Assembly (NCBI GenBank): GCA_000004985.1
Contig: GG738931.1
DNA: 64,000 nt
From: Naegleria gruberi
Lineage: Eukaryota
Direction: 5' to 3' (one strand)
In this document: positions 1-64,000 of the stretch, in pieces
Layout of the letters: the number at the start of each line of letters is the position of its first letter
Position numbering within the stretch: position 1 is the first letter of the stretch
The notes under the pieces: generated by a model
Database searches by the model: none
What the model was told of the DNA's origin: nothing
Seen by the model: the letters and a program-made list of their open reading frames with translations, nothing else
Translations under genes and position numbers: made by a program

Positions 1-1
1 C

Positions 2-259
2 GATCATGAATTCAGATTTGAGAGTATTGATGAAAGCAAATCCAAGACAATTGTTAAATGTCCTTTGAAGAGAACTCCAGGTTCGTTCCTTAAAGGTTAT
101 GCTGTTCAAGTGGATGTGCATGTTCATGAAGTGAGAGATGGATTCAATGATTTTGTTTGGGTTACTCATGTTTTTTCGTGTAATAGCACTGCTATTGAAC
201 AACAAGCACCTTTGGGTGATTCAGGCTTTTTACAACTTGTTCTTGTGAAAAATAAATAG
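2..259 (+). CDS. 3' terminal fragment of an unidentified protein-coding gene (ORF open to window start, ends TAG at 257-259)
   Basis: Open reading frame in frame from position 2 with typical codon usage; convergent with the next gene, whose stop is 15 bp away. No recognisable domain. Confidence 0.3.
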   Translation, partial: DHEFRFESIDESKSKTIVKCPLKRTPGSFLKGYAVQVDVHVHEVRDGFNDFVWVTHVFSCNSTAIEQQAPLGDSGFLQLVLVKNK

Positions 260-274
260 TGAGATAGATTTTAT

Positions 275-2620
275 TTACATCTTTGCCAATTCATCCAACA
301 AGTCCTTAACCAAAACAACCTTTTCAGTGGCATTGGTTTCAGTTTGCAAAGCAATCTTGAAAGCATAGAGTTGATATTCAGAGTCAGCATCGAACAACAT
401 ATAGACATGTCTGTTGTCAGACTTTCCATCCTCAAGTTCAATTTCCTTCTTTCCTTCCTTCTTAGCCTTTTCCATAAACTTTTGGAATTCATCATAAACA
501 TATGAGTATGTGTATCCATTTGATGACTTGAGTTGTAATTGACGATTTTCACGATCCAAATAAACAGCTAAATGGCTTCTTTCCAAAGTATCAACATTAT
601 CACAAGTAACAAATCTCAATTTGGTGGCATCAAACTTGTTATAACTGGCATAATAGTCGTGAGTGTATAAATCTAATGGTTTGTTGGAATGTTCTACGAG
701 AATATCCTTCTTCTTTCCAGTAGAGTCAGTAATTGTAACTCTAATAACCAATGGTTGTGGAAGAGATTGATGAGCACGAGCTCTAGAATTGAAATCTCTA
801 CCTGGTTGGCCAGTAACAACAATAGCACCACTGAAAACTAAGTTATCAGCTTGACCTGGTTCAAAGTTAGCAACTTGACCTTCAAAGAATTGGTATTGAG
901 CACCATTCCATCCGTTATATTTAACACCCAATTTGATATTTTGCATTTCAACCCATTCATCGGCTTGATTCTTGTGAGCCATTTCAATCTTGACAAAGGA
1001 CAAATTAGCATCTGACTTGTTAACAACAGTCAATGGAACATTGAAGAAATTGTTGAACTTTCCATCAGTTGCATAAGAGCTTTGAGAAGCTTCAATAAGT
1101 GAATTCAATGCAGCTTGTTCATCAGTGGCAACAAGCAAATTGAATTGAGAATCACCATGATCTTCATACTTCTTACAGTTAGGTCTTGGAACAATGGCCA
1201 AATCTTCACCCTTTTGTGGATTGGTTGTTTGCTTTTCAGTGAGATCCTTATAATATTCGAGTGGCTTTCCAGCAACTTGTGCAATTGGTTCAGTGCTTGG
1301 ATTACCCAAAATCTTCCATGTACCAATAGAAAGAAAACCATCACCATCCTTTCTAATTCTCCAATATGGAGCAGAAATGCTTGGAACAACAAAGGTTGTT
1401 AATCCATCAGTCAATCCATTCAATTGCAAAACATTCTTCCAGTTAATTTCATCTTGAGAGTAGGCCAAATAAGAACCAGCCAAATAAGTTGAACCCCAAC
1501 CAGATACCAACAATGGCTTGACAACAATACCAGTAACGGTATGTGGATGTTCAAATGTAGCTTGAACAAAAGGTCTAGAATTAGAATTAGTAGCAGCACC
1601 ACTATTACCACTTTCATCTTGGAGTGATTCATAACTTTGTCCAATAGAATCAGAAGCGTATTGTGAACTCATTCTAACCTTGTATGACAAGGTAACAGAA
1701 TCTTCAGAAACAGTGGTTGGAACAGGTGACAAGGTTGGAATATCTTCCAATGAAGCCAATTCAACAGCTGGACCATTTCTGGAAACCTTAACATCATCCC
1801 ACTTCAATGGAACCATAAACATGGTTGGCTTTTCACTGTTTGAAAGTTTGATAGAGGCCAAAACATGCAAAGTATTCTTTTGAGCATTCTTGGTCAATAC
1901 GAATGAAGTTGACATTAACCATTCAACACCTGAGAAAGTCTTGGTGGAAGTAACCTTAACATCATAATTAGCAGCAAAATCATCAGCAGAGTTTTGAGAT
2001 CCCAAATCCAATGTAGCATATTCTCCAAAGTTATCATAGATATCCTTCTTTAAGGTTTCAGCAACATTAGTTAATTGATCTGGTGTGAAAAAGTATAACT
2101 TGGAAACAGTAACACCATTCATTAATCTAACATAGAGTTTACCATGTTGATGCAAACCAACAGTGATAGTCTTCTTATACTTGTCACCTTCATCAACGAG
2201 TTCCATAACGTGCAATGGTTCACTAGTATCCATCAATGGAAGTTGCTTTCTATTCAAAAGCTTTGGACTCATCAAGACAATAATATCATCCAAACGTTGA
2301 TCCAAAGTATTAGATTGCAATACTTGACTCAAAAAGGCTGAATCATCAGTTGATTCAATTTCAAATTCTTGATCATTGTAAATAAAGGAAACAACAGAAT
2401 CAAGTGTACTGACACTCTTTCCCAAATGCTTGGCCAATTGAACTTGAAGATCGGAACGGAAATTCTTCCATGTCAATTCATGAGGAGCATATTTCAAGTT
2501 AGTATAAACAAACTTTAATTGCACTTCTTCTTGTGGATCTTGATTTCTAGAAGGTGGATTAGAAAGTGATTTGTAATAAACTCTAATCTTGGTCACTGGA
2601 GCTTGTCTTGAGGTTGTCAT
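275..2620 (-). CDS. hypothetical 781-aa protein, single exon; N-terminal ubiquitin-like/PB1-like segment possible
   Basis: Long uninterrupted ORF with ATG at 2620-2618. The N-terminus (KIRVYYK...FIYNDQEFEIESTDD) resembles a PB1/beta-grasp acidic motif. The rest has no motif I can name. Confidence 0.55.
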   Translation of the reverse strand: MTTSRQAPVTKIRVYYKSLSNPPSRNQDPQEEVQLKFVYTNLKYAPHELTWKNFRSDLQVQLAKHLGKSVSTLDSVVSFIYNDQEFEIESTDDSAFLSQVLQSNTLDQRLDDIIVLMSPKLLNRKQLPLMDTSEPLHVMELVDEGDKYKKTITVGLHQHGKLYVRLMNGVTVSKLYFFTPDQLTNVAETLKKDIYDNFGEYATLDLGSQNSADDFAANYDVKVTSTKTFSGVEWLMSTSFVLTKNAQKNTLHVLASIKLSNSEKPTMFMVPLKWDDVKVSRNGPAVELASLEDIPTLSPVPTTVSEDSVTLSYKVRMSSQYASDSIGQSYESLQDESGNSGAATNSNSRPFVQATFEHPHTVTGIVVKPLLVSGWGSTYLAGSYLAYSQDEINWKNVLQLNGLTDGLTTFVVPSISAPYWRIRKDGDGFLSIGTWKILGNPSTEPIAQVAGKPLEYYKDLTEKQTTNPQKGEDLAIVPRPNCKKYEDHGDSQFNLLVATDEQAALNSLIEASQSSYATDGKFNNFFNVPLTVVNKSDANLSFVKIEMAHKNQADEWVEMQNIKLGVKYNGWNGAQYQFFEGQVANFEPGQADNLVFSGAIVVTGQPGRDFNSRARAHQSLPQPLVIRVTITDSTGKKKDILVEHSNKPLDLYTHDYYASYNKFDATKLRFVTCDNVDTLERSHLAVYLDRENRQLQLKSSNGYTYSYVYDEFQKFMEKAKKEGKKEIELEDGKSDNRHVYMLFDADSEYQLYAFKIALQTETNATEKVVLVKDLLDELAKM

Positions 2621-3172
2621 CTTTTTTCGGGAGTGTGAGGAGGAAATTAGTGTGTAGTTTTTGTTTTGATCAAAAAAAGTTTATGCACGAGCAAGGCTTT
2701 CTAAACTTTTGTGATTTTTTTTTTAAGTTGTAAAAATTCAAATCGTTGGCGCAAATCTTTTTAAATCAGCGCCGTAATCAAGAGCTTAAAAAACAAGTTT
2801 GTTGTGCAGAAGAAAATTCGAGTTGAAAAATTTCTTGAATGTGAAAGAGATCAATTTTGAAAGTCTTTCCGAGGTAATTGATTGAATGTGGTGGAACGAG
2901 AATGAGATGACGGATTACAATGAGTGATGGCAATGTTCAGTGGAAGTTCGAAGCTGGTTGTTCGAATTTCTGCTCGGAATGGAAATTTTGATTGGAAGTT
3001 GTTTCGATTTGATTGCTTTGAATATTTGAAGCTGGTGGTTTGAATATTGAGGTGTTATTGTATTATTTGTGAATGTTCTTTATTTAACAGTTTACAATTA
3101 ACAAACCGTAGTCTTTGATTTATTGTAAAGTATTTCAAAAAACTAACTGATTTTTGAGATCTTTGAAAAAAA

Positions 3173-4158
3173 ATGTTTTCTGAACTTTCAGCAGTTGGCA
3201 AAATCATTCAGCAAGATCTTGTTGATGTTCAACAACATCATCACAAGCATAAACTTCTATTAGAAACCTTACGAAAACCAATTCATGACACAAAGAGTGA
3301 ACAAGGAAAATTGCAATTCAACAGTTTACTGAGTGAGAAGAATTTATATTTGAAATTTATGGAACGATCCGAGAGAATTGATGAAATTAAAATCATCATC
3401 GGAACATCGGAACATGATGAAAAAAGTAAAATTAATCATCATCACATTCATCATCATCATCATGATGAGGAAAATAATGATCATCACTTCTTCCGAATGG
3501 CAAATATTGAAAAAGTTTCAGTTTTGGAGGATAAAATTCCAAAAACAAGTGATTATGAACCGTTATCTTGGGCTTGTTTTGGGAAATGCAAAAAATCAAG
3601 AATTGACTTTTTGAGTAGGATTACAAATCAAGAGGTTTTTCAAGCTATGAGATTGGAACAGGAATTTATGGGTGAAAATGTGTTTATTGGATTTTCGTAA
3701 GTAGATATTTGAGAAAATTGAGGAAATTAATTGAAAATGAAAGTGATTTTGGAGTTGATGATTCACAAGAGTTGGAACAGAGCAAGAATTTGTTGCATAT
3801 TTGTTACAAGTCACATGTTCATCATGGCTTTTTATTGGTTATTGATACAGTGGACGTTTCAGAAAATTATTTATTGAATGAATTACCTTTGTGGGTGAAG
3901 GATTTAAGAAGTGTCATATCAGATTCCGTTCCAATCGTTCTGATTGGCAATAATGCTGATAAGAGAGACGCCTTATTATCAACTCAACATAAATTGGAAG
4001 ATAGACTTCCTTTGAGTACAGAACAGGGAGAGAAACTAGCTGAAAAGTTGGGCTGTTTCACATATATAGAAATGGAAAAGGAATTGTCAATGGATAGTTT
4101 GAGACAATTACTTGTAAAAATTCATATCATTCATCAAGATTTGACAGTTCACAAATAA
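3173..4158 (+). CDS. divergent Ras-like small GTPase-fold protein with degenerate nucleotide-binding motifs (likely pseudo-GTPase) and a poly-His insert; 2 exons 3173..3696, 3744..4158 (312 aa)
   Basis: ATG at 3173. GTAAGT donor at 3697 and TGAAAG acceptor at 3743 (47-nt intron) restore the frame. The C-terminal half aligns with the Ras family G4-G5 region, but NKxD is NNAD and ETSAK is IEMEKE. There is no intact P-loop. The insert is HHHIHHHHHDEENNDHH. Confidence 0.5.
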
Positions 4159-4201
4159 ATAACTAGTTCAATAATTAATTATTCAAAAAAGAATTGCTTT
4201 A

Positions 4202-5944
4202 TTAAACAGTATCCATTCCTTCTTCGACTGGAGATTTTGGAGTTTTAACACTTGATGCTCTTCTTTTAGTGGCTACATTCAAATCAACAGCTCGATCTAA
4301 TTGAGCATTAGAACCAGCTTCTGCACCAACTTCAATGGTTCTTTCCTTTGTGGCCTCATCAATCTTTGACATTTGAGGTCTATGAATGGTGCTTGGTTTT
4401 CTTTGTCTAGCTTGTTTGGCTCTATTCAAATTCAAGTGAACAACAACCTTATTTTCTTCTGTTGTGACAGGATCTGAGGAGGAGGTATTTTCTGATTGAG
4501 CAGTAGTGGTGGTATCTGTTACAATAATTGGAGGAGTTGCTACAGAGAGAGGAGTGGTATTTTTGGAGTTGTCAATTGGTGTTTTTGGAGAGCTGAGAAT
4601 AATGGTTGGTGTTGAAGTGACATTTTGTGCTTGTGGAGTAGTGACACTATCTGCTTGAACTCTTGGTGGAATAATGAGTGGAGTAGAAGAGGACCCTCCC
4701 ATATCATCACTCTTTCTCTTAGCAATTGGTGTATTTGGTGTATGTTCAGGAAGTTTGTACGAAGCAGGTGGTGTGAAAGTTCCTGAAGAAACTGGCTTTG
4801 TAAATACAGATCTTGATCTCAAATGAGCTTTTGATGAAGATTCTTCACTATTATCAACTGGAAGCTTTTTTGATGAAGTAACAAATAATCCAGGTTGATT
4901 CTTTCCAATATCATCAACATTCTTGTCTTCCTCTGCAACTGGCGAAACCATAGACGAAACTTTTTTGTGTGGCATTCCTCCAGGTGGTTTCAATCCCATA
5001 ATTGGTGGACCACCAGAATTTTCAGTAGATGCCAATACAGTAACATCATTACACCAGCCACCTTTGATTTTACTTGTTCTACAGTTTGGTGAGAATGAAA
5101 TTTCCAAATTTGGATACTTCTTTTTGAGTGTTTGAGTAAATGAAATATATTCCCTCACTAGTAATGTAAGAGATTTGATTTTTGGATTATTAAACTTGAT
5201 CTGGATATGATACGGAGTGCTGAGAATGTTAAATTCAGTAATTTCTGTAAATTTCAACTCGTGAGTCGAGTATTGAATAGTTTGTTTTTGTAAAGATATT
5301 TTACAATCGAAATCTAATCATTCCAAATCATTTTTGTATAAATATTGTATAATATTGTATAAATTCTTTACAAAGAATTACTTACAATCTTGACTTTCTA
5401 CAATCAACACATTAAAATCAACAATTGATTTGCCCAACATTTGAGAAACTATTCCTTTTGGTGTAGAAGAACCAGTTCCTGCACTGTTTTGTTTCTCCTC
5501 GGTTGGTGTTGCAGATTCGTCAAGTTTCGGCATCTTTCCTTCCAAATATTTCTTATTCTTTTCATCTAGAGAAACCTTTTCCAATGGTTTAGATTGATGA
5601 ATTAAATACAACTCCTTAATTAAATTATAAACCGAGGAAGCATATTCCATACTTTTACATTTCAAATCATGTTCAGTTTTAGAATCGTCTAATTTAATCG
5701 AAACTTTCTTCTTTACACAATTTAAACTTTGAATTTGTTTGTATTCTAAAGCAACTTTAGGTTTCTTACAAAGAATCCTATCTTTACAAATGTAAAGTGT
5801 TCCTTTAGAAAGAATTGATCCTTTAACATCATATTCGGCAATGATGATATCATCTACGGAGAATGACTTTCGAATAACAGAGTCGAAAGCATCGGGTTCT
5901 AAATGGTCGGCAGCAGAAACGTTCGATTGACGAAACTTTCTCAT
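4202..5944 (-). CDS. hypothetical protein, 2 exons (5944..5386, 5313..4202; 556 aa): N-terminal PH/GRAM-like region plus S/T/P-rich disordered tail
   Basis: The two ORF-track entries (5378..5944 and 4202..5257) join through a 72-nt GTAAGT...GATTAG intron (5314..5385) with matching phase. The downstream ORF has no ATG (TTG), and the upstream ORF ends exactly at a GTAAGT donor. Confidence 0.5.
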
Positions 5945-6259
5945 TTCTTCTTTGATTTTTTTTTAATAATTGATGACATGCGAATTTAATTACAGTTGCA
6001 AAGATATTCAAGAGCTGTCAACCATCATCTATTGACAAGCGAATCATAACAAGTAGGATCTAACTTTCAGCTTTAGTATTTCATTATCCACAACCACAAA
6101 TAACATGTTCCAAATAATAATAAAAATCATAATTTTGCAAATAATTTCAAAAACTTGATCGTTGCTTTTCCCGCTCAAAAAAACAATTAAAAATTAAAAT
6201 CAAAATTTTTTATATAAAAAAAATACAGAAAATGGTGTAGAGGCTTTTTTTCTCTGCAA

Positions 6260-7537
6260 TTATTGGTCGGAGGCTGTGCTTGTTGGTTGAACATTGGCAG
6301 CAGCTTGTTGACCAGAGTTTGGATAGGACCCTTGTTGTGGATAGTAGTTATATGGATAGGTTGAGGCGCCACCTTGAGGATAACCTTGTTGTGAAGGATA
6401 GCCATAACCTTGTTGTTGTGGGTATCCGTATCCTTGTTGTGAAGGATAACCTTGTTGTGGGTATTGTTGTTGTTGAGGATAGCTACCACCTTGGGAAGGA
6501 TATTGCTGACCATAGTTATATGGATAGGTAGAACCTTGTTGTGGATATTGTTGTTGTTGGTTATAGTATGGATAAGAACCTCCTTGTTGAGTTGGATATT
6601 GTTGTTGTTGTGCAGGATAGGTAGAACCTTGAGGATAACCTTGTTGAGTTGGATATTGTTGTTGTTGGGTTGGATACTGTTGTTGTGCAGGATAGTTTGA
6701 ACCTTGTGGGTATCCTTGTTGCTGAGTGGCTGGATATTGAGTTGGATATTGTTGTTGTGAAGGGTAACTTGAACTTGGATAGTATTGTTGTTGTGGATAT
6801 TGTTGTTGATTTGGATACTGTTGTTGTTGTTGACCATATTGAGGAGCAGACAAGAATTGTTGTTGACTTGGTTGACCTGGTTGACCTGGTTGTTGACCTT
6901 GTTGTGGCTGTTGACCTGGTTGACCTGGTTGTCCTCCTTGTTGTTGTTGGCCATTGTTATTATTGTTATTTGATTCTTGGTAATTTCCTCTAAAGCTAGC
7001 AAGGGCTGCTTCAATTTGTGAGGATGTGGATTGATACTTCTTCCAATCCTTAGCTTGCAAATCAGTGATAAGTTCAGTGGAAAGTGGAACAAGTTTCTCC
7101 TTAACAATCTTGAAATCTTCTGGTTGACCTTCAAAACCACCCTTTTCTTCATTTTGCAATTGCATAATATTGGATTGAATGGTTCTGGAGGCGCTGTCAA
7201 TCAAACTACAATCTTTGAATCCATTATCACCCCAACAAAAGCTTCCAAAACTATTAACCATATTCAATTGCATTTTAATGTTACTGACTGCACTGGATAC
7301 TCTTGATTTTGGAGTATTTTGTTGTTGTTGTTGTTGTTGGCCTTGACCTTGACCTTGACCTTGTTGTGGTTGTTGCCCTGGCATTTGTTGTTGAGGATAG
7401 CCAGCTCCTGGATATTGACCAGGTTGCTGTTGTTGGAGTGGATTTGTTTGGAATGGTCTTCCATTTACGACTTGGTATTGTGCCACTACTAGTAATGAAA
7501 TATTTAGTAGCAAAACTGTTAGAACTATTAGTTTCAT
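6260..7537 (-). CDS. secreted Q/P/Y/G-rich low-complexity protein (signal peptide plus repeats of YPxQQQ and GQPGQPGQQ) with a central globular segment
   Basis: ATG at 7537. The N-terminus [20 protein letters not shown] is a signal peptide. About 70% of residues are Q/P/Y/G. The overlapping N-rich and L-rich ORFs in other frames are artifacts of the codon repeats. Confidence 0.6.
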
Positions 7538-7665
7538 TTTCTTTTTGATGATTCAATAGGATGATCAGGAGAATCCACTATTAAGATCGCAACTTTCTTT
7601 AACCACTTTTGGAAAGACAATTGATAAAAAACTTTTTTATTTTTGATATATTGTACATTTGGAGA

Positions 7666-10600
7666 CTAATGGCATGTCTTGCTATTTACTAAAAAAGTTG
7701 CTTGTTTTGCTAGATAGCTTTGGTCAAGGTTCTTGAAAGGAATTAGTGCTTTACATTCACTATCTTCTAATTTGGAAAGAGCCTGAATAACCTTATGTAC
7801 ATGGGAATTTGTGAGTCTGTCACCACTTCCTGGGAATTCATAATCTGATTTGAAGAGAGTTGCCAATCTCAATAACATTTCATTTTCCTCTTTCGTATTT
7901 CTCTCGTTCAGTATTTGCTTCCATTTCTGATAAGTTACATTTTGCATTGGCTCCTTTTTCAATAATTTAGCTTCTGTTGTTGCTGCTATGGAGAGTAAAT
8001 CGTCAATGTGAATGACGAATTTATCTAGATTTGCCAACTCGAATATGAAATAGTTTGGATTTTCGTGAAGATCTGTTACGAATGCATTCTCATTCTGTGT
8101 CAACTGTACAATGACTCTTGAAATAATATCTACTGGGACAATGTTTAGAGTTCTGTTCGTCTTTGGGAAGCAATTCATTTCAAAACATCCCATGACTAAT
8201 CTATTGACCCAATCTATTAAATTAGAAACTCCATTGACAGTATCACTTCCAATCATACCAGGTCTGAAAATGGCTCCTGGATATCCCAATAATCTTGCTT
8301 GTTGAATATATTGTTCGGCAACAAACTTGGTGCTACTGTATCCATTAGCTCTTTCAATAATTGGTTTGAGTTGCCTCATGACTTGATCCATGTGATTGTT
8401 AATTAAATCCGTAATATCTTTCTTATTGCTAATTCCAGATGTACTGGTTGGTATTCCAAAGAGTGATAATCCAGATTGCAATACTCCAACTGTAGAGACG
8501 AAAACTATTGGGGCTAAAGTGGAATCTCCACTTTGAATATTCAATTTAGATGATAAGCAAGCCAATTTCAATAATGAAAGAGTAGATCCAGTATTTGAGG
8601 AAAATAATTGAGGATATGACATGACAGAGTTGACATACGCTCCGTTGTGATAAATAATATCAATATTTTCTGCCAGTTTCTTGAATTCTTCCTCAGTGAG
8701 TCCTAAATTATCATCTCCTAAATTACCCTTGACAACTGAAATTCTCTTTTCATACTTGTCATTCCAAAGTTTGAATTCCACAAGGTTTTCTTTCACTCTC
8801 ATGAAAACGTCATCTTGATGATTCTTTTCTCTGACTATACAATAGACTTTGACATTTTCTTCAGCTTTCTCTAATGCTTCCAATAAATCTCTCAATATAA
8901 ATGCTCCTAGGAATCCTGTTGAACCTGTCAATAGAATACCCTTCTTCAAATCGGCTATCTTTTTAAATTGCGTATTTCCTCTTGATGTGAGGTCTATAAT
9001 GTCATTCAACACATCTTCAGGAAGGAGAATATCCTTCTTCCAATCATGGGATGAATTGACTGTGGCAACATCATCATGTTGGTTTTTGGTGACAAAATCT
9101 GAAACTCTACTCACTACGCTATCCACATTTCTGTCAGTTTGAGAAAATATCAGCGAGAGTGGAACATCAATGTTATACTTTTGCTTCATAATACCAGAAA
9201 ATTTAACAGCGTGAAGACTGTCAATAATTTTCATATTTCCATCAGATTCAGCTGAACCTGTTTGAGAATTTAACAATAATTCACGAATCAAATCTTCATC
9301 CAATTTCCTCTTGTTAATAGACTCTAGGTGCTCATAAAGAGCTTCCAACTCTTCCTTATACTTCATTTCGCATCCAAATCTCTTAACTTTCATTGAAGAG
9401 GTAAGGAGATCGTTCTTCTCACTAAATGACTCAAATTCAATAATAAAGTCCTTTGGCACTTCGTATGGAAGAAGAGAGCAGTTCACAGATACTTTCTCAA
9501 TTTCCTCACACAAAACCTTTTTAACCTTTTCATTGGTTTTCAGCAAGTCCTTCTCTGAATCACTCAAGAGCTCTTCACTTGATGAGTTGATGAGCCCTTC
9601 CTTGATTGCAAATTGTTTCAAAACCGTTTGATTAGGTACAATTACACCTACAAGGTAGCTTTTCGACACATTTCCATAAATGAAAGCTTGGAAGATGAAT
9701 TTTGAGGTAGTCAGAGCATCTTCAATCTTTGCAGGTGCAATAAATTCTCCTTGACTCAATTTGAAAATATTCTTGAGTCTGTCAATAATTCTAATGTGTC
9801 TTGGACCTAGCTCCTCAACAATATCATTAGTATGCAACCATCCTTCCTCATCCAAAGCGTTTTTCGTAAGTTCTTCATTCTTGTAATATCCAATGAACAT
9901 GGTTTTTGTTTTAACACAAAGTTCTCCTCTTGGATAAGGTTTGTCATTTGTGAAATAGTTCATGTCAGGTACGTCAACCAACTTGTACTCAACAGAGCTA
10001 TGAAGTCTGTTATCATTCATGATACCTCCTGCTTCTGACATTCCAAAACCATCTGAAACGAAGCAATTAAAACATTTTCCAAGAAATTCTCTAACTTGTG
10101 GGCTTGAAGAGGCTCCTCCAATAATTATTGATTGTAAGCGACCACCCAACATGTTTCTAAAATCTTTCATTACTCTTTCTTCAAGTTCTCTCTCCGTTTT
10201 AGGTCTATCCTCATTTTGATTCGAAATACCTGAAAGCCAACTTGTCTTTTCCAATTCGTACACTTTTTTATACTCATCATAGAGTACATTATAAAGTCTT
10301 GGTGTTGAGGCAATGACAGTAGGTTTGACCTTTTGAATATCCTCAAAGATGTGAACAAAATCTCTGGTAAATATTCCCACTCTAGCACCATCACACATGG
10401 CCAAAAGGGTGTGTTTTCTGTCACTCATGTGAGCAAGAGGACAGAATGAAAATTGTACTTTTGGATTTTCAGCTCTGAAACCATGCATTTCTCTTCTCAG
10501 AGATTTGTCACTAACCATTATGCCCTTCGGCTGACCTGTCGATCCACTCGTGAAAACTAACGATAGAAGATCCTCATCTTTTTCTAGTCTATTCAAAATA

Positions 10601-11640
10601 AAGTCCTGGTGTTCCACATCAATCCACATCTTATTTGGATTATACTTGTTTTTTGGAGTGACGAGGATAGTCTCGTGATTTTCAAAGTGTTTTGGATATC
10701 TTTTTTTCTTAGGTTTGTTCTTTTCGTTCAAGTATTCACATAAGATTGATTTTCCCTTGTCAATAATCTCGTTCATTGGCAGAATTTCAATTTCTTGTTT
10801 ACCACTGTTTGTTGTGAATTTACTCTTGGATTTTCCTTCATTATCATCCATTACTACAATATATTTTACAAAGTCCAATTGTTTTGTAATGCTGATGAAA
10901 AAATCGAGCATTTCTAAAGTACAAACGACAACCTGACTATCGGTCAGTTCAACAATATGTTTCGTCTCATCAAAAGTTTGGGCAAAGTGAATAGGAGCAG
11001 CCACAAATCCCTTGAAGAAACAAGCATAATCACACAAGTACCAATATAAATTATTCTTTCCACAAATGGATACAAATTGTCTCTTATTTTCCTCCCTCAA
11101 AGGTTTTAAAATTTCATCCAGTCCAACAGCAATACAACAAACCAAGTGGAATACTTGTTCATATCGAAGCCAATGATAAGGTCCGTCATCCTCTTTCAAT
11201 ATTCCAAAGCAAGGATTCATTGAATTTTCAATAAAACTCCGAAACAGTGTACTATTGACACGATCGGCCTCTGATCTTTGTTTGATTTCATGATAGTGAT
11301 ATTTTGTTGGTACAAAATATTCAAGATCCTCACAAAATGTTTCCAACCAGAGTTCTCTTTCCTTTTCTTCTGGTGTTTTTTCCTCATTGTCAACTTGTTG
11401 ATGATTAGGAGATGCATTCTTCCTTCTCTTCTTACATTTATCCCAACACCAATCGTAACACTTCTCGCACAAATCAGTTCCCTTGTCATTGGTATTGGTA
11501 TATCGGATTGTGTTTTCAATAACACCCAAACACATATTACAAATCCATCGATATGAAACCGATGTGACGGTGAAGTTGGTTGGTTTTTCCTCCACTTGCA
11601 GTTTTCCACGAGAGAATAGGGAGGTGATCTTGTTGAGCAT
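7666..11640 (-). CDS. NRPS-like carboxylic-acid-reductase-type enzyme: N-terminal ZZ-type zinc finger, ACSL-like adenylation (AMP-binding) domain, PCP/thiolation domain, C-terminal NAD(P)-binding thioester reductase domain (1324 aa, single exon)
   Basis: ZZ pattern: CNMC-x8-RY-x8-DLCEKC. Adenylation domain: core LVFTSGSTGQPKG (A3), FGMSEAG (A5), GELCVKT (A6), and the ACSL-like linker DRLKNIFKLSQGEFIAPAKIE. PCP: IDSLHAVKF Ser motif. Reductase: Rossmann LLTGSTGFLGAFIL and YSSTK catalytic dyad. Confidence 0.8.
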   Translation of the reverse strand: MLNKITSLFSRGKLQVEEKPTNFTVTSVSYRWICNMCLGVIENTIRYTNTNDKGTDLCEKCYDWCWDKCKKRRKNASPNHQQVDNEEKTPEEKERELWLETFCEDLEYFVPTKYHYHEIKQRSEADRVNSTLFRSFIENSMNPCFGILKEDDGPYHWLRYEQVFHLVCCIAVGLDEILKPLREENKRQFVSICGKNNLYWYLCDYACFFKGFVAAPIHFAQTFDETKHIVELTDSQVVVCTLEMLDFFISITKQLDFVKYIVVMDDNEGKSKSKFTTNSGKQEIEILPMNEIIDKGKSILCEYLNEKNKPKKKRYPKHFENHETILVTPKNKYNPNKMWIDVEHQDFILNRLEKDEDLLSLVFTSGSTGQPKGIMVSDKSLRREMHGFRAENPKVQFSFCPLAHMSDRKHTLLAMCDGARVGIFTRDFVHIFEDIQKVKPTVIASTPRLYNVLYDEYKKVYELEKTSWLSGISNQNEDRPKTERELEERVMKDFRNMLGGRLQSIIIGGASSSPQVREFLGKCFNCFVSDGFGMSEAGGIMNDNRLHSSVEYKLVDVPDMNYFTNDKPYPRGELCVKTKTMFIGYYKNEELTKNALDEEGWLHTNDIVEELGPRHIRIIDRLKNIFKLSQGEFIAPAKIEDALTTSKFIFQAFIYGNVSKSYLVGVIVPNQTVLKQFAIKEGLINSSSEELLSDSEKDLLKTNEKVKKVLCEEIEKVSVNCSLLPYEVPKDFIIEFESFSEKNDLLTSSMKVKRFGCEMKYKEELEALYEHLESINKRKLDEDLIRELLLNSQTGSAESDGNMKIIDSLHAVKFSGIMKQKYNIDVPLSLIFSQTDRNVDSVVSRVSDFVTKNQHDDVATVNSSHDWKKDILLPEDVLNDIIDLTSRGNTQFKKIADLKKGILLTGSTGFLGAFILRDLLEALEKAEENVKVYCIVREKNHQDDVFMRVKENLVEFKLWNDKYEKRISVVKGNLGDDNLGLTEEEFKKLAENIDIIYHNGAYVNSVMSYPQLFSSNTGSTLSLLKLACLSSKLNIQSGDSTLAPIVFVSTVGVLQSGLSLFGIPTSTSGISNKKDITDLINNHMDQVMRQLKPIIERANGYSSTKFVAEQYIQQARLLGYPGAIFRPGMIGSDTVNGVSNLIDWVNRLVMGCFEMNCFPKTNRTLNIVPVDIISRVIVQLTQNENAFVTDLHENPNYFIFELANLDKFVIHIDDLLSIAATTEAKLLKKEPMQNVTYQKWKQILNERNTKEENEMLLRLATLFKSDYEFPGSGDRLTNSHVHKVIQALSKLEDSECKALIPFKNLDQSYLAKQATFLVNSKTCH

Positions 11641-11777
11641 TTTTTTATGAAGATGAAAGTTTGTGATTGTTGATGGCTCAAGGATGAACCAGATAATGTG
11701 TTATTGTGTTAATTTTGTGATTAGTATTGCCATCATGTAATACTAATATTATTGAGTTTAAATTTGAGTTGAATAAA

Positions 11778-13283
11778 TTAAAGAATCCACATGAAGAGAA
11801 TCAAACAAGTGGAGACAACAAGTGTTGTCCAAAAGATACTCGACAATGAGTACAGATACTTCTTAAAGGTGTGATTCAATCCATATACTTCCTGAATGAA
11901 TGTGCTTACGGTTGTGAGGGAGCCACAAAATCCAACCGAGAATGCATCAATCCAATAAACAGCAACACCAGAGGTGAAACCTGAAACGTAGGCAGTACCT
12001 TGTAAAATAACCAAGATTAGAGAGCCAATGATATTGACAGCAAGTGTGAAAATTGGCATTTGGAATCTTTCAACAGCTTTAAATGTAATATTTAGCTTGC
12101 AAATTAAATATCTCAATAAACAGCCAAGAGGAGCAACGAGGAGAGTGAGGCAAAGACTTTGATCCAATGATTTTGAAACGTTCATAGCACCAAGCAGAAC
12201 AATAAAAACTGAAATGACAGCCATCAAAACTACAAACAAATCAACAGCCATTTTGATTGCTGTTCTTGATTTCCATTTGGCATTTCTAATTTGTTGATAC
12301 TCTTCCAGTAATTTTCTTTTGAATAATTCTCCATTACTCTCGGCAATATATTTAATTTCACCTTCTTCCAAGAGAATCTTTCTCTGATCCTCATTTGGAA
12401 TTGGTTCTACAATATCTACATCTTCAGCCAATCCAGAAGCAACACTCGAAGATGCAATTGAATTAACACTATTTTGACTTGTCATTGTGACCTGTTGTGG
12501 CGCCTTTGCATTTCCAAATTTCTTCCTCAAAACAGGAATCACAAAACTCAAAATTGCATTTGTAATATCCTTCGCAATTACAAATGCAAAATAACAAGTT
12601 GTAAAACCAACTACTTGCTTACTCACAAACGACAAGACATCTCCCTTCATTAAACTAATTGCAGCATTCACTTGCCAACTTGAAAATGTTGTAATGCATC
12701 CACACATCCCAGTCGATAGTCCAGTATATATCCTCTTCTCAAACGACAATGTTCCATGAAAAACTCTATGCAGAAACAACTTGACCATTCTCTTCTTTGA
12801 TTCCTCCATTCCTTCCAAAGATATTGCTGATGAATTATTACTCTTCACCATAATAGGAGTATTACTTTCACTACTACTACCATTATTATTATTATTAGTA
12901 ACCTTATTCTTTTCCAATTCAACTAACAAGGCCTTCTCCTTCTCCTTCAACTCTTCCAAAGGCTTTTTAATAAAGTGCAAATGAATGACCATTAAAACTC
13001 CCATGATGAAGCAACCCACAATATTTGCATACAAATCGGAGAAGAATAAATCATCAATGGATTGAACGATATTACCATTGGATGATGTCGATGGATTCAT
13101 AATATTGTTATTATTGCTATTATTATTGGAGGAGGAGAGGGAAGGCTTGTAGAGAGTGTCGGAGAGAAGAATTCGAATTAAAACACCAATCATGCAGAAT
13201 ACGATGAGGTAGGCAATGTAGAGTAAATGTTTGGATAAATTGATGGCAAATTTGAAATTTTCTTTGAGTAGTTGCATTGTCAT
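11778..13283 (-). CDS. FEX: fluoride export protein (eukaryotic FEX, two tandem CrcB/Fluc repeats) with a long low-complexity cytosolic loop
   Basis: CrcB signature GMCGCITTFSSW in repeat 1 and GFCGSLTTVSTF in repeat 2. Multiple TM helices. ATG at 13283. Confidence 0.7.
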   Translation of the reverse strand: MTMQLLKENFKFAINLSKHLLYIAYLIVFCMIGVLIRILLSDTLYKPSLSSSNNNSNNNNIMNPSTSSNGNIVQSIDDLFFSDLYANIVGCFIMGVLMVIHLHFIKKPLEELKEKEKALLVELEKNKVTNNNNNGSSSESNTPIMVKSNNSSAISLEGMEESKKRMVKLFLHRVFHGTLSFEKRIYTGLSTGMCGCITTFSSWQVNAAISLMKGDVLSFVSKQVVGFTTCYFAFVIAKDITNAILSFVIPVLRKKFGNAKAPQQVTMTSQNSVNSIASSSVASGLAEDVDIVEPIPNEDQRKILLEEGEIKYIAESNGELFKRKLLEEYQQIRNAKWKSRTAIKMAVDLFVVLMAVISVFIVLLGAMNVSKSLDQSLCLTLLVAPLGCLLRYLICKLNITFKAVERFQMPIFTLAVNIIGSLILVILQGTAYVSGFTSGVAVYWIDAFSVGFCGSLTTVSTFIQEVYGLNHTFKKYLYSLSSIFWTTLVVSTCLILFMWIL

Positions 13284-13546
13284 TTTTTTTAAATTTTGTG
13301 TTAATTAATTAACTTAAATATTAAATACACAATATTATTAAATATTGTAAACAGTCAAGTCATGAAATCTGCATTTATTTTTCCTTAATAAACTTTGTAA
13401 TCAAACATTAACATCTCTCTTTGCTCTTCCAAGTTCAACACGAACATCACCGAACCAAGTTCTTAATTGACCAAAAAAACAACTTTCAATACTTACTGTA
13501 TCGAGAACTTCCTCAAACACATCAAACATAACACACAAGAAAAAAA

Positions 13547-14674
13547 ATGGCTCCAAAACGCATCACACAATTCTCATCACTTCCCTACGAAATTTATCAA
13601 CACATTTTATCGTTCGGAGTGAGTGATTCCGAATTATTGCTGAAAAAGAATTTTTCGAGTGGGAGTAGTGAAATTCAATCCTGTGTACGATATGTGGCTA
13701 ATTTTCAATCATTGAATAGGAAGATTGCTAGTATGCCAGAGATGGAACGATATTTTGATAGATTTTGGTGGAATGTTTGGGAGATTTGGTTTGGAATTAA
13801 TCCATCTTTGGAGAAGGAGTTTAGTTTATTGAGGGAGGAAATGATTCTAAAGAGAGAATTGAAGAGGAAAGTGCTGATGGCTGCATTTATAAAGTTTCAC
13901 ATTTGGAGAAGAATTAAAAATTTGAATGGAATTGATGAAACTAAAGTGGTAATGATTGGAAAGGGAGGAGTAGGTAAGAATTTAATAATTTTCTGTTAAT
14001 AGGTTAATTATTTTGAAATAGGAAAGTCTGCAATGACAGTGAAATATATACAAGATTTCTTTATTGAACAATATGATCCAACAATAGAGGGTGTTTATAG
14101 AAAACAATTGTTGGTTGATGGTTTTCCTACATTATTTGAAGTTTTGGACTCGGCTGAACATGAATACAGTGTAAGTTCTTTAGAATAATGCCATTCTAAA
14201 CTAATTAAATTTATCAAGTCCGCGAGAGATCATCATATGAGATATGGAGAGTGTTTCGTTCTTGTTTGTGATTTGGCAGATATTAATTCAGTGGAAGAAG
14301 CCGAACCACTTGTAGAACAATTAGTAAGAGTTAAGGACTTTGAGGAAAATAGCTTTCCAGTAGTATTTGCCTTAAATAAGGTCGATTTACTGAATGAAAC
14401 AGATCGACCAATCACCATTGAGAAATTTACTAACCAAATTGCTACCCTCATTAAACAAACTCAATTGACCAATACTTTCATTATTGAAACAAGTGCCAAG
14501 ACGGGAGAAAACATTACTCGAGTATATGAAGAATGTGCAAGACTAAAGAGATATGGATCAGTTGATAATCTAACACTCCTGAAAGAGGTTATTCAACACG
14601 ATTCTGCATTCATTGAAACTTGTAAAAAGCAGAGAAAGTTGATGAAACAATCGAAAAATTGTTCTGTAATGTAA
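13547..14674 (+). CDS. Ras-like small GTPase with a ~130-aa N-terminal F-box-like extension and a C-terminal CAAX box (CSVM); 3 exons 13547..13973, 14022..14170, 14219..14674 (343 aa)
   Basis: Two 48-nt GTAAG...AG introns split the P-loop (GKGGVG|GKS) and follow switch II. G1, G4 (NKVD) and G5 (ETSAK) are intact. G3 is DSAE instead of DTAG. The N-terminus LPYEIYQHILSF is F-box-like. Confidence 0.7.
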
Positions 14675-14720
14675 AAATGTTGCTTAATAAAATTGTAGAT
14701 ATATATTTGTTTCGAATAAT

Positions 14721-16133
14721 TTATGAGATTTCAATCATGAATAGGTATTGCAAAGAAGAAATGGTACGCTCCTCACTTACTATTTCCCTTTCAACTAGGG
14801 TGGGATTTTGAGATTTTGTTCCAATTGACCTAATCACAAAATCATACCATTTAAACGGTTTGAAATTGGATTTCTTTTGAGATGTTTGTTTGACATTCAG
14901 CTCATTGAAAATATCAAAATCTTTTACCATTTTCACGAAAGAAAATTCTCCTTTTTGCAATCTTCTAAACATTCTTTCATCAACATGGCTCAATAAAGTA
15001 CCAATTCGATTCTTATACTCCACAACTATGGAATTTTTCTCAAAAATCTCCAATTGATTCGTATAATTAACTTGATGCCATGTTGCATCAGCAAGTCCAA
15101 ATCTTTTTGCAATTTTCAAAATATTCCAAAATATAAATTGTAAAATATTCATCTTTTTCTTTTCATTTCCAATAAGAGTTAAAACATTTGATGGAATTTG
15201 CAATTTTTCATTCATTGGAATGAAATAATTTCCAAATAATAATTCGATTCTTTCCCAATTTGGAAAATTGTTATTCTTAGGATCGAATATTGCATAATGG
15301 AATAGATCTCCTCTTTTAATCCAAGATAAATCAACTCCCAATGTTAGTGAGCAGTTCATTAAATAATTATTGGCCTTTCTAATAGAATTAATCTTTCTCT
15401 TTTTCGGATACAACAATCCACACATAGAATCATACGTATAACTAAAGCAATTATCTGTTCTCTTTACCAAAACTTGATTATTGTAAATGGAATTCAAAAC
15501 TAAATGATACGGAACTTGAATTTGAAGATTTTTCGAACAAAACAAGAGATGAATTTGTGAGATTCCAATAGATTTCAAATTTTCTGCATAATTATTCAAA
15601 GGTTCTTGTAATCTGTGCAATCCAATCAGAGACAGAGTGATGCAGTATTTCTGAGTCAATTTTGAAATTGTTAATTTTCGAATATAATTATCCGAAATTA
15701 TTTCTGCTTTAGTATTCAACTTTGCATGATTAGTTTCAATGACTAACCATTCCAAATTATCAAGATAATAAAATCTTTTCAACATTTCAATAGCAGATTT
15801 CGAATTTTCCAAATACGAATTTGTTCGAAACTTGATCCAATCCTCCTTTTCCACAAGTTTAAAGTCATCAAATTCTACCTCCTTTTTAACTAAATCAGTT
15901 CCGAAATAACCATATACTGTTGGTATTTTCGAATTACGAAACCTTTCCACTAACACTTGTTTCTGCATTCTTTCAATCTTTTCGAAACAAACCGAATTTA
16001 TTCTCTTAAATTTCCGCTGATAGAAATAGGGAAGAAATGACACAATCTCACACAATAAATCCTCATTGATTTGACGCATTTTTTTTTTATTTATTGTTAA
16101 ATTTTGATCAATTCTGAAATGCTTGAATTTCAT
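14721..16133 (-). CDS. F-box-like protein, 470 aa, single exon
   Basis: ATG at 16133. N-terminal INEDLLCEIVSFLPYFYQRKF is F-box-like. No other recognisable domain. Confidence 0.5.
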   Translation of the reverse strand: MKFKHFRIDQNLTINKKKMRQINEDLLCEIVSFLPYFYQRKFKRINSVCFEKIERMQKQVLVERFRNSKIPTVYGYFGTDLVKKEVEFDDFKLVEKEDWIKFRTNSYLENSKSAIEMLKRFYYLDNLEWLVIETNHAKLNTKAEIISDNYIRKLTISKLTQKYCITLSLIGLHRLQEPLNNYAENLKSIGISQIHLLFCSKNLQIQVPYHLVLNSIYNNQVLVKRTDNCFSYTYDSMCGLLYPKKRKINSIRKANNYLMNCSLTLGVDLSWIKRGDLFHYAIFDPKNNNFPNWERIELLFGNYFIPMNEKLQIPSNVLTLIGNEKKKMNILQFIFWNILKIAKRFGLADATWHQVNYTNQLEIFEKNSIVVEYKNRIGTLLSHVDERMFRRLQKGEFSFVKMVKDFDIFNELNVKQTSQKKSNFKPFKWYDFVIRSIGTKSQNPTLVEREIVSEERTISSLQYLFMIEIS

Positions 16134-16312
16134 TGTAAAACAATTACAAAAGATTTTTTCACTGTATTCTTGATCATGATTGGATAATCAAGTTCAGTGA
16201 ATTTCCGAATACAATTACTAGGGAATAAATAATTCGATCTTTCATTAAGCTTCACTAAATTTCCTTATTTACAAGTAGAGGAAATATAGTTAATAAGGAA
16301 AGTAATTTTTAT

Positions 16313-17757
16313 TTAAACCTTAATAAGAGAAGCAGATACAGTAGAAGCTTGATTGAGTCCACTGATAGCATACAATGTATGCCAACAATTGCTAGCTGGC
16401 CAAGTGAATACGAAACTTTGTCCATTATTAAGAGCTCCACTATTGATTACCTTTGTAGAATTATTACAATCCAAATTGAATGAAAGACGCAATTGACCAC
16501 CTCCTGTTGTAATAGCAGTGAGATTGTACGATTGACCAGCAATTGGCTTGGCCCATTTCAACTTGGCAAAACCAGTTCCATTACTATTGGTTTGAGTAAC
16601 ACGAGCACTCTTAGATGGGAAAACTACAGCTTGTTTGTAAGTATCAAAAACTCCCAAAGCATCACCAGATTGCAATGTCCATGGTCCTCTCATTGACAAC
16701 AAGTTTTGATTTTGTGTAAAAGTAACTGGTTGACCATCACCATTCAACCAACTGGAGGCACTAACAAGAGGACGTAAAGCAGCTCTAATAGTTTGCAATT
16801 CACTGGCTGCGGTGTTACTCCAACCACCAGGAGGATGCAATGAGTAATTGGCTCCAATTTCAACATAGATTGCATATGGAGTTCCATAATTTCTATCCAC
16901 AACTCTGGCTCCATAAGTTTTCAAAGTTTCGGCAACTTTTCTAAGCTTTTGAGTGGTCAACTTGGAAACATTGAATGAGGAAGGGAGCATTAACAAACTA
17001 CCTTCTGGAATTGCTCCAGAATTGGTTGTGGCAGCATCACTATCTGCAGAGGTGGCTGGGAAAACATAAGTATTACTTCCATTAGCAAGAGCATTGTAAG
17101 TTAGGGATAAAGCCAATGCATGTCTGTACATGATATCACCATCATCAACTTCGTGCTTTCTAATAATTCCTGCAGAGCTGACGATACCAACGGCACGAGC
17201 ACCCTGATAGTAATGAGCTGGATCACCCCAACCAGTTCCATCCAAAGCAGCCCATCCATAGAGAGTAGCTCTCCAAACACCTGTTACATTCTTGAGTTGC
17301 CAGAATGAGTGAATAACCTTTGCAATTGGATCCTACAAAAAAAAATATTCGAAAGTTCAATATGTTAAATATGACAAGAAAAACTTACAAAAATTTCACA
17401 ATGTCCATCAGATCCAGTTGCTGGAACTGTATTAGCTGGCCAACGTGGAATTACCATACTAGTAACAGATCCACCAATATCAACATTCTGAATACCAACA
17501 GTTGCTGAAGGTCCGTAAATGGTCATTGGTTGATCAGTTGCTGAGGCAATAAAGACACCAGTTGAGTAAGCACCTGCTTGGATAGCTGGGAAATAAATTG
17601 AAGTTGGAACTGTGACACCTGAAAGAATTGGGTTGACTGGACGACTATTCCACAATGAGTTGACTGAGAATGGTTTGTTGACCGTTCCCCATTGTGCTGC
17701 TACATAACTTGCAGCAGCGAGATAGCAAAGAGTAATAGCTAGGATTACTTTAAACAT
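16313..17757 (-). CDS. secreted hypothetical protein, 2 exons (17757..17389, 17332..16313; about 463 aa)
   Basis: ATG at 17757 with signal peptide MFKVILAITLCYLAAASYVAAQ. Exon 1 ends at a GTAAGT donor. A 56-nt intron ends in TTTTTTTTTGTAG. The phase is continuous into the downstream ORF. Confidence 0.55.
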
Positions 17758-18436
17758 TTTGATTTTTTTTTGTTTCGAATAAGGTTTAGTTTGTTTAACA
17801 ATGATCTTTTTAAAGGGTTTGGTTTGTTACAGGTTCGAATAGATTACGAGACATAACAAAGCACGTTCTAGTGTGGAATGTCAACTTGAATTAAAAAGTT
17901 TAGTGTATTCACAAATCATTATTCGAATTAGTATGTTGTCAATCATTGAAGAGCTCATGATATCTCGAACGGTGAATAAAAAGCGAAAACCATACATGAA
18001 TTTCGCAATGTTAAATAATCCACGGTTGTGTTGGATTCGGCAATTTGTATAAAAAAGTTGTAAACTTTGCAATTCTCTTGAAAAAGCATTTGTAAATTTA
18101 TCAAACCTTATCAAAGGTTTTTCAATGAACTGGAATGTACGTAGTATGAAAAGTTGTAGTCTCCCAGTTTATAATATCACGACTACGGTAGAATATTGTA
18201 ATGGTTGAATTGAATTTATTAAAATTTTAATATTCAGTAATCGGATGGTGATTTCCAAGTAAAGTAGGTTGTAACAAGATGTTTCAACGATTGTAAACTT
18301 GAATTGACTTTTGAAGAAGGTATCAAGAATTTACAAAATGATCCAAATATCAAGTTCACGAATTTAAAGAAACAACTTTCAATACTTTACAATAAATTAA
18401 TTGTATTATTAATATAAATTAAAGTTCAAAAAAAAA

Positions 18437-19396
18437 ATGACACAACACCAAACCAAAGGACTTTTTCGAGTTCATCATCATTCAAATGTCATTTCTGTCT
18501 TGACACAAGTATTGTTACATTTAGATCCAATCATGAATAGATACAATAATTATAACATTAATTCACATTCGTCTAAAATAGAAAGTGAAATGTTGCAAGC
18601 TTTTGATTCAATTGGAAGAAAAGTGTGGAATAATCAAGAATTGGAAATTGATATTTCGGAATTTTATTCTTTTTTCTCATTGGAAACTTGGGACAAATTT
18701 ATTGATCTTGAAGAAATGTTTCAATTTACAATAACAAATTGTAAACTATTGAATCAATACTTTAATACAACTGAGAAACGAACAACCACTTTTGAAATTT
18801 GTCCTACCTGCCAAATAGATTATGGAAAGAAGGAGAATATTTCAAATTATTGTACATTTATCTATTCGAAAGATAAATGGAAACAATTTAGAGAAACTAA
18901 TGAGATTTATCAAGATCCAATTCCATTCATAAAGGGATACCACTGTACAAGTTGTTATTCATTCCTTGAGATTATGCTGAAATCGACTATAATTGAAGCT
19001 CCTGAAATATTGCTCTTGAAATTACACTCTTCAATTGAGAATAACTATTTTTTATACGAATTTAATGTCCATGAACATGTTAAATTATTAGTAGACGAAT
19101 CGATTGACAATTCACATCATCAGGAATATGAGCTAGTTGCCGTAGTTGACTATTATAGAGAAAGAGGAATTTATGGAGGATTTTTCAAAAATCCAATGAA
19201 TAGAAGGTGGTATCAAATGAATGCTCATTCCATTGATGACTTCCCCAAACTGGTTGAAGATTTGAGTTGTATCAATTCAACCTCAAATTTTATTCTATTC
19301 TTCCAGAAAACAGTGGAAAGGAAACCAATTTATTGGAAATCTGTGTTATCCAATCGATTTGTATACTGGGACGTTTCATTTAGCTTCACTGAATAG
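18437..19396 (+). CDS. catalytically inactive USP/UCH-like (peptidase C19 fold) protein, 319 aa
   Basis: A degenerate Cys-box (GLFRVHHHSNVISVLTQVL, where consensus is GLxNxGNTCYxNSxLQ, with Cys replaced by His). Zinc-ribbon CPTC...CTSC is present. A His-box-like YELVAVVDYYRERGIYGGFF is present with His replaced. Assignment rests on motif recall only. Confidence 0.4.
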   Translation: MTQHQTKGLFRVHHHSNVISVLTQVLLHLDPIMNRYNNYNINSHSSKIESEMLQAFDSIGRKVWNNQELEIDISEFYSFFSLETWDKFIDLEEMFQFTITNCKLLNQYFNTTEKRTTTFEICPTCQIDYGKKENISNYCTFIYSKDKWKQFRETNEIYQDPIPFIKGYHCTSCYSFLEIMLKSTIIEAPEILLLKLHSSIENNYFLYEFNVHEHVKLLVDESIDNSHHQEYELVAVVDYYRERGIYGGFFKNPMNRRWYQMNAHSIDDFPKLVEDLSCINSTSNFILFFQKTVERKPIYWKSVLSNRFVYWDVSFSFTE

Positions 19397-19597
19397 TGTG
19401 ATATTTAAAGATTAATTCCAAATTTAACTATTCATGTTTTTGTGCCGTTTCCATTTAGGAAGTAACCAAAAAGTAAATTAACCAAACATTTTCACATCTA
19501 TTTAAATGTTACCATATTATCACTCCTCTGTACAAATCAATTTCAAAAAATCAAATCCATTTCGAATCCACACAAACGAAACTATTTATTCACAAAA

Positions 19598-19930
19598 ATG
19601 CAAACCAGAAGTCATGATAAGAACCTCAATCAAGATGAGGAAAATCTCGAAGTTCGTGACATGAAGCATGGCTATGTTGCTGGCGATTCATCAGAGACCC
19701 TACCAGGTGGTAGAGAGAAGGGACCTCGTGAACACTTTGAAGAAATCTGCCGAGATGAAAACTATGAAATTGAAAAGCATCATACCAATGTCAGAGGTGA
19801 CTATACTGTCGTCTTTAAGCACAAGTATGGTGGTAAGGATCAAACTTTCCCTAATATTTCAAGAGAGAGAATTGAGAATATGCCATCAAGAGTTAAGGAT
19901 GTCATCTTGAAGAAGAAGTCAATCTATTAA
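19598..19930 (+). CDS. small hypothetical protein, 110 aa
   Basis: ATG-initiated ORF with genome-typical codon usage and an A-rich 5' context. No domain recognised. Confidence 0.35.
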   Translation: MQTRSHDKNLNQDEENLEVRDMKHGYVAGDSSETLPGGREKGPREHFEEICRDENYEIEKHHTNVRGDYTVVFKHKYGGKDQTFPNISRERIENMPSRVKDVILKKKSIY

Positions 19931-20142
19931 GGATGTGTATGACAAATCTATCATATGATTAGTTAGAATAATATTAAAATCTTTGTATATATAAATTGTA
20001 AATAAATAATTCAAATAATTGTGAGAATTTTTTATTCTATAATTTCAAATTTGGAAAGCCAATTTGTTTTTCAAAATGTTTGATCCATTCCAAACACTGT
20101 TAATATCCATATGTCAATTCCTTGAATAATTGGCCTCCTATC

Positions 20143-20829
20143 TTATTCCTTATAAACAGCAATTGCTTCAATTTCAACTTTGGCCTTCTTTGGTAATCCA
20201 GAAGCTGCATAACAAACTCTTGCAGGCTTATTGTCACCAGAGAAATCTGAATCAATGAGAGAGTCAATTGATCAATCAAATAGACAATGACAACAACTTA
20301 CATTCACTGTAAACTTCATTCACAGCTTGGAAATCATTAATATCAGTCAATAAAACAGTTGTTTTCACAACATCTTTCAAAGTACAACAAGACAATATAT
20401 TAAATTTCACACAATTCCAATTCACATATAAAATGTTAATCATTACAAAAAGGTCAACAAAATATTACTCACCTCACCATCAATTCCCAAACATCCACTA
20501 ATATAAAAGTTACCATTTGCCTTCACACCTTGTGAATAAGGTCCAATAGCTCTCGGTGCCTTCTTTGCACTATTCACATAGACAATGGATGAATCATCAA
20601 CACCTGAAGTGGAGGAAGAACTCGAAGCAGATGCCAAATTCATCTGACAACTCATGGAAAAGTAACACTTCACCTCAGCAGAAGTACTCGTTACCATTGA
20701 ATTTCCAATCATCATCTCTCCTGGGGCACTACTTGGCAAAACCTTATATGAATGAGGATTCGACCGAGTGGTGATATTCTTATATTTAGCCAATCGATTG
20801 ACTTGTTTAGTAGGAACCTTTCTAAACAT
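20143..20829 (-). CDS. RidA/YjgF/UK114 family protein with an ~80-aa N-terminal extension; 3 exons, and the exon1/exon2 junction is unresolved
   Basis: Exon 1 encodes IGPYSQGV...FYISGCLGIDGE. Exon 2 encodes KDVVKTTVLLTDINDFQAVNEVYSE. Exon 3 (20246..20143) encodes FSGDNKPARVCYAASGLPKKAKVEIEAIAV. These are strong RidA motifs. The 55-nt intron 2 is clean. The intron 1 acceptor that would preserve the conserved helix is not a canonical AG. Confidence 0.7.
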
Positions 20830-21452
20830 TTTCGTTAGTGTGTGTAATTGTTATTGTTTGTTAAAGTTAGTAAAATTCTTCTCCTCCGAAAGTAGTATGA
20901 AAAAATTGCTCAAATTGATTGAATCCCAAATGCAAAAGTTTGATTAGAGAGAGAAGAGGTTGTTGCTTTCTTTTTTTGTGTTGTTTTGTGAGTGAGCAAA
21001 TTGATTTGGTTTGCATGGAGGTAAAATTTATCATGTCGGTGAATTTGATTGAATCAAGCAAGGCGCCAAAACCAATCAAATTGAACACAAATGTGAGGAA
21101 TTGAGGTTCAAGTGGAGAGACGAATTGCAAGTGGAATCATTGAAGAATTGCACAATGCTTGAATACATTCATAGGTATTAATAATATATCTTTCTTAATA
21201 TCTTTAAAAGTGAATAAGTGAATGGTTCGTTATTGGAAAAAAGTGGTTTCACAAGATCTTGTGAAAAATTCCATTTGGAAAGAGTTGTTTATGGTGCGAA
21301 AATGTGTGTTGATTCTCAATCTCAAAAAGGAGAAAAATAGATGATCACCACATTGTTTTTGCACATAGGTATTTGATATAAATTAATAATTTTCTTGATG
21401 CTCTCTGCTTCATTACTGAGTGAGGAGGAATTTTTTGTGAAGTGAAATATAA

Positions 21453-23114
21453 TTAGTAAGGATATTTACATGGTCTCGTGGTTGGTGTAATGTAAGCACT
21501 GGTGGTTAAACGGAGAGGTGGCAATTGGAAGCTAATTGAAAATTCCATTTCCATCATAAAGGCAGTATATCCCAAAGGTGGATTCTTGACAACGACACGA
21601 TAGTTCATTCCTGAGGCATCTAATGGTGTGACTGGGGTGAATGTGAAGGCCTTTCCAATAGTGGTAATTCTGAAATCTCTTGCATTTGGATTGGTGGCTT
21701 GCCACAATTTAACAACAGTTGGTCTAGTTCCATTGGTAATTCTCAAATCGAGTTGGAGTCCAACGGAGTGAACATCTTGACTGGAGAATTCATAGTTTGG
21801 AAGATTAATACCATAGAGATGGGCATAATAATCGACTAAAACAGCATCCATCATATCACTGCCTTCCATATTGTGTCCAGTATTTGGCAGGTATTTCAAT
21901 CTCTTTTCACCAACAAGATGAGGATAACCATTTGGAGACAAGTCTGGCCAGAAGAATTCATCTCCCATACTATAGATCAAGAACTTGTTAATGTTGGCAT
22001 ATCTTTCAGTGTAGACGAGTGGATCCAAAATTCCAGCCAATGCATCAAATTCCTTAGTATTCAACCGGGTGACAATTCCTTGATCCATGTAAGAATCCAT
22101 TGCTTCAGGGAATTTACACAAACTATCATAAGTTTCCATCAAATTTTTCTTCAAATCCAAAACAGCAATAACCATAGGAATGATATTTTTCACTCTCTTA
22201 TCAACAGCAGCAAGAAGCCAAGTGGTCCAACCCTTCTTACTAGTTCCTTGAACTGTGAATTGTTCAATGGTGTGTCCTAATTCTTTCTTTGCAAAGTCTT
22301 GAATAGTATCCAATCCCTTTTGTCCAGCTCTTGTCATTGGCAAGTGAGCAATCCAATAAGGTTTACTAGTGTCATTCATGAAATGTCTCCAAGTAAATGC
22401 AACAATTCCGTCCTCAGCTCTTTCCTCTCTTTTTGGATCAGCTTCAAATACAATTGCTTGATTAGGAACTTGCATCATTTCAGTAACAATTGTACCAGTA
22501 GCAACAGCAATCTTGGTCAAATCAGCAAGATCATCCAAATTTGGAGTCTTGTCAGTATTTCTCTTTCCAATCATCCACAACAGTCCTTCCTTCTTATCTC
22601 TATTCAAATTATGTGGTACAATTACCAACATGAAATGCCACCAAACATATCGTCCATTCAAAATATCTTTTGGTGAAAGCCACACTTGACTTGTCATGTT
22701 CAACACATAGGTAGTAGCAGCAAGCCCATGCATGGTATTGATCAATCGATATGAATAATTATTATCCGGATAAGATTCCATAAATTCATCCAAGGCTGTT
22801 TTTTTAAAAGATTGATCAGCCTTTGAAGATGAAACCTTCCCAACACGAGAATTTACTTTTTCTCCTCTGATCAATTTCATAGAAGGAACAAGACTTCCCT
22901 CCACTACTGATGATGACGATGTATTAATCAACAGCAATACAATACTGTACATCAGCACAACACTACCCAACAACAACAAGACTCGCATCATTTTTGAAGA
23001 TTCATTTCCAGTACTCGATAACGAACGCGAAAATTCCCTCCTCTCAAATTGTGGCATTTTTTTAAGGTCGAAAAAGCAAGTGAAAATAAGATGTGAATTT
23101 CTTGGAAGGTTCAT
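21453..23114 (-). CDS. hypothetical 553-aa type II membrane or secreted protein (N-terminal TM anchor, large lumenal domain)
   Basis: ATG at 23114. A hydrophobic segment at residues 40-65. Single exon. From memory it weakly resembles the alpha/beta-hydrolase-like PhoPQ-related family reported in bacteria and dictyostelids. I cannot verify that here. Confidence 0.5.
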   Translation of the reverse strand: MNLPRNSHLIFTCFFDLKKMPQFERREFSRSLSSTGNESSKMMRVLLLLGSVVLMYSIVLLLINTSSSSVVEGSLVPSMKLIRGEKVNSRVGKVSSSKADQSFKKTALDEFMESYPDNNYSYRLINTMHGLAATTYVLNMTSQVWLSPKDILNGRYVWWHFMLVIVPHNLNRDKKEGLLWMIGKRNTDKTPNLDDLADLTKIAVATGTIVTEMMQVPNQAIVFEADPKREERAEDGIVAFTWRHFMNDTSKPYWIAHLPMTRAGQKGLDTIQDFAKKELGHTIEQFTVQGTSKKGWTTWLLAAVDKRVKNIIPMVIAVLDLKKNLMETYDSLCKFPEAMDSYMDQGIVTRLNTKEFDALAGILDPLVYTERYANINKFLIYSMGDEFFWPDLSPNGYPHLVGEKRLKYLPNTGHNMEGSDMMDAVLVDYYAHLYGINLPNYEFSSQDVHSVGLQLDLRITNGTRPTVVKLWQATNPNARDFRITTIGKAFTFTPVTPLDASGMNYRVVVKNPPLGYTAFMMEMEFSISFQLPPLRLTTSAYITPTTRPCKYPY

Positions 23115-23557
23115 TGAAAAAAATCAAACTGCCTATTTGAAGCAACTGTTAAATGGGTCAGAGAGTTTTTGAAAGTTACACAGACTGTGTGAAAAAAAGC
23201 AACATTTTGATGTGAATGAAGTGAATTTAGAGAGAGAATGAAATCCTTACATGTGTGCAACATCTTGAATACTTGACACTTGTTTCTTGGAATAGATCGA
23301 ATTTCAAGAAGTGAACTAACAGAAAGTGACCTAAATGATTCACAAATAATATTTTCAAGATTTTGTTTGGGGAGACCAAATCGTTTAAATATCCAATGGT
23401 GTGAAATCTTTCAAAAATTCACTACCGAATTCTCTAACAGATTCCAAATCCTCCAAGTCCAACTTCATCACAACCAATTTACCAACAGTATTTCCAAGAT
23501 GATGGTTTGCTATTGAGCATTTTGCTGAATCGGACGGACCATCCATCATATCTGATT

Positions 23558-23940
23558 GTTCATGATGAAAGATCTAAGGTAACATAATTATTTCCTATTT
23601 CCCTGGTAGTAAGAAGAAAGAGTAGGGGTTATCTGATGAATTTGTATATGAAAGTAGTAACAAGCTTGATATTCATTACTACTGATGTCTATCAACAAAA
23701 TTTCACATTGCTGATGATGTTTACATATCANNNNNNNNNNNNNNNNNNNNNNNNNNNNNNNNNNNNNNNNNNNNNNNNNNCTATCTGAAGTTCATGATGA
23801 AAGATCTAAGGTAACATAATTATTTCCTAGGTTATCTGATGAATTTGTATATGAAAGTAGTAACAAGCTTGATGATATTCATTACTACTGATGTCTATCA
23901 ACAAAATTTCACAATTGATGATGTTTACATATCAATTAAA
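23558..23940. repeat. direct ~170-bp duplication flanking a 50-N scaffold gap (copy 1 23558-23730 carries a 31-bp insertion; copy 2 23781-23940)
   Basis: Near-identical strings tgttcatgatgaaagatctaaggtaacataattatttcct...gatgtttacatatca occur on both sides of the N-run. Confidence 0.5.
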
Positions 23941-24638
23941 CGAAAAGTGAAATAATTGTTAAAATTCTCATAATTTCCTACAGAATTTGAAACAAATAAA
24001 TGATAAAAAGCAAAGCAATTCACTAATTGATGAGCCATTATAACAGTAGTAAGTGAATTAGTTTTCCTCACCACATAAATCCACAACAATCCCATAATTA
24101 GTGGACCACCCACCAAGTTGACTGCGCCTCCTTCATATTGCAAATCAAACCATAAAAACCAAACATGGTTCAATGCAAACAGCACTGTACTAAGTATCAA
24201 TTTAGTAGTTGACCTATCATGAATGATGTCATCAATCCAAACTCCTCTCCAATAAATTTCCTCGATAAATCCATTCACAAGTCCAATACAAAGAGCAAGA
24301 ATAAACAAACTAATAGAAAATTCAAATTCTCTACATGATGGAATGAATGCAGCAAAGAAAACAAGTAAAGTTGGAATAAAAGCACTCAAATAAATCATGA
24401 AATTTCCTTCACTGCATTTTCCCAATATTTTCATAGAAATATTATTGTATATTGATGATGAATTAAACATTAACATCATGATCATCATTAATAGAAACCA
24501 ATAAACGATCATTCCGAGTGTAAAACTAGAAAGTTTGCTGGTGAGCAAGCTGATGAGGTAAAATAATAATCCCACCAATAAAAATGTAAAAATTTGATGA
24601 GAAAGATGATGAATTGATTGGTTTTTTAATGGTGTCAT
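23925..24638 (-). CDS. CPBP-family intramembrane glutamic protease (Abi/Rce1-like CAAX protease fold), 237 aa
   Basis: Motifs EEIYWR (EExxxR), FALNH (FxxxH) and HQLVN (HxxxN), in multi-TM context. ATG at 24638. Confidence 0.6.
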   Translation of the reverse strand: MTPLKNQSIHHLSHQIFTFLLVGLLFYLISLLTSKLSSFTLGMIVYWFLLMMIMMLMFNSSSIYNNISMKILGKCSEGNFMIYLSAFIPTLLVFFAAFIPSCREFEFSISLFILALCIGLVNGFIEEIYWRGVWIDDIIHDRSTTKLILSTVLFALNHVWFLWFDLQYEGGAVNLVGGPLIMGLLWIYVVRKTNSLTTVIMAHQLVNCFAFYHLFVSNSVGNYENFNNYFTFRLIDM

Positions 24639-24749
24639 TGTAAATATTGCTGAGATGTGATCTTATTTTTTTTAAATTTTAATTTTGCAATAGTGTTTAC
24701 AATGCAAGTTGACTATTTAAGTTTAAATTTGTGTTTTTTATTAAAAAAA

Positions 24750-26458
24750 ATGAAAAGAAGTCTCGATGAATTTTCTGGCACACACTGCTCAGCTAAGAGT
24801 AACAAGATTCAGAAAGTATCATCAGAAAGTGTCATACAAATAGGTAATATATTCAAAACTTTTTTAATTCAAAACAAAATTCAGCCGATTTTCCTGATGA
24901 TATTTGCTATGAAATATTAGAGTATTTGAATTATAAAGATTTATTGTTGGGTGCCTTTCTTGTCTGTCGACAATGGAATCAAGTTATCAAACAACGGATC
25001 GGAGTAAAAATTGTGATTCAAGATGAGCATGTTTTAGAAGAATGGTTTCAAAGTATGGAAAATCAAGTGGAACCTAGTTATCATATCAAATCTTGGCAAA
25101 TTAAAAGACTTGTTCGTGGCACAAGATTAGACAAGGAGAAGATGGAAAGAATATGTAAAATTTTGAAGAAACAAGACAGGTTGGAGAGCCTAATTGATAA
25201 GAAAGGTTTATGTTGTCACCATACCAAATTGGTAAGCTCGCTAACTCAGTTGAAATCAATAGTCTTGAAATTCAATAATATTAACGAATACGAAATGGAG
25301 TCAATTGCCTCAATGAATAAGTTAATATCACTGGATATAGGCTGTGCTCGTACTAATCTAGAAGGGATTAAGATCCTCAGCTCTAAGGATAACTTTACAG
25401 AGCTCAATATTGAATTTTCTTTTTTTGATCAAGTTCCTTATATGGAATACGTTAGTAAGATGACCGACCTGCGAAAATTGGACATTTCTAATAATCCTAT
25501 AAGTTTAAATCGGGCTAAATCTGCTAATTATTTAAAATCACTTGAAAAACTTACCGATTTGACTGTTACGTATCTTGATATGGATCTTGAATTTTTGAAA
25601 TCTATTTCCAATTTGAAATTTCTAACAAGTCTATCTATTTATGGTAATTTGGTGGGGATTGAAGGTGTTAAAATCATATGTTCAATGTTTCAGTTGAAAA
25701 AACTAGATATAACCCTAAATGCCATTGGAGAAGAAGGTGCAAAACTAATTAGCAATTCTCTCAAACAATTAAATACCCTCCGTATTGGAGACAATCAAAT
25801 TGGAGACAAAGGAGCAGAGAGTATTAGCTCAATGAAGACGTTAACAGCCCTTGATTTAGAGGAATCAAATATTGGACCTCAAGGATTGGAATTTATTTGC
25901 CAAATGGATCAATTGAAAAGCTTAATGTTAAATTTTAATACTATAGGTGGTAGTAGGTTACCAATTAATGCGCTCACAAATTTAACTGAAATCAGTCTAG
26001 TTTTAACAAATATAGGAATAGAAATAGTGAAATCCATAAGCTTGATTACCAAGTTGAGAAATGTTAATATTAGTGACAACAGATTGGGAGATGAATGTTT
26101 AGAAATTATAGGCAATTCTCTTTTCAATTTAACAGAACTTGATATTTCTGAGAATAATATGACTGAAAACGGAACCAAATATTTGAGCTCACTAAAAAAT
26201 TTAACACATTTGAATGCCGAAGATAATAGACTTAATGATGAATCTATTCAACATTTATGTTCATTGAAGAAGTTGAAGTCTCTGTATATTAATAATAATC
26301 AAGTTGGAGACGAAGGCTTTGCACTAATTGCCAATTCCATGAAACAATTACGGTTAGTACACGCCCATAATAATAAGGAAACTGAAATTGGAAGAACACT
26401 TCTCAAGTCAAGGAAACATTTATTAACATCAGTTTGGCAAGATAATGATGGTGAGTGA
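24750..26458 (+). CDS. F-box / leucine-rich-repeat (RNI-type) protein, 2 exons 24750..24843, 24885..26458 (555 aa)
   Basis: ATG at 24750. GGTAAT donor at 24844 and TTCAG acceptor at 24884 (41-nt intron) place the F-box (DFPDDICYEILEYLNYKDLLLGAFLVCRQW) in frame. About 14 LRRs of the LxxLxLxxNxIGdeG type follow. Confidence 0.7.
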
Positions 26459-27260
26459 ACCATATTGGATTACAATTGGAAAGAATTGAATTTTGAAAAA
26501 GAAAAACTTACATCAAGTTCATATATGAATTTACAATTTGATGTTAAATACTAAGAATCCATGTGAATATTGGTAATTGTAATGAATAATAGACAATATT
26601 ATATTATTCCATCCATTCTTGGATTTTTCAACATCTTAATCAACTTCATTCGGTGGACCAGCGGGATATTTCCTACTCAGGATTTGTTAATGGTTGTAAA
26701 ATTCAATGTCCAATGTTGGTTTTCATGCAATTGTTTCGAAAGACTTAAAAGGAGAATTATTTAAGAAATGTTTCTGATTGGAAATGATTCAAGGAAAATG
26801 TATTATTTACAATCGAATAGTTAAAGAATTCAGTGGAACATTTTCAAACTGAAAACGAAGAATTGGAGCAATTTTATTATTTATCAATCATTGCAAAATA
26901 GAAAGATTAATGAGATTGAAATTTCTGACATGGTCGAACAAAGTCGAGAAATTCTGAAATGAACAAGATTCCTCGAACTATTCGAAATACCATTTCCAAA
27001 CAATTTCGACGTTGGAATTATTTCCTTAATAATATTAGAAAATCCCTCATGTATAACCTATCCATGTAGTTGTGGCACTATTAACTTTCTACTATTTTCT
27101 AATAGTGAAAGAGGACAACAAAACATGTCATCATTCTCAATTCAAAACTTTAGCTTGTACTAGAAACTATTAAGATGCCCACTTGTAAATAGCAATTCAA
27201 GCAAAAAAGGTGTAACCTCAAGTCATGTAACACTGAGTGTTTATCTGCATGATCTACCAG

Positions 27261-27861
27261 CATTCAAGAAGGTGGATATTCCACTATCATTCATAATGTT
27301 CCTACCTACAGTAATAGGGGTTACAGTGTTCCTTCTCAACAAGGTTATGGTCAACCTCAAATGGGTGTTAGCATGAATATGCCAGGTTTTGGAATGACTC
27401 AACCACAAACTCAAGTTTCCTACACTCAAACCACAACCACTAATTACATGCCAACCCAACAATATCCAACCTACAATAATTCTCTTGCTAGACAAATTAT
27501 TCAAGCTTGTGAAAATGCATCATTTGATAACGATAAGGTTAAGGCAGTTCAAACTTATTCATCTGCTCAATGTTGTCCAATTAATGGCGCTGATTTGGTT
27601 ACCATTTTGGATCTCTTTGGTTTTGACAATGACAAGATTACAGTTTTATCTCAATTGAGAAATACTAATAACATTTTCCAAATGAATTGTAATGAAGCTG
27701 CTCAAGTTTTGGAATCATTTGGATTTGACAATGATAAGTTGAAGGCATTGGAATTACTTTTAATTAGTATTTATGATAGAAAGCAACATGCTGAAACAAT
27801 TGTTGGTGGTTTTGGATTTGATAATGATCAATCAAAGGCAAGAACTATTTTATTGAAATAA
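27261..27861 (+). CDS. protein with a Q/Y/G-rich region followed by four ~40-aa repeats, each containing an (F)GFDNDK motif; upstream exon or exons not identified
   Basis: The frame is open from 27253, with a CTACCAG acceptor at 27260 and no in-frame ATG before residue M at 27361. The repeats are ASFDNDKVKAVQ.., LFGFDNDKITVL.., SFGFDNDKLKAL.., GFGFDNDQSKAR.. . Confidence 0.45.
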
Positions 27862-28039
27862 TTTATTAATATAGATATTGAATTTACAATAAAAATTTAA
27901 AAAATTATAGAAAGTTTTTCTGAATAGTCAATCGGATTATGTGATATACTTAAGAAAAGATTGGTAGATTTTCACAAAATGATGAGGATGGAAATAGTTG
28001 TGCATCTTCATCACGTGTAACATCTTATTCCAAATACTT

Positions 28040-28265
28040 TTATTCGAAAGGGAGAAATTGGAAGAACACTGAAGTCAGGGAAACATCAGCAGCTCGTCAA
28101 GTTAATGATGAGTGAATATTTTAATATTTGATTACAATTGGAAGGAATCGAATTTTGAAAATGAAATAGTGACCTCAATTTCACATATGAATTTGAACCA
28201 ATTTACAAATTGAAGTTACCTACTAAGAATAGAAACCGATGCATGTGAATATTCACATAACACGA
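28040..28265 (+). pseudogene. degenerate duplicated fragment of the 3' coding end plus 3' flank of the F-box/LRR gene at 24750-26458
   Basis: The segment ggaagaacactg..gggaaacat..gatgagtgaa..attacaattggaag..gaattttgaaaa..catatgaatttg..tactaagaat..atgtgaatatt is colinear with 26388-26578, at about 75% identity and with indels. No intact ORF. Confidence 0.5.
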
Positions 28266-28473
28266 AATTTTCAAAGATAAAACTACAAAAGTCATGGTTT
28301 TGATTGAGGATGTTACATTCCAGCCACTCATTTCAACTTTTTGTCTTAACAAAATTGATTTCCTCATTTTCTCGGAAGTACGAAAAATCAATAAAAGGCG
28401 CGAAATTTTTTAGCTTTTTAAAATAACGTTAAAAAAAAACAAACAAATCAAAATACTCACAAACCCTCACAAA

Positions 28474-28797
28474 ATGGTCGCTTCAAGAAACGTGTGCAAT
28501 AAGCAAAATTCCGAAAATTCCGCCACTACAAGTAGCAGTGGTATGATGATCAATAAATCCCACAAGTTGAAAGCTATCAAGGGTAACACAAGTAGACCAA
28601 TGCTTACACCTCTCGTTATTGAAAAGAAGTACAAGCAGAAGGCTGTACCAGTTTATCAACCTATTGTGGAATTAACAGTAGGTGCAGAAGACTTGAATGT
28701 CCTTAAGGACGAAACTACATGTTCCTTCTTCTTTGTTGAAGATAAGATTCAAACTGTTGATGATTCTTGTCATGATGATTTCATTATTGTAATGTAA
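28474..28797 (+). CDS. small hypothetical protein, 107 aa
   Basis: ATG in an aaaATGg context. No domain recognised. The coding call rests on ORF length and codon bias only. Confidence 0.35.
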   Translation: MVASRNVCNKQNSENSATTSSSGMMINKSHKLKAIKGNTSRPMLTPLVIEKKYKQKAVPVYQPIVELTVGAEDLNVLKDETTCSFFFVEDKIQTVDDSCHDDFIIVM

Positions 28798-29387
28798 ATA
28801 ACAAGTTGAGCTGAGTTGCCTAAACTCACACGAAATACCATCAAGCCTTTTTGCTCTTCCTTCAACACCAACTATTTCCTACCATGCATGCCGTGCGGAA
28901 CGAACAATTAGTTTTTACTGAAGATATATTACATTAGCAATAATTAATTTGAACATGATTAGTTAAGTCATCAATCTATTCAACAATACAAAATAATAAA
29001 CTTGAAAGCCTTTCGGAATTAAAAAAATTAAAATTAAAAAAATATTATTCCGTGATGACACAAGAGATCACCAAATTTTAAGTTATTGATCAAAGATAGA
29101 ATCTATGTTAAATTTTCACCAAAGTTGCTTGAAGCCATAGAAAAATTCAAGATTCTTATCAGTGAACTGAAACAATTAACATCACTGTCCTCCTTTGAAC
29201 TATATCAGTGAAATGAAACAATTAGCATCACTAAGAAAATAAGCGTATGTTTGGGTATTGTTCTTTTAAACACCGTTGATAAACAAATAGATACACTCCA
29301 AATATTCCTTTAAGCCTTTCTTGTTGAAATTATCATCAGGTATTGAAGAGAATAAACTTTAATTTCCATTAAATATATTGAAATTCA

Positions 29388-30500
29388 TTACAAATGCTTT
29401 CTATGAACGATACTTTCACCAATTTCTTCAAATTCTGATTTCTTAATTGAGATATTATCCACATGATGTAGACACGACAATATAGAACCTCCAATCCATG
29501 AGGAATATTCTCTCTCTGGTGGACTAATCACTCTAAACTTATATTTGTAATCTGAACTCTGAGAGGAATTCAACTCTTGGACAAGTCGTTCAGAGAAATT
29601 TGGAATGAGAGTATTACCTCCTGAAAGAATCATATTATCTAGACAATCTCTTTTGAAAATGGGTTCCAGATTATTGACAGATTTGAGAATTAGTTCGTGA
29701 ATGGAAGGTTGTTCTGGTTTGTTGATTAGTGAAGGACGAAAGAGAATTTCTGGACATTTGAATTGTTCAAGACCAAGTGTAATTGTTTGATCTCCAACTT
29801 GATAAACCTTCTTACAAATATCAATTCTCTGATTTTCCAATGGATAATCCATGGAAATTTCACACAATTTTTCCTTAATTTCTTTAAAGTGGTGTTCAAT
29901 TCCACTTGCCTTATCAATTGTGAATCCCAAATCATCATGAATTAATTTTCCCATATATTCAGTTAAATCCCTTCCACCAAATTCCAACTTATAACAGTAT
30001 TGAGATATTAACTGTCCATCACAAAATGGTGCTGATTGAGTGAGTCCATCTCCACTTTTCAACACCAAACCAGTTGTCCTTCCAATTGCTAAAAGTGATG
30101 AAAGAGATCGATCGACCAAACAAATTATTGGACTCTGCAATTTTTCAAATAACATTTCAGCAATTTTCACTCGATTCCTTTTCACAGTCGTTACAGAATT
30201 ATAAACAATCATTATTGGGCTAGTCAACTCAACGAGATAATCTTTCAATTCGTTTGAAATAATAAACTGCAACATTGCCTCCAGATCATTGAAATTAGAT
30301 ATCTGTCCTCCTCTCTCTATCGGAAACTTTAGATCACCATCAATATCTTCAAGATTCAATGATAAAAACTTGCTCCGAATTCTTTGAATTTTTGTTGATT
30401 TTTTGGCAATAATTGAAGCGGGTAAATCATCACCTCCAATTCCACTTTTAATTGATGAGGAACCAAAATCAATAACTGCTGTGCTTGGGTGTTGAAACAT
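29388..30500 (-). CDS. divergent actin-related protein (actin/Hsp70-fold ATPase), 370 aa
   Basis: ATG at 30500. Its AVIDFGSSSIKSG motif resembles the actin phosphate-1 loop. Length and overall architecture are actin-like. Confidence 0.65.
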   Translation of the reverse strand: MFQHPSTAVIDFGSSSIKSGIGGDDLPASIIAKKSTKIQRIRSKFLSLNLEDIDGDLKFPIERGGQISNFNDLEAMLQFIISNELKDYLVELTSPIMIVYNSVTTVKRNRVKIAEMLFEKLQSPIICLVDRSLSSLLAIGRTTGLVLKSGDGLTQSAPFCDGQLISQYCYKLEFGGRDLTEYMGKLIHDDLGFTIDKASGIEHHFKEIKEKLCEISMDYPLENQRIDICKKVYQVGDQTITLGLEQFKCPEILFRPSLINKPEQPSIHELILKSVNNLEPIFKRDCLDNMILSGGNTLIPNFSERLVQELNSSQSSDYKYKFRVISPPEREYSSWIGGSILSCLHHVDNISIKKSEFEEIGESIVHRKHL

Positions 30501-30591
30501 TTTTTTTGTAAAATATTTTTCAAATAGTTTACAATGAATTTAGAAAGTTTAAATTGAATTTACAAATATTTACAGTTTATTTGATGGTAAA

Positions 30592-31899
30592 TTACACAAA
30601 CATTTGTTCAAATTCCTTTGAAACCTTAAATCTCATATAAATATCAGGAATTACAGTTGACATGACTTCATTCAAAACTTCATCAAATATAGACGAAATA
30701 TTTTCAGAATTTGGATTCGATTCGAGTGCCTTCTTAATCTCCACTCTCTTAGCATCATTTGTATTGATGAAATTTGGATTGTCAATGTTAGAGAGATAGT
30801 CAGCAAATACTTTTTTGGCAAATTGAAATTTGACATCTAGAGAATCTTTGGATTGTTTGAATTGATGCACTGTTTCATAGAAGGTAATGTTTTCTGCGTT
30901 CAGTTCTTTAAAGGCATAGACCTTGAAATACTTTCTCTTAGTTTCGTCTTGTAGGACGTCGTGTACACTGAGTGAAAAATCCAATTTAGAATTTCGTTCA
31001 GAATCGGTTGTGGTTTTCTGAATGAAACAGATAAATGTCAATGTGGTCTTTGGTTTCATCATTTTTTCAACTTGCTTTTTAGCTTTACGAGTATTCTGAG
31101 CTTCCAGACGTTTGTACATTTCATTCGAAAGCATTTCAAAACTTGCCTTCTTTTTCTTTTTGGTCAACTTGCACATTTGTGGACTTTTTCCAGCATTTCC
31201 CAAATCATCCAATAAATTACTTGATGAAGAACTACTAGAACTATCACTTTCCACAGTTAACAAATCCGAAAAGTCAAAAATCATTGAAGAAATGACATCT
31301 GGAGCATCACCAAATAAACCATGATTAAAACTCTGAATAACAGTTGAATCTCTAATGAGGAACATCTTTGGGACCACTAGGAAACTCTCCCCTTCAAACT
31401 GTTCCAATGGCAATCCCAACACTTGCCCAAATCCTTCATCCTTCTCAATCACTGCCAATTTTGGTAAAACTTGCGGAACATCCGGATGTTTAAACTCCAC
31501 TCCGAAATGCTTTGCCAACAAGTGCTCCTTATCACACAACCTTATCATTTCCTTCAAGATTGGATTCGAATTATGATGCTCCTCCAAAATCTCCTTCACT
31601 TCTTCATCACTCTCCACATGAATCACCACCGGAATGATATTCAATTGTAAAAGTGATTTGTAAATTTTTGCAATTTGATAAAGTCGTCGATTACAAAAGG
31701 CACATCCACCAAATCGTAAGAATCTGCGGAAGATTAGTAAGCAATTGTGGTGTTGGGATAGTTGGGCAAGTGTTTTTCCATTGGAAGTTTTGAATTGTGT
31801 GAAAATTTGTTTCTCCACGAAAATGTCCGCTTTCGAATGGGAGTTTAGGTAGTTATCTGTTTTTGCAGAATCTGAATGGGTTGAAATCATGGGATCCAT
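30592..31899 (-). CDS. thioredoxin-like (CxxC) N-terminal domain fused to a C-terminal RGS domain, 435 aa
   Basis: The RGS signature region is LQDETKRKYFKVYAFKELNAENITFYETVHQFKQ...FDEVLNEVMSTVIPDIYMRFKVSKEF. The N-terminus contains GGCAFCNRRL within a Trx-like beta-alpha-beta context. Confidence 0.65.
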   Translation of the reverse strand: MDPMISTHSDSAKTDNYLNSHSKADIFVEKQIFTQFKTSNGKTLAQLSQHHNCLLIFRRFLRFGGCAFCNRRLYQIAKIYKSLLQLNIIPVVIHVESDEEVKEILEEHHNSNPILKEMIRLCDKEHLLAKHFGVEFKHPDVPQVLPKLAVIEKDEGFGQVLGLPLEQFEGESFLVVPKMFLIRDSTVIQSFNHGLFGDAPDVISSMIFDFSDLLTVESDSSSSSSSSNLLDDLGNAGKSPQMCKLTKKKKKASFEMLSNEMYKRLEAQNTRKAKKQVEKMMKPKTTLTFICFIQKTTTDSERNSKLDFSLSVHDVLQDETKRKYFKVYAFKELNAENITFYETVHQFKQSKDSLDVKFQFAKKVFADYLSNIDNPNFINTNDAKRVEIKKALESNPNSENISSIFDEVLNEVMSTVIPDIYMRFKVSKEFEQMFV

Positions 31900-32227
31900 T
31901 ATTGTTAGAATGATGATGTTTAGGTTTTTTTTTGATAAGTATTTTTGGAACGGCTGCCAAAGTCATACTTGAAGACAGCTAGTGGTGAATATTCTTAGAT
32001 GAGGACCATTTGTTCGCATGCAACAGATTGGAGAATCCCTTATTTCCTATTGCTTCATGTGCCTGTGTCCGTTCATTCGTTTTTATGGAGATAAGTTGCC
32101 TGCCAACTGTCAAACTAAAAATTCTAGAATTGTCCTTGGCATTTATTTGATATTATTGATTGAATGTTCTGTAGTGATGATTATATTTTGTAAATAACAA
32201 CACGTATTTTGATCAAAGTAAAAAAAA

Positions 32228-33663
32228 ATGTCAAAATTGGCTGGAGACGAAATTTATCAAATTTTAACATTTTTCATATCGGAAGGAATATCAATTGTTA
32301 ACATCTATTCGTTGGTTAGCAAACAATGGAGGGAAGAATGCATGAAAATTCCTATCAAAGTGAAAGTTTATTCTCATTCGAATATTTCCAAAAATGTAGA
32401 AAAGTTTCGAATAACAGATTTGACTTGGTCCAGCCAACGGGATCAATTCTTTCACACCGAAACACTTTCTCAATTAAATTTGCCCTACCTGACCACTCTG
32501 AATGCCTCATATGAGTTTAGAGTCGATGAAAAATCATTGAAATTGTCTCTCCTCATGCAAGGCAATTTTATTCGAAATTTGAAAGAATTAAAACTTGATT
32601 CGTGGCCGTTGGGATTGAATGGAGCCAGAATTTTATGTAAGAGCAGTGTAGATTTAGTCAATCTGAAAGTTTTGGACCTTTCGTTTACAAATTTGGGAGA
32701 TGAGGCAGCGTGTGAAATTTTAAATTCGAATTTCAAGTTACAGACCTTGATTTTGAAATGTTGTAATATCGCAAGAATTACATGAATTGCGAGATGGAAA
32801 GTTTGGAAAGTTTGAATTTGCTTGGGAACAAATTACTTGAGGTGCAAGTTGGAGAAAATTTGCCAAATATTTCACATTTAAACATTTCGAATAATTTTAA
32901 TTTGAGTGATACTTCCTTTTTGAAATCCTTTCCAAAATTGACAAATTTGGAAGCGAATAGAAATTTAGGATTTGAGAATTTGAATGAAACTCTAAATTCC
33001 ATGACCTGTTTGAAATCTCTCAGTATAACTCAGTGTTTAAAATGGAGAGGTTCACTTGGTCAACCAATTTTAAAGAATCTTGAATTTTTGGATATTACAG
33101 ATTGTGGATTTTCAATCAAGGTTATGTTTAATAATGGAATTGATACCTTTTCAAATATTACTCGCTTGAATATGGATAATTATTTGTGTATCACTGATTG
33201 TGAATTTATTGGAAATGGACTAGCTCTGAGAAATTTGAAACATTTATCAATTAATAGATGCAAATCGTGGTGGGATTTTGAAAAGATGCTACTTGGTCCT
33301 AATATGTCAAATTTGGAAACTCTCTCACTCGAATCATGCCATATTGGAATTCAAGGATGTAAATTAATTGCTCAAAGTTCAACTCTGACTCGATTGACCA
33401 AACTCAATCTTTCCAATAATTTAATTAAGGATGAAGGATGTGCAATTCTATGCCAATCTTCAAATCTTCAACATTTAATTTCCTTGGATATTAGTTGGAA
33501 TGAATTGACCACTTGTTCACATTTGGCAAATAATCAATATTTTGTAAATTTAATTGAATTGAAATTTGAAAATCGAGTGAGTGGAGATAATGATCCAATG
33601 AATGATAAACATCTTCTTGAAACATCACCCCATCTTTCTAAATTGAAAAATTACAAACAATAA
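32228..33663 (+). CDS. F-box / LRR (RNI-type) protein with a frame discontinuity near 32780 (two overlapping ORFs 32228..32785 and 32782..33663); assembly indel or recent pseudogene
   Basis: F-box LAGDEIYQILTFF...SKQWREECMKI at the N-terminus. LRRs lie on both sides of the shift. No GT-AG intron restores the frame without deleting conserved repeats. Confidence 0.55.
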
Positions 33664-33783
33664 AAAAATGGGCTATCAAACTTAAAAACCAAACAACATT
33701 AAGGATAGCACCATACTAAATAGATTTAATAGGATATTGGTATTCGTAACCATGTAAACAAATGTATATTTCTCTATTGACAA

Positions 33784-34815
33784 TTACATAAATTGCTCAA
33801 AATCAGAATAGTGAACTACAGTATCTGAAACACCTGCAGACAATGCAGGACTAATTGTCAAAATAACAAACAACTGGATCAATTCAGAACTTTTCAATTT
33901 TCCCATTTCTAGCTTTCTAACAATTTCCTTAAACTTTTTAATATCTAGCTTGAAACGCTTTCCACGACCCTTTTCCATTTCGAATAAAAATTCATCAGAA
34001 GATTGGTCAGAATCTCTATAATTAATAAAAATTTTACCAGAATGATCATCCAGTCTAATAACTCCCTCAAATTTAACACTATATTCATTTCCTTTAAAAT
34101 TGTAAGCAATTATTGTGAATATGGTTTTAAATAAATCGCCCACTGTTTGAGATTCGAGTTTGACAATATGTACAAAAGAATTGTACTTTTCAAAAATCTC
34201 TGAAAATCCTTCCCACTCTGAAAAACCACATTCAGATTCTTCCCAATAATAAACCGAATCCACCAAATCAAAGTTTAGAGCTTTTGTTCTCTGGAATTGA
34301 ATATAAATCTTAAAGTAATTTTCATCATTGTTGTCGCCATTTTCAATTCCCAAACATGATAAATACTCAGCTTTCCATGCTCCATTCAATTCTTCAAGAA
34401 TAATTTGTTTCCATCTCTTGCAAATAATCAACATTTCACAAATATCATCCACTTCAAGAAATTGTAAAACATTCCACATGATATCCGAAAGATCCATCAA
34501 TTTCTTCCATTCTGATTCGCAAGATGCATCTTCATAGAGTGGTACAATCTTTTTCGATGGTTTTTCAATTATTTCCCGATCGTGGTCATGACGATTCTTT
34601 CTCTTCTTTTTAGATTTTTCTTGAATTTGTTCTAATTGTTCAATTTGTTGATGAATTTTCCTTGTTTTCCAATCAATAGCAGTGTTTAGTTTGTATTTAA
34701 TTCCCTTGATGAGAAAGAAATGTTCGGATTGCTCTTGATCCATTGAAGGAGTTGCATCTTCATGTTTCTCCATTTTTTTTTGTGTGAAATGTAAAAGATT
34801 TTTCACACTTTGCAT
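33784..34815 (-). CDS. F-box protein, 343 aa
   Basis: ATG at 34815. F-box MWNVLQFLEVDDICEMLIICKRWKQIILEEL. K/R-rich N-terminal region. Confidence 0.55.
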   Translation of the reverse strand: MQSVKNLLHFTQKKMEKHEDATPSMDQEQSEHFFLIKGIKYKLNTAIDWKTRKIHQQIEQLEQIQEKSKKKRKNRHDHDREIIEKPSKKIVPLYEDASCESEWKKLMDLSDIMWNVLQFLEVDDICEMLIICKRWKQIILEELNGAWKAEYLSCLGIENGDNNDENYFKIYIQFQRTKALNFDLVDSVYYWEESECGFSEWEGFSEIFEKYNSFVHIVKLESQTVGDLFKTIFTIIAYNFKGNEYSVKFEGVIRLDDHSGKIFINYRDSDQSSDEFLFEMEKGRGKRFKLDIKKFKEIVRKLEMGKLKSSELIQLFVILTISPALSAGVSDTVVHYSDFEQFM

Positions 34816-34896
34816 TTATGATGATTGAAAGAAGGTTACAAATTTCAAAAGTCTGGACAACTCAAGATTCTTCAAATAATTGATTCTTTGTTTTTT

Positions 34897-35975
34897 TTAA
34901 TACAAATATGGAATCATACACTTGTCAACAAGGGATGGATTGTAAAGCCAATCGACATGATAAACATTTGGTACAACAATTCTTACCAATCTATTTTCCT
35001 CATTGAGGGTTTTCAATCCAAAGACATCATTTTGATAGATTCGTTGTTGTTCCATTGGAATCATATCCAAACCTCCGGTTGAGTTGACTTGATAAAATTC
35101 AAATAATGCAGATTGATAAGGAACGATAATGTCATCTTGTGGACTACCTGTCAAAACCATCTTGTCAATTCTCAACATGTTTTCTCTATAATTCAATGTT
35201 CTTGCATAATCAACATCTGTGTCATTATTTACAATAGCAAGAAATTGGATTGGCAAATGACATTGAAGATTGACCTTTGGCAGTATAGAAAATTTTGTAA
35301 ACATCTTCAAGGGCTGTGTTAAACAAGAATGGGAACATTTGTTTCAAAAAACCTTCAAATTGAAATCCGACAGGAACTCCATATTCACCATTTTGAACTA
35401 TTTTCATTAACATTTCCACACAAAAATTCAAAAACTAACCTCCACTCAATGAAATAAACACCTTCACATTATGATCAGGAGTTGTTTGAAGATAGGAACG
35501 ACAAATCAATCCACCCTGTGAATGACAAATCAAATGATGATCAGTAATTCCAAAATTCTTCTTTACAATATTAATTTGTTTTCTGAAATCTTCCAATTGT
35601 GCAGATACTGGTGTCAGAACTGATGAAACCATTCCCTCCGAAGGAATAGAATAAACAATCGTACCAGGAGGAACACGTTCTTTAATCATGTCCCTTAAAG
35701 CCTTCAATGTATTATTTCCACATAAAATTCCGTGCATTAACAAGATTGGAAGAAATGGTTTGTTTCCAGCTCCTCCCTTCTTAATTGTTGTAATATATTT
35801 GTTATTTGTATTAGTATTACTACTACTATCAGTATTAGTTGCTCCAATAATAATTGGTTTAATAGATAAACCTTCCGAATAATTTAAAAGTGCCAGAAAG
35901 GATAACACCAACACTAACTGTGAGAATGCGTAATGATGATGGTGATGTGAATTTCACTGTTTCTCGTGAGCGCAT
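34897..35975 (-). CDS. palmitoyl-protein thioesterase (PPT2-like, alpha/beta hydrolase); exons 35975..35958, 35917..35440, 35397..about 35255, then about 35255..34897 after a 1-nt frame discontinuity
   Basis: A six-codon first exon (MRSRET) joins across a 40-nt intron (GTGAAA...CACAG) to the signal peptide LVLVLSFLALL. Catalytic region: CHSQGG (GxSxG), LSGG, and DxxxVxxxE motifs. Exon 2 (through ...YTAKGQ) and exon 3 (QFLAIVNN...) both match the PPT2 consensus but sit in different frames. Confidence 0.65.
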
Positions 35976-36088
35976 TTTTTTCTGGTGTTGGATATCAAGC
36001 TGTTGTAAACCGGAGTTCAGTGTCCGGAAATAAGGATTTAGTGTTGGTGGTTGATGTTTATTAAGTGGTTTTTAAATTTAAAAATGAT

Positions 36089-37967
36089 TTAGTCATCGAG
36101 AAGGGATGAGTTTTCGTCCTTTTCTTGAATGAGATTGGCCAAATAGGCCTGACTCTTTTCTCTGTGGAGTTTTTCATTGGCCATTCTCTTGTATTTTCCT
36201 CTAAAGATGGAGGTGAGAATAAAACTGAGACAGAGGAGGGATAAGTCAATCCAGAGAATGATTTGAATGGATCCATTGTTGGATACCTTTGCATTTGGTG
36301 TAGTTTGCAAATGTACTTGTTGAATAATATCCAAAATTACTAAAATAATACCTGCAGTGACTGTACCAGCTCCATAAATAATTGAAGTAGAAGTACTGGC
36401 TGGAACTGGATAAGTAACTTCACAACCCATTTCCAAACAAAGTGGAACTGTTGGTACTGAAAACATACCCAATATAGCAAGGCAAAGGCAAGCCATGTAG
36501 AATAATAAAGTAGTCTTCTTCCATAACATGACAACTGCAAATCCAGCAAAACCTAAAGTTGCCAAAAATCCACATGATGCAGCCAATAATTTGTACTTTT
36601 TGGTTCTATCAGCAACGACACCAACCACGGTAGCTCCAATAATACCAAAGAAAATTACAGTGATGCCAAAAATGGAACCATCATATGGTGTGTAACCCTT
36701 TGGAACAATAATTTGGTCAATCAGTGCAACAAATGATTGCAAGACTGAATAACCAACAGAGTAAGCAGCTGCTAGAATGAGGAAATTACAATTTGTGAGT
36801 ACCTGTTTAAGATCTTGGAAGAATGAATGTTGAACTACTGGAATGATAGCTTCAGATGTTTCTCCTTCAATTGGATTTTCATTGATGGAAGTTGGTTCTC
36901 TGAGAGCTTCTTCAGGAGCTTGAAAATATGGTGGTGTTGGTGGTTTATCCTTGAAGAATGCAACACTGCATGTCATTAAAATTGTTGCCAAGGCAGCTTG
37001 ACCTCCCAACATGATAAGCATACCATACTCTGAGCCAGTCCAATATTCACCAGATTGTGAATCTTCTGTCAATCCAAGTAAAAATGGTCCAAATCCAAAA
37101 GCTGCACCACTTCCTAAAATACCCATAAGAGTACCAATGGTGGTAGCAATTGTTCTTTCCTTTTCTCCAAACCAATTACTATTATTTTCAAAAATTTTCA
37201 TTATGTGAAATATTTCGGAATGTGTGAAATTTCAATATTTCAAAATAATATTCAAAATTGAAACAAACCTTGCAAGTAATGTTGGAGCATTGGAAATTAA
37301 AGGCTGTGCAATAGCACACAGTGCTTGACCCAGGAAGGCAACCCAAAAGAACAATTCTTCTCCTTTCTATATATTAAACTTGTCACCAATTTCAAACCGA
37401 ATATTAAAACAACGTACCTTATAACCTAAACAACGAACCCAACCTCCCACAAAGTTGAGTATCGAAGCAATTAAAATTGAAGTTCTCAAACCATGTTTCT
37501 TCATCACATATGAACTAATTGAAGTCATTGGCACATAGAAAATTAAATAAATTAAAGTCATCATGTTAATCTTCCAGGTAGCATCTGGCATATTCCAATA
37601 TAAAAGAGCAATTGTACTATATTTCCGATTAAAATTGTTAATTGATATGTTCATCAATGATGTGAAGAAATATTTACCTGATGGAAGAAAATGTTGTCTG
37701 AAAGAGTGAACACAAAAAGTTAGAGAAGGAGAAGAGTAACAACACTAGCCAACGTTTCTTATAGAGTGTTGGTTCGGGCAGTGCCAATTCATTCTTTGTT
37801 TGTACTTGCTTCTTATTTCTGAAAAAGAAGGATCTCAACTTGCCACTGAATGTTTGTAATTCCTCACCAGATGGAACCACTGTTGGTTGATGATCCTCCA
37901 CTCCACAACAGGAACCCTTCATCTTTTTGTCCACACCTCCATTCTTCTTCTTTTCTGATTGCAACAT
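36089..37967 (-). CDS. major facilitator superfamily transporter (FLVCR/MFSD7-like), 4 exons 37967..37678, 37616..37418, 37366..37269, 37178..36089 (558 aa)
   Basis: Twelve predicted TM helices. Introns of 61, 51 and 90 nt with GTAAAT/GTACGT/GTTTGT donors and ATAG/ATAG/ATAG acceptors. All phases are consistent. Confidence 0.7.
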
Positions 37968-38639
37968 GATTTTGTTTCTTCTTGTTCGGGTGAAGTTGTT
38001 GTAGTTGCTGTCATTGTTTATATAATATATCAACAGACACAAAAGTATTCTAATAAATGTTCTCTCCAATTGAGAACCAATCTCTCGGTGTGATCAAAAT
38101 TTCAAAATCAAACACAAAAAGCCTTCTTCGCGTTTGCAATCTAAACCTTTAACTTGATTTTTTTCAAGTTAAAAAGACCGTTAGGGAAAATGCAGGGAAA
38201 AATTATTCTCTCGAGCAAGCGAAAAATATTCAGGCTTTGAAAAAAGGAGGCACCACCGTAGTAAGGAGTCTTTTTTTCGATATTTATTATCATTGAAAGC
38301 TTATCAGAGAGTGGTGAGGATGGAGAAGTGATTCATTGAAGGTCATGCTGTTTTATGAAATGTTTCATTGTTTGTTGTAGATCATGATGATTGAGGTTTG
38401 ATGAGGAGGAGTTATCGGATCAGTTCTCTTCGGAGTGAGGGTAAAGGAAAATTGCAGATAATCAAATTATTGTAATTAATATTCATGAGAATTTTAATTT
38501 ATTATTCAATGTTTTGTATTTTCATTTGAAAATAATATTGTAATATTTAAAATTATTAATATTTAACAATTATAATATTAAATTAATCTAAATATTGAAT
38601 TTTAAAAAAAATAATCATCACCAACTTGTTTCCATCACC

Positions 38640-40549
38640 ATGCGAGTGACCGTTCCTGTGGTCCATCAAGAATCAGAAATCCCTCCCGAATTCAAACATG
38701 AAGACAATGATGAATATTGGTGTTTCCTAACAAACTTTGAATTTAGGGATTCAAGAACAACTTCATTGAAGAGTCCCGAATTTATTACTGAGAAGGGAGT
38801 TTCTCTCATGTTGACTGGTTATTTACTAACACCCGAAGAATATAAATCATCTCCTGATGAGAAGGGTGAATATTTTGTCAAGATTGTTAATTTAAGACAA
38901 TGGGCTTTTGACCATGAGGATGAAACGAGAGGAATTTGGGTCGAATCTAAGAGACATTGGTTTAAATTGATAAAGCCAACAAGGGAATTTAAAGTAATTT
39001 ATGAATCGTTTGAGAAGAAGAGTAATATTTGGTTGGATTTACGACCTGTATTGACGAGATGGATTAAAAAGTTTGATAAATGTTCGGATGAAGATGTGAA
39101 AGCAGTGATAAATGATTTAACAATGGAATATGTGATGAAATCCATGAAAGTGAAAGGACATAGTGAGGAGGAGCTTATTGAAAATGCATTCTTTATTCAT
39201 GATAAGGCAGTTCAAGATTTTGATACCTTTTCATTTGAGGACTCGTCAGAAAATCAACTTCTTAGAACACCTTTTATGAAGGATTTGTTGGAATTGTCTT
39301 CTGAAAAGTCTAAAATTCCCATTATTGCTAAATCTCACTCAGTTGATAAAAAGGGGAAAGAAAAACAGGTTGTGACTGAAGAGGATTTTTCCTCTGATGA
39401 TGAGGATATGGATGTAAAGATTGTTATAGACGATTGTTCCTCTTCAGAGGATGATGATGATGAGGAGTACTTTGTCACAGTTAAAGCTGGCCTTGAGGAT
39501 GAACATAGTAAGGATGAACATGATGATGATGATGACGACTATGAGGAAACGTTAAAGAAAAAGAGAACGAGTTCACAAGCAGCTAAAAGAAATACACCAG
39601 AAAAGAAGAGGCCATATGCTCGTAGAACCTCTAAAAAGAGAACACCAACAAAGAATGTTGACAACTCTGAGAATCAAAAAGAGATTGAAAAAGTCACACC
39701 TAAAAAGAGAAAAGAATCGACAATTAGTAGAGAAACTAATGATGACGATGAGGATTTCAATGAAAGTGAGGAAGAATACAGTTCTGAAAATGGAAAAACC
39801 AAACAAAAACGAAGGAAATTCGAAAAACCAAGAAAGGCTACTGTTTGTTATTTCCGTGAATATACTTCACAACCTGGTGTTCCAACTATGGAGGAGCTAT
39901 TGAATCAAGAATTCACACCTCGTCTTATTACACAACTCAGTACTAAATATGAACCAGGTCTTGCGATTCCAGGTTGCTTCAATTGTCACAGAAAGAGAAT
40001 TATGTGTCTTAAGGAAAGACCAATTTGTTCTCATTGTCTTGAGGATGGGCTCTATTGTGAATACCCATCAGCGTTGAAAGTTTGTCGTAAGTATTATTTA
40101 AATTCTTCTTGTTGTTCTCACTCTAATTAGCATGCATACCGTGTTCTTTGAAATCGCAAAAGGTTTGCAATAGAGAACTTCCTTGCAATCATTGTGAGAA
40201 TGGTGAATGTTATTACTTTACATCAGATAATGGATTGCTGATTGGAGAAATGAAAATTGCAGCTCTAAAAGAATTATATGCTAAGATTGATGAAGAAAAA
40301 GCTGCAAAGGAACAATCCAGTAGTGATATTCTTGATAATTTGATAAAGGAAACAGCTCAAACAGCTGAACCTGAAGAGGTTGAGATAGTTGAGGAACATA
40401 ATGAAGAACTAGAAAGAAATAGAGAACGAGCAGCTGCTCTTAGAGAAGAAATCAAGAAATTGAAAAAGATTGCCCAACAAGAGACAGCTTTAAATGAAAG
40501 GAAAAAGAAAGAATTGAAAGAGATATTTAATTCTTTGAGCTCAAAGTAG
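38640..40549 (+). CDS. putative transcription factor with two tandem Zn(II)2Cys6 (GAL4-type) binuclear clusters, acidic and basic low-complexity regions, and a C-terminal coiled coil; 2 exons 38640..40086, 40131..40549 (621 aa)
   Basis: Cluster 1: CFNCHRKRIMCLKERPICSHCLEDGLYC. A GTAAGT donor and 44-nt intron join to cluster 2: CIPCSLKSQKVCNRELPCNHCENGEC. The C-terminus is E/K-rich and heptad-like. Confidence 0.65.
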
Positions 40550-42569
40550 AGGCCAATTTCTCTCGCATTGATTTGAGATAATTAAGGCATTGTAAAGCAG
40601 TCCATCTCTTTTGAGGTTCTACAAGCATATTCATGAGTAGCTCCACAAATGATTCGGCAACATTAGCATCAACCTTTCCGTAAAAAATCCTCACTTCCTT
40701 TGAAATTTCATCGATATAGTTCTGATATCCTAGCTGAACTTTGAGAGCATGAGGGAATCGAATATTGAGGGTAATCATTTCATAAAATACAACACCTAAT
40801 GACCAAATATCAACTTCATATGAATATCCAACATCGTAATTATTCTCAATTTCTGGGGCTGTATAATTTGTCGAACCGCAAATGGTGTGAGCTTTTTCAC
40901 CCTCATGAATACTTCTCGAAAAACCAAAATCTCCAATCCTTTTTACGTTTGTTAGGCATGATTGATTCGAAACTAATCAAACTTACTTGATTCGAAAATT
41001 CTCATCAAAGAATAAATTTCTCAATTTCATATCTCTGTGAACGACATGATTTAAATGCAAACAGTGCAACCCTTTACATGTTTCGTAAAACTTTTCTACC
41101 AACATGGCTGGAGAAATATACTTTCTTGGTTGCGCCTTGAATCTGTTTTCCACTGTTTGGTATAAATCTCCTTTAGGATAGAGAGGCATTACTAAACAAA
41201 TCTGGAACTGTTGCTTGGAAGAGTCTGCTGCATCATTATGATCCAGTTTACACATGAAAATATCCAAATATTCCACTAAATTTTCGTGTTTGATGAGTTT
41301 GGTGGTTGTTGCTTCTCTATATGCTTGGTTGGATTTATCTAAACCTGTACTCTCGATGATTTTCATAGCTTTAGTAGTTCCGTCCTGTAAATCTTTAACC
41401 TAGTAATTGAAATAATTGTAAGATCTAGAACTGTGGCACAAAATAATACATACTTTCAAGACAGTACCAAAGCTTCCTTTACCTATTCTACCACCCACTT
41501 GATATCTGGAATTGTAAACTCCTCCTACTGGTTTTTCAGCTATTGGTATTTCTTCCAAAGTTTGTGCATTAAAATTGAATGCTGTCAGCACAAGTTTCAG
41601 ATTAGAAACTCCTAATGTATGAGCTAATTCAATTGTTTTTTCAAGGGTAGATTGTGTTGAAAAGTCCAACGACTCGATTTTTATGGTAAATTGGCTCAAT
41701 ATTTCTAAGAAAATATTAAATATTTAAATTTCACACAAATACCTACCACTATGTTCAATTGAATCATCACTTGTTCGTAAATTGACAGTTATTGATTCTT
41801 GGGCTGTCACTGAAATGAATAATTCTTCATTCCAAATTATATTATCATATTCTACACTCGTTTCCGATAATGAACTATAGACCTTTCTATTAGAATCCAA
41901 CCCAGATGCCACCTCCACAAATACAAATTTTTTACACAATCCACTTGCGACTTTCTCTCCATTCATTAACATTACTTTGATTATTGATTCTCCTCCTTCA
42001 ACAGCCTTCTCCACAGTTTCGTATTTCTTGGAGAGACTTACTTTGGTTTTAATTTGTTCAATTGGCATTGTTATTCTCGATTCAATTCCACTACTTGTTG
42101 ATAATTTAGGACTAGTTGATAATAACTTATTCGGAAATGGTGAAGTGGCTGTCAATGGTGATTTTGGAGATGGAGAACTCACTGTAATGAGCACTTCATT
42201 TGGTTGTGCTACACTTTCATGTTGTTGTTGTTCCAAGCATTCGTTGTTTAAATCACCACCCGATGAATTTCTTCCCATTCTCATCAATAGAGCACTCGAT
42301 GAAGAGGGTACATCTCCCTCATTACTATTTTGCAAACTCGTACTAGTATTAGCAGCAGCAGCAGCAGTACCACTACTATTGTGTACAATGATTTGATTAT
42401 CGGAACCAACTAATTTAATTTTAAATTCATCATCACCATTGGAGGATGAAGGTGCCTTCCATGATCGACGTTTCTTATCATTACTACTGGTTGTTGCTGT
42501 TGTCGTGTTGGGATTTGATGATGGTGATGGCATGGGCGAACCACCAAACGAAAACGAAGATGAAAACAT
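40527..42569 (-). CDS. Ser/Thr protein kinase with a ~360-aa N-terminal S-rich extension; 4 exons 42569..41747, 41704..41454, 41399..40987, 40938..40527 (632 aa)
   Basis: The kinase-domain ORF has no ATG (TTG). It joins the upstream ORF through a 42-nt GTAGGT...TTCTTAG intron. Kinase motifs are GKGSFGTV, AMK, HRDMKLRN, DFG, APE and DIWS. The internal introns are 54 and 48 nt. Confidence 0.7.
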
Positions 42570-42745
42570 TTTGTGATTTTTTTAAAATACAAAAAAAAAA
42601 TAAGAGCGCTTGATGATTTGGCGTTTCTCAGAGTTTCAGGATGTTACACAACATGAAGATTTTAACAATGTTGTTGATAATTTGTTAGTTTGTTACTTGT
42701 TCTAGAACAATGTTGGTGTGAATAAATGATCATGGTGTGATGAAT

Positions 42746-45166
42746 TTATTGACCTAACCAAGTGGCTAACCAATCCAAAACGGTATCATACCATAACATG
42801 CTGTTTTGAGGCTTCAAAACCCAATGGTTTTCTTCAGGGAAGACAATCATCTTGCTTGGAACACCTTGTCTTTGCAAAGCAGTGAAAACAGTCAAACCTT
42901 GAGCAATTGGGAGACTTTTGATAGGTCAGTAAAAAAATAAAGATTTTGAAATACTTACCGGAAGTCCTTACCACCATGAATAACCAAAGTTGGAGTCTTC
43001 CACTTGGTAACATGGTTGATTGGATTGAACTTTTGATAGTGTTCACTATTTGTGAATGGAGTGCCTTGGTATTCAGCTTCTGGGAACCAGAGCTCATCAG
43101 TTGAATAATAAGAACTAACCAATTCACTCAAGCCATCATGAGTGACAAAACATTTGAATCTGTTGTTTTCATTGTGACCAAGGAGCCAATTGACAGAAAA
43201 ACCTCCAAAACTGGCACCAAGAGCACACATTGAATTACCATCCATAAAGCTATTAGTACTAATAAGGAAATCAGTACCCTCTATTTTGTACAAGTAATTA
43301 AAGTAGAAATTACAAGTTCAGTAAAAATAATTGAAAAAAATAACATACTTGTAATATCTTCATATGGATAGCTTCCCCAGTTACCCAAAATAGATTCCTT
43401 GAACTTCAAGCCAAAACCATCACTGCCGTGGAAGTTAATCATAATAACAGCATAACCTTGACTGGCAAAGAGTTGTGGATTCCATCTGTAGGACCAAGAA
43501 TCAGTGAAAGAACTTTCAGGTCCACCATGAATCAAGTTGGCGACCTTATACTTCTTGCCTGAATTGAAATTAGTTGGTTTGAAAACCCAAGCTTGAACAC
43601 GTTCACCCAAAGCACCAATAAAGTATTGCTTTTCTGGTTTGGCCAAATTGAAAACAGCCAAGTGAGGATTGTGATCAGTCAAATAAGCCATTCCAAAGTG
43701 ATTGCTTCCACTTCTCTTAAGGAGGCAGAGTTCAGATGGCTTGATATAACTATCAAATGAGAAAATAGCACTAACACCAGGAGAAACAACAACAACTGAA
43801 CCTGAATGACCTTCATTGGTGATTGGAGTAACAGTACCATTGAAACCAGTAGAAATATCGAGAAGGGACAAAACATTGGCACCATCATTACTGTATCCAA
43901 TAATCAAATGACTGGCATCGAACCAAACAATGTCACCAATGGATCTATCAAGACTTTGAGATTGAATTGATTGATTAGTTCTATCAGTCAAAATATTGTA
44001 CATGTTGACGTGAAGATTATCACTTTCATGGCCTGGCTTGGTCATTGCCAAATAGGCCAAAACTTCGTCTTGGAATGGAGAGAAGGTTGGATTTTGAGTT
44101 CTAGCTTCGGTGAAACCAGTAATCTTCTTCAATTCAGAGGTGGAAATAGGTCCAGATTGAGTATTGTAACCATAGACATCAGCAACATAAATCTTCCAAC
44201 CAGTGGTCCAAGCAACTCTATGACTATTAATTTCCAAATTAATAGCAACATATCTACCAGTCTTGGAGATGTCATATTGTTCTTCACCTCCAAATGGTGG
44301 AATTGGAGAGTCAGAATCCATACCAAACATGGTATCCCAAGGTTGATCAATCAAGCTCAATGAAGAACCAACTTTAACCTTTTGTAAAAGGACATGTGAA
44401 ACCTTTCCTTCAGTGATATAATAATCCCAGTGTCTAACAAACAATTTAGTATAGACATAACCAGTGTTAGAACCCTTATTTTCCCATTCATCATTCAATT
44501 GCTTAGAGCATGATAACAATTCATTTCTATTCTTACAACTAGTGTAAACCTTAGCACTGAATGCAATATAAAAGACACCATTATTAACAGACTTGCTAAT
44601 CTTGTATGATTCAATTGGAACATCATAATCAGTCAATCTGGCAATTTGGCTTTCATCTCCATTAACTGGAACAGAGTAAAGTTGTGGACTGTTAGCACTT
44701 CCTCTACTAGTACTCAAAAACAAGATGAATTGACCATCTGGAGTAAACTTTGGAGAGAAATCATTACTTCCTTCCTTGAAACGAATAATCTTTCCACTTT
44801 GAATTTCCAACAATTCAAGAACAGATGTTGATTTTCCAGTCTTTGAGCTCTATTGATCAGTATGATCATTAATAATTAAATTCCGATCAATTAATCCAAT
44901 ATTATTATTATCAAACAATAAATTATCATCTCTCCAAATTACTACTTTAATAAACCTACCCATTGCTTTACAGAATAAACAGCATAACGTCCATCCACTG
45001 AAACAGAAGCACCAGAAACCTTTTGCAATTCCTGAACATCTCTAATAGTAAGAACTGGAGCATCGGTTGATGATGCAGAGTACTTGGTTGAATTTACGGG
45101 AATGTTACCACCCAACACAAGCACAGCCGATAAAAGTACAACCAAGAGGGCGAATAAAACCTTCAT
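42746..45166 (-). CDS. secreted prolyl-oligopeptidase family (S9) serine peptidase (beta-propeller plus alpha/beta hydrolase), 4 exons 45166..44960, 44849..43349, 43280..42959, 42914..42746 (732 aa)
   Basis: Signal-peptide exon MKVLFALLVVLLSAVLVLG. Nucleophile GASFGG. VIHGGKD and Asp/His regions. Introns of 110, 68 and 44 nt with matching phases. The CDS length is divisible by 3. Confidence 0.75.
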
Positions 45167-45690
45167 AGTTGTTGAGTGTTGTTTAATTTTTTTTTAAGAG
45201 TAAGAGAGAATGGACTTGTTACAGTTCAGTGTGAGGGATCAATTTAGTTGTTTGGCTTTCAATGGGATGAGGTTTAAGTTTAACATGTTGTAACTGGTGG
45301 TCGTGTGGAAATATTTAGTTGGATATTATGAGGAAGTTGGCATAAATATCTGTTAAAAATCTTTATTACTGACAACTTAGTTTTTGATTGAGCAAAACAA
45401 GAAAAACCAAAATAAAAAGGAAGGGTGGTACGTGGATCGAACACGTGACCATCGGATGTCTGCTGCAAATAGCTTTGCAATCCGGAGCTAACCGCCCTGA
45501 CATTAACTTGTTAAAAATTAACCTCATTTTCCAATAATTCAATCTAACAATAATTGGTATGTTCAATACTGTTTGTAATTTTGCCGACATTAGATATTTT
45601 TCACTTGATCTTCTATTGCCTTATTCACTTGTTAACAATCACAAATCCTTCCATCCAGATTTCAAATTAAAAAAAAATCAACACACCAAA

Positions 45691-47552
45691 ATGTCCAAAC
45701 TCGATCTCGACTCCAAGGCCAAACAAGCCTTCGATGATGTGAGCAATTCCAAACTCACCTATGCCTTGTTGAAACACGAAGGTACCTCCAACAAGGTTAT
45801 TGTTGCCTCCACCGGTGATGATATTTTGGATTTAATTGACGACTTGAATGATGGTACAATCATGTATGCCTTGATTCGTTTCGTCATTAACGATGCTACC
45901 AAATTTGTCTATGTGGTAGGTTTTTAATTTACATCATCATGTTTATATATCACATTGCGATTAATAATTGTTCTTATTTAAATTTAATTTTTGTGATGAT
46001 CACATCGCACTCAACTGTGATGATTTTAATGAAAATATTAAAAATTTAATGATGATAATGATTGTGTGTGGAATTTAAATTTGACAACAAACACAGGGTT
46101 GGTGTCCTGAAGGTATTGCTAATCAAATCTTCAAAGGAAAGTTCCAAAACTGGAACAAGGATATGGAATTCTATTTGTATGTTGTGTTTTCGAATAGTTG
46201 CAATTATTAACAGTTTTTACTTTCAACTTGTCAACTTATATGACATATAATTACACATCATCAAAATGTCCAATGTGGAAAATTAATCAAATTCAACAAC
46301 AAAATTTAAATTTCACAGGAAGGGAAGATACCACTTGTCAGTTTATGCTCGTAACGAAGAAGATATTGATCAAGCTTCTTGGATTAAGAAACTCAAAGTT
46401 GGTGCTGGTTCTTCCTACACACAAAGTTCAAATGCCAAGGATTTGACAATTTCACAAGCCAAGCAAAATATTGCATCATCAAAGACCGATGTTAAAAAGA
46501 CTGAAGTTGCGATTGATGACAGTGAAAGAAACAAATTCTGGGAAAAACAACAAGAAGAACTCAAGAAACAAGAAGAAAAGAAGAAGCTCCCACCACCAAG
46601 ATCTGACTATAAAAAGACAGATGAAAGAAATCAATTCTGGCAAGGTCAAAGTACCTCCACAACTAGTGGATCCACTGTTGTGAAGAGTAGTGATCGTATT
46701 AGTGAAATTCAACAAATCAAGAATAATAGTAATCAATTTTGGCAAAAGCAACAAGAACAACCAGTTCCAGAATCTGACAACAAACCAAAGGAAGTTGTTC
46801 GTGGAAACAAGGATTTGTTCAAAAAGTTCGAAAGCATGAGTGTTAAAACTGAAGAATCAAAACCTGTTGCCAGACAACCAATTTCAACTGGTGCTGCCAA
46901 GAAGCCAGTTTTCCAACCAAAGCACGAAGAACCAGTTTATGAGGAACCACAACATCATTATGAAGAACCAGTTCAAGAAGAATCTCACTATGAACACTAT
47001 GAAGAACCACAACAAGAAGAATCTCACTATGAGGAGCCACCACAACAAACTTATCATCAACCAAGAGTTCCACCTCCATTCCATCAACCACGTTATGATT
47101 CCGAAGAAGAAGAAGAGCCAGAACAAGAACCAGAACCTGTTCAAGAACCAGTTAACAATAAGCCATCTAAACCAAAAGGGTATGTTTTATTCAATAATTG
47201 ATTACTGACATTTTAATAGATATTTGGAAAGACAAGTTGAACAAGGAAATATTTCTCCATCTCAAGCTGAAGAAATTATTGCAAAGCCAACCAAACTTCC
47301 ACCTCCTCCAGTTCCAACCAAACCAAAGTATCCTGAATTGGTTGCTGTTTTTGATTTTGAGTAAGTATTTTAAATATTTTGAAATTTGATTTTTTAACAC
47401 ATTACAACAGAGGTCAAGATGGTGAAGAACTTTCATTCGCTGAAGGTGATACCCTCTATCTCGTTCAAGATGAAGGTGAATGGTGGTTAGCTGAAGATAC
47501 CAATGGTCAACAAGGTTACATTCCTTCAAACTATGTTGAATATAAAGAATAG
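45691..47552 (+). CDS. ABP1/drebrin-like actin-binding protein: N-terminal ADF-H domain, charged and Pro-rich middle, C-terminal SH3; 5 exons 45691..45915, 46097..46176, 46319..47179, 47220..47360, 47411..47552 (482 aa)
   Basis: The ADF-H domain spans exons 1-3 (KFVYV|GWCPEG...FYL|[16 protein letters not shown]). Proline motif [12 protein letters not shown]3: [39 protein letters not shown]. All donors are GTAGGT, GTATGT or GTAAGT. Confidence 0.75.
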
Positions 47553-47581
47553 TAATTGTAATAATAAAAAACTCTTGTAAA

Positions 47582-48994
47582 TTATTTATTTTTAACTGCC
47601 AAATCATATCTATTTCTGTAATAAACCTTAACATCACCTCTTATGATGATGTGATATTCATTAATCTCATTCTCATTTCCAAAAATTGTAACTCTATCAT
47701 CAACTTCCTCAGTTAAACTCTTTGTACAAAGATCAATACCTTCCCATGAATCATACAAAACAAGTGCCTTGTAATTGGATGCATCTTCTTCCTCATCGCT
47801 TTCCATTAAAAATCTACCAATCTCATCATCACTCAAATCGTCCAAGAGAGGAAGATTGACCTTCTTTGATTTCTTCTTTTCTGAAACAGGTGAAGCTCTC
47901 TTTGGTTTCTCACTCTCTGGAACCAGGTAAACGCTTCCCAATCCCTTACACTCAACAAATTCAATGCACTCTGTTGGTTTCAAAACTAGAGAACATGTCT
48001 TTGAAAGCACCTTCTTTAAACTGTAGAAAAATATGGAATTATGATCAACCTTTTCCTTCTTACTCACATGTACATCATTGTAAAAGTTGTCAGTTTTAGT
48101 TCTTTCAGAGGAGAATTTCTCTCTCATGTTTTGATTTACAACTGGAGAAGGCAAAACATCTCTCCTTACCTCTTCTGTCGAAATATCAATGACAAAATCA
48201 ATATTTGCTCTACTCGATCTTGTACTCATTGAGAGAGGTTCCAATCTTGGTGTACCTTCTGTGGTATCTAATGAAGGTGCTTCATCAAACTTTAGAGCTT
48301 CTGTGATATTGAGTGAACTTCTACTCTTTGAGATTTTCAGTTTTGGCAGTTCAACACTTTGCTCTGTTGTATGAACATGTAAAGGTGATATCCATGGATT
48401 GGCATCTTCTCCAGTGGGTGAAAGACTCATTGGTGTGTTTCTGAATGAGGAATATTGACGATGTTGAGGAATGAATAAATTTGAGGGAATCTGAACCGAA
48501 ACATCAGCTGAGGATCTAGTTTTGAGTGGTTGTGGAATGGATGCAAGTGAAGTATGAGGTCGGTCATCAAATTTAACTTCTTCAAAGTCGACATGTGTTG
48601 GTGTATGTATATCGTGCACTCTCTTTCTCCGAACCTTGCTATTATTTGAATTAGCTCTCCTCATAGAACCTTCCTTAGTGGCCAAAACTTTATGCTGTTG
48701 AGCACAATTGGAAGGTGTTAATGATGCTTCTGTTCGATTATATAGGATTGCCTCTGAAAGACCCAAATCTTCCAAGGAAAATTCACCATTCTTAGGGGAT
48801 ATATTTGTTGTTTTATGATGACTAGGTGTGCTGAGGGAGGAAGAGCTTCGTATGGTGCTTAATTTATCTTGTTGTTGCTGTTGATGATGAGAGAATATTC
48901 CCAACTCAAAGTCATTATCTGAATTTTCTGTTATTGTCGATGAAGATGAATCACCCGAAGATAAAACAGAAGTACTATAGGGCCTCTTATACAT
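47582..48994 (-). CDS. hypothetical 470-aa protein, S-rich disordered N-terminal two thirds, structured C-terminal ~130 aa
   Basis: ATG at 48994, single exon, convergent with ABP1 (stops 30 bp apart). No domain recognised. Confidence 0.45.
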   Translation of the reverse strand: MYKRPYSTSVLSSGDSSSSTITENSDNDFELGIFSHHQQQQQDKLSTIRSSSSLSTPSHHKTTNISPKNGEFSLEDLGLSEAILYNRTEASLTPSNCAQQHKVLATKEGSMRRANSNNSKVRRKRVHDIHTPTHVDFEEVKFDDRPHTSLASIPQPLKTRSSADVSVQIPSNLFIPQHRQYSSFRNTPMSLSPTGEDANPWISPLHVHTTEQSVELPKLKISKSRSSLNITEALKFDEAPSLDTTEGTPRLEPLSMSTRSSRANIDFVIDISTEEVRRDVLPSPVVNQNMREKFSSERTKTDNFYNDVHVSKKEKVDHNSIFFYSLKKVLSKTCSLVLKPTECIEFVECKGLGSVYLVPESEKPKRASPVSEKKKSKKVNLPLLDDLSDDEIGRFLMESDEEEDASNYKALVLYDSWEGIDLCTKSLTEEVDDRVTIFGNENEINEYHIIIRGDVKVYYRNRYDLAVKNK

Positions 48995-49593
48995 TTCGAT
49001 GAATTCTGCTTAACTACCTTAATACACTTTGCGATTGAAAATAAAGAGAATCTTCTGTTTTAAATAATGACGCCACTGCTGCTAATAGTGAATGTCTTGT
49101 TTTCTCACTTTTTTTTCTTCGTTTAATACTTATTAAAGCTCTATCATTTACAGATATAGATTCGCATTATTAATTGTGCACAGAATCGTTCCATGTTTGG
49201 TGCTATGATAAACGACTATTGTACATCTGACGCAGCAAAAGCAATGTATGCTGTGGTAGAATATATTTTCCGTTTTATATTAAGGTTACAGAAACCCGAT
49301 AATGATTGAAAGGAGGTTATTATAACTTTTGTTGATAGAAGCAAAATTTTGACAGAAAAATCAACAAATCGTTGATGCAAGTATGAAAATTCTTTATTTC
49401 CAAACATGAAACAGTGTTGAATGATTCTTGTCTTTATGCGTATTGTCAGCATCTAAATTGTCAACTTATTACAGACCTCAATAAAGGAAATGAGCTTTGA
49501 CAAAAAACCTGAGAAATTGCTCAGTTACTTTTTTGAATGTAGGATTTTTAATTATTAAAATTCACAAAGCAATCGCTTGCAAGCTTTGTAGTT

Positions 49594-49849
49594 TTTTTAT
49601 AGTAGTGATGTGGTTTTGTTGAAAAGATGAATACCGATGATAGCTCAGCTGGTAGAGCATGGGACTGTAGCAAGAAAAACTGTCATCCTGTGGTCGGCGG
49701 TTCGATTCCGTCTCATCGGATACTTTTACCACACAAAGCAATTAATCAATTTTAATTATGACACTTGTTCAATCGAATTTTTAAGACACTTCTGCTTATT
49801 GTACAGTTTTGAATTCTATAAGATCCACATAACTCAAATTTTCTAAGCG
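49594..49849. repeat. left arm of a ~250-bp inverted duplication carrying tRNA-Tyr
   Basis: About 40 bp upstream and about 130 bp downstream of the tRNA are colinear, in inverted orientation, with 52112-52345. There is a 23-bp indel and a few substitutions. Confidence 0.6.
49634..49720 (+). tRNA. tRNA-Tyr (anticodon GUA) with a 14-nt intron (CAAGAAAAACTGTC) at the canonical 37/38 position
   Basis: Acceptor stem CCGATGA/TCATCGG. D-arm GCTCAGCTGGTAGAGC. Anticodon stem TGGGA/TCCTG with loop CTGTAG. T-arm GGCGGTTCGATTCCGTC. Followed by a T4 run. Confidence 0.85.
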
Positions 49850-49919
49850 AATATAAATAATTTTGTTTTAAGAAAAATGTATTATCTTCAGTACAGTTTA
49901 CGTTTTACTTTTAAAAAAA

Positions 49920-50750
49920 ATGCTATGGGTAGAAATGGAGGTGGACATCCCACCAAAACAACAAGCAAAAAGAACACTCAAAGCCTTCGCTAAAATAATT
50001 CAGGTAAGGTGCCAAATAAGAAGACAATTTGACACAAGGCCAAAACAAATTGTTGGAGACAATATAGTGTCAGCAGCTAGATCAACGATCCTTGTTTATG
50101 TTGAGACAAACTCTAGAACAAAACTGGAAAATTTTTTGTTGGCTACTTACCACGCCTTCAAAAGATATTCCCTGTTGTTTATTGCTGATACTCAAAACCA
50201 ACATATAAGACAATCTGTTATACAGGCTCCTAGAAACCCTCCCACTAGTGGTAACGAAGACAGCAGTGACGATACCACATCTATCAAGAGCATTTCACTA
50301 CCTGTACAAACAAATAATTCGCCCAGTAACAGTACTGATACTAAATGGGCTTTATTAGAAGCCTATTTAATTGAGTTGAAAAGAGTTCCTTCTGGCTCGG
50401 AATCAGGCAATATTTCTTCAAGTTACAACTTAAATCCAACAGAAGAAATTATTCATGATACCCATAAAAACAAACCAAAAGTTACATCACCACCAAAACC
50501 AATCAAACATTCTCCAACCCTACAAAGAGCTGTGATACATTTCAAATGGANNNNNNNNNNNNNNNNNNNNNNNNNNNNNNNNNNNNNNNNNNNNNNNNNN
50601 TTGGAGAATGTTTTGGATGCATTGATTAGATTTAATGGAGATGATGAAGCCAAGATTGGATATGCTTTTGAAAAACTAAGACTAAAAGATGACAGAACCG
50701 CAAAATCCATTACAAGATGGTTGTTTTCAACCTTATTGACTAAAGATTAG
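49920..50750 (+). CDS. hypothetical protein (about 276 aa, interrupted by a 50-N gap) located inside the Pol III island
   Basis: ATG at 49920. The ORF spans the gap in frame. A GTAAGG donor-like site at 49947 could mean an intron. No domain recognised. Confidence 0.3.
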   Translation: MLWVEMEVDIPPKQQAKRTLKAFAKIIQVRCQIRRQFDTRPKQIVGDNIVSAARSTILVYVETNSRTKLENFLLATYHAFKRYSLLFIADTQNQHIRQSVIQAPRNPPTSGNEDSSDDTTSIKSISLPVQTNNSPSNSTDTKWALLEAYLIELKRVPSGSESGNISSSYNLNPTEEIIHDTHKNKPKVTSPPKPIKHSPTLQRAVIHFKWXXXXXXXXXXXXXXXXXLENVLDALIRFNGDDEAKIGYAFEKLRLKDDRTAKSITRWLFSTLLTKD

Positions 50751-50982
50751 ATTCGTTATGAATATTTCGATATACTTAAGTTGTATAAGCAACCTCAATT
50801 CCGAGTTTTAAAAACAATACTGGGAAAAGAGAGGTTCTGTTTAGTTTGGGTATTTCATCGTACCATCAATCACTGGAGAATCAATTAATGACGAATTAAG
50901 AATCAATTAATCAATTAAGATTTAAGATGTCTTTAAGTTTATATTATACACAATGTAAGGCTGACCTTCTCAATGAATATAA

Positions 50983-51031
50983 GCCGTCATAGCTCAGTTG
51001 GATAGAGAACAGGACTTCTAATCCTGGGGTC
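50983..51031 (+). pseudogene. tRNA-like 5' fragment (acceptor, D and anticodon arms; anticodon UCU, Arg-type) lacking a T-arm and 3' acceptor strand
   Basis: GCCGTCATAGCTCAGTTGGATAGAGAACAGGACTTCTAATCCTGGGGTC. The downstream sequence cannot fold into a T-arm or pair with the 5' acceptor strand. Confidence 0.3.
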
Positions 51032-51437
51032 ATTTTATCTATATTGGAAATAACATCAGACCCTTAGCTTGAATTTATTTTATTATTGTTGTTTTTTTGA
51101 TCCTCATCATTAGCTCTGTAATCTGTTTCACATATAATTGTATCCATTATTGTTGGCCACCCTTAACATTGAACATTTTGATTTCAATGATTTGTTGTAA
51201 TCATGAGCTCATGTTGTCAATCAAGGAGATGGGTTCGATCAATATCATTACAATCTCAATTTTCAATAACTGGACCAAGGAAATTCATTTATAATTCAGA
51301 TTTTATGATTATGAATGGCAACAATTTGTCAATTATTACTCTTTTTCCTTTGCAATTTTAGTAAAATTAGTAATCGAAGAGTAAAAGATCTTATCGACGA
51401 TGTTTGCCTTTTGTTCACTTTATTAAGGTAATTGAAT

Positions 51438-51556
51438 GGCTACGGCCATATCACGATGAATGCACCTCATCCCGTCCTATTTGAGAAGTTAAGCATCGTC
51501 GAGCCACATCAGTACTGAGGTTGGAGACAACTTGGGAACCTGTGGTGCTGTAGTCT
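51438..51556 (+). rRNA. 5S ribosomal RNA gene (about 119 nt)
   Basis: GGCTACGGCCATATCAC...CATCCCGTCC...GTACTGAGGTTGGAGACAACTTGGGAACCTGTGGTGCTGTAGTCT. The 5' GGCUAC pairs with the 3' GUAGUC. Followed by TTTTT. Confidence 0.8.
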
Positions 51557-51560
51557 TTTT
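51556..51560 (+). terminator. Pol III oligo-T terminator (T5) directly after the 5S gene
   Basis: A TTTTT run follows the 5S 3' end. Confidence 0.6.
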
Positions 51561-51815
51561 GGCTTTTGAAAACTGATAACTTTATTGAAATAATCCTTTT
51601 TTTATTTTCCTATAAACAACATGCTCATTCATCATTACAAAACATGAACCAAGTTTGTGTCTAGAAACAAAAATTAGTTCATGACAGAATTTGTTTTGCA
51701 AGTCTGATCAGAACAGAACTACTTTCTTAAAATATAAATTTCTTTTCATGAGAATAAAAAACAATGAAGGTGGTTTGAAATCAAACAATAAGAAAAAAAC
51801 AAAACGAACAACATA

Positions 51816-52046
51816 ATGCAATTATTTGTCAAAACACTCACTGGAAGAACTATCACTTTGGAAGTTGAATCTAATGATTCAATTGAAAATGTGAAAAGAA
51901 AAGTACAAGATAAGGAAGGAATTTCACCAGATCAACAAAGACTCATCTTTGGTGGAAAACAATTGGAAGATGGAAGAACTATTGGTGATTACAATCTTCA
52001 AAAGGATTCAACTCTTCATTTAGTATTGAGATTGAGAGGTGGTTGA
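51816..52046 (+). CDS. single-copy divergent ubiquitin-like protein, 76 aa ending in RGG-stop with no C-terminal extension
   Basis: [76 protein letters not shown]. Thirteen differences from canonical ubiquitin (I3L, K11R, G18S, S19N, N21S, A28R, I30V, P37S, A46G, L56I, S57G, I61L, E64D). K6, K27, K29, K33, K48, K63, L8, I44 and V70 are retained. Confidence 0.8.
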
Positions 52047-52111
52047 ATAATCAAAGTCAAAGATTCTCAATTATTGTATATAAATTGATATTAGTACAAT
52101 TTCTTTTTGGA

Positions 52112-52345
52112 ATGTTCGCTTAGAAAATTTGAGTTAGGTGGATCTAATAGAATTCAAAACTGTAAAATAAGCAGAAGTGTCATAAAAATTCGATTAATTG
52201 CTTTGTGTGGTAAAAGTATCCGATGAGACGGAATCGAACCGCCGACCACAGGATGACAGTTTTTCTTGCTACAGTCCCATGCTCTACCAGCTGAGCTATC
52301 ATCGGTATTCATCTGTTCTAAAAAACCACACAACTACTATCAAAA
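52112..52345. repeat. right arm of the inverted duplication carrying the second tRNA-Tyr
   Basis: The reverse complement aligns with 49594-49849. The flanks diverge beyond about 40 bp on the outer side and about 130 bp on the inner side. Confidence 0.6.
52219..52305 (-). tRNA. tRNA-Tyr (GUA), second copy, identical including the 14-nt intron
   Basis: The reverse complement of 52219-52305 equals the 49634-49720 gene. Confidence 0.85.
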
Positions 52346-52536
52346 ATTTCTCTGTAATTTGTTTAATGGCTTCTCAATGAAGAAACCTAACCGGCACAGT
52401 ATTTGGCCCAATCAAATTATTATAATTCTCCAGTTAAATAATCAACATCCATTACTTTAGAACTCAGCTTGCTGTTGGGGCCCAAATTATTTTGTTTCTC
52501 AAACGAAAAAAATACCAACAAATACGAATCCACAAG

Positions 52537-53631
52537 ATGAAACTATTCGCCAAATCTTCCACACTTGATCAAGCACCACTTGAAAGACTTTGTGATGATG
52601 AATTCCATAATATTTTTGAATATACAAACATCAAGGAGGATAGAGAAGCAAATTTTAACATTTCATTGGTGAACAAACGATTAAACAAATTGGCTTCCTC
52701 CGATTTGTATTGGAAATTCATTCTTCATCATTATCCTAATCAAGAGGAAATTAAGCAACTTTCTTCTCCTTTGAAATCCAATCTAATAGAAACAAGAAAG
52801 AAGAAATTCTTGAAATTCGATACTTCACTAATTCAATATTTATCAGCGCCTCCTTTTCTTTTATTTCTTTTACTGATTGCATTCTTATTTGTCATGTCAA
52901 TAATTTTCATTCCAGTGGCATATTTCACTTTCAAAGATTTTGTCTGTTATAGAAAGTTAATTTCCAAACAAACTATTCAATTATTTAACACTTCACCATT
53001 GAATGGAACTTGTGTTTATTGTAATGTTTCTAATAATGATCATTTGAATGAGAAATTGGATATTGTTGAGTGTAATTTCACAATGAGTGGAGATCCCCTT
53101 TCATATCCATGTTGCATGAAAGAGAAGAATTGCATCTATGACAAGTATCCACTCAACATGTCTTCTTTTCGATATGAAATACAGAGCTATGGAATTCAAA
53201 AAGGTAAAACCATGTTCAATTCCACCTATTTCTATGATTGCCTCGATATGGAATGTCAACCCAGCAAATACCAAGATTATTACACATATTGCCTCTCTCA
53301 AAAAAAACCAGGTGAATTCGAAATAGATACAATATCATTACCTATCTTGTCATTCATAATGATTGGTTGTACTGTTGTCATTGTATTGATTCCATTTCTC
53401 GCTATTATTGCTCATTATTGTTTATTGCCATTTTCAAAGAGTTTGTTTTTTTGTTTGTATTGGAGAAGTTGTTTTTCAGAGGAAATTGACAAGACACATG
53501 TGAAATTGGACACAAGAAAACGAAATGGATGTTCATCTTTCTGGTTGAGTTTGTTTTTGTGGCATTTGAATATGGCAAATGTTTACATACGTATTGAAAA
53601 GGAAGAACAAACTTCAAAAGAAGAGATTTAG
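52537..53631 (+). CDS. hypothetical membrane protein with an F-box-like N-terminus, 364 aa
   Basis: The ORF-track start (52492) is TTG; the first in-frame ATG is 52537. N-terminal LERLCDDEFHNIFEY...LYWKF. Two predicted TM helices. Cys-rich lumenal segment. Confidence 0.5.
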   Translation: MKLFAKSSTLDQAPLERLCDDEFHNIFEYTNIKEDREANFNISLVNKRLNKLASSDLYWKFILHHYPNQEEIKQLSSPLKSNLIETRKKKFLKFDTSLIQYLSAPPFLLFLLLIAFLFVMSIIFIPVAYFTFKDFVCYRKLISKQTIQLFNTSPLNGTCVYCNVSNNDHLNEKLDIVECNFTMSGDPLSYPCCMKEKNCIYDKYPLNMSSFRYEIQSYGIQKGKTMFNSTYFYDCLDMECQPSKYQDYYTYCLSQKKPGEFEIDTISLPILSFIMIGCTVVIVLIPFLAIIAHYCLLPFSKSLFFCLYWRSCFSEEIDKTHVKLDTRKRNGCSSFWLSLFLWHLNMANVYIRIEKEEQTSKEEI

Positions 53632-53774
53632 AACAATTTCTTCACCAAGATTTCATATTTAAACTCACTGAATCACTGACAGTAAAAGTCAGTAACAAAC
53701 TGTTCGTTGTTGATTGACAAGTTCAGTTCAAAACAAAATAGTTCATACCAAGCAATTAATTCTTCATCATATCA

Positions 53775-54710
53775 ATGGACAAGGATCAATTTTACGATCA
53801 GACAGTTTATTTCCACATTGTTTGTCACGACCTGAAAAACAATAAGAATTCCATCACCAAGATGGACACATTCTGTGTCCTCTCCATGGACAACAATAAT
53901 GGAGATGGTTCGAAGGAGATGGACAGAACAGAAATTCAAAAGGCCAATCACAATCCAACCTACTTGAAACCACTCTCCATTGTCAGATCATCCTATGTCC
54001 AATCGTCAGTCTCCTCCCTTACTCCTCTCACCTTTTCAATCTATCACTCCTATTTTGCCAATTATAAGGATCATGAAGATTTCTTGGGTAGGGTTTGTGT
54101 GAATATTTCCACACTTGCTCATGCAACGAATGGAGTGATTAATTTGACATTGGTGGATAAGCAGGATGTGGACGTTGGTTCCACAATTACTATTCGGTTT
54201 GAGGATAAAATTGCTTCGGATTACAAATTTGATTTACAATTTGCTGGAAGTGATTTGGCAAAAAAGGTAATTTTTCAATTTATATTACAAATGTTTTAAA
54301 TGTAAAAAATTGAAAGGATTTATTTGGAAAATCAGATCCATTCTTTACAATTTCAAGAGAAATTAATGGAAGAATTATTGATATTTACAAATCAGAAATT
54401 ATTAAAAAGAATTTGGATCCAATTTGGAGCTCTTTCAGAATGACTTTTAAGAGTTTTTGTAATGGTAATGACAATGAACAATTGAAAATGTCAGTTTATG
54501 ATTGGGATAGTGCCACTGATAGTGATTTTGTAAGTTTAGAAATTGCTTTATTTGGAAATTAATTATTTTTAGATTGGAGATTGTGTATTTACTTTCAAGG
54601 AGTTGAAAGAAATTGGATCAGGACACTTTACTCTCAAAGACGGAAAGAAATCGACTGGTAAAATTTATGTAAGAAATTTGGATTTGAGATACATGCCAAG
54701 TTCTATATAA
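53775..54710 (+). CDS. double C2-domain protein (copine N-terminal-like, no vWA domain), 3 exons 53775..54266, 54317..54529, 54573..54710 (280 aa)
   Basis: C2A with DKDQFY..FCVLSMD. C2B DLFGKSDPFFTISRE...IWSSF...MSVYDWDSATDSDF after a 50-nt GTAATT...AAAG intron. A second intron of 43 nt. Confidence 0.7.
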
Positions 54711-54787
54711 GGAGATGTTTAATTTTGAAATCCTATAATATTTATATATTCACTACAATTATAAAGATGTACATAATTTCTCTAATT

Positions 54788-57700
54788 TTACAATATTAAA
54801 TGTAGGAATGCAATCATCATTGCAATAATTTCCATAATTATTAAATTACCTGATCCGGAAACTACCATTCTAGATGATCTACTTGGTTCAATAAAAATCG
54901 AAGGACTACTGGTAACTACAACATTCTTAAACTTTCTAATGCCGGAATTTCTATCACTAACATAAATGTCGCTTGTCTTTTCATTGACAACCAATCCCCT
55001 CAATGCCATAAATGAAATATCCTTTGGATCTCTATCAGGAAGCCAGAATGATGAGGATTGATTTGGAGTTCCAGCAATAATCTTGACAATTGCCTCACTT
55101 TTAACATAAATTCTGACTAATTTATCTTCCATAATTAGAATATCACCATTTGATTTTAAAAAAAAGGAAGATATTCCTTGAAATGAAGTTTGAAGTGCTG
55201 GCATATTGTCTCCATTATATCCAGAAACATCATTTCCAACAAGTGTTCTCAAATAATATCCATTAGATTGTTGTTCAATGACTTTGATTTGAGTTGCAGT
55301 TGAGAAATAATACGAAACTTGGCCATTCGAATTAATCTTAACAGAAACTGATGAGAAATAGCCGAATTTAGTTGTATTTGTGACAGGCCCATCAGGACTT
55401 GTAGCATAATCTGAACTGAACAGCTTTCTAATCACACGAGTATTCTTGTCCATCTTGAATATATCCTGCATCGTATACAAGTATATTTCTCCATTCGAAT
55501 CGATTGTAAAATGAAATAATACAGGCAATTTGACATTTGAAGCAGCAGTATTATCAGTTATTTGGCCACAACCAGTTCCTCCAACAATCACATTGTAATT
55601 CATTGTCAATGGATCTAATTGTAAAATTCTACAAAAGTCAGCAAGATAGAGTTTCTTATCATATTTCGAATATTGAAGAGAAGATTGGGTTCTTCCTCGG
55701 AATGAGAGAAGAGGGAATGAGGTACTGGACACAATCTGTGCGAGAATCAGAGAATCTGTAAGAGAATTGATTTGCTTTGTTTTCTCATCAAACTTTTTGA
55801 TTACTGTATTTTCCAAAAAGTATACTACTCCATTTTCTTCATCCAAAGTATGAGAAAAAAGATTACCCAATGATTTTGTGGGTGGCATGCCTAAGAATAT
55901 TTGATACTGAGAATTTGAAATTTTTCCAATGTAATTTGTGGCAGTTAAATACAAATCTCCATTGTTTACAACAATATTGGTAATATGCCTTTGAAAATTG
56001 TAAGAAATATGAAAATTTAGATTGGAAACTTACAGAGCTGTTTGATCGAGTGGCTTATTTTCTCCATTATAGCCATAATAATCGAAAATATTTCCAGAAA
56101 CATTGTAAACTGGCAGTCCAGCAATTCTATTAATATTTCCATTTTCAATTTCGTATAATCTTGAAGTGTCACTAGCATAGATTTTACCATTATTTGTATG
56201 CAGTGCATAAGGTGGATAAGGGAGAGTGGTAACAAGAGTGGCATTTTCCATTTCACTCACCTTAACTTTCCAAATTTCCTGATAATTCACGAAATAAATT
56301 TGTAAAATATCATTTTCCAAATTAATAGAAATTAAAGAGGTGTGTAGTAATTCAGAATAAAAATAAATGCCATTATAGATCGCAATTGTACTGTCAAAAC
56401 TGAGTGCCAATAAACCTTCTGCAAATGATTTTCCATAAGTGGCAATTCCATATATGACAACATTTGTGTCGTAAGAAAATTTTGTAAAAACTTGACTTTC
56501 TAAATTGTAAAGAGCAAAATTATTGCTACCAGAAATTTGTATCACTATATCTCCATTTTCATAGATCCCAATTTTAGACATTTGTTGAATGTAAATTCTT
56601 GTTGGAAGAGTTTCGGTGAGCGCATTCTGTGAGCTTCCAAGTACTGTTTTGATGAGTCCATTGGATATCTTTCTTAGAATATTTGTACCCTCTACAAAGT
56701 ACAACTCATTCTTGTAGAAGAAAGTGTTAGAAACTAGATTTTCTGAATAATATTGAGATGCTGGAATAGATTCTCCAAAGGCATGATTGATTAAACCTCC
56801 AGCAATGGTAGTTACAATCTTATTGATGGTATCTACCTTTCTGATACAATTATTCTTACTATCTGCAATGTAAATAATTGAGTTCTTGACAAGAATTGAT
56901 TTAGGTCCATAAAACGAAACTTGTGAATAGGAATCATTCAAATTATCACCAGTGTAATTTCCATTCGAATCTTGACCAATGAAAAGAAGAGTATCGGATG
57001 AACCAATAGTCTTCTTTTGAATGAAATGATTTGTGTTGGAAGTTGTGTAAATTTCAGAGCCAACAACATAGATTCCATATCTGGAAAGATTAGTTTAGAT
57101 CTTGAAATTATTGTAAAACTTACAAGTTGGATTGGCCTATTCCACCATCAACTATTTTGTAATTTCCCTTGCTATCAACACTCTTCAATCTTTCTTCATC
57201 TGTAAAGTAAACAGTTTCGTCTTTTCCATTCGAAACAACATGAATATTCTTTGGAGATTGCAGAATAATGTTATGTGCATCAACCCCATCATAACTTCCA
57301 TCCAAATAACCACCTCCTGCAATAGTTGTCAAGGTTTTTGTTGTTGGATCATACTTTTTAATTAAATTATTTCCAGTATCTTCAAAGTTTCGAATAAGTA
57401 TTTAATATTAAAATAAAATTGATTGGATTAATAGACTTACCTGCAATGTAAACTAAATTATTAGCAGAAACAGCTACTCCCAATGGTTTAGAAAATGTAC
57501 CATCAATTGATGAAACTATTCCATTAGAAACTATACGAATTTTGTCATTTTGGCTATCAGCAATATACAAATTTCCATTTGGTGACATGGCAATTCCATT
57601 AGGTGAATTAAACAAACTATCCAATGCGGAATATCCATCTTTCGAATAACCAGCAAAGCCAATACCAGCAAATAAACTAATTGTTCCATTACTAAACATT

Positions 57701-57969
57701 CTAAAAATTACATGTCTACTACTGTCAGAAATAAACAAATCATCAGATTGACCAGCACAAATACCTGAAGGAGAAAGCAAGAATGCTTCTTTAGCATTAA
57801 CATTTTGCAATGTTAAATCTTTGACTAAAGGTTTCGAATAGAGAGTTTCTGATCGGTAGAAAGATGTAGAATTTGTGGCCAATGCTGGTTGTGTGGTGGT
57901 GTGAAAAGACAAACTGATAATAACACACAGAACCGCCAATCTCATACACGATAAAAGAAAGTTGGACAT
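54788..57969 (-). CDS. large secreted NHL-repeat (six-bladed beta-propeller type) protein with a hydrophobic C-terminus (possible GPI or TM anchor); 4 exons 57969..57441, 57379..57124, 57080..56034, 55988..54788 (1010 aa)
   Basis: Signal peptide MSNFLLSCMRLAVLCVIISLSF. Multiple NHL units, for example SPNGIAMSPNGNLYIADSQNDKIRIV. Introns of 61, 43 and 45 nt with GTAAGT donors. The four ORF-track pieces join in phase. Confidence 0.7.
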
Positions 57970-58220
57970 TTTTTAAAGATACGAAAAGGAATTGAAAGGT
58001 GTGTTGGAACGGATTTAGAATTTCCTTAGATGGCAAGTTAAAAATGTTTAAATACATTAAATACTTTCAAAGAAGTTTACAATATTTTTCAATACATTTT
58101 CAGAAGTATGTAAAATATTGCCGCAAATTTGAATGTAAATTTTCATCACCAAAGTCGATTGATTTAAAAAGTTCATCAAATTTCATAAAAAAATTTAAAA
58201 AAAAATAAAGAAAAATCAAG

Positions 58221-59429
58221 ATGCCACTCAAGGACGGTGATCGTATTGCATTGAATATTATCAAGGCTGTTGATCTTGTTGCTGCTGATATGAACGGAAA
58301 GTCAGATCCAGTAGGTTTTAAATAAGATGATAATAGTATTGATCTAATATTATATTTATAGTATTTAATTGTTGAAACTGTTAATAAACATGGACAAGCA
58401 GAACATCATCGTANNNNNNNNNNNNNNNNNNNNNNNNNNNNNNNNNNNNNNNNNNNNNNNNNNNNNNNNNNNNNNNNNNNNNNNNNNNNNNNNNNNNNNN
58501 NNNNNNNNNNNNNNNNNNNNNNNNNNNNNNNNNNNNNNNNNNNNNNNNNNNNNNNNNNNNNNNNNNNNNNNNNNNNNNNNNNNNNNNNNNNNNNNNNNNN
58601 NNNNNNNNNNNNNNNNNNNNNNNNNNNNNNNNNNNNNNNNNNNNNNNNNNNNNNNNNNNNNNNNNNNNNNNNNNNNNNNNNNNNNNNNNNNNNNNNNNNN
58701 NNNNNNNNNNNNNNNNNNNNNNNNNNNNNNNNNNNNNNNNNNNNNNNNNNNNNNNNNNNNNNNNNNNNNNNNNNNNNNNNNNNNNNNNNNNNNNNNNNNN
58801 NNNNNNNNNNNNNNNNNNNNNNNNNNNNNNNNNNNNNNNNNNNNNNNNNNNNNNNNNNNNNNNNNNNNNNNNNNNNNNNNNNNNNNNNNNNNNNNNNNNN
58901 NNNNNNNNNNNNNNNNNNNNNNNNNNNNNNNNNNNNNNNNNNNNNNNNNNNNNNNNNNNNNNNNNNNNNNNNNNNNNNNNNNNNNNNNNNNNNNNNNNNN
59001 NNNNNNNNNNNNNNNNNNNNNNNNNNNNNNNNNNNNNNNNNNNNNNNNNNNNNNNNNNNNNNNNNNNNNNNNNNNNNNNNNNNNNNNNNNNNNNNNNNNN
59101 NNNNNNNNNNNNNNNNNNNNNNNNNNNNNNNNNNNNNNNNNNNNNNNNNNNNNNNNNNNNNNNNNNNNNNNNNNNNNNNGGTTATTCAAAATGGTGCCAA
59201 TATCACTTCTTCATTCAAGGACTCTGATACATTCCAAGAAGTATTCCACTACAATTGGAAGTTCACCAATGCTGAGAACAAGTTGATGCAAGTTTGGTCA
59301 ATTATCTGTTTGCCATCTTCCAACACTGCTGGTATGCTTAATTTTGTCTATTATGCTGAAGATTCTCATTTCACACCTGAAAAGTTGCAAGTGGTGAACT
59401 ATTGTGCTCTCAAAACAACTGTCAAATAA
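58221..59429 (+). CDS. C2-domain protein interrupted by the 766-N assembly gap (exon 1 58221..58310, exon 2 begins 58362; C-terminal coding resumes at 59180 and stops at 59429)
   Basis: MPLKDGDRIALNIIKAVDLVAADMNGKSDP|YLIVETVNKHGQAEHHR is a C2 start, split by a 51-nt GTAGGT...ATAG intron. After the gap there is in-frame coding with typical codon usage. Confidence 0.5.
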
Positions 59430-59922
59430 GAGAAGGCACAACCTTAGTTATCTCTCCTTTTATTGTATCATTTTATTATTATACTCTCTACACAATTGTG
59501 AATTCACATCACCCCATACAAACAATACACATCATTATTTATTACTCCCCTTGTGATCTGACCTAATAAACCAATTAAGCAGCAATTCTTCCATAAGAAT
59601 GCTCCTCCATGTAGTGGCAATAAACCATCCGTAAAAAACTGGTAGCCAAGATAGCAATCAAAGTTCGATTTTATAACGACAATTCAAAAAACGGACAAAA
59701 AAAAACAAGTTGCACCTGTTCATCATAAGGCAACCTTATCAAGTCATTCCTTAATATCTCTCTCTTCATTCACTGAGTGTTTTTAAGAAGTTTAGGGAGA
59801 AGATTAAATTGTATATTATTATTATTGTTTAAAATTGTCATCATCAGAGCTGTTAATATTTAATATATAAATTGTTAAATATACAACAACGAAGGCTAAT
59901 TCGATATCTTCATTAAGGAAAT

Positions 59923-60948
59923 ATGGAATTTCTAAGAACTGTAGTTTCTAAAAAGAAGGTTAGATATACAGAGAATGGATTTAATTTGGATTTAACCTAC
60001 ATATCGGATCGTATTATAGCTATGGGATATCCATCAATAGGGGCTGAGAAGTTATATAGAAATCCACTTGATGAAGTGGTTCGATTCTTCTCAACCAATC
60101 ACCCAAAATCCTATAGGGTGTTCAATTTATGTGCTGAGAAACAATATGATCCAGCTGTGTTTGGTGGAGCTGTTGAACATTGGCCCTTCTGGGATCATCA
60201 ACCTCCTCCTTTTGAGATTCTAATCAAAATTTGTCAATCTTTGGATGAGTGGTTAAGTGGTGATCCTAAGAGAGTTGCTGCTATCCATTGTAAAGCTGGG
60301 AAAGGAAGAACAGGGTTAATTATTTCGTGTTATTTACTTCATTGTGGTATTTGTAAAACAGCAAGTGATGCTCTGAGTGTTTTTGGAGCATTGAGAACAG
60401 CCAACGCTAAGGGAGTTACATTACCCTCTCAAAAGTTATATGTACACTATTATGAAATGTGTTTGAAAGGTTTTCGTGGGCAAATCAATGTATTCCCAGT
60501 TAAGGATGGTGTTATTACATTGAAATCCATTGTCATTCACACAACTCCAAGATTCGATAGAGACAATGGTTGTGATCCATTCTTTTATATTCAAAATCAA
60601 ACATTTGAGGTTGCAGATGACGGAACCAAAGATTGCAAATATAATTTGGTTTATAACTCGAAGGAAGAATTGAAAATTCAACACTATATCAATCAACCAG
60701 CAATTGTTTTCAATAATTTAGAGATTGACTTGAAGGGAGATTTGAAATTTTCATTCTTTGATAAGGACATGTTGAACGATGAATTCATGTTCTCTTTTTT
60801 CATTAATACCAACTTTGTTGATTTGGAAACAGGTAAAGTTGTTATTCAAAAACCAGAAATGGAAGGAGCTTGCAAAGACCATAATCACAAAAAGTTTGAT
60901 GAGAACTTTTGCTGTGGAGTTGGGATTTTCTCTAAAGAGACCTGCTGA
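59923..60948 (+). CDS. PTEN: PTEN-type phosphatidylinositol-3,4,5-trisphosphate 3-phosphatase (phosphatase plus C2 domain), 341 aa
   Basis: Exact PTEN P-loop HCKAGKGRTG. The N-terminal TENGFNLDLTYISDRIIAMGYP and WPFWDHQPP (WPD-like) are PTEN-like. A C2-like C-terminal half. Confidence 0.85.
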   Translation: MEFLRTVVSKKKVRYTENGFNLDLTYISDRIIAMGYPSIGAEKLYRNPLDEVVRFFSTNHPKSYRVFNLCAEKQYDPAVFGGAVEHWPFWDHQPPPFEILIKICQSLDEWLSGDPKRVAAIHCKAGKGRTGLIISCYLLHCGICKTASDALSVFGALRTANAKGVTLPSQKLYVHYYEMCLKGFRGQINVFPVKDGVITLKSIVIHTTPRFDRDNGCDPFFYIQNQTFEVADDGTKDCKYNLVYNSKEELKIQHYINQPAIVFNNLEIDLKGDLKFSFFDKDMLNDEFMFSFFINTNFVDLETGKVVIQKPEMEGACKDHNHKKFDENFCCGVGIFSKETC

Positions 60949-61198
60949 AAGAAAACTAATGACAGAATCAATCAAAGCTGATGTTTCTAATTTTNNNNNN
61001 NNNNNNNNNNNNNNNNNNNNNNNNNNNNNNNNNNNNNNNNNNNNNNNNNNNNNNNNNNNNNNNNNNNNNNNNNNNNNNNNNNNNNNNNNNNNNNNNNNNN
61101 NNNNNNNNNNNNNNNNNNNNNNNNNNNNNNNNNNNNNNNNNNNNNNNNNNNNNNNNNNNNNNNNNNNNNNNNNNNNNNNNNNNNNNNNNNNNNNNNNN

Positions 61199-62309
61199 CA
61201 CCTGACAAATCTTGTTCCTGATTAGTAGAGTTTCCTCTTGGAGCATATGTCACAACACCAGTAAATCCAATATACAAGTTAGGGAAATGTGAAATAAGTT
61301 TTTGAGCAAATTCCAATCTATCTGTGAAACAGTGGACGTGAATCTTCCAATCTTTAGGGAGATTATCCTTCATAATTTGCAAGGCATCATCTTCTGCCTC
61401 TCTAGCATGTACTACAACTGGAAGAGAAAGAGCCACTGCATTTTGTAATTGTTTTGCAAAGCAAGCCATTTGTACTTCTTTTGGTGAATTATTGTAGTGA
61501 TAATCCAAACCACATTCACCATAGGCAACACATTTGTTTCCTGCTTCTGAAATACATTGATTAATTCTATCTTGCATCTTTTCATCATAATAAGAAGCAT
61601 TGTGTGGATGCAAACCAAATGTGACACCAATATTCAAATTCTTCATTTCTATTAAATCTCTCCACATTCCCAAACTAGAGAATGAAGTTGGATCACATTG
61701 AACACAAACAAACCCATTCATTCTTGATAATATTCTCTCAGAAAGTTCCTTATCTGTGGTATCAAAAGTTAAGGCGTTAATTAATTTCTTTTCACTTGAT
61801 GAAATTTCACCTAATTGTGCATTAAACACTCTCTGTAAAATATATTCGAAATGGACGTGAGTATCTACAAATCCCATATCTGGTGTTTCATCCAAAATTT
61901 CAACCAATTCTTTCAAGGCTTGTTTGTTATAAGCTTCAATACCTCCTTCCGAAGAAGAAGATGCACTTGTTGATGATTTACTTCCACCATTCTTATTATT
62001 TACTGGTTTTTCTGCTCTAAATCTATTAGAATTATTAGAAGAAGAAGAAGAAGAAGAAGAGCCTTGTAGTGAAGATTTAGACTGTTGATTATTATTGTAA
62101 TTTCCCTTCCTTGTTGTATTACTGGATGAAGAAGATTGAAATCCACTACCATTGACTTGACTAAATGAGAAGGACATTCTATTAAAACTATTATTATTAC
62201 TATTATTAAATAAAGAAGATGTTGCACAGAGTGGATGCTGATTATTATTCAATAAAAAACCTCGCAAGTTTGTTATCAATGAATTGTTTTTGATTATTTT
62301 TTTGATCAT
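61199..62309 (-). CDS. TatD-family metal-dependent nuclease with a ~130-aa S/N-rich N-terminal extension; the 3' end is lost in the N-gap (partial)
   Basis: ATG at 62309. TatD motifs FVDTHVHFEY, GLHPHNASYY, YGECGLDYHY and HCFTD...YIGFTG. Confidence 0.75.
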
Positions 62310-62708
62310 GAATTATTATTATTAGAATATTTAAAATTATTTCAAAGGATGATGGTGAAGTTTACAAGTGTTCAAGTTGGAAAATTACTTCAAAGCGGAA
62401 GTTGATGCTAACCGACAAGCAAGTTGTTAAATATCAATGAATTGTTTGTTGAAAAATTTTTTTTTAACAAATATTCATATCGTAAGCAAATATTCATAGT
62501 TAAAGTAAATTGATTGGGTTACATCAAAACTGATACGTAAGGTAATTTCAGACTTTTGAACATGTACAACTCTCTACCCACTCGAACTATTAAGGATAAT
62601 TTGCAGATTATTCCAAGAAGTATCCCATCTCATCTATTTCTTGCAAAATGTTCCACTCGTTTCACACTTGAGGTAATTCTATTTATTATTATATTGGAAT
62701 GTAAAATT

Positions 62709-64000
62709 TTACAACACTGTTTTCTTTGAAAAGTTGGAGATGATTTCATCGATTTCTTCTTCATTTACTTCATTTTCTGAATCGGAATCATCCACTTCTT
62801 TGAGAAACGCTATTTTAGGAAAGTGATTGCTTTCAGAAAACGCCAAAATTTCAGGAACGACACAAAGTTTACACTGGAAATCATCAGAAAATAGAATGTG
62901 ATCGATCTTTCGTCCAGATTTTGTGGTTCTCTGTTTGGATTGATCAATTGATGAGAAATGTGAAATTGAATGAATCTTTTCAAGGTTCAGCTCAGTATTC
63001 CAATCACCTGCACATACGAAAGACTTTCGTTTAAGTTTGGACGAAATATAGTTAAAGAGCTCTTCCAATTCTTCTTCTCTTTCTCGTGTAATGGTATTGG
63101 AAAGATGAACATTGATCATTGTTGGATTAATTGACCTCATTCCCTGAAATCCAAACTCTTTCTCAATTAACGAATACTTTTCACTCCACATAATTACCCC
63201 AAAATCGTCTGATTTCTTATTGAAACGTTTCAGATTTTGAATGGCAAAGAATTCCTTATCAAATCTTTTCACAAATGCATCACAAGCTCCATTCTCTCCA
63301 GTAGCAAATTCTTGAAAGAATGAAAGATCACACTTTTCAATTAATTCGCCATGTTTTTCCTTAAATGTCTTGACCATTGACTTGCTTGTTGGGTTGCTGC
63401 CTGGAAGATTCCAAGAAATGACGACAAGACTTTTTGGATAGTATTCTTTCCATAATTGAATGATTTGAATAAGAGAGTTGACAATGATATCATCTATGGA
63501 TTGGGGAAGTTTCGATTCTTCATCGCCAGTGGTTTCAACAGATTCGTCTAAAATTTGAGAATAAAATTGTAAACGATAGTGAGTGAGGAATAGTTTTTCA
63601 AATAAAGAAACATCACATTCGTAATATTTTCTATCAGAATCAACAAATAATTCGAATAATAGTGTTGCACATCTTTCCTTAGCTTTTTCAACACACTCAG
63701 AAATGGAAATATAAGAAGTCAACCCAACCAACAATGAATCCTCAACGAACAAATTATTTTCACTCTTGTAAATCTCATCAGCTCCATGCTTTTGATTAAA
63801 TTTGATACCAATCACTGCTTTTCTGAAAAATTCATTAATTTCCAAGCACAAATCAAGGTGTGAAATGTCGGAATGTGTTTTTAACTTTCTAAATGGCTCA
63901 ATAATTAATTGATGTTGAGTATTGGGAAGGAGGGATTTTGAAAATGCAGATTTTTCATCATTTAATTCTTTCAGCACAGTGATGAAATTATTGTTCAATT
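62709..64000 (-). CDS. endonuclease/exonuclease/phosphatase (EEP) family phosphodiesterase, 5'-partial (the N-terminus lies beyond the window end)
   Basis: The C-terminal motif GRKIDHILFSDDF is the conserved EEP His/Asp motif. An acidic tail. The ORF is open to the window edge. Confidence 0.55.
   Translation of the reverse strand, partial: LNNNFITVLKELNDEKSAFSKSLLPNTQHQLIIEPFRKLKTHSDISHLDLCLEINEFFRKAVIGIKFNQKHGADEIYKSENNLFVEDSLLVGLTSYISISECVEKAKERCATLLFELFVDSDRKYYECDVSLFEKLFLTHYRLQFYSQILDESVETTGDEESKLPQSIDDIIVNSLIQIIQLWKEYYPKSLVVISWNLPGSNPTSKSMVKTFKEKHGELIEKCDLSFFQEFATGENGACDAFVKRFDKEFFAIQNLKRFNKKSDDFGVIMWSEKYSLIEKEFGFQGMRSINPTMINVHLSNTITREREEELEELFNYISSKLKRKSFVCAGDWNTELNLEKIHSISHFSSIDQSKQRTTKSGRKIDHILFSDDFQCKLCVVPEILAFSESNHFPKIAFLKEVDDSDSENEVNEEEIDEIISNFSKKTVL

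What the first reader, a model, noticed from the sequence alone, without database searches (positions are those of the whole stretch)
7666..11640. ZZ zinc finger fused to an acyl-AMP ligase, carrier protein and thioester reductase (NRPS-like A-T-R) in a eukaryote
The 1324-aa single-exon protein combines three things. First, an N-terminal ZZ-type zinc finger (CNMC...RY...DLCEKC). Second, an adenylation domain whose linker and C-terminal motifs are of the long-chain acyl-CoA synthetase type rather than the amino-acid-activating type. Third, a PCP with a Ser attachment site and a terminal SDR-type reductase (TGxxGxLG, YxxxK). A-T-R enzymes such as carboxylic acid reductases, Lys2 and myxobacterial FAAL-ACP-R release aldehydes or alcohols. 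A ZZ domain on such an enzyme is, to my knowledge, not a described architecture. It could indicate regulated or localised fatty aldehyde or alcohol production. The gene sits head-to-tail next to the FEX fluoride exporter, which is probably coincidental.
Basis: partly seen in the sequence, partly recalled or inferred. Interest (0 to 1): 0.65.

Follow-up and report, generated by a model that had tools for sequence, protein, structure and literature searches.

The report
Zinc-finger-tagged carboxylic acid reductase of amoebae
This Naegleria gruberi gene encodes an apparently intact enzyme of the kind that turns carboxylic (probably fatty) acids into aldehydes, with a degenerate ZZ zinc finger at its front end; the fusion is not a one-off, because it marks a large family found across amoeboid eukaryotes for which I found no published study.

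Summary
Window 7666-11640 (-) is one uninterrupted 1324-aa ORF, identical to N. gruberi NAEGRDRAFT_82230 ("predicted protein").

- **Core enzyme.** It is an adenylation / carrier / thioester-reductase (A-T-R) enzyme. Its closest solved relatives are actinobacterial carboxylic acid reductases (CARs; E 1e-90). The A domain is of the long-chain acyl-CoA synthetase type. All residues known to be essential in CARs are present.
- **ZZ domain.** The N-terminal Cys motif is a real but degenerate ZZ domain. N. gruberi scores below the Pfam cut-off and lacks the second zinc site. Its orthologues pass the cut-off, and the four ligands of the first zinc site are invariant.
- **Main new result.** The fusion is not unique. 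50 of the 150 closest cluster representatives carry a ZZ domain in front of the A-T-R core, most of them canonical. They include Dictyostelium discoideum, other Amoebozoa and Capsaspora. In a rough tree they fall outside the ZZ-free clade that holds the bacterial CARs. The named members checked are annotated only as hypothetical or by automatic similarity, and I found no paper on them.
- **Open points.** Substrate, product (aldehyde or alcohol) and the role of the ZZ domain are inferred, not shown.
- **FEX neighbour.** The adjacency is not conserved, so it is coincidental.

Verdict: a new variant of a known kind, of moderate interest.

The parts
7666..11640 (-). Complete single-exon coding sequence (1324 aa plus stop) of NAEGRDRAFT_82230, a ZZ-A-T-R protein
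   Evidence: ORF list. 100% identical to the NCBI protein. In-frame stops lie upstream of the ATG.
11605..11640 (-). Short conserved N-terminal motif (aa 1-12, MxxKxxSLFSxG; F9 and S10 invariant among the five orthologues). It may be an amphipathic or basic membrane-association motif; that reading is an inference.
   Evidence: Alignment A1. Comparable basic, amphipathic N-termini occur in dictyostelid members, and MGG- starts in two others.
11455..11553 (-). Degenerate ZZ-type zinc finger (aa 30-62). The first zinc site is intact (C34, C37, C58, C61) and R46, Y47, D56 are conserved. The second zinc site is absent.
   Evidence: - Pfam ZZ scores 15.1-17.4 bits here but 22.6-27.5 bits in orthologues.
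- The four Cys are invariant in 35 family members.
- The heterolobosean profile hits only ZZ domains at the top of its PDB list.
- The family ZZ profile hits the Nbr1, p300, p62 and HERC2 ZZ domains at E 1e-17 to 1e-10.
- The AlphaFold2 model has pLDDT 82, and its best fold matches are the p62 ZZ domain at 1.1-1.4 A.
11269..11454 (-). Variable linker (aa 63-124). It is lysine-rich just after the finger (KCKKRRK) and is absent in Willaertia.
   Evidence: Alignment A1. Predicted to be helical, at moderate confidence.
9316..11268 (-). Adenylation domain of the ACSL/CAR type (aa 125-775). Key features are A3 FTSGSTGQPKG (aa 363-373), H404, E632 in the IIDRLKNIFKLSQGEF linker, and K751 (A10). There is a Naegleria-specific insertion at about aa 265-350.
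   Evidence: - Pfam AMP-binding and AMP-binding_C_3.
- NCBIfam CAR, FadD11 and long-chain ligase models.
- CAR structures 5MSP/5MSO/5MSC.
- An annotated ACSL at E 1e-54.
- Conservation of the key residues across the family.
9061..9303 (-). Carrier (T/PCP) domain (aa 780-860). The phosphopantetheine attachment serine is S808, codon 9217-9219, in the motif IIDSLHAVKF.
   Evidence: - D807, S808 and L809 are invariant in orthologues.
- S808 is invariant in 35 family members and present in 126 of 128 sequences.
- It aligns with the DSLSA motif of CAR 5MSP.
- Pfam PP-binding scores 14.9 bits here but passes the cut-off in 7 of 7 homologues.
7669..8943 (-). Thioester reductase domain (aa 900-1324). 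Features are TGSTGFLG (aa 905-912), R937, T1050, Y1101 and K1105. G1128 sits at the position of the 'key Asp' of bacterial CARs. A C-terminal subdomain runs to the end of the protein.
   Evidence: - Pfam NAD_binding_4, E 2e-54.
- TIGR01746 thioester-reductase model.
- Solved reductase domains: MxaA 4U7W and the CAR R domain.
- Column counts for each residue.

Best explanation
The gene encodes a catalytically competent, CAR-like A-T-R enzyme.

**Proposed mechanism**
1. The ACSL-type adenylation domain uses ATP to activate a free carboxylic acid as an acyl-AMP. The acid is most likely a medium- or long-chain fatty acid.
2. The acyl group is transferred to the phosphopantetheine arm on Ser808 of the carrier domain. 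This needs a separate phosphopantetheinyl transferase.
3. The C-terminal SDR-type reductase releases the acyl group with NADPH as an aldehyde. The aldehyde may be reduced further to the alcohol.

**The N-terminal domain**
The roughly 35-residue N-terminal domain is a reduced, one-zinc descendant of a canonical two-zinc ZZ domain. That canonical ZZ is the prevailing N-terminal module of a eukaryotic clade of these enzymes (Heterolobosea, many Amoebozoa including Dictyostelium, and Capsaspora). It most likely serves as a protein-docking or localisation module rather than taking part in chemistry.

**Shown here:** domain homology, intact catalytic residues, conservation of the fusion, and separation from the bacterial CAR clade.

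**Inferred:** the substrate class, aldehyde versus alcohol as product, and every statement about what the ZZ domain binds.
For: **A-T-R core**
- NCBIfam carboxylic acid reductase model, 464.6 bits, spanning aa 353-1154.
- Solved CARs 5MSP, 5MSO and 5MSC at E 1e-90 to 1e-87; the best match, 5MSP, spans aa 355-1162, i.e. A, T and R.

**Catalytic residues**
- All five residues shown to be essential in CARs are present (NcCAR H237, E433, S595, Y844, K848; PMC5826065). Here they are H404, E632, S808, Y1101 and K1105.
- Also present are the A10 lysine K751, the NADPH-site arginine R937 and T1050.

**Type of A domain**
- End-to-end match to an annotated ACSL at E 1e-54.
- Matches to long-chain ligase models.

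**ZZ domain**
- C34, C37, C58 and C61 are invariant in 35 members.
- Orthologues pass the Pfam cut-off.
- The family ZZ profile hits ZZ structures at E down to 1e-17.
- The model superposes on the p62 ZZ domain at 1.1-1.4 A.

**Family**
- 50 of the 150 best representatives carry a ZZ domain in front of the A domain.
- Named members come from Dictyostelium, Polysphondylium, Tieghemostelium, Acytostelium, Cavostelium, Protostelium, Stenamoeba, Rhizamoeba, Mastigamoeba, Balamuthia (its partial model P0043 carries ZZ) and Capsaspora.
- In a neighbour-joining tree, all ZZ-bearing sequences fall outside a ZZ-free clade of 35. That clade contains a protein scoring 1131 bits against Nocardia CAR.

**Adaptor role of the N-terminus**
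Other members carry further adaptor-like modules at the same end: SH3-like (below threshold) and a Ras-like GTPase.
Against: - No biochemical or expression data exist for any member that I could find.
- The N. gruberi ZZ and carrier domains both score below their Pfam cut-offs on their own.
- The second zinc site and one of the two acidic residues before C58 are lost. In ligand-binding ZZ domains those acidic residues cage a free N-terminus (from my own knowledge of the p62, p300 and HERC2 work). The finger may therefore have lost ligand binding in Naegleria.
- The protein scores far below the NCBIfam CAR equivalog cut-off (464.6 against 1300).
- It has Gly where type I CARs have the Asp proposed to prevent over-reduction. 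"Aldehyde as final product" is therefore not secure.
- Substrate specificity cannot be read from the sequence. Characterised CARs have relaxed scope and no specificity code (PMC5826065).
- The tree is a rough distance tree without support values, and most leaves have no taxon name.
Confidence: 0.7

Rival explanations
1. The enzyme is a four-electron reductase whose physiological product is a primary (fatty) alcohol, not an aldehyde.
For: - G1128 replaces the key Asp of type I CARs (SrCAR D998 in the alignment; NiCAR D984 in PMC5826065).
- In the ZZ clade this column is Gly in 72 of 93 sequences, and Asp is not among its four commonest residues. Asp occurs in 10 of 35 sequences of the CAR-containing clade.
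- The reductase domain also matches MxaA (4U7W, E 3e-40) and the mycobacterial Nrp R domain (4DQV). From my own knowledge both are reported to give alcohols.
- CAR R domains have an intrinsic aldehyde-reducing side activity (PMC10168641).
Against: Fungal CARs also have Gly at this position and still give mainly aldehydes (PMC5826065; PMC10168641). The residue alone does not decide the outcome.
Confidence: 0.3
2. In Naegleria the ZZ remnant is only a structural zinc knuckle, or an evolutionary relic, with no ligand. Any docking function of the ancestral ZZ has been lost or taken over by other parts of the protein.
For: - The second zinc site is lost, and so is the first acidic residue of the [DN]-[FY]-D-L-C motif (KGTDLC in N. 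gruberi).
- The Pfam score is below the cut-off.
- A second Naegleria paralogue (P0216) has a remnant with no Cys at all.
Against: Across orthologues down to 36-41% identity, thirteen positions around the finger stay invariant: V28, Y30, W32, C34, C37, I41, R46, Y47, D56, L57, C58, E59 and C61. That is more than is needed to hold one zinc ion and argues for a conserved surface.
Confidence: 0.3
3. The enzyme reduces an amino acid or another polar acid (Lys2-like alpha-aminoadipate reductase, or a glycine-betaine-reductase-like enzyme) rather than a fatty acid.
For: - TIGR03443 (alpha-aminoadipate reductase) matches at 198 bits.
- A-T-R enzymes of eukaryotic primary metabolism are mostly of this kind.
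- ZZ domains bind ammonium groups (from my own knowledge), which could hint at an amino-bearing ligand.
Against: - The TIGR03443 match covers only the T-R part (aa 811-1185) and lies far below its cut-off of 1030 bits.
- The A domain is ACSL/CAR-type throughout. It has PLAH404MSDR where amino-acid-activating domains carry the Asp that binds the alpha-amino group (the latter from my own knowledge).
Confidence: 0.05
4. The Cys motif is a chance match, or the N-terminus is an annotation artefact that joins two genes.
For: The Pfam ZZ score in N. gruberi is sub-threshold. The Foldseek E-values are not significant.
Against: - The ORF is continuous, with stops upstream of the ATG.
- The same fusion is present in four other heterolobosean-type orthologues and about 45 further representatives.
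- ZZ passes the Pfam cut-off in orthologues.
- The family ZZ profile gives E 1e-17 against solved ZZ domains.
Confidence: 0.02

Closest known systems
Type I bacterial carboxylic acid reductases (CAR / FadD9; Nocardia iowensis, Segniliparus rugosus, Mycobacterium marinum; PDB 5MSP, 5MSO, 5MSC)
   Same: - Same A-T-R order.
- Homologous over aa 355-1162 at E 1e-90.
- Same ACSL-like A domain.
- Same essential His, Glu, Ser, Tyr and Lys.
- The same ATP- and NADPH-dependent mechanism through a phosphopantetheinyl thioester is expected.
   Different: - Only about 30-35% identical to CAR-clade representatives.
- 464.6 bits against the equivalog cut-off of 1300.
- Falls outside the ZZ-free clade that contains the bacterial CAR representative.
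- Gly instead of the key Asp.
- Carries an N-terminal ZZ domain, which none of the 35 sequences of that clade has.
- Eukaryotic host.
Fungal carboxylic acid reductases (types II-IV, e.g. Neurospora crassa NcCAR)
   Same: Eukaryotic A-T-R carboxylate reductases. They have Gly at the position of the bacterial key Asp (PMC5826065) and the same essential residues.
   Different: - Fungal A-T-R proteins appeared only as weak partial hits (26% identity over 29% of the query).
- By the authors' own account, NcCAR is more distant from the solved bacterial CARs than from other templates.
- I know of no ZZ domain in them. This was not surveyed here.
Long-chain acyl-CoA synthetases (ACSL)
   Same: The A domain aligns end to end with an annotated ACSL (E 1e-54). 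The match includes the linker IIDRxKxxxKLxQGE and the C-terminal T-x-x-x-K-x-K-R. PF23562 is the matching C-terminal subdomain.
   Different: The acceptor thiol is an in-cis carrier domain rather than free CoA, and a reductase follows it. No CoA ester is expected as product (inference).
Ligand-binding ZZ domains (S. pombe Nbr1, p300/CBP, p62/SQSTM1, HERC2, BIG, PRT1, KCMF1)
   Same: - The family ZZ profile matches them at E 1e-17 to 1e-6.
- Most family members keep both zinc sites and the [DN]-[FY]-D-[LF]-C motif.
- The N. gruberi model superposes on the p62 ZZ domain at 1.1-1.4 A.
   Different: - N. gruberi keeps only the first zinc site and only the second acidic residue (D56).
- The best PDB match of the heterolobosean profile is the RSC8 ZZ domain. 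In the aligned stretch RSC8 likewise lacks the second Cys pair.
- No known ZZ protein is a metabolic enzyme of this kind, as far as I know (from my own knowledge).
Lys2 / alpha-aminoadipate reductase and other NRPS-like A-T-R enzymes
   Same: T-R didomain homology (TIGR03443, 198 bits over aa 811-1185). Same reductive-release logic.
   Different: The A domain is not of the amino-acid-activating type, and the score is far below the cut-off of 1030 bits.

Membership tests
ZZ-type zinc finger (Pfam PF00569) | Score at or above the Pfam gathering cut-off (21.4 bits) | tested here: not met
   N. gruberi scores 15.1 bits (aa 1-157 scanned) or 17.4 bits (54-aa segment). The N. fowleri-type orthologue scores 16.0. 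Orthologues do pass: N. lovaniensis 22.6, Willaertia 27.5, metagenomic P0005 24.7. So do more distant members: P0032 28.7, P0123 31.5, Capsaspora 21.5.
ZZ-type zinc finger (Pfam PF00569) | First zinc site: C-x2-C ... C-x2-C | tested here: met
   C34, C37, C58 and C61 are invariant in the 5 orthologues and in 35 family members.
ZZ-type zinc finger (Pfam PF00569) | Second zinc site: an internal C-x2-C plus two downstream His | tested here: not met
   The internal pair is replaced by T-N-T-N. C65 and C69 are absent in Willaertia and in P0005. Most Amoebozoa members keep C-x-E-C and H-x-H.
ZZ-type zinc finger (Pfam PF00569) | ZZ fold | tested here: inconclusive
   The AlphaFold2 model of aa 26-80 has pLDDT 82. 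Its top Foldseek matches are ZZ domains of p62, CBP, BIG and Ada2 (rmsd 1.1-1.9 A, probability up to 0.99). The E-value is only 0.3, because the domain is so short. The model was also built on an alignment of ZZ-bearing homologues, which biases it towards that fold.
ZZ-type zinc finger (Pfam PF00569) | Acidic cage for a free N-terminal amine (D/N after the first Cys; D-x-D before the fifth Cys). This feature is taken from my own knowledge of the p62, p300 and HERC2 studies. | tested here: inconclusive
   N35 and D56 are present. The first acidic residue is G54 in N. gruberi, Q or S in its closest relatives, and D in P0005. Binding itself cannot be tested with these tools.
Carboxylic acid reductase, EC 1.2.1.30 (NCBIfam NF041592, type I) | A-T-R architecture with the essential His, Glu, Ser (Ppant), Tyr and Lys | tested here: met
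   H404, E632, S808, Y1101 and K1105 are aligned to SrCAR H315, E533 and the rest. Their essentiality comes from PMC5826065.
Carboxylic acid reductase, EC 1.2.1.30 (NCBIfam NF041592, type I) | Equivalog score cut-off (1300 bits) | tested here: not met
   464.6 bits.
Carboxylic acid reductase, EC 1.2.1.30 (NCBIfam NF041592, type I) | Key Asp in the reductase active site (NiCAR D984 / SrCAR D998) | tested here: not met
   G1128, as in fungal CARs (PMC5826065).
Carboxylic acid reductase, EC 1.2.1.30 (NCBIfam NF041592, type I) | Placement inside the clade of characterised bacterial CARs | tested here: not met
   In the neighbour-joining tree of 128 sequences it lies outside the ZZ-free clade of 35. 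That clade contains P0134, which scores 1131 bits against Nocardia CAR. This is a rough tree without support values.
Carboxylic acid reductase, EC 1.2.1.30 (NCBIfam NF041592, type I) | ATP- and NADPH-dependent reduction of a free acid to an aldehyde | not testable with these tools
   Needs an enzyme assay with the holo-protein.
Phosphopantetheine-binding carrier domain (Pfam PF00550) | Pfam cut-off (20.8 bits) and a D-S-L attachment motif | tested here: inconclusive
   The score is 14.9 bits in N. gruberi. However, D807-S808-L809 are invariant, S808 is conserved in 126 of 128 sequences, and PP-binding passes the cut-off at the homologous place in 7 of 7 family members.
Long-chain acyl-CoA synthetase (ACSL) | Full-length ACSL-type adenylation domain | tested here: met
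   E 1e-54 over aa 29-645 of the 651-aa A segment, against an annotated ACSL. PF23562 matches. Long-chain ligase NCBIfam models match, all below their own cut-offs.
Long-chain acyl-CoA synthetase (ACSL) | Free-standing enzyme that makes an acyl-CoA | tested here: not met
   It is fused to a carrier domain and a reductase domain. The product chemistry was not tested.
Lys2-type alpha-aminoadipate reductase (TIGR03443) | Equivalog cut-off (1030 bits) with the A domain covered | tested here: not met
   198.4 bits, covering only aa 811-1185, the T-R part.

The most novel reading that the evidence does not exclude
The ZZ domain of this family, together with the SH3-like and Ras-like modules seen in some members, is a reader or recruitment module. 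It would recognise a free N-terminal amine of a partner protein, or the amino group of a lipid. In this way it would place or gate a fatty-acid-reducing enzyme at a particular membrane or organelle. If so, amoeboid eukaryotes from Naegleria to Dictyostelium and Capsaspora share an unrecognised, signal-controlled route from free fatty acids to fatty aldehydes or alcohols. In the boldest version, the bound amine would itself react with the nascent aldehyde to give a reductive N-alkylation.
Probability: 0.15. Interest if true: 0.75.

Novelty: new variant of a known kind. Interest (0 to 1): 0.5.

Why it matters
Carboxylic acid reductases are known and exploited mainly from actinobacteria and fungi. 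This gene is the Naegleria representative of a third group: a large eukaryotic group for which I found no published study.

- The group is found in model organisms that can be manipulated genetically, such as Dictyostelium discoideum and Capsaspora.
- It is also found in the pathogens Naegleria fowleri and Balamuthia.
- Its members are fused to domains normally used for protein recognition and signalling.

If the enzymes are active, three things follow.
- They add new biocatalysts for making aldehydes.
- They point to an unknown step of lipid or aldehyde metabolism in amoebae.
- They would be the first case I know of in which a ZZ finger is attached to a metabolic enzyme, which makes the finger's role directly testable.

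Naegleria is reported to prefer lipids as fuel (from my own knowledge, not checked here). A fatty-acid-reducing enzyme conserved in N. fowleri could therefore be physiologically relevant.

Tried and rejected
The AlphaFold2 model of aa 1-125 (pLDDT 64) gave no significant PDB match (best E 2.5, although the top hit was a ZZ domain). I replaced it with a 55-aa model built on a deeper alignment.
- **Profile search with A4.** The word-indexed protein search with the 35-sequence family profile returned mostly NRPS/PKS giants. It did not even recover the Amoebozoa members, so it was useless for taxonomy.
- **Literature.** Searches for Naegleria or Dictyostelium with "carboxylic acid reductase" or "thioester reductase", for ZZ with NRPS-like terms, and for eleven gene or protein identifiers found nothing on this family. 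The one paper that mentions both Naegleria and "thioester reductase" (a rotifer transcriptome) is unrelated. One search failed because a term was too short.
- **Gahloth et al. 2017 CAR structure paper.** It is not held. I took the key-Asp statement from PMC5826065 instead.
- **Regular expression for the key Asp.** It picked the wrong motif in the bacterial clade. I replaced it with alignment-column counts.
- **Gene neighbourhood.** Ten further long ORFs in the first half of the window (275-34815) show nothing related to lipid metabolism and no phosphopantetheinyl transferase: PhoPQ-related, LRR, actin and RGS matches, plus six ORFs with no family match. The long ORFs beyond 36 kb were not scanned. 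The FEX adjacency is not conserved.
- **Lys2-type function.** Considered and rejected.
- **Targeting signals.** The C-terminus (…SKTCH) is not a PTS1-like peroxisomal signal (read directly from the sequence).

Full report
**1. The observation**

The window holds a single uninterrupted ORF at 7666..11640 on the minus strand. It is 1324 codons long and starts at the first ATG after an in-frame stop. The product is 100% identical over its whole length to the NCBI "predicted protein" XP_002669159 / NAEGRDRAFT_82230 of Naegleria gruberi. So the window is N. gruberi DNA, and the single-exon model is the annotated one.
- C34-NM-C37 ... R46-Y47 ... D56-L-C58-EK-C61
- FTSGSTGQPKG
- IIDS808L
- T905-GSTGFLG
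- Y1101-SST-K1105

**2. Domain tests on the sequence itself**

Pfam gives AMP-binding (aa 153-586, E 1.6e-45), AMP-binding_C_3 (aa 626-771, just above its cut-off) and NAD_binding_4 (aa 904-1177, E 2e-54).

The two small domains do not reach their Pfam cut-offs. ZZ scores 15.1-17.4 bits against 21.4. PP-binding scores 14.9 bits against 20.8. On this sequence alone both would therefore be "suggestive".

NCBIfam's best model is carboxylic acid reductase (NF041592), at 464.6 bits over aa 353-1154, well under its equivalog cut-off of 1300. Next come the T-R part of alpha-aminoadipate reductase, the generic thioester-reductase model, and several long-chain fatty-acid ligase models.

Against solved structures, the best matches are the carboxylic acid reductases of Segniliparus rugosus and Nocardia iowensis (5MSP, 5MSO, 5MSC; E 1e-90 to 1e-87). 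The 5MSP match is one alignment from aa 355 to 1162 that runs through the A, T and R domains. It places S808 in the CAR's DSLSA carrier motif.

The A domain also aligns end to end with an annotated insect long-chain acyl-CoA synthetase (E 1e-54). The alignment includes the linker IIDRLKNIFKLSQGEF and the C-terminal LTSSMKVKR. It is also what one expects of a CAR/FadD9 relative.

**3. Orthologues and the ZZ question**

Full-length orthologues exist in these organisms:

| Organism | Identity to N. gruberi |
|---|---|
| N. fowleri (FDP41_013591 and related models) | 54% |
| N. lovaniensis | 54% |
| Willaertia magna | 44% |
| Metagenomic contig L001 | 36% by BLASTP; 41% in the alignment |

The L001 gene is interrupted by an intron, so that contig is eukaryotic.

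In the five-way alignment, thirteen positions in and around the finger are invariant: V28, Y30, W32, C34, C37, I41, R46, Y47, D56, L57, C58, E59 and C61. The linker that follows is variable and is missing in Willaertia. C65 and C69 are not conserved.

The N-terminal segments of N. lovaniensis, Willaertia and L001 do pass the Pfam ZZ cut-off (22.6, 27.5 and 24.7 bits).

A profile of the five segments finds ZZ domains at the top of the PDB list: RSC8, HERC2, PRT1, p62, Ada2 and dystrophin. In the aligned stretch, the best hit, RSC8, also lacks the internal Cys pair.

The domain is thus a ZZ finger that keeps the first zinc site (C1, C2, C5, C6). It has lost the second site (the internal C-x2-C and the two His).

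**4. The fusion is a family trait, not a curiosity of this gene**

An exhaustive HMMER search with aa 1-1200 against 1.84 billion cluster representatives found 2577 proteins at E <= 1e-30.

Among the 150 best, a regular expression and then a local HMM of the finger found a ZZ domain upstream of the A domain in 50. Most are fully canonical. An example is CDLCRKEIEEGQLRYHCSECENFDLCPECFKKTGHNH.

A profile of 34 such segments matches solved ZZ domains strongly:

| Solved ZZ domain | E-value |
|---|---|
| S. pombe Nbr1 | 9.7e-18 |
| p300 | 3.7e-13 |
| CBP | 1.5e-12 |
| p62 | 2.4e-11 |
| HERC2 | 1.7e-10 |

Whole-protein Pfam scans of seven of these relatives give PP-binding above its cut-off in all seven. 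ZZ is above its cut-off in three, including Capsaspora. In a 35-sequence alignment, the four first-site cysteines, K751 and S808 are invariant.

Where sources give names, the ZZ-bearing proteins come from the following taxa:
- **Dictyostelids:** Dictyostelium discoideum, D. citrinum, D. firmibasis, D. dimigraforme, D. purpureum, Cavenderia, Tieghemostelium, Polysphondylium and Acytostelium.
- **Other Amoebozoa:** Cavostelium, Protostelium, Stenamoeba, Rhizamoeba, Mastigamoeba and Balamuthia (its partial model P0043).
- **Filasterea:** Capsaspora owczarzaki.

Most are called "hypothetical protein" or "Carrier domain-containing protein". A few carry automatic similarity names, such as "Long chain acyl-CoA synthetase 7" or "fatty acid CoA ligase FadD9".

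A rough neighbour-joining tree of the A3-to-C-terminus core (128 sequences) gives one ZZ-free clade of 35. That clade contains P0134, which scores 1131 bits against Nocardia CAR and is thus a bona fide type I CAR. All 48 ZZ-bearing sequences lie among the other 93. Of the 61 of those that have a Met start and at least 250 residues before the A3 motif, 46 carry the finger.

The simplest reading is that a canonical ZZ was fused to a CAR-like enzyme early in a eukaryotic lineage. It was later degraded or lost several times. P0025, P0027, P0033 and P0043 have lost one or both Cys of the internal pair, and the Heterolobosea have lost the whole second site.

With the family alignment, AlphaFold2 models N. 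gruberi aa 26-80 at pLDDT 82. The best fold matches are the p62 ZZ domain (rmsd 1.1-1.4 A over 38 columns, probability 0.94-0.99), followed by the CBP, BIG, Ada2 and RSC8 ZZ domains. Two caveats apply. The E-values (about 0.3) are not significant for so short a domain. And the alignment itself biases the model towards the ZZ fold.

**5. Is the enzyme likely to be active, and what does it do?**

Five residues are essential in CARs according to alanine scanning of NcCAR: H237, E433, S595, Y844 and K848 (PMC5826065). All are present here, as H404, E632, S808, Y1101 and K1105. They are highly conserved across the family. So are the A10 lysine K751, the catalytic-triad T1050 and R937, which lies downstream of the glycine-rich loop.

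I therefore expect the canonical cycle:
1. ATP-dependent acyl-adenylate formation.
2. Thioesterification on the phosphopantetheine arm of S808.
3. NADPH-dependent reductive release.

The substrate is inferred to be a fatty or other hydrophobic carboxylic acid. The grounds are the ACSL/FadD9 character of the A domain and the absence of any similarity to amino-acid-activating A domains. That is an inference. Characterised CARs are promiscuous, and no specificity code exists for them (PMC5826065).

One tested difference from type I CARs concerns the product. Bacterial CARs have a key Asp (NiCAR D984, SrCAR D998) that is proposed to switch the reductase on and off. Here that position is G1128. In the ZZ clade it is Gly in 72 of 93 sequences, and Asp is not among the four commonest residues. 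Fungal CARs also have Gly there. CAR R domains have an intrinsic aldehyde-reducing side activity (PMC10168641). Whether the end product is the aldehyde or the alcohol therefore remains open.

**6. What the finger may do**

This part is inference.

The family consensus keeps a D or N after the first Cys and the motif [DN]-[FY]-D-[LF]-C before the fifth. From my own knowledge, these are the residues that cage the free alpha-amine of a bound N-terminus in p62, p300 and HERC2. The solved ZZ domains closest to the family profile are largely the ligand-binding ones.

Some relatives add further adaptor-type modules at the same end:
- SH3-like modules. Several SH3 models are the top Pfam hits in 4 of 5 cases, but all are below their cut-offs.
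- A Ras-like GTPase (P0217, P0234).

Bacteria have an analogous PilZ-A-T-R arrangement (P0006, P0247).

Many members begin with a short basic, amphipathic stretch. Two begin with MGG, which could be a myristoylation site.

Together this favours a role for the N-terminus in recruiting or regulating the enzyme rather than in catalysis. In Naegleria itself the finger is reduced, with one zinc site and G54 in place of the first acidic residue. Yet thirteen positions remain invariant at 36-41% overall identity. Some constrained surface therefore persists.

**7. Context**

The upstream gene on the same strand is FEX, with two CrcB repeats. The downstream gene is a Gln/Pro/Tyr-rich protein with a hydrophobic N-terminus and no family match.

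Ten further long ORFs between 275 and 34815 were scanned. They show a PhoPQ-related protein, an LRR protein, an actin-family protein and an RGS protein; six have no match. None relates to lipid metabolism and none is a phosphopantetheinyl transferase. The long ORFs beyond 36 kb were not scanned.

Different genes flank the orthologues in N. lovaniensis and Willaertia.

**8. Novelty and verdict**

The gene and its relatives are in public databases, and precomputed Pfam annotation already shows ZZ + AMP-binding + NAD_binding_4 for the Dictyostelium proteins. The architecture is thus recorded, but it is unnamed.

Within the searchable literature I found no paper on it, under any of eleven identifiers or several keyword combinations. 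Subscription-only papers could not be searched.

I rate it a new variant of a known kind: a eukaryotic, ZZ-tagged branch of the CAR/FadD9 type of A-T-R reductase. N. gruberi carries a degenerate version of the tag.

Interest is moderate. The chemistry is expected. The conserved coupling to a protein-recognition domain, and the breadth of the family in tractable amoebae and in pathogens, are not.

Noticed in passing
window 11778-13283 (-): A FEX-type fluoride exporter (501 aa, two CrcB repeats) lies 137 bp upstream of the ZZ-A-T-R gene on the same strand. The adjacency is absent next to the orthologues in N. lovaniensis (L003) and Willaertia (L002).
   Followed up: yes
window 6260-7537 (-): A 425-aa Gln/Pro/Tyr/Gly-rich protein with a hydrophobic, signal-peptide-like N-terminus and no Pfam match. 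Its low-complexity repeats also create long spurious ORFs in other frames (6187-7200 on the minus strand, 6649-6993 on the plus strand).
   Followed up: partly
window 21453-23114 (-): A 553-aa ORF with a full-length, strong match to PhoPQ-activated pathogenicity-related protein (PF10142, 318.7 bits). The family name points to bacteria, so this may be a gene of bacterial origin in Naegleria.
   Followed up: no
window 23731-23780, 50551-50600, 58414-59179, 60995-61198: Runs of N (assembly gaps). They explain the apparent drops in GC content near 58-59 kb and 61 kb. The ORFs listed across them (58369-59286 and 60987-62309) are unreliable.
   Followed up: yes
window 24926-26458 (+), 29388-30500 (-), 30592-31899 (-): An LRR protein, an actin-family protein (370 aa, E 2e-65) and an RGS-domain protein. 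None has an evident link to the finding.
   Followed up: no
related proteins P0021, P0035, P0037, P0048, P0216: A sub-group of the family has an SH3-like module in front of the ZZ position; the Pfam SH3 hits are all below threshold. P0021, P0035 and P0048 keep a ZZ finger. In P0037 and in P0216, a second N. lovaniensis paralogue (C9374_012428), no ZZ was detected, and by eye only a remnant without the Cys ligands is left. Naegleria therefore probably has two paralogous lines of this enzyme.
   Followed up: partly
related proteins P0217, P0234 (JGI metagenomes); P0006, P0247 (bacterial): Other N-terminal fusions occur on the same A-T-R core. One is a Ras/Roc-like small GTPase plus ZZ (the ZZ at about aa 380-446). 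In bacteria there is a PilZ (c-di-GMP-binding) domain. Regulatory modules seem to have been attached to the front of this enzyme type repeatedly.
   Followed up: partly
window 11605-11640 (-), aa 1-12; N-termini of P0029, P0031, P0034, P0047, P0044, P0120: A short conserved N-terminal motif, MxxKxxSLFSG, occurs in Heterolobosea. Dictyostelids have basic, amphipathic starts (for example MLKHIKNFLSKK), and two members start with MGG, a possible myristoylation site. This may point to peripheral membrane association.
   Followed up: partly
L001 3360-3440; L002 6001-10079; L003 6001-10166: The orthologues in the metagenomic eukaryote, in Willaertia and in N. lovaniensis contain introns. Their gene spans are longer than their coding length, and the L001 reading frame resumes after about 57 bp. 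The N. gruberi gene has no intron.
   Followed up: partly
window aa 265-350 of the protein (about 10591-10848, minus strand): A Naegleria/Willaertia-specific insertion in the N-terminal half of the A domain. It is absent from the metagenomic orthologue P0005 and contains a basic cluster (KNKPKKKRYPK). A second basic cluster follows the finger (KCKKRRK). Their function is unknown.
   Followed up: no

What the first reader, a model, noticed from the sequence alone, without database searches (positions are those of the whole stretch)
13547..14674. F-box-like extension fused to a Ras-like GTPase with a CAAX box and an altered switch II (DSAE instead of DTAG)
The three-exon gene encodes about 130 aa with an F-box-like motif (LPYEIYQHILSF), followed by a complete small-GTPase fold ending in CSVM (prenylation). 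G1, G4 and G5 are intact. The switch II DxxG glycine is replaced (DSAEHE), and the catalytic Gln position is His. This predicts slow or absent GTP hydrolysis. An F-box on a membrane-anchored GTPase would couple SCF ubiquitin-ligase recruitment to a GTPase switch, which is an unusual combination.
Basis: partly seen in the sequence, partly recalled or inferred. Interest (0 to 1): 0.55.

Follow-up and report, generated by a model that had tools for sequence, protein, structure and literature searches.

The report
Naegleria Ras GTPase with degenerate F-box
This is an already annotated Naegleria gruberi Ras-family gene from a large amoeba-specific subfamily that carries a helical N-terminal extension with a weak F-box signature; this copy has also lost the switch II glycine and the catalytic glutamine, so it probably cannot switch off normally. 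It is a modest addition to known F-box/GTPase fusions in Naegleria, not a new kind of protein.

Summary
The three-exon model (13547-13973, 14022-14170, 14219-14674) gives a 343-aa protein identical to N. gruberi NEG-M XP_002669123.1, annotated "ras family small GTPase".

Residues 133-300 are a Ras domain (Pfam E=8e-27). G1, switch I Thr, G4 and G5 are intact. A polybasic stretch and a CSVM box close the protein. G3 reads DSAEHE. DNA comparison with a sister copy shows GGA>GAA (G60E), CCT>CAT (P61H) and loss of one Glu codon.

The 132-aa extension lies in the same exon as the P-loop. It is conserved in about 20-30 N. gruberi and Willaertia magna Ras paralogues.

The F-box call is only partly supported:
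- This protein has no Pfam F-box hit.
- 12 of 24 relatives give sub-threshold F-box-clan hits, none above Pfam's cut-off.
- Profile-profile comparison gives 94% probability, almost all from helix 1 (LPxEIxxHIL).
- Fold searches find no F-box.

F-box/GTPase fusions are already reported as common in Naegleria (Rab-like, Rho, Ran, Galpha; Herman et al. 2021) and in Euglenozoa (TbFRP). That paper lists this gene as plain Ras.

Verdict: a new member of a known kind, probably hydrolysis-deficient. SCF coupling is untested. Interest is modest.

The parts
13547..13973 (+). Exon 1: start codon, the whole N-terminal extension (aa 1-132), beta-1 and the first part of the P-loop (aa 133-143)
   Evidence: One ORF, 13547-13999. 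The spliced product is identical to XP_002669123.1.
13580..13615 (+). F-box helix-1-like motif LPYEIYQHILSF (aa 12-23)
   Evidence: P13, E15, I16 and I20 are the invariant or near-invariant columns of the extension across 16 diverse members. hhalign against an F-box alignment: Prob 94%, P=9e-8, score 40.8; column-shuffle null mean 8.4, maximum 15.2. No Pfam hit for this protein itself.
13547..13942 (+). Conserved all-helical N-terminal extension (aa 1-132), including the family motifs NFQSLN, FWW and KRK
   Evidence: Exhaustive profile search finds 16 family representatives in N. gruberi, Willaertia magna and metagenomes. AlphaFold2 with 19 sequences: mean pLDDT 79.7, eight helices. No significant structural neighbour.
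13974..14021 (+). Intron 1 (48 nt, GTAAG..AG), splitting the P-loop
   Evidence: In-frame stop if retained. Position conserved in L001.
14022..14170 (+). Exon 2: end of the P-loop, switch I (YDPTIEGVY, 14072-14098) and G3/switch II start (DSAEHE, 14147-14164)
   Evidence: This is the most diverged exon against the sister copy L001: 17.4% against about 5% in exons 1 and 3.
14147..14164 (+). Altered G3 motif DSAEHE (Ras numbering D57 S58 A59 E60 H61 E63, residue 62 deleted)
   Evidence: DNA alignment with L001: GGA>GAA, CCT>CAT, GAA deleted. HMMER alignment to KRas chain 3gft.
14171..14218 (+). Intron 2 (48 nt, GTAAGT..AG)
   Evidence: 31% diverged from L001, including a 7-nt indel.
14219..14674 (+). 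Exon 3: rest of switch II, G4 NKVD (14375-14386), G5 SAK (14492-14500), family-specific C-terminal helix, polybasic stretch KKQRKLMKQSK (14624-14656), CaaX CSVM (14660-14671), stop
   Evidence: The C-terminal segment DNLTLLKEVIQHDSAFIE is conserved in paralogues.

Best explanation
This is XP_002669123.1 of Naegleria gruberi NEG-M. It is one recent copy in a large heterolobosean-specific subfamily of Ras-derived GTPases.

Subfamily architecture:
- a ~125-aa all-helical N-terminal extension that opens with a degenerate F-box (helix 1, LPxEIxxHIL, retained);
- a Ras G-domain with a Ras-like effector loop;
- a family-specific C-terminal helix;
- a polybasic stretch and a farnesylation-type CaaX box.

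Shown here: the architecture, the fusion within one exon, conservation of the extension, and the motif states.

Inferred from RAS biochemistry: this copy still binds nucleotide, because G1, Thr35, G4 and G5 are intact. Because of G60E, H61 and the one-residue deletion in switch II, it hydrolyses GTP very slowly, is insensitive to GAPs, and probably cannot make the normal switch II transition. It would therefore act as a constitutive membrane-bound adaptor, not a cycling switch.

Inferred, weaker: the N-terminal module descends from an F-box, like the F-boxes fused to many other Naegleria GTPases. If it still binds Skp1, the protein would bring an SCF ligase, or Skp1 alone, to the membrane. The Ras effector surface would then select partners, or the protein would drive its own turnover.
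For: - Identity and model.
- Ras domain and motifs.
- Fusion in one ORF.
- Family: N. gruberi paralogues P0002, P0123, P0139, P0140, P0142, P0137, and W. magna P0013, P0124, P0126, P0134, P0135 share the extension. Some 20 or more further 'Ras' entries with the same N-terminus appear in Herman et al. Table S8.
- F-box descent: PF12937/PF00646/F-box_4/F-box-like_2/PRANC sub-threshold hits in 12 of 24 members, best E=3.9e-5. hhalign Prob 94-95%. The Willaertia clade aligns over 42 F-box columns, and the Naegleria clade aligns to the Willaertia clade over 86 columns. The only non-family hits among 1.84 billion representatives are plant F-box proteins P0131 and P0133. The most conserved columns of the extension are the F-box helix-1 residues.
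- Precedent in the same genus.
- Hydrolysis defect: published effects of KRAS Q61H and NRAS G60E.
- Not simple decay: the DSAEHE core is kept as an intact ORF in two copies that differ at 17 other residues.
Against: - This protein has no Pfam F-box hit at any threshold, and none of 24 members reaches Pfam's gathering score. Two Naegleria Rab-like F-box proteins used as positive controls do reach it, at 31-33 bits.
- The profile-profile signal in the Naegleria clade is confined to about 21 columns, helix 1.
- A 15-20 residue insertion separates helix 1 from the presumed helix 2, and the F-box Trp is not conserved.
- A family profile finds no F-box chain in the PDB by sequence beyond TIR1 at E=1.8.
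- dN/dS against the sister copy is high: 0.62 overall and 0.79 over aa 147-210. This is compatible with relaxed constraint.
- No expression, nucleotide-binding or Skp1-binding data exist.
Confidence: 0.6

Rival explanations
1. The N-terminal extension is a lineage-specific helical domain that is not an F-box and does not bind Skp1. The LPxEIxxHIL helix would be either convergent or a relic. The domain would act as an intramolecular regulator, a dimerisation module or a built-in effector-like partner of the Ras domain.
For: - No Pfam F-box hit for this protein, and none of 24 members above the gathering score.
- Similarity is limited to helix 1 in the Naegleria clade.
- Other family-specific conserved positions (F73 of FWW, K106 of KRK) lie outside any F-box.
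- Herman et al. searched these proteins with SMART, Pfam and CDD and listed them as plain Ras.
Against: - The conserved core of the extension is exactly the F-box signature.
- Sub-threshold hits converge on one Pfam clan in half the members.
- The less diverged Willaertia members align through F-box helix 2, with VNKQF corresponding to VCKRW.
- The profile recovers real F-box proteins and nothing else outside the family.
- Even a genuine F-box finds others in the PDB only at E=0.07-1, so weak scores are expected for this domain.
Confidence: 0.3
2. This copy is a decaying duplicate in a birth-and-death gene family. The switch II lesions mark loss of function, and the gene is on its way to becoming a pseudogene.
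For: - There are several near-identical copies. A sister type keeps the canonical DTAG.
- Changes cluster in the functional switch regions, with dN/dS about 0.8 there.
- The effector-loop Asp38 is Gly only in this copy.
- Other family members have degenerate P-loops or G5 motifs, for example P0137 (DTIE, SVK) and P0126 (GRS).
- Herman et al. describe birth-and-death evolution with disrupted members in the related Rab-like clades.
Against: - The ORF, both splice sites, G1, G2 Thr, G4, G5, the polybasic stretch and the CaaX box are all intact.
- The same DSAEHE core is retained in a second intact copy (XP_002669149.1) that has 17 independent differences.
- dN/dS outside the switch patch is 0.33 over aa 211-343.
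- The same two substitutions in human RAS give gain of GTP-bound state, not loss of folding.
Confidence: 0.15
3. The N-terminal region and the GTPase are separate products, through a separate transcript or an internal start, so there is no fusion protein.
For: Internal Met codons exist (M63, M66, M99, M111, M136). One RefSeq model of the sister copy (XP_002669149.1, 281 aa) starts at the equivalent of M63.
Against: - The extension and the P-loop share one uninterrupted ORF and exon.
- The extension is conserved at the protein level, in the same position, in more than 20 paralogues and in another genus.
- A start at M136 would remove beta-1.
- Herman et al. treated the short models as mis-predictions and extended them.
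Confidence: 0.03

Closest known systems
Naegleria F-box/GTPase fusion proteins (Rab-like, Rho, Ran, Galpha) described by Herman et al. 2021, BMC Biol 19:142, Additional file 4 and Table S8
   Same: Same genus. Same layout: an N-terminal extension that starts with an LPxE(I/L) helix, a helical linker, then a Ras-superfamily G-domain. One Rab-like subgroup also ends in CaaX. The families are expanded and fast-evolving, and the authors propose GTPase-dependent ubiquitination.
   Different: Their F-boxes are recognised by Pfam: controls score 31-33 bits, above the gathering score. This Ras subgroup's are not, and the paper lists XP_002669123.1 and its relatives as plain 'Ras' with no extra domain. 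The G-domain here is true-Ras-like, not Rab-like. hhalign between the two kinds of N-terminal extension is weak (Prob 12-75%).
TbFRP (Tb927.7.3790), the FYVE / F-box / Rab-like GTPase of Euglenozoa (PMC3593210)
   Same: An F-box placed N-terminal to a small GTPase domain in a discoban protist. The F-box was proposed to link the GTPase to ubiquitination and rapid turnover.
   Different: TbFRP has a FYVE domain for PI3P targeting, no CaaX box, and a Rab18/Ypt6-like G-domain. Its authors found no Naegleria orthologue. No FYVE hit here. Membrane targeting here would be by farnesyl plus a polybasic stretch.
RhoBTB (Cul3 adaptor) and Rab40 (SOCS box, Cul5 adaptor): small GTPases fused to a cullin-adaptor module (from my own knowledge; RhoBTB in Naegleria is noted)
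   Same: An atypical small GTPase joined in one chain to a module that docks a cullin-RING ligase. Rab40 is also prenylated. RhoBTB G-domains are also atypical in their catalytic residues.
   Different: Different adaptor module (BTB or SOCS box against an F-box-like helix), different cullin, and different GTPase family. Adaptor function is demonstrated experimentally for those proteins and is untested here.
Human RAS mutants G60E and Q61H (oncogenic or RASopathy alleles)
   Same: The same residues at the same positions of a 38%-identical G-domain. The mutants accumulate in the GTP-bound form and resist GAPs.
   Different: Here the changes are fixed in a wild-type gene, combined with each other and with a one-residue deletion in switch II and further switch II substitutions. 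The immediate ancestor already had Pro, not Gln, at position 61.
Prenylated F-box proteins such as yeast Rcy1 and human FBXL2 (from my own knowledge)
   Same: An F-box protein anchored to membranes by a C-terminal CaaX box. Rcy1 works with Skp1 outside a canonical SCF complex and in a GTPase (Ypt) pathway.
   Different: Those proteins have no GTPase domain of their own.

Membership tests
Ras family small GTPase (Pfam PF00071; Ras sensu stricto) | Match to the Ras family HMM above the curated cut-off | tested here: met
   94.2 bits against a cut-off of 21.6, E=8.2e-27, aa 133-300. Best solved relatives are KRas, HRas and Rap2A, E about 1e-30.
Ras family small GTPase (Pfam PF00071; Ras sensu stricto) | G1 P-loop GxxxxGK[ST]; G2 Thr in switch I; G4 NKxD; G5 SAK | tested here: met
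   GKGGVGKS, YDPTIEGVY, NKVD, SAK.
Ras family small GTPase (Pfam PF00071; Ras sensu stricto) | G3 DxxG with the glycine that contacts the gamma-phosphate | tested here: not met
   DSAE. GGA>GAA relative to the sister copy.
Ras family small GTPase (Pfam PF00071; Ras sensu stricto) | Catalytic Gln at position 61 | tested here: not met
   His (or Glu under the alternative gap placement). Sister copies have Pro, the paralogue P0002 has Ile, and the Willaertia members mostly keep Gln.
Ras family small GTPase (Pfam PF00071; Ras sensu stricto) | C-terminal CaaX prenylation box | tested here: met
   CSVM directly before the stop, preceded by KKQRKLMKQSK. Actual prenylation was not tested.
Ras family small GTPase (Pfam PF00071; Ras sensu stricto) | Guanine-nucleotide binding and GTP hydrolysis | not testable with these tools
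   Needs recombinant protein.
F-box domain (Pfam clan CL0271: PF00646, PF12937 and relatives) | Match to an F-box HMM above the curated cut-off | tested here: not met
   No hit for this protein at E<=10. 0 of 24 family members reach the cut-off. 12 of 24 give sub-threshold hits of 12-22 bits, best E=3.9e-5. Naegleria Rab-like controls pass at 31-33 bits.
F-box domain (Pfam clan CL0271: PF00646, PF12937 and relatives) | Helix-1 signature LPxE(I/L/V)xxxI(L/F) | tested here: met
   LPYEIYQHIL. P13, E15, I16 and I20 are the most conserved columns. hhalign Prob 94%, P=9e-8, against a shuffle maximum of 15.2.
F-box domain (Pfam clan CL0271: PF00646, PF12937 and relatives) | Helices 2 and 3 (VCKxW ... 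LW) following helix 1 | tested here: inconclusive
   The Willaertia clade aligns over 42 F-box columns, including VNKQF against VCKRW. The Naegleria clade aligns only by transitivity (LNRKI), after a 15-20 residue insertion.
F-box domain (Pfam clan CL0271: PF00646, PF12937 and relatives) | Three-helix F-box fold resembling solved F-box proteins | tested here: inconclusive
F-box domain (Pfam clan CL0271: PF00646, PF12937 and relatives) | Binding to Skp1 | not testable with these tools
   Needs a pull-down or a multimer prediction. No multimer tool was available.
TbFRP family (FYVE / F-box / Rab-like GTPase, Euglenozoa) | N-terminal FYVE domain and a Rab18/Ypt6-like G-domain | tested here: not met
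   No FYVE hit. The G-domain is closest to KRas, HRas and Rap. The TbFRP authors found no Naegleria orthologue.
Heterolobosean 'N-extension Ras' subfamily (defined here) | Conserved N-terminal extension (LPxEI ... NFQSLN ... FWW ... KRK), Ras domain, C-terminal DNLxLLK helix and CaaX | tested here: met
   The N-terminal profile finds 16 representatives at E from 4e-61 to 2e-4 in N. gruberi, W. magna and metagenomes. Alignments. More members in Table S8.

The most novel reading that the evidence does not exclude
The whole heterolobosean 'N-extension Ras' subfamily could be a set of genuine SCF (Skp1/Cul1) substrate receptors. In these, a farnesylated Ras domain would replace the usual WD40 or LRR module. 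In this copy the Ras domain is locked in a GTP-like state by G60E and H61. It would select proteins containing RBD or RA domains for ubiquitination at the plasma membrane. That would make a Cul1 counterpart to RhoBTB (Cul3) and Rab40 (Cul5). The canonical-switch (DTAGP) and locked (DSAEH) copies, which recombine with each other, would then give regulated and constitutive versions of the same receptor.
Probability: 0.2. Interest if true: 0.6.

Novelty: new member of a known kind. Interest (0 to 1): 0.33.

Why it matters
If the F-box reading holds, the F-box/GTPase theme in Naegleria extends to the Ras family proper. The published survey did not recognise this, and it would add some 20 or more genes to the set of candidate GTPase-coupled ubiquitin-ligase adaptors.

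The naturally fixed G60E/H61 pair shows how a protist has turned a Ras switch into a probable constitutive form using the same substitutions that are pathogenic in humans. A canonical-glycine sister copy sits alongside it as a built-in comparison.

Practically, it shows that threshold-based domain annotation misses this module. It also flags two RefSeq mis-models in the family: XP_002669149.1 is N-terminally truncated, and XP_002677816.1 has a wrong C-terminus.

The gene itself is already annotated and the architecture has precedents, so the advance is incremental.

Tried and rejected
- Pfam on the N-terminus alone and on the full protein: no F-box.
- Family N-terminal profiles against PDB sequences: no F-box chain. 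The best hits were chance (Atg32 at E=0.85; TIR1 at E=1.8 for helix 1 only).
- Word-indexed search with the N-terminal profile returned only the L001 ORF. The exhaustive search was needed.
- AlphaFold2 with 4 sequences was too poor, pLDDT 55. It was repeated with 19 sequences.
I could therefore not model how the extension packs on the G-domain.
- Genomic DNA for P0001 and P0002 was not on record, so dN/dS could be computed only against L001.
- I first read L001 as an orthologue from another species. I rejected this once Table S8 showed an almost identical 'unassembled reads' copy in NEG-M itself and the four-combination mosaic appeared. L001 is better read as another copy or haplotype of the same small gene cluster.
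- Positive selection as the explanation for the switch-region divergence is not favoured. dS and intron 2 divergence are also raised there, which points to exchange between diverged copies.
- hhalign against the N-termini of Naegleria Rab-like F-box proteins was weak, so there is no evidence that the whole module was shuffled from those genes.
- Literature search for the accession numbers found nothing.
Full report
**1. What is at 13547-14674**

The window is AT-rich eukaryotic DNA (33% GC).
- Joining 13547-13973, 14022-14170 and 14219-14674 removes two 48-nt GTAAG...AG introns (17% and 23% GC against 35% in the CDS). The result is a 1032-nt reading frame for 343 aa ending CSVM-stop.
- The product is identical, residue for residue, to P0144 = XP_002669123.1 / D2W3G2_NAEGR, 'ras family small GTPase' of Naegleria gruberi strain NEG-M, on a 138,333-nt scaffold.
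- If either intron is retained, translation stops inside it.
- Intron 1 cuts the P-loop between GKGGVG and KS. Splicing restores GKGGVGKS.
- The first 142 codons hold both the LPYEIYQHILSF motif and the start of the GTPase domain, and they form one uninterrupted ORF (13547-13999). The fusion of extension and GTPase does not rest on any splice prediction.

**2. The GTPase part**

- Pfam Ras (PF00071) matches aa 133-300 at E=8.2e-27, 94 bits against a cut-off of 21.6.
- The closest solved structures are KRas, HRas and Rap2A at E about 1e-30. The top entry (3gft) has His at the position aligned with this protein's His189.
- G1 (GKGGVGKS), the switch I threonine in a Ras-like effector loop (YDPTIEGVY), G4 (NKVD) and G5 (SAK) are intact.
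- The tail has a polybasic run (KKQRKLMKQSK) and CSVM. By established CaaX rules (X = Met) that is a farnesyltransferase-type box, as in K-Ras4B. This is my own knowledge; prenylation was not tested.
- G3 reads DSAEHE, not DTAGQEE.
- A sister copy (see section 5) makes the changes readable at DNA level. GGA>GAA turns the DxxG glycine into Glu. CCT>CAT turns a Pro at position 61 into His. One GAA (Glu62) is deleted.
- Because of the deletion, a plain pairwise alignment can instead delete Gly60 and put Glu at 61. Under either alignment the glycine and the catalytic glutamine are both absent.
- In human RAS, Q61H lowers intrinsic hydrolysis 40-80 fold and GAP-stimulated hydrolysis by 97-99%. NRAS G60E raises RAS-GTP levels and is transforming (review PMC6813200).
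It remains an inference, and the extra deletion and neighbouring substitutions (S65-A66-M67 > S-S-A, Q70H, Y71H, T74Y) could also disturb the switch II conformational change itself.

**3. The N-terminal extension is a conserved family module**

- The full-length search found an N. gruberi paralogue with the whole extension (P0002, 55% identity over 97% of the query) and a Willaertia magna protein with the same layout (P0013).
- An exhaustive HMMER search of 1.84 billion representatives with an N-terminal profile gave 18 hits at E<=1e-3.
- Sixteen of these are family members from N. gruberi, W. magna and metagenomes, mostly continuing into a P-loop.
- Table S8 of Herman et al. 2021 contains roughly 20 further N. 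gruberi 'Ras' entries with the same N-terminus, many ending in CaaX.
- The family shares LPxEIxxHILSF, NFQSLN, FWW, a KRK-containing helix, and a helix after the G-domain (DNLTLLKEVIQHDSAFIE).
- With 19 sequences AlphaFold2 gives a confident all-helical model: mean pLDDT 79.7, pTM 0.75, eight helices.

**4. Is it an F-box?**

Against:
- This protein gives no Pfam F-box hit at E<=10.
- None of 24 family N-termini reaches Pfam's cut-off. Two Naegleria Rab-like F-box proteins used as positive controls do, at 31-33 bits.
- Family profiles find no F-box chain in the PDB by sequence.

For:
- 12 of 24 members give sub-threshold hits, and they converge on one Pfam clan: F-box-like, F-box, F-box_4, F-box-like_2 and PRANC, best E=3.9e-5.
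- The only two non-family hits of the exhaustive search are bona fide plant multi-F-box proteins. One aligns over profile positions 9-55.
- The invariant or near-invariant columns of the 130-aa extension are P13, E15, I16 and I20, which is the F-box helix-1 signature.
- hhalign of the family against an F-box alignment gives Prob 94%, P=9e-8, score 40.8. One hundred column-shuffled controls give mean 8.4 and maximum 15.2.
- The Willaertia clade aligns over 42 F-box columns, through VNKQF against VCKRW. The Naegleria clade aligns to the Willaertia clade over 86 columns at Prob 87%. Against F-boxes directly, the Naegleria clade aligns only through helix 1.

Calibration: a genuine plant F-box finds Fbw7 in the PDB only at E=0.07. 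Weak sequence scores are normal for this domain.

My reading is that the module most likely descends from an F-box (about 0.65-0.7). In the N. gruberi lineage it has an insertion after helix 1 and has lost the Trp. Whether it still binds Skp1 is open (about 0.3-0.4).

**5. Copies, mosaics and the origin of DSAEHE**

- A 3,071-nt metagenome contig (L001) is 94.6% identical to window 11620-14701 and has the same neighbour, CrcB.
- Its copy has DTAGPEEYSAMRDQYMRSG, as does a copy that Herman et al. rebuilt from unassembled NEG-M reads.
- A second scaffold copy, XP_002669149.1 (P0001, mis-modelled from Met63), shares DSAEHE with the window gene.
- Divergence between window and L001 is 1.9% in CrcB and about 5% in exons 1 and 3. 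It rises to 17% in exon 2, 31% in intron 2 and 13.5% at the start of exon 3.
- Both dN (0.19) and dS (0.24) are raised there.
- Across the four copies, the linker type (RRIKNLNG or RTPKKLDG) and the G-domain type (DSAEH-type or DTAGP-type) occur in all four combinations.
- That four-gamete pattern indicates recombination or gene conversion among copies. Two diverged versions of the G-domain are each kept intact in two copies.
- This argues against simple decay of the DSAEHE form, although relaxed constraint cannot be excluded (overall dN/dS 0.62).
- Gln61 was lost earlier. Naegleria paralogues have Pro or Ile, while most Willaertia members keep Gln.
- Other members show further degeneration. 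P0137 has DTIE and SVK, and P0126 has GRS in the P-loop.

**6. What is already known**

- Herman et al. 2021 (BMC Biol 19:142, Additional file 4) re-annotated more than 350 N. gruberi Ras-superfamily genes.
- They state that the F-box is the most frequent additional domain, combined with Rab, Rho, Ran and Galpha domains.
- They report that three Rab-like subgroups have an N-terminal extension identifiable in some members as an F-box, one subgroup with CaaX.
- They suggest this points to GTPase-dependent ubiquitination.
- The Ras family is not in that list. XP_002669123.1 and its relatives appear as 'Ras' with an empty domain column.
- In Euglenozoa, TbFRP is a FYVE / F-box / Rab-like GTPase. 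Its authors found no Naegleria orthologue.
- From my own knowledge, RhoBTB (Cul3) and Rab40 (SOCS box, Cul5) are established small GTPases fused to cullin-adaptor modules. Rcy1 and FBXL2 are prenylated F-box proteins.
- 'F-box on a membrane-anchored GTPase' is therefore a known theme, especially in this genus. What is new here is its probable, cryptic presence in the Ras family proper, and the fixed G60E/H61 switch II.

**7. Most likely mechanism**

Shown: the architecture, the conservation and the motif states.

Inferred from RAS biochemistry: a farnesylated, polybasic-anchored protein that binds guanine nucleotide but hydrolyses poorly and ignores GAPs. It would act as a constitutive, not a cycling, membrane adaptor with a largely Ras-like effector loop. 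D38 is Gly in this copy only.

Inferred with lower confidence: the N-terminal module recruits Skp1 or SCF. That would serve either to ubiquitinate partners held by the Ras surface or to control the protein's own stability. The main rival is a non-F-box regulatory helical domain.

**8. Verdict**

- This is a new member of a known kind.
- Interest is about 0.33.
- The decisive tests are Skp1 binding or a multimer prediction, and nucleotide binding and hydrolysis assays comparing the DSAEH and DTAGP copies.

Noticed in passing
window 13547-14674 compared with L001:1916-3036, P0001 and the 'unassembled reads' copy in Herman et al. Table S8: Four near-identical copies show all four combinations of linker type (aa 121-127, RRIKNLNG or RTPKKLDG) and G-domain type (aa 147-294, DSAEH-type or DTAGP-type). 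This is a four-gamete pattern indicating recombination or gene conversion. Divergence from L001 peaks in exon 2, intron 2 and the start of exon 3, with raised dS as well as dN.
   Followed up: partly
window 14721-16133 (-): A convergent 470-aa ORF lies immediately downstream. Its N-terminus (INEDLLCEIVSFLPYFYQRKFKRINSVCFEKI) looks F-box-like by eye, but it has no Pfam hit at E<=10.
   Followed up: partly
window ~24860-26458 (+): An F-box/LRR-type gene. A canonical-looking F-box (FPDDICYEILEYLNYKDLLLGAFLVCRQWNQVI) sits just upstream of the listed ORF start, followed by strong LRR_6/LRR_4/LRR_8 hits. It would make a useful in-window positive control for Skp1 binding. The F-box itself was not scanned against Pfam.
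   Followed up: partly
window 52492-53631 (+): A 379-aa ORF with a sub-threshold Pfam F-box hit: PF00646, E=0.0037, 17.6 bits against a cut-off of 20.5, covering profile positions 1-42 of 43. It is another weakly scoring Naegleria F-box.
   Followed up: no
window 11778-13283 (-) and L001:141-1649: The divergent upstream neighbour is a 501-aa two-repeat CrcB (fluoride exporter type) protein with poly-Asn and poly-Ser runs. It is only 1.9% diverged from L001, much less than the Ras gene next to it.
   Followed up: no
window 7666-11640 (-); 59923-60948 (+): A 1324-aa AMP-binding plus NAD_binding_4 protein (carboxylate-reductase-like layout) and a PTEN-like phosphatase with a PTEN C2 domain.
   Followed up: no
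window 23731-23780, 50551-50600, 58414-59179, 60995-61198: Runs of N (assembly gaps). ORFs listed across 58365-59286 are artefacts of the gap.
   Followed up: yes
P0001 (XP_002669149.1) and P0139 (XP_002677816.1), N. gruberi RefSeq models outside the window: Two family members are mis-modelled in RefSeq. XP_002669149.1 starts at the equivalent of Met63 and so lacks the LPxEI motif. XP_002677816.1 has a wrong C-terminus, which Herman et al. Table S8 corrects.
   Followed up: partly
family members P0137, P0126, P0130 (N. gruberi, W. magna and metagenome): Several paralogues have degenerate nucleotide-binding motifs (DTIE and SVK; GPNSVGRS; GCRKSGKT). This suggests repeated drift towards pseudoGTPases within the subfamily.
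   Followed up: no

What the first reader, a model, noticed from the sequence alone, without database searches (positions are those of the whole stretch)
49594..52345. Pol III island: inverted tRNA-Tyr duplication bracketing a dispersed 5S rRNA gene, a tRNA fragment and a divergent ubiquitin-like gene
Two identical intron-containing tRNA-Tyr(GUA) genes lie in inverted orientation inside ~250-bp inverted repeats. Together they enclose 2.4 kb that holds four elements. One is an uncharacterised ORF. One is a truncated tRNA-Arg(UCU)-like 5' half. One is a solitary 5S rRNA gene with its own T5 terminator. One is a monomeric ubiquitin-like gene, discussed below. A 5S gene linked to tRNAs rather than to an rDNA array, and a protein gene embedded between Pol III genes, are both unusual. 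The inverted-repeat bracket raises the possibility of a hairpin-prone or recombinogenic locus, or a captured mobile segment. The tRNA fragment suggests past tRNA-targeted insertion or recombination.
Basis: seen in the sequence. Interest (0 to 1): 0.6.

Follow-up and report, generated by a model that had tools for sequence, protein, structure and literature searches.

The report
Ordinary Naegleria tRNA–5S–ubiquitin gene cluster
This is a real but ordinary small-RNA gene cluster in the amoeba Naegleria gruberi: one of about 279 scattered 5S rRNA genes, a locally duplicated and inverted tyrosine tRNA gene, a dead tRNA fragment and a divergent ubiquitin copy.

Summary
Rfam finds a full-length 5S rRNA gene (51438-51556, 97.6 bits). 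It also finds two identical intron-containing tRNA-Tyr(GUA) genes (49634-49720 +, 52219-52305 -) inside inverted repeats of 262 and 235 nt. A sub-threshold tRNA 5' half (UCU anticodon), a 76-aa ubiquitin-like ORF and an orphan ORF lie between them.

The window is Naegleria gruberi nuclear DNA: one ORF is 100% identical to an annotated N. gruberi protein.

The "unusual" reading does not survive that context. A published table lists 279 putative 5S genes on 117 N. gruberi scaffolds, with a median spacing of 34 kb. Naegleria rDNA sits on an extrachromosomal plasmid. In Leishmania major, another member of Discoba, every dispersed 5S gene lies beside tRNA genes.

The repeat arms have diverged in their flanks (11 substitutions and a 27-nt indel), while a 119-bp core containing the tRNA is identical. 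That pattern indicates an old DNA-level duplication with both tRNA copies maintained, and argues against a duplicated-sequence assembly artefact. I found no target-site duplication, no transposase and no further copy in the window.

The ubiquitin-like gene is already annotated (XP_002669132). It belongs to a divergent ubiquitin family found at several N. gruberi loci.

Verdict: a new member of known kinds, of low interest. Inversion isomers and genome-wide 5S-tRNA linkage remain untested.

The parts
49593..49854 (+). Left arm of the inverted repeat (262 nt): 41 nt upstream flank, tRNA-Tyr, 134 nt downstream flank. Includes a 27-nt tandem duplication at 49744-49770 that the right arm lacks.
   Evidence: the repeat finder I1+I2; gapped alignment; BLAST 85.5% over 262 columns including the indel, E = 2e-89.
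49634..49720 (+). tRNA-Tyr(GUA) gene, left copy. 14-nt intron at 49671-49684 (position 37/38). A box at +8, B box at +66. T4 terminator at 49724-49727.
   Evidence: Rfam RF00005, 54.8 bits against gathering 29; cloverleaf and intron; boxes.
49920..50750 (+). Orphan ORF ('ORF-A'), at least 276 codons, interrupted by a 50-N assembly gap at 50551-50600. Probably a lineage-specific protein gene; not in the annotated proteome.
   Evidence: the ORF listing. The open frame runs 226 codons left of the gap and 49 codons right of it. In-frame codon log-odds are +0.06 and +0.42, the best of six frames; P(210 open codons by chance) = 7e-8. No Pfam hit. No homologue in 5.8 G proteins or in 1.84 G representatives. 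AF2 pLDDT 37.7.
50983..51031 (+). tRNA pseudogene fragment: acceptor 5' strand, D arm, anticodon arm (UCU, so Arg by anticodon) and variable loop. The T arm and 3' acceptor strand are missing. A box retained, no B box. A T4 run follows 2 nt after the break.
   Evidence: Rfam RF00005, 21.4 bits, E = 0.45, below gathering 29. No TGACGGC 3' strand in the window. Box scan.
51438..51556 (+). 5S rRNA gene, single copy in the window. Box A at +50, box-C-like element at +80 (2 mismatches). AT-rich TTTATTAA element 13-20 nt upstream of the gene. T5 terminator at 51556-51560.
   Evidence: Rfam RF00001, 97.6 bits, full length; motif scan; flanking sequence.
51816..52046 (+). Monomeric divergent ubiquitin gene (76 aa, ends RGG-stop). 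This is N. gruberi XP_002669132.1 / D2W3I3 / NAEGRDRAFT_44880. 13 substitutions against canonical ubiquitin, including K11R.
   Evidence: Pfam PF00240, 103 bits. 83% identical to ubiquitin, 53% to NEDD8. Exact match to the annotated protein. Paralogous units in P0019 and P0063. Codon log-odds +0.38.
52112..52346 (-). Right arm of the inverted repeat (235 nt).
52219..52305 (-). tRNA-Tyr(GUA) gene, right copy, identical to the left copy and convergent with it. Intron at 52255-52268.
   Evidence: Rfam RF00005, 54.8 bits; 87/87 identity.

Best explanation
This is an ordinary Pol III gene cluster in the nuclear genome of Naegleria gruberi, built from independent and individually well-known processes.

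1. **5S gene.** It is one of the roughly 279 dispersed 5S copies of this genome. It is a self-contained Pol III unit, with an internal box A and box-C-like control region, an AT-rich upstream element and a T5 terminator.
2. **tRNA-Tyr pair.** A DNA segment of about 260 bp carrying a tRNA-Tyr(GUA) gene with its flanks was duplicated locally in inverted orientation. That gave two convergent genes. Both still have intact A and B boxes, a canonical intron and a terminator, and both have been kept identical by selection and/or gene conversion while the flanks drifted.
3. **tRNA fragment.** A third tRNA gene (anticodon UCU) lost its 3' half, and with it the B box. It is a decaying pseudogene, a scar of rearrangement at a Pol III-rich site.
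4. **Ubiquitin-like gene.** It is a Pol II gene, a solitary unit of a Naegleria-specific divergent ubiquitin family that evolves by birth and death.
5. **ORF-A.** It is probably a lineage-specific protein gene.

Shown here: the identity and integrity of each element, the organism, the divergence pattern of the repeat, and the genome-wide dispersal of 5S genes (from a published table). Inferred: DNA-level duplication as the origin of the repeat, expression of both tRNA copies, inactivity of the fragment, and expression of ORF-A and of the ubiquitin-like gene.
For: - **Organism.** ORF 21453-23114 is 100% identical to an annotated N. gruberi protein on a 138,333-bp contig. The ubiquitin-like ORF and the 470-aa left neighbour match N. 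gruberi XP_002669132 and XP_002669172 exactly, on the same contig.
- **5S dispersal.** 279 putative 5S genes lie on 117 scaffolds. Median same-scaffold spacing is 33.9 kb and only one pair is closer than 1 kb (PMC3369914 Table S1; counted).
- **Gene integrity.**
- **Repeat divergence.** Zero differences in a 119-bp core, against 11 substitutions and a 27-nt indel in 148 aligned flank positions. At the flank rate of 7.4%, about 9 changes would be expected in the core. That excludes a recent collapse or duplication artefact and indicates constraint or gene conversion.
- **Flanks are included.** The repeat contains 41 nt upstream of the tRNA gene, so the copy was made from DNA and not from a tRNA transcript.
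- **Ubiquitin family.** The first 43 residues of P0063 are 100% identical to this gene, and the first 49 of P0019 are 94% identical. Their second units share the derived residues I56, L61 and D64. Canonical Naegleria polyubiquitin is 96% identical to the human protein (PMC7990177), whereas this gene is 83% identical.
- **Precedent.** All eleven dispersed L. major 5S genes are associated with tRNA genes (PMC2695483).
Against: - Three full Pol III genes and a fragment sit in 2.75 kb, with none in the other 61 kb. That is tighter than independent scatter would give, so some non-random force acts here: a shared chromatin or insertion preference, or co-duplication.
- I could not fetch other N. gruberi 5S loci, so I cannot say whether tRNA or ubiquitin linkage recurs.
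- A scaffold gap (50551-50600) separates the two repeat arms. Their relative orientation therefore rests on scaffolding, plus the continuity of an open frame across the gap.
- Xu et al. report no TFIIIA in N. gruberi, which leaves open how its 5S genes are transcribed.
Confidence: 0.75

Rival explanations
1. Functional Pol III hub. In N. gruberi, where no TFIIIA was found, 5S genes are placed next to tRNA-type A/B-box elements. TFIIIC/TFIIIB recruited by the flanking tRNA-Tyr genes (and the A box of the fragment) would then drive or boost 5S transcription. Alternatively, the convergent tRNA pair acts as a chromatin barrier around the enclosed genes.
For: All Pol III elements of the 64-kb window are packed into 2.75 kb. 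No TFIIIA was reported for N. gruberi (PMC3369914). 5S genes always sit with tRNA genes in L. major. Yarrowia uses tRNA-5S fusions as a TFIIIA-independent route (PMC2566860).
Against: The 5S gene has its own box A at +50, a box-C-like element at +80, an upstream AT-rich element and its own terminator. It lies 1717 nt from the left tRNA-Tyr and 407 nt from the fragment. The right tRNA-Tyr is 662 nt away on the opposite strand. T runs follow both the left tRNA-Tyr and the fragment, so co-transcription is excluded. The failure to find TFIIIA may simply reflect how fast that protein diverges. This is a single locus, and no genome-wide association was tested.
Confidence: 0.1
2. Invertible or recombinogenic segment. 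The 235-262-nt inverted arms, with a 119-bp perfect core, mediate flip-flop inversion of the 2.26-kb segment, so that both orientations coexist in the population or in different strains.
For: The inverted arms share a 119-bp perfect match. A contig from a 98%-identical strain in an ENA metagenome stops 117 bp before the left arm, as assemblers often do near repeats.
Against: There is no read-level evidence. All enclosed genes are self-contained, so inversion would have no obvious consequence. The flank divergence shows that the arms are not being homogenised along their whole length.
Confidence: 0.07
3. Composite mobile element or captured segment, bounded by terminal inverted repeats that carry the tRNA genes.
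For: There are 235-262-nt terminal inverted repeats. The enclosed ORF-A is an orphan with no homologue. Many same-scaffold 5S pairs in the published table lie 1.5-3.5 kb apart, which is about the size of this unit.
Against: No target-site duplication of 6 nt or more lies within 15 nt of the outer ends. ORF-A has no transposase or integrase domain and gave no usable fold. No second copy of any part exists in the window. The 'terminal repeats' are simply a tRNA gene with its flanks, most conserved in the gene and not at the tips.
Confidence: 0.04
4. Assembly or scaffolding artefact. The second tRNA-Tyr copy, or its orientation, results from a mis-join at the 50-N gap inside the island.
For: The gap at 50551-50600 lies between the two arms.
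Against: The arms differ by 11 substitutions and a 27-nt indel, so they are two distinct genomic sequences. An open frame with coding-like codon usage abuts both sides of the gap on the same strand: 226 codons on the left and 49 on the right, against 5-28 codons in the other frames.
Confidence: 0.04

Closest known systems
Dispersed 5S rRNA genes of Naegleria gruberi (Xu et al. 2012, PLoS One, PMC3369914, Table S1)
   Same: Same organism and same gene family. The paper lists 279 putative copies, not linked to the rDNA, with an internal control region and an upstream TATA-like element. By my count they lie on 117 scaffolds with a median spacing of 34 kb. The 5S gene here fits that pattern: a solitary copy with box A at +50.
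   Different: That paper did not describe the neighbours of individual copies. Its summary table calls the arrangement 'tandem', which the coordinates do not support. I could not map this copy to a row of the table, because the scaffold number of the window is unknown.
Trypanosomatid Pol III gene clusters (Padilla-Mejia et al. 2009, PMC2695483)
   Same: [quoted passage not shown] Like Naegleria, the trypanosomatids belong to Discoba.
   Different: Intergenic spacers in trypanosomatid clusters are short and protein genes are not interleaved. Here a ubiquitin-like gene and an ORF lie between the Pol III genes, and the cluster is dominated by one duplicated tRNA.
[quoted passage not shown] 2008, PMC2566860)
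   Same: 5S genes scattered through the genome and physically linked to tRNA genes.
   Different: In Yarrowia the tRNA and 5S are fused and co-transcribed from the tRNA promoter. Here the nearest same-strand tRNA element is a B-box-less fragment 407 nt upstream, followed by a T run, and the 5S gene has its own control elements.
5S rRNA genes linked to ubiquitin genes in Tetrahymena pyriformis (Guerreiro et al. 1993) and Tritrichomonas foetus (Torres-Machorro et al. 2009). Recalled from memory; not retrievable in the paper library.
   Same: A 5S gene and a ubiquitin gene share an intergenic region of a few hundred bp. Here it is 259 bp.
   Different: Those are repeated 5S units within or between ubiquitin gene arrays. 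This is a single 5S gene next to a single divergent ubiquitin monomer, and recurrence in Naegleria is untested.
Birth-and-death evolution of ubiquitin genes (Nei, Rogozin & Piontkivska 2000, cited in PMC3123226) and canonical Naegleria polyubiquitin (PDB 5VIX, PMC7990177)
   Same: Ubiquitin fold and an LRLRGG C-terminus. K6, K27, K29, K33, K48 and K63 and the L8/I44/V70 patch are retained. Paralogous units exist at other N. gruberi loci.
   Different: The gene is 83% identical to ubiquitin, whereas canonical Naegleria polyubiquitin is 96% identical to the human protein. K11 is replaced by R. It is a monomer that ends exactly at GG, with no ribosomal-protein fusion or repeat.
Closely spaced identical tRNA gene pairs in Dictyostelium discoideum (Eichinger et al. 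2005). Recalled from memory; the paper is not held.
   Same: Identical tRNA genes occur as nearby pairs, which were interpreted as recent local duplications.
   Different: A different supergroup. Whether paired tRNA genes are frequent in Naegleria was not tested.

Membership tests
Eukaryotic nuclear tRNA gene (Rfam RF00005; Pol III type 2) | Covariance-model score at or above the gathering threshold, with a complete cloverleaf | tested here: met
   Both tRNA-Tyr copies score 54.8 bits against gathering 29, over model positions 1-71. The mature 73-nt cloverleaf folds.
Eukaryotic nuclear tRNA gene (Rfam RF00005; Pol III type 2) | Internal A and B boxes and a downstream T-run terminator | tested here: met
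   A box TAGCTCAGCTGG at +8, B box GGTTCGATTCC at +66. TTTT lies 3 nt after the 3' end.
Eukaryotic tRNA-Tyr(GUA) | GUA anticodon, with an intron directly 3' of position 37 | tested here: met
   Anticodon loop CUGUAGA, with the 14-nt intron CAAGAAAAACTGTC between G37 and A38.
Eukaryotic nuclear tRNA gene, applied to the UCU fragment | Complete cloverleaf and B box | tested here: not met
   21.4 bits, below gathering 29. No T arm, no B box within 300 nt, and no 3' acceptor strand in the window. It is a pseudogene fragment.
5S rRNA gene (Rfam RF00001; Pol III type 1) | Full-length covariance-model match | tested here: met
   97.6 bits against gathering 38, model positions 1-120, not truncated.
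5S rRNA gene (Rfam RF00001; Pol III type 1) | Internal control region (box A near +50, box C near +80) and a T-run terminator | tested here: inconclusive
   Box A matches exactly at +50. Box C at +80 matches with 2 of 18 mismatches to the consensus used by Xu et al. T5 terminator at the 3' end. TFIIIA binding cannot be tested here.
rDNA-linked or tandem-array 5S organisation | 5S gene inside an rDNA unit, or repeated head-to-tail at spacings below 1 kb | tested here: not met
   One 5S gene and no other rRNA gene in 64 kb. Genome-wide, only 1 of 162 same-scaffold gaps is under 1 kb.
Dicistronic tRNA-5S gene (Yarrowia type) | An intact tRNA immediately upstream of the 5S gene on the same strand, with no terminator between them | tested here: not met
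   The nearest same-strand element is a truncated tRNA 407 nt upstream, followed by a T4 run. The intact left tRNA-Tyr is 1717 nt upstream and has its own T4.
Ubiquitin family (Pfam PF00240) | Ubiquitin-domain profile match and a C-terminal diglycine | tested here: met
   PF00240, 103 bits, residues 3-74. The ORF ends LRLRGG-stop.
Canonical ubiquitin | Near-invariant sequence (about 96% or more identical across eukaryotes) with all seven lysines | tested here: not met
   63/76 identical (83%), with 13 substitutions including K11R. N. fowleri polyubiquitin is 96% identical to the human protein (PMC7990177).
NEDD8 | Closer to NEDD8 than to ubiquitin | tested here: not met
   53% identical to NEDD8 against 83% to ubiquitin.
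Terminal-inverted-repeat DNA transposon | Target-site duplication flanking the inverted repeats | tested here: not met
   The best direct repeat within 15 nt of the outer ends is 5 nt and offset, which is chance level.
Terminal-inverted-repeat DNA transposon | Encoded transposase, or multiple copies in the genome | tested here: inconclusive
   ORF-A has no Pfam domain, no homologue and no usable model. No other copy is in the window. The rest of the genome could not be searched.

The most novel reading that the evidence does not exclude
In Naegleria, where no TFIIIA has been identified, the roughly 279 dispersed 5S genes may be systematically placed next to tRNA-type A/B-box elements, with divergent ubiquitin units travelling along. 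Under that reading this island is one instance of a genome-wide, functionally required 5S-tRNA module: a loose, non-fused analogue of the Yarrowia tRNA-5S solution. Its spread would also explain the 1.5-3.5-kb spacing seen for many neighbouring 5S copies.
Probability: 0.07. Interest if true: 0.55.

Novelty: new member of a known kind. Interest (0 to 1): 0.15.

Why it matters
It matters little beyond annotation. The locus adds two tRNA-Tyr genes, a tRNA pseudogene and a 5S gene to a stretch of the N. gruberi assembly whose protein gene is already annotated. It also shows that the 76-aa 'predicted protein' NAEGRDRAFT_44880 is a divergent, K11-less ubiquitin paralogue with relatives at two or more other loci.

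The only wider question it touches is how a genome with hundreds of scattered, near-identical 5S genes and no recognised TFIIIA transcribes and homogenises them. This single locus cannot answer that. A whole-genome scan could.

Tried and rejected
- **ARAGORN** found no tRNA in the window. It was run in bacterial mode and missed the intron-containing genes; Rfam recovered them.
- **Exact-protein look-ups** for three window ORFs and for N. gruberi P0019, P0063 and P0121 failed. N. gruberi scaffolds are not in that index, so no other N. gruberi 5S or ubiquitin-like locus could be fetched.
- **JGI metagenome scan** with a 21-nt lineage-specific 5S pattern gave 0 hits.
- **N. fowleri locus L001** is only partly syntenic with window positions 7-40 kb. 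It stops short of the island and has no Rfam hit.
- **ENA contig L002** from a 98%-identical strain ends 117 bp before the left arm, so it says nothing about the island.
- **The ubiquitin-like homology search** was swamped by two-domain polyubiquitin fragments. Its only useful yield was the two N. gruberi paralogues.
- **Split or permuted tRNA** as an explanation of the fragment was rejected. No 3' acceptor strand exists in the window. The GGTTCGATC motif at 51231 lacks a T stem and fails even the loose B-box pattern.
- **Retroposed 5S copy** was rejected for lack of evidence. The only flanking direct repeat is the 8-mer ACTTTATT, with chance p of about 0.15.
- **Structure prediction of ORF-A** gave pLDDT 37.7, so no fold search was attempted.
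- **Folding the left arm as single-stranded DNA** gave nothing beyond the shuffle control, z = 0.32.
- **Literature searches** for Naegleria 5S/tRNA organisation, for 5S-ubiquitin linkage and for paired tRNA genes returned little. The useful results were PMC3369914 and PMC2695483.


Full report
**Observation.**
- Rfam at gathering thresholds finds exactly three RNA genes in the 64-kb window. One is a full-length 5S rRNA at 51438-51556 (+), at 97.6 bits against a gathering score of 38. The other two are identical tRNAs at 49634-49720 (+) and 52219-52305 (-), each at 54.8 bits against 29.
- A permissive scan of the whole window adds no further Pol III gene.
- The tRNA is a standard eukaryotic tRNA-Tyr. 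The mature form is 73 nt with anticodon GUA. A 14-nt intron sits between positions 37 and 38, the A box is at +8, the B box at +66, and a T4 run lies 3 nt downstream.
- ARAGORN in bacterial mode missed both copies.
- The two genes lie inside inverted arms 49593-49854 and 52112-52346.
- Between the arms lie four elements:
  - An open frame at 49920-50750, broken by a 50-N gap.
  - A tRNA 5' half with a UCU anticodon at 50983-51031. It scores 21.4 bits, below threshold, and lacks a T arm, a B box and any 3' partner in the window.
  - The 5S gene, with a T5 terminator.
  - A 76-codon ubiquitin-like ORF at 51816-52046.

**Organism.** The window is about 33% G+C with long uninterrupted ORFs.
- ORF 21453-23114 is 100% identical to an annotated Naegleria gruberi protein on a 138,333-bp contig, and 64% identical to its N. 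fowleri homologue.
- The ubiquitin-like ORF and its 470-aa left neighbour are exact matches to N. gruberi XP_002669132 (NAEGRDRAFT_44880) and XP_002669172, on the same contig.

The window is therefore N. gruberi nuclear DNA.

**Is a dispersed 5S gene next to tRNAs unusual here?** No.
- Xu et al. 2012 (PMC3369914) searched the N. gruberi genome and list 279 putative 5S genes, not located with the rDNA units.
- I counted their table. The 279 entries lie on 117 scaffolds, and 57 scaffolds hold a single copy. The median gap between neighbours on the same scaffold is 33.9 kb, and only one gap is under 1 kb.
- Dispersal is therefore the genome-wide rule, although the paper's summary table says 'tandem'.
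- Naegleria rDNA is carried on an extrachromosomal plasmid (PMC12482156), so there is no chromosomal rDNA array for 5S genes to sit in.
- Linkage of dispersed 5S genes to tRNA genes has clear precedent. In Leishmania major all eleven 5S genes are associated with tRNA genes, in mixed Pol III clusters (PMC2695483). In Yarrowia the scattered 5S genes are even fused to tRNAs (PMC2566860).
- A protein gene between Pol III genes is expected in a genome this compact.

**The inverted repeat.** A gapped alignment gives this pattern:
- Upstream flank: 35/41 identical.
- tRNA: 87/87 identical.
- Downstream flank: 23 identical nt, then a 27-nt indel, then 79/84 identical. The indel is a tandem duplication present only in the left arm.
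- Longest perfect run: 119 bp.

Three inferences follow.
- The flanks carry 11 substitutions in 148 aligned positions (7.4%). At that rate about 9 changes would be expected in the 119-bp core, and none is seen. The two copies are therefore distinct genomic sequences and not a duplicated-read artefact. The duplication is not recent, and the tRNA core is kept identical by selection and/or gene conversion.
- The repeat includes 41 nt upstream of the gene, so it was copied as DNA and not through an RNA intermediate.
- A caveat remains. The assembly gap at 50551-50600 lies between the arms, so their relative orientation depends on scaffolding. An open frame with coding-like codon usage abuts both sides of the gap on the same strand, which supports the join.

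**Mobile element?** The evidence is against it.
- The best direct repeat near the outer ends is 5 nt and offset, which is chance level.
- No other copy of any part of the island is in the window.
- ORF-A has no Pfam domain. It has no homologue among 5.8 billion proteins by word search, and none among 1.84 billion representatives by full HMMER. Its AlphaFold model is unusable at pLDDT 37.7.
- ORF-A is not in the annotated proteome, because the search did not even find itself. It is still probably a real lineage-specific gene. At least 210 open codons have a chance probability of 7e-8, and its in-frame codon log-odds are the best of the six frames, though weak.

**The tRNA fragment.** It keeps the A box and breaks exactly at the start of the T arm, with a T4 run 2 nt later. 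By anticodon it is Arg(UCU). Its D stem already has a G-A mismatch, consistent with decay. I found no 3' half that would make it a split or permuted gene. It is best read as a pseudogene left by a rearrangement. The cause cannot be recovered from this sequence.

**The ubiquitin-like gene.**
- It is 83% identical to canonical ubiquitin (63/76) and 53% identical to NEDD8.
- The substitutions are I3L, K11R, P19S, S20N, T22S, A28R, I30V, P37S, A46G, L56I, S57G, I61L and E64D.
- The other six lysines, the L8/I44/V70 patch and the LRLRGG end are intact, and the ORF stops right after GG.
- N. fowleri polyubiquitin is 96% identical to the human protein (PMC7990177), so this gene is a divergent paralogue and not the organism's ordinary ubiquitin.
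- It is a singleton at 90% identity in the 15-billion-protein collection.
- Two other N. gruberi gene models, on 782-kb and 442-kb contigs, begin with 43-49 residues that are 100% and 94% identical to it. They continue with a second unit type that shares I56, L61 and D64. Those models look like mis-spliced tandem di-ubiquitin-like genes.
- The gene therefore belongs to a multi-locus, Naegleria-specific divergent ubiquitin family, which fits the known birth-and-death evolution of ubiquitin genes.
- From memory, 5S-ubiquitin linkage has been described in Tetrahymena pyriformis and Tritrichomonas foetus. I could not retrieve those papers and could not test whether it recurs in Naegleria.

**Comparative data.** These were thin.
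- N. gruberi scaffolds are not in the contig index.
- A JGI metagenome scan with a 5S-specific 21-mer found nothing.
- The N. fowleri locus around the PhoPQ-related homologue is partly syntenic with window positions 7-40 kb but does not reach the island, and has no Rfam hit.
- A 3.6-kb ENA metagenome contig from a 98.15%-identical strain covers window 45939-49476 and ends 117 bp before the left arm.

**Verdict.** The island is a genuine local concentration of Pol III genes. Each component is of a known kind, and the features flagged as unusual are normal for Naegleria and its relatives.

The best explanation has five parts (confidence about 0.75):
- a dispersed 5S copy;
- an old, local, inverted DNA duplication of a tRNA-Tyr gene, with both copies maintained;
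- a decayed tRNA pseudogene;
- a solitary member of a divergent ubiquitin family;
- an orphan ORF.

Three readings remain open: inversion isomers, a functional 5S-tRNA dependence in a genome with no recognised TFIIIA, and a recurrent 5S module. Each is of low probability here and each could be tested with a whole-genome scan and long reads. Interest is low.

Noticed in passing
window 21453-23114 (-): The PhoPQ-activated pathogenicity-related (PF10142) protein has, apart from Naegleria homologues, only bacterial metagenome-assembled genome (MAG) proteins among its best relatives, at 35-39% identity (Hydrogenedentes, Verrucomicrobia, Sedimentisphaerales). This could reflect an old bacterial-to-Naegleria transfer.
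   Followed up: no
window 38595-40130 (+); N. fowleri L001 14273-15843: This ORF combines a DNMT1-RFD (replication foci) domain with a fungal-type Zn2Cys6 cluster. The same pairing is present in the syntenic N. fowleri gene, and it is an odd domain combination.
   Followed up: no
N. gruberi proteins P0019 (XP_002679408) and P0063 (XP_002677982), on other scaffolds: These gene models splice together parts of two different divergent ubiquitin units, type A as in this window and type B. They are probably mis-predicted tandem di-ubiquitin-like genes, which would make this a small Naegleria-specific ubiquitin-like family.
   Followed up: partly
window 23731-23780, 50551-50600, 58414-59179, 60995-61198: There are four assembly gaps (runs of N). 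One lies inside the island and interrupts ORF-A. The 766-N gap explains the apparent 19% G+C dip at 58-60 kb.
   Followed up: yes
window 49744-49770: A 27-nt tandem duplication of the unit AATCGAATTTTTAWGACACTT... is present only in the left repeat arm. It accounts for the length difference between the arms.
   Followed up: yes
window 51417-51424 and 51579-51586: The 8-nt direct repeat ACTTTATT lies 13 nt upstream and 22 nt downstream of the 5S gene. The chance expectation is about 0.15, so it is not convincing as an insertion scar.
   Followed up: partly
L002 (ENA ERZ929261, contig k127_5516) vs window 45939-49476: A metagenome contig is 98.15% identical to the window over 3.57 kb. A close N. 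gruberi relative is therefore present in that public metagenome (run ERR1078381, project PRJEB11402). The contig ends 117 bp before the left inverted-repeat arm.
   Followed up: partly
PMC3369914 Table S1 (N. gruberi 5S coordinates): Thirty-two of the 162 gaps between neighbouring same-scaffold 5S genes are under 5 kb, and many fall between 1.5 and 3.5 kb. Many tiny scaffolds (under 2 kb) consist of little more than a 5S gene. This hints at local 5S-containing repeat units that break the assembly.
   Followed up: partly
window 18453-18498 (+): A weak histone 3' stem-loop match (23.9 bits, gathering 34, E = 0.027) lies at the start of ORF 18437-19396. It is probably chance.
   Followed up: no
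window 7666-11640 (-) and L001 1-3362: A large AMP-binding + NAD_binding_4 protein (carboxylic-acid-reductase-like architecture) is conserved between N. gruberi and N. fowleri. Its orientation relative to the PhoPQ-MFS block appears to differ between the two species, which suggests a local inversion.
   Followed up: no

Follow-up and report, generated by a model that had tools for sequence, protein, structure and literature searches.

Gene content of the locus

The window analysed here, a 64,000-nt stretch of contig GG738931.1 from the draft assembly of Naegleria gruberi (GCA_000004985.1), carries on its plus strand a short gene, NAEGRDRAFT_44880, at positions 51816-52046. The gene encodes a single divergent ubiquitin unit and was delimited by translation, an exact-sequence look-up, its Pfam match, an AF2 model and the ends of the open reading frame (ORF). 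A 259-nt intergenic stretch (51557-51815, plus strand), which presumably holds the promoter and 5' untranslated region, separates its ATG from a 5S rRNA gene at 51438-51556 (plus strand; Rfam RF00001, 97.6 bits), a neighbour only, with no functional link judged present. On the other side lies a gene for tRNA-Tyr(GTA) with a 14-nt intron at 52219-52305 (minus strand), and a second copy of it, also with a 14-nt intron, is found at 49634-49720 (plus strand); both were recognized by Rfam (RF00005) and by ARAGORN with introns allowed. The initial annotation had placed the ubiquitin-like gene inside a group of genes transcribed by RNA polymerase III (Pol III), and this description of the flanks is borne out by the 5S gene and the two tRNA genes.

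Each tRNA-Tyr gene sits in one arm of an inverted repeat of approximately 260 nt, whose arms (49593-49854 and 52112-52346) are 94-95% identical and enclose a 2.3-kb segment comprising an unannotated ORF at 49920-50750, the 5S gene and the ubiquitin-variant gene. The repeat could mark a segment that is prone to inversion or was recently rearranged. The remaining neighbours are ordinary eukaryotic genes, among them members of the Peptidase_S9 (prolyl-oligopeptidase), Cofilin_ADF, C2 and NHL families. Three or four adjacent ORFs on the minus strand between 54788 and 57969 match NHL or teneurin-NHL repeats and probably represent either one multi-exon gene or a tandem beta-propeller family. The window contains four assembly gaps, recognizable as runs of N at 23731-23780, 50551-50600, 58414-59179 and 60995-61198. 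The gap at 50.55 kb falls within the ORF at 49920-50750, and an apparent dip in GC content to 0.19 at 58-60 kb corresponds to the 766-nt gap there, not to AT-rich sequence.

A free ubiquitin unit with 13 substitutions

Translation of 51816-52046 yields 76 residues followed by a TGA stop codon directly after Gly76. An in-frame TAA at 51789 lies 9 codons 5' of the ATG, which is the first Met codon thereafter, and the upstream stop, the position of the ATG and the TGA after Gly-Gly together delimit a self-contained gene of 76 codons. Compared with canonical ubiquitin, the product has substitutions at exactly 13 of 76 positions (I3L, K11R, P19S, S20N, T22S, A28R, I30V, P37S, A46G, L56I, S57G, I61L and E64D) and is identical at the other 63 (83%). 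It matches the Pfam ubiquitin profile PF00240 over residues 3-74 with a score of 103 bits (cut-off 25.4; E = 7e-30), far beyond chance. Translation and alignment thus agree with the initial annotation on the length of the ORF, the 13 substitutions including K11R and the Gly-Gly terminus, as they do on the lack of any C-terminal extension or ribosomal fusion. The locus therefore holds a real, intact N. gruberi gene for a ubiquitin that differs at 13 of its 76 residues.

Among the residues checked for roles in recognition by E1, E2 and the proteasome and in chain formation, K11 is the sole loss. The Arg at this position is encoded by AGA, and six of the seven acceptor lysines are present (K6, K27, K29, K33, K48 and K63). 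The hydrophobic patch L8/I44/H68/V70, the patch I36/L71/L73 and F4 are all unchanged, residues 71-76 read LRLRGG, and both R42 and R72 are in place, so that the earlier statement that L8/I44/V70, K48, K63 and LRLRGG are kept is confirmed throughout. The full set of unchanged positions comprises M1, Q2, F4, K6, L8, T12, T14, K27, K29, K33, E34, I36, R42 and I44 in the first part of the protein and G47, K48, D58, Y59, K63, S65, H68, V70 and L71 to G76 in the second.

The AF2 model of the product (pLDDT 93, pTM 0.80) has ubiquitin topology, with strands at residues 2-6, 12-16, 41-45 and 66-71 and a helix at residues 23-34 arranged in a beta-grasp fold. The best PDB matches of this model in Foldseek are all ubiquitin, with 1UBQ superimposing at a TM score of 0.96 and an rmsd of 0.9 Å. 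Four substitutions fall in the core and all are conservative (I3L, I30V, L56I and I61L); the others occupy surface or loop positions, and three of these positions, 19, 28 and 57, are known to vary among canonical ubiquitins.

An exact-sequence look-up identifies the protein as EFC36388.1, XP_002669132.1 and UniProt D2W3I3, a 'predicted protein' of N. gruberi from a 138-kb scaffold; it is on record from one contig only and from no transcriptome-derived source. A literature search for the identifiers of NAEGRDRAFT_44880 returned no paper that mentions any of them. The possibility that the ORF is what remains of a truncated gene of two units, hinted at by GTC AAA codons in frame beyond the stop, was considered and rejected: alignment of the 230 nt upstream and the 230 nt downstream to five ubiquitin-like units was no better than that of shuffled sequence (p = 0.12-0.91).

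Paralogues in Naegleria gruberi

The ORF is the only ubiquitin-like coding sequence that tblastn detects within the 64-kb window, and there is one unit at the locus. In this sense the designation of the gene as single-copy holds, but for the genome as a whole it does not, as the same variant unit opens two more gene models of N. gruberi, located on other scaffolds. One of these, here termed P0020, encodes 129 residues on a 782-kb contig; the other, P0064, encodes 115 residues on a 442-kb contig. Residues 1-43 of the first unit (unit A) of P0064 are identical to those of the ORF, and unit A of P0020 is identical to it at 46 of 49 positions. When 240 fetched proteins were scored for the 13 substitutions of the ORF, P0064 shared 12 and P0020 shared 11, whereas each of the other 237 shared at most 5.

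Both models run on into a second and more divergent unit (unit B; 62 residues were read), which is of a further divergent type with about 15 substitutions, among them F45Y and Q31F, and which has kept K11. Identity between units A and B within the N. gruberi models is 78-83%. In both models a truncated first unit is joined to the second with pieces missing, and they look like mis-spliced predictions, with mispredicted introns, of genes that would encode two ubiquitin-like units. P0020 in addition has a C-terminal tail, NPWAAFSY.

Protein searches returned the best 120 matches with lengths up to about 1.75 times that of the query, a scope deduced from maximum lengths of 133, 95 and 219 residues for queries of 76, 54 and 125 residues. 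The 54-residue query (residues 11-64 of the ORF) was chosen so as to list single-domain proteins only, that is, proteins of up to 95 residues. Against a collection of 5.8 billion proteins it recovered the ORF itself at 107 bits, and the other single-unit matches listed within this length range were all ordinary ubiquitins of at most 83% identity, none of them closer to the ORF than ordinary ubiquitin is. Among these matches, then, there is no close single-unit counterpart in other organisms.

Relatives in Naegleria fowleri

Two 'hypothetical proteins' of N. fowleri were retrieved with a composite query of 125 residues, made of unit A and the start of unit B; their DNA entered the comparison as five loci (L001-L005). 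FDP41_010776 (P0341 in our protein set) has 156 residues and consists of two units and a short tail, TLCI; FDP41_001718 (P0350) has 202 residues and consists of two units and a damaged third. The first units of both genes begin with the same 15 residues, continue with Glu or Asp and share the 11 residues that follow. Over residues 1-27, the first unit of FDP41_010776 matches the ORF without a difference and that of FDP41_001718 departs from it only by E16D, so that I3L, K11R, P19S, S20N and T22S are present in both. Over its full length the ORF is identical at 65 and 66 of 76 positions to the two units of FDP41_010776, at 63 to canonical ubiquitin and at 40 to human NEDD8. From the N. fowleri first units and the second unit at L001 it differs at 10-12 positions (84-87% identity), for example by F45Y and P38A.

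A character matrix of the readable units from both species shows that I3L, S20N and E64D are common to all of them and that P19S is found in every unit except Nf_L004_U2, which has Met at position 19. We refer to this divergent Naegleria ubiquitin family as MQLF-type, a name coined in the present analysis. Within the family, the pair K11R and T22S sets first units apart: it is found in the ORF, in unit A of both P0020 and P0064, and in Nf_L001_U1 and Nf_L004_U1. Among later units, K11R occurs in none and T22S only in Nf_L001_U2. The ORF carries all four family residues (I3L, P19S, S20N and E64D) together with the K11R/T22S signature of first units, and it consists of one unit, whereas the four other known members of the family are multi-unit.

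The third unit of FDP41_001718, at L004 10457-10707 (N. fowleri VFQX01000027.1), is broken. It contains an internal duplication, in which NVKRKIC occurs twice, a frameshift and a TAA at the codon for K48, and the annotated 202-residue protein consequently ends in a junk tail. This damaged unit is evidence that the MQLF-type family evolves by birth and death and tolerates decay.

The two N. fowleri loci also bear on the Pol III surroundings, which the initial annotation had called odd. Rfam finds no 5S rRNA or tRNA genes within 10 kb of either FDP41_010776 or FDP41_001718, and no ORF of the 64-kb window matches those loci, so that there is no synteny between them and the N. gruberi locus. A conserved linkage of the ubiquitin variant to Pol III genes was therefore rejected, and with it the notion that the position is meaningful. 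Because these neighbours are absent from the non-syntenic N. fowleri loci, and because no unit remnant flanks the ORF, the 5S and tRNA-Tyr genes are most simply read as incidental neighbours in a compact genome that have no part in the function of the gene.

Metagenomes were searched with peptide patterns as well. A pattern for a 14-residue peptide gave 0 matches, and a pattern for a 13-residue peptide matched one contig, Ga0209174_10001283 (L006). This eukaryotic contig of 39% GC encodes at 1213-1332 (minus strand) a ubiquitin-like segment, of which 35 residues were read, that carries I3L and K11R, from which it follows that the combination of I3L with K11R arose elsewhere too. As an environmental relative of the family the contig was rejected, given a partial match of 40 residues, its 39% GC and the lack of the S19/N20/S22 signature; the match probably ends after 40 residues at an intron. 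A giant-virus or other foreign origin of the N. gruberi gene was likewise rejected, on the grounds that a variant-specific peptide pattern matched no viral contig, that the neighbouring genes are eukaryotic and that base composition is uniform.

Selection and age of the family

Substitution rates were estimated by the Nei-Gojobori method. For the ORF against Nf_L001_U1, dN is 0.089, dS 1.04 and dN/dS 0.086; for the ORF against Nf_L004_U1, the values are 0.109, 1.33 and 0.082; and for the two N. fowleri first units against each other, they are 0.033, 1.14 and 0.028. Across the MQLF-type family, dN/dS thus ranges from 0.03 to 0.09 with dS at or near saturation, values that span the whole history of the lineages since the split from N. 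fowleri and not the time since the ORF copy arose by duplication within N. gruberi. The near-saturation of synonymous sites, combined with the small number of replacement changes, shows that the family is old and has been under purifying selection. It predates the split between N. gruberi and N. fowleri, and the constraint acting on it is looser than that on canonical ubiquitin.

Ordinary ubiquitin, redundant copy or conjugatable variant

The initial annotation had offered three alternatives for this gene: a functional ubiquitin variant unable to form K11 chains, a lineage-specific modifier, or the ubiquitin of an organism in which this protein is unusually divergent. The last of these, which would require that the canonical genes of N. 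gruberi share the substitutions of the ORF, could appeal to the recurrence of the ORF's unit at three or more N. gruberi loci. Yet a polyubiquitin of N. fowleri (PDB 5VIX, NF0029300) reportedly shares 96% identity with human tri-ubiquitin (PMC7990177) and scores against the ORF much as canonical di-ubiquitin does (266.9 vs 259.8 bits). Since this protein exists beside FDP41_010776 and FDP41_001718, N. fowleri possesses near-canonical ubiquitin and the divergent family together, and because the divergent family is older than the species split, the same coexistence would be expected in N. gruberi. Moreover, units A and B of the N. gruberi models are only 78-83% identical, unlike the homogenized repeats of a species' own ubiquitin. 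Antibodies to ubiquitin and to its K48 and K63 linkages, raised to the canonical protein, also stain N. gruberi (PMC11772885), which weakly supports the presence of canonical ubiquitin there. It is thus highly improbable that the ORF encodes nothing more than the species' regular ubiquitin; by extension from N. fowleri, the gene is most likely a paralogous variant. The first two alternatives fit best, a functional variant or a lineage-specific modifier being consistent with dN/dS values of 0.03-0.09 and with the conservation of K11R in the first units of both species.

The interpretation we favour, with a probability of roughly 0.6, treats the ORF as the one-unit representative of a divergent paralogue family specific to Naegleria, and its product as most likely a conjugatable ubiquitin variant. 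The MQLF-type family is older than the separation of N. gruberi from N. fowleri and would since have undergone birth and death alongside the canonical ubiquitin genes. Translation of the ORF would directly give the mature protein of 76 residues with its Gly-Gly end, with no need for processing by a deubiquitinase (DUB). The kept R42, R72 and LRLRGG, together with the hydrophobic and I36 patches, should permit charging by the ordinary ubiquitin E1 (Uba1), after which the product would be conjugated and recognized like ubiquitin. This expectation of activation by the ordinary E1 and of ubiquitin-like conjugation follows from the retention of the residues recognized by E1, of the interaction patches and of six of seven lysines. 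Linkage through K48, K63 and other sites would be open to the isoform so added to the ubiquitin pool, whereas linkage through K11 would not.

Weighed against this reading is the prospect that the ORF arose lately by duplication of a first unit from one of the N. gruberi multi-unit genes and is redundant, too recent to have decayed, weakly expressed or silent, and without function. Its identity to P0064 unit A over residues 1-43 and to P0020 unit A at 46 of 49 positions fits recent duplication or gene conversion, and birth and death within the family is illustrated by the broken unit at N. fowleri L004. The gene furthermore lies in a locally rearranged segment bracketed by the inverted tRNA-Tyr repeats, a positional orthologue was not found in N. 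fowleri, and neither the look-up of transcriptome-derived sources nor the literature search brought up the protein or a paper naming its gene. But the ORF has a clean ATG, a stop exactly after Gly-Gly, no frameshifts and no relic of a neighbouring unit; a stop codon right after the Gly-Gly would not be expected in a fragment cut at random from a tandem array; and the changes by which the ORF differs from the wider family are all conservative. A functionless recent copy is accordingly an unlikely account of the locus, albeit one to be taken seriously. Still less probable is a distinct modifier with its own E1 and E2, in the manner of NEDD8, or a ubiquitin-fold protein that binds partners without being conjugated. 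Thirteen changes, including those at surface positions 19, 20, 22, 28, 37, 46, 57 and 64, could retune the choice of partners, and human Ub-KEKS, with 4 changes only, modifies a distinct set of targets (PMC7066184). This very improbable reading is countered by R72 and an LRLRGG that is ubiquitin-type in its entirety, by an identity to NEDD8 of only 53%, by interaction patches that are all unchanged, and by the exposed Gly-Gly end, which speaks for conjugation.

Within the favoured reading of a conjugatable variant, K11R may have a specific role, and the first unit bearing it, conserved in both Naegleria species, appears to be the feature most deserving of follow-up. It is tempting to speculate that this unit represents a 'K11-less' isoform conserved across Naegleria from before the parting of the two species, a natural linkage-restricted ubiquitin that caps or excludes K11-linked and K11/K48-branched chains. 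A monomer gene independent of DUBs might then allow the dose of the isoform to be set separately from that of the multi-unit genes, possibly during stress or the amoeba-to-flagellate transition. We consider this extension improbable.

Ubiquitin is a textbook example of a near-invariant protein, and escapees that are intact and under selection show which positions can change without loss of the fold or of the signals for conjugation. Naegleria keeps ubiquitin variants of approximately 83-87% identity beside near-canonical ubiquitin and has had a first unit devoid of K11 from a time before the two species separated. Provided that the variants do become conjugated, part of the 'ubiquitin' signals in Naegleria, the pathogenic N. 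fowleri included, would stem from non-canonical isoforms whose chain topology is restricted. Tryptic peptides specific to the variants (38 residues of the protein serve as an example) make the question of conjugation directly testable in existing proteomes.

Comparison with known systems

The divergent ubiquitin family shared by N. gruberi and N. fowleri is previously undescribed, but it is otherwise unremarkable and does not constitute a new kind of modifier; what the ORF encodes is a paralogue, so far uncharacterised, of a familiar protein, and no new system is involved. With canonical ubiquitin it shares the length of 76 residues, the beta-grasp fold, 83% of its sequence, the interaction patches, R42 and R72, LRLRGG and every lysine but K11. 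It departs from it in three respects, namely near-invariance, K11 and precursor architecture, and agrees with it in fold, Pfam profile and C-terminus. Canonical ubiquitins differ from one another by about 0-4 residues and the ORF by 13, one of which replaces K11 with Arg; and canonical ubiquitin is made as a fusion or repeat precursor that requires cleavage by DUBs, whereas the ORF encodes a free monomer ending in Gly-Gly.

Its closest relatives outside N. gruberi, FDP41_010776 and FDP41_001718, have in common with it I3L, P19S, S20N and E64D and, in their first units, K11R with T22S, at a dN/dS of about 0.08. Unlike the ORF, they string two or three units head to tail, end in a short tail (TLCI) and need processing. 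NEDD8/Rub1 resembles the ORF product in being a beta-grasp modifier of 76 residues with LRGG at its end. The human NEDD8 sequence used in the comparison was verified against PDB 1NDD. At 40 of 76 identical positions (53%), against 63 of 76 for ubiquitin, and with R72 instead of A72, assignment of the ORF to NEDD8/Rub1 was rejected. R72 is the residue by which the ubiquitin E1 tells ubiquitin from NEDD8, and NEDD8 itself is about 58% identical to ubiquitin, while its orthologues are much closer to NEDD8.

Other departures from canonical ubiquitin are on record. Callis and colleagues reportedly described, in 1995, Arabidopsis polyubiquitin-like genes with substituted repeats, and Krebber and colleagues are said to have found, in 1994, a monomeric ubiquitin gene in Giardia. 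Many protists have a diverged ubiquitin moiety in Ub-S27a; that of Ub-L40 is approximately 15% diverged in Giardia and two lineages of Plasmodium (vivax and ovale), and these diverged Ub-L40 moieties keep the fold, most lysines and the hydrophobic patch (PMC10457151). These proteins resemble the ORF in their escape from near-invariance, in the retention of fold, patch and most lysines and in a comparable divergence of about 15%; they stay fused to a ribosomal protein, however, whereas the ORF encodes a free monomer akin to the repeats of polyubiquitin. The human pseudogene-derived parallel is Ub-KEKS, encoded by UBBP4, which carries Q2K, K33E, Q49K and N60S and has been shown by experiment to be expressed and conjugated (PMC7066184). 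Like the ORF, it is a diverged copy of ubiquitin with a Gly-Gly end and with changes at residues used in chain building or recognition, and it exists beside canonical ubiquitin. Ub-KEKS has 4 changes and the ORF 13 different ones; should the Naegleria variants prove to be conjugated, they would parallel this human protein.
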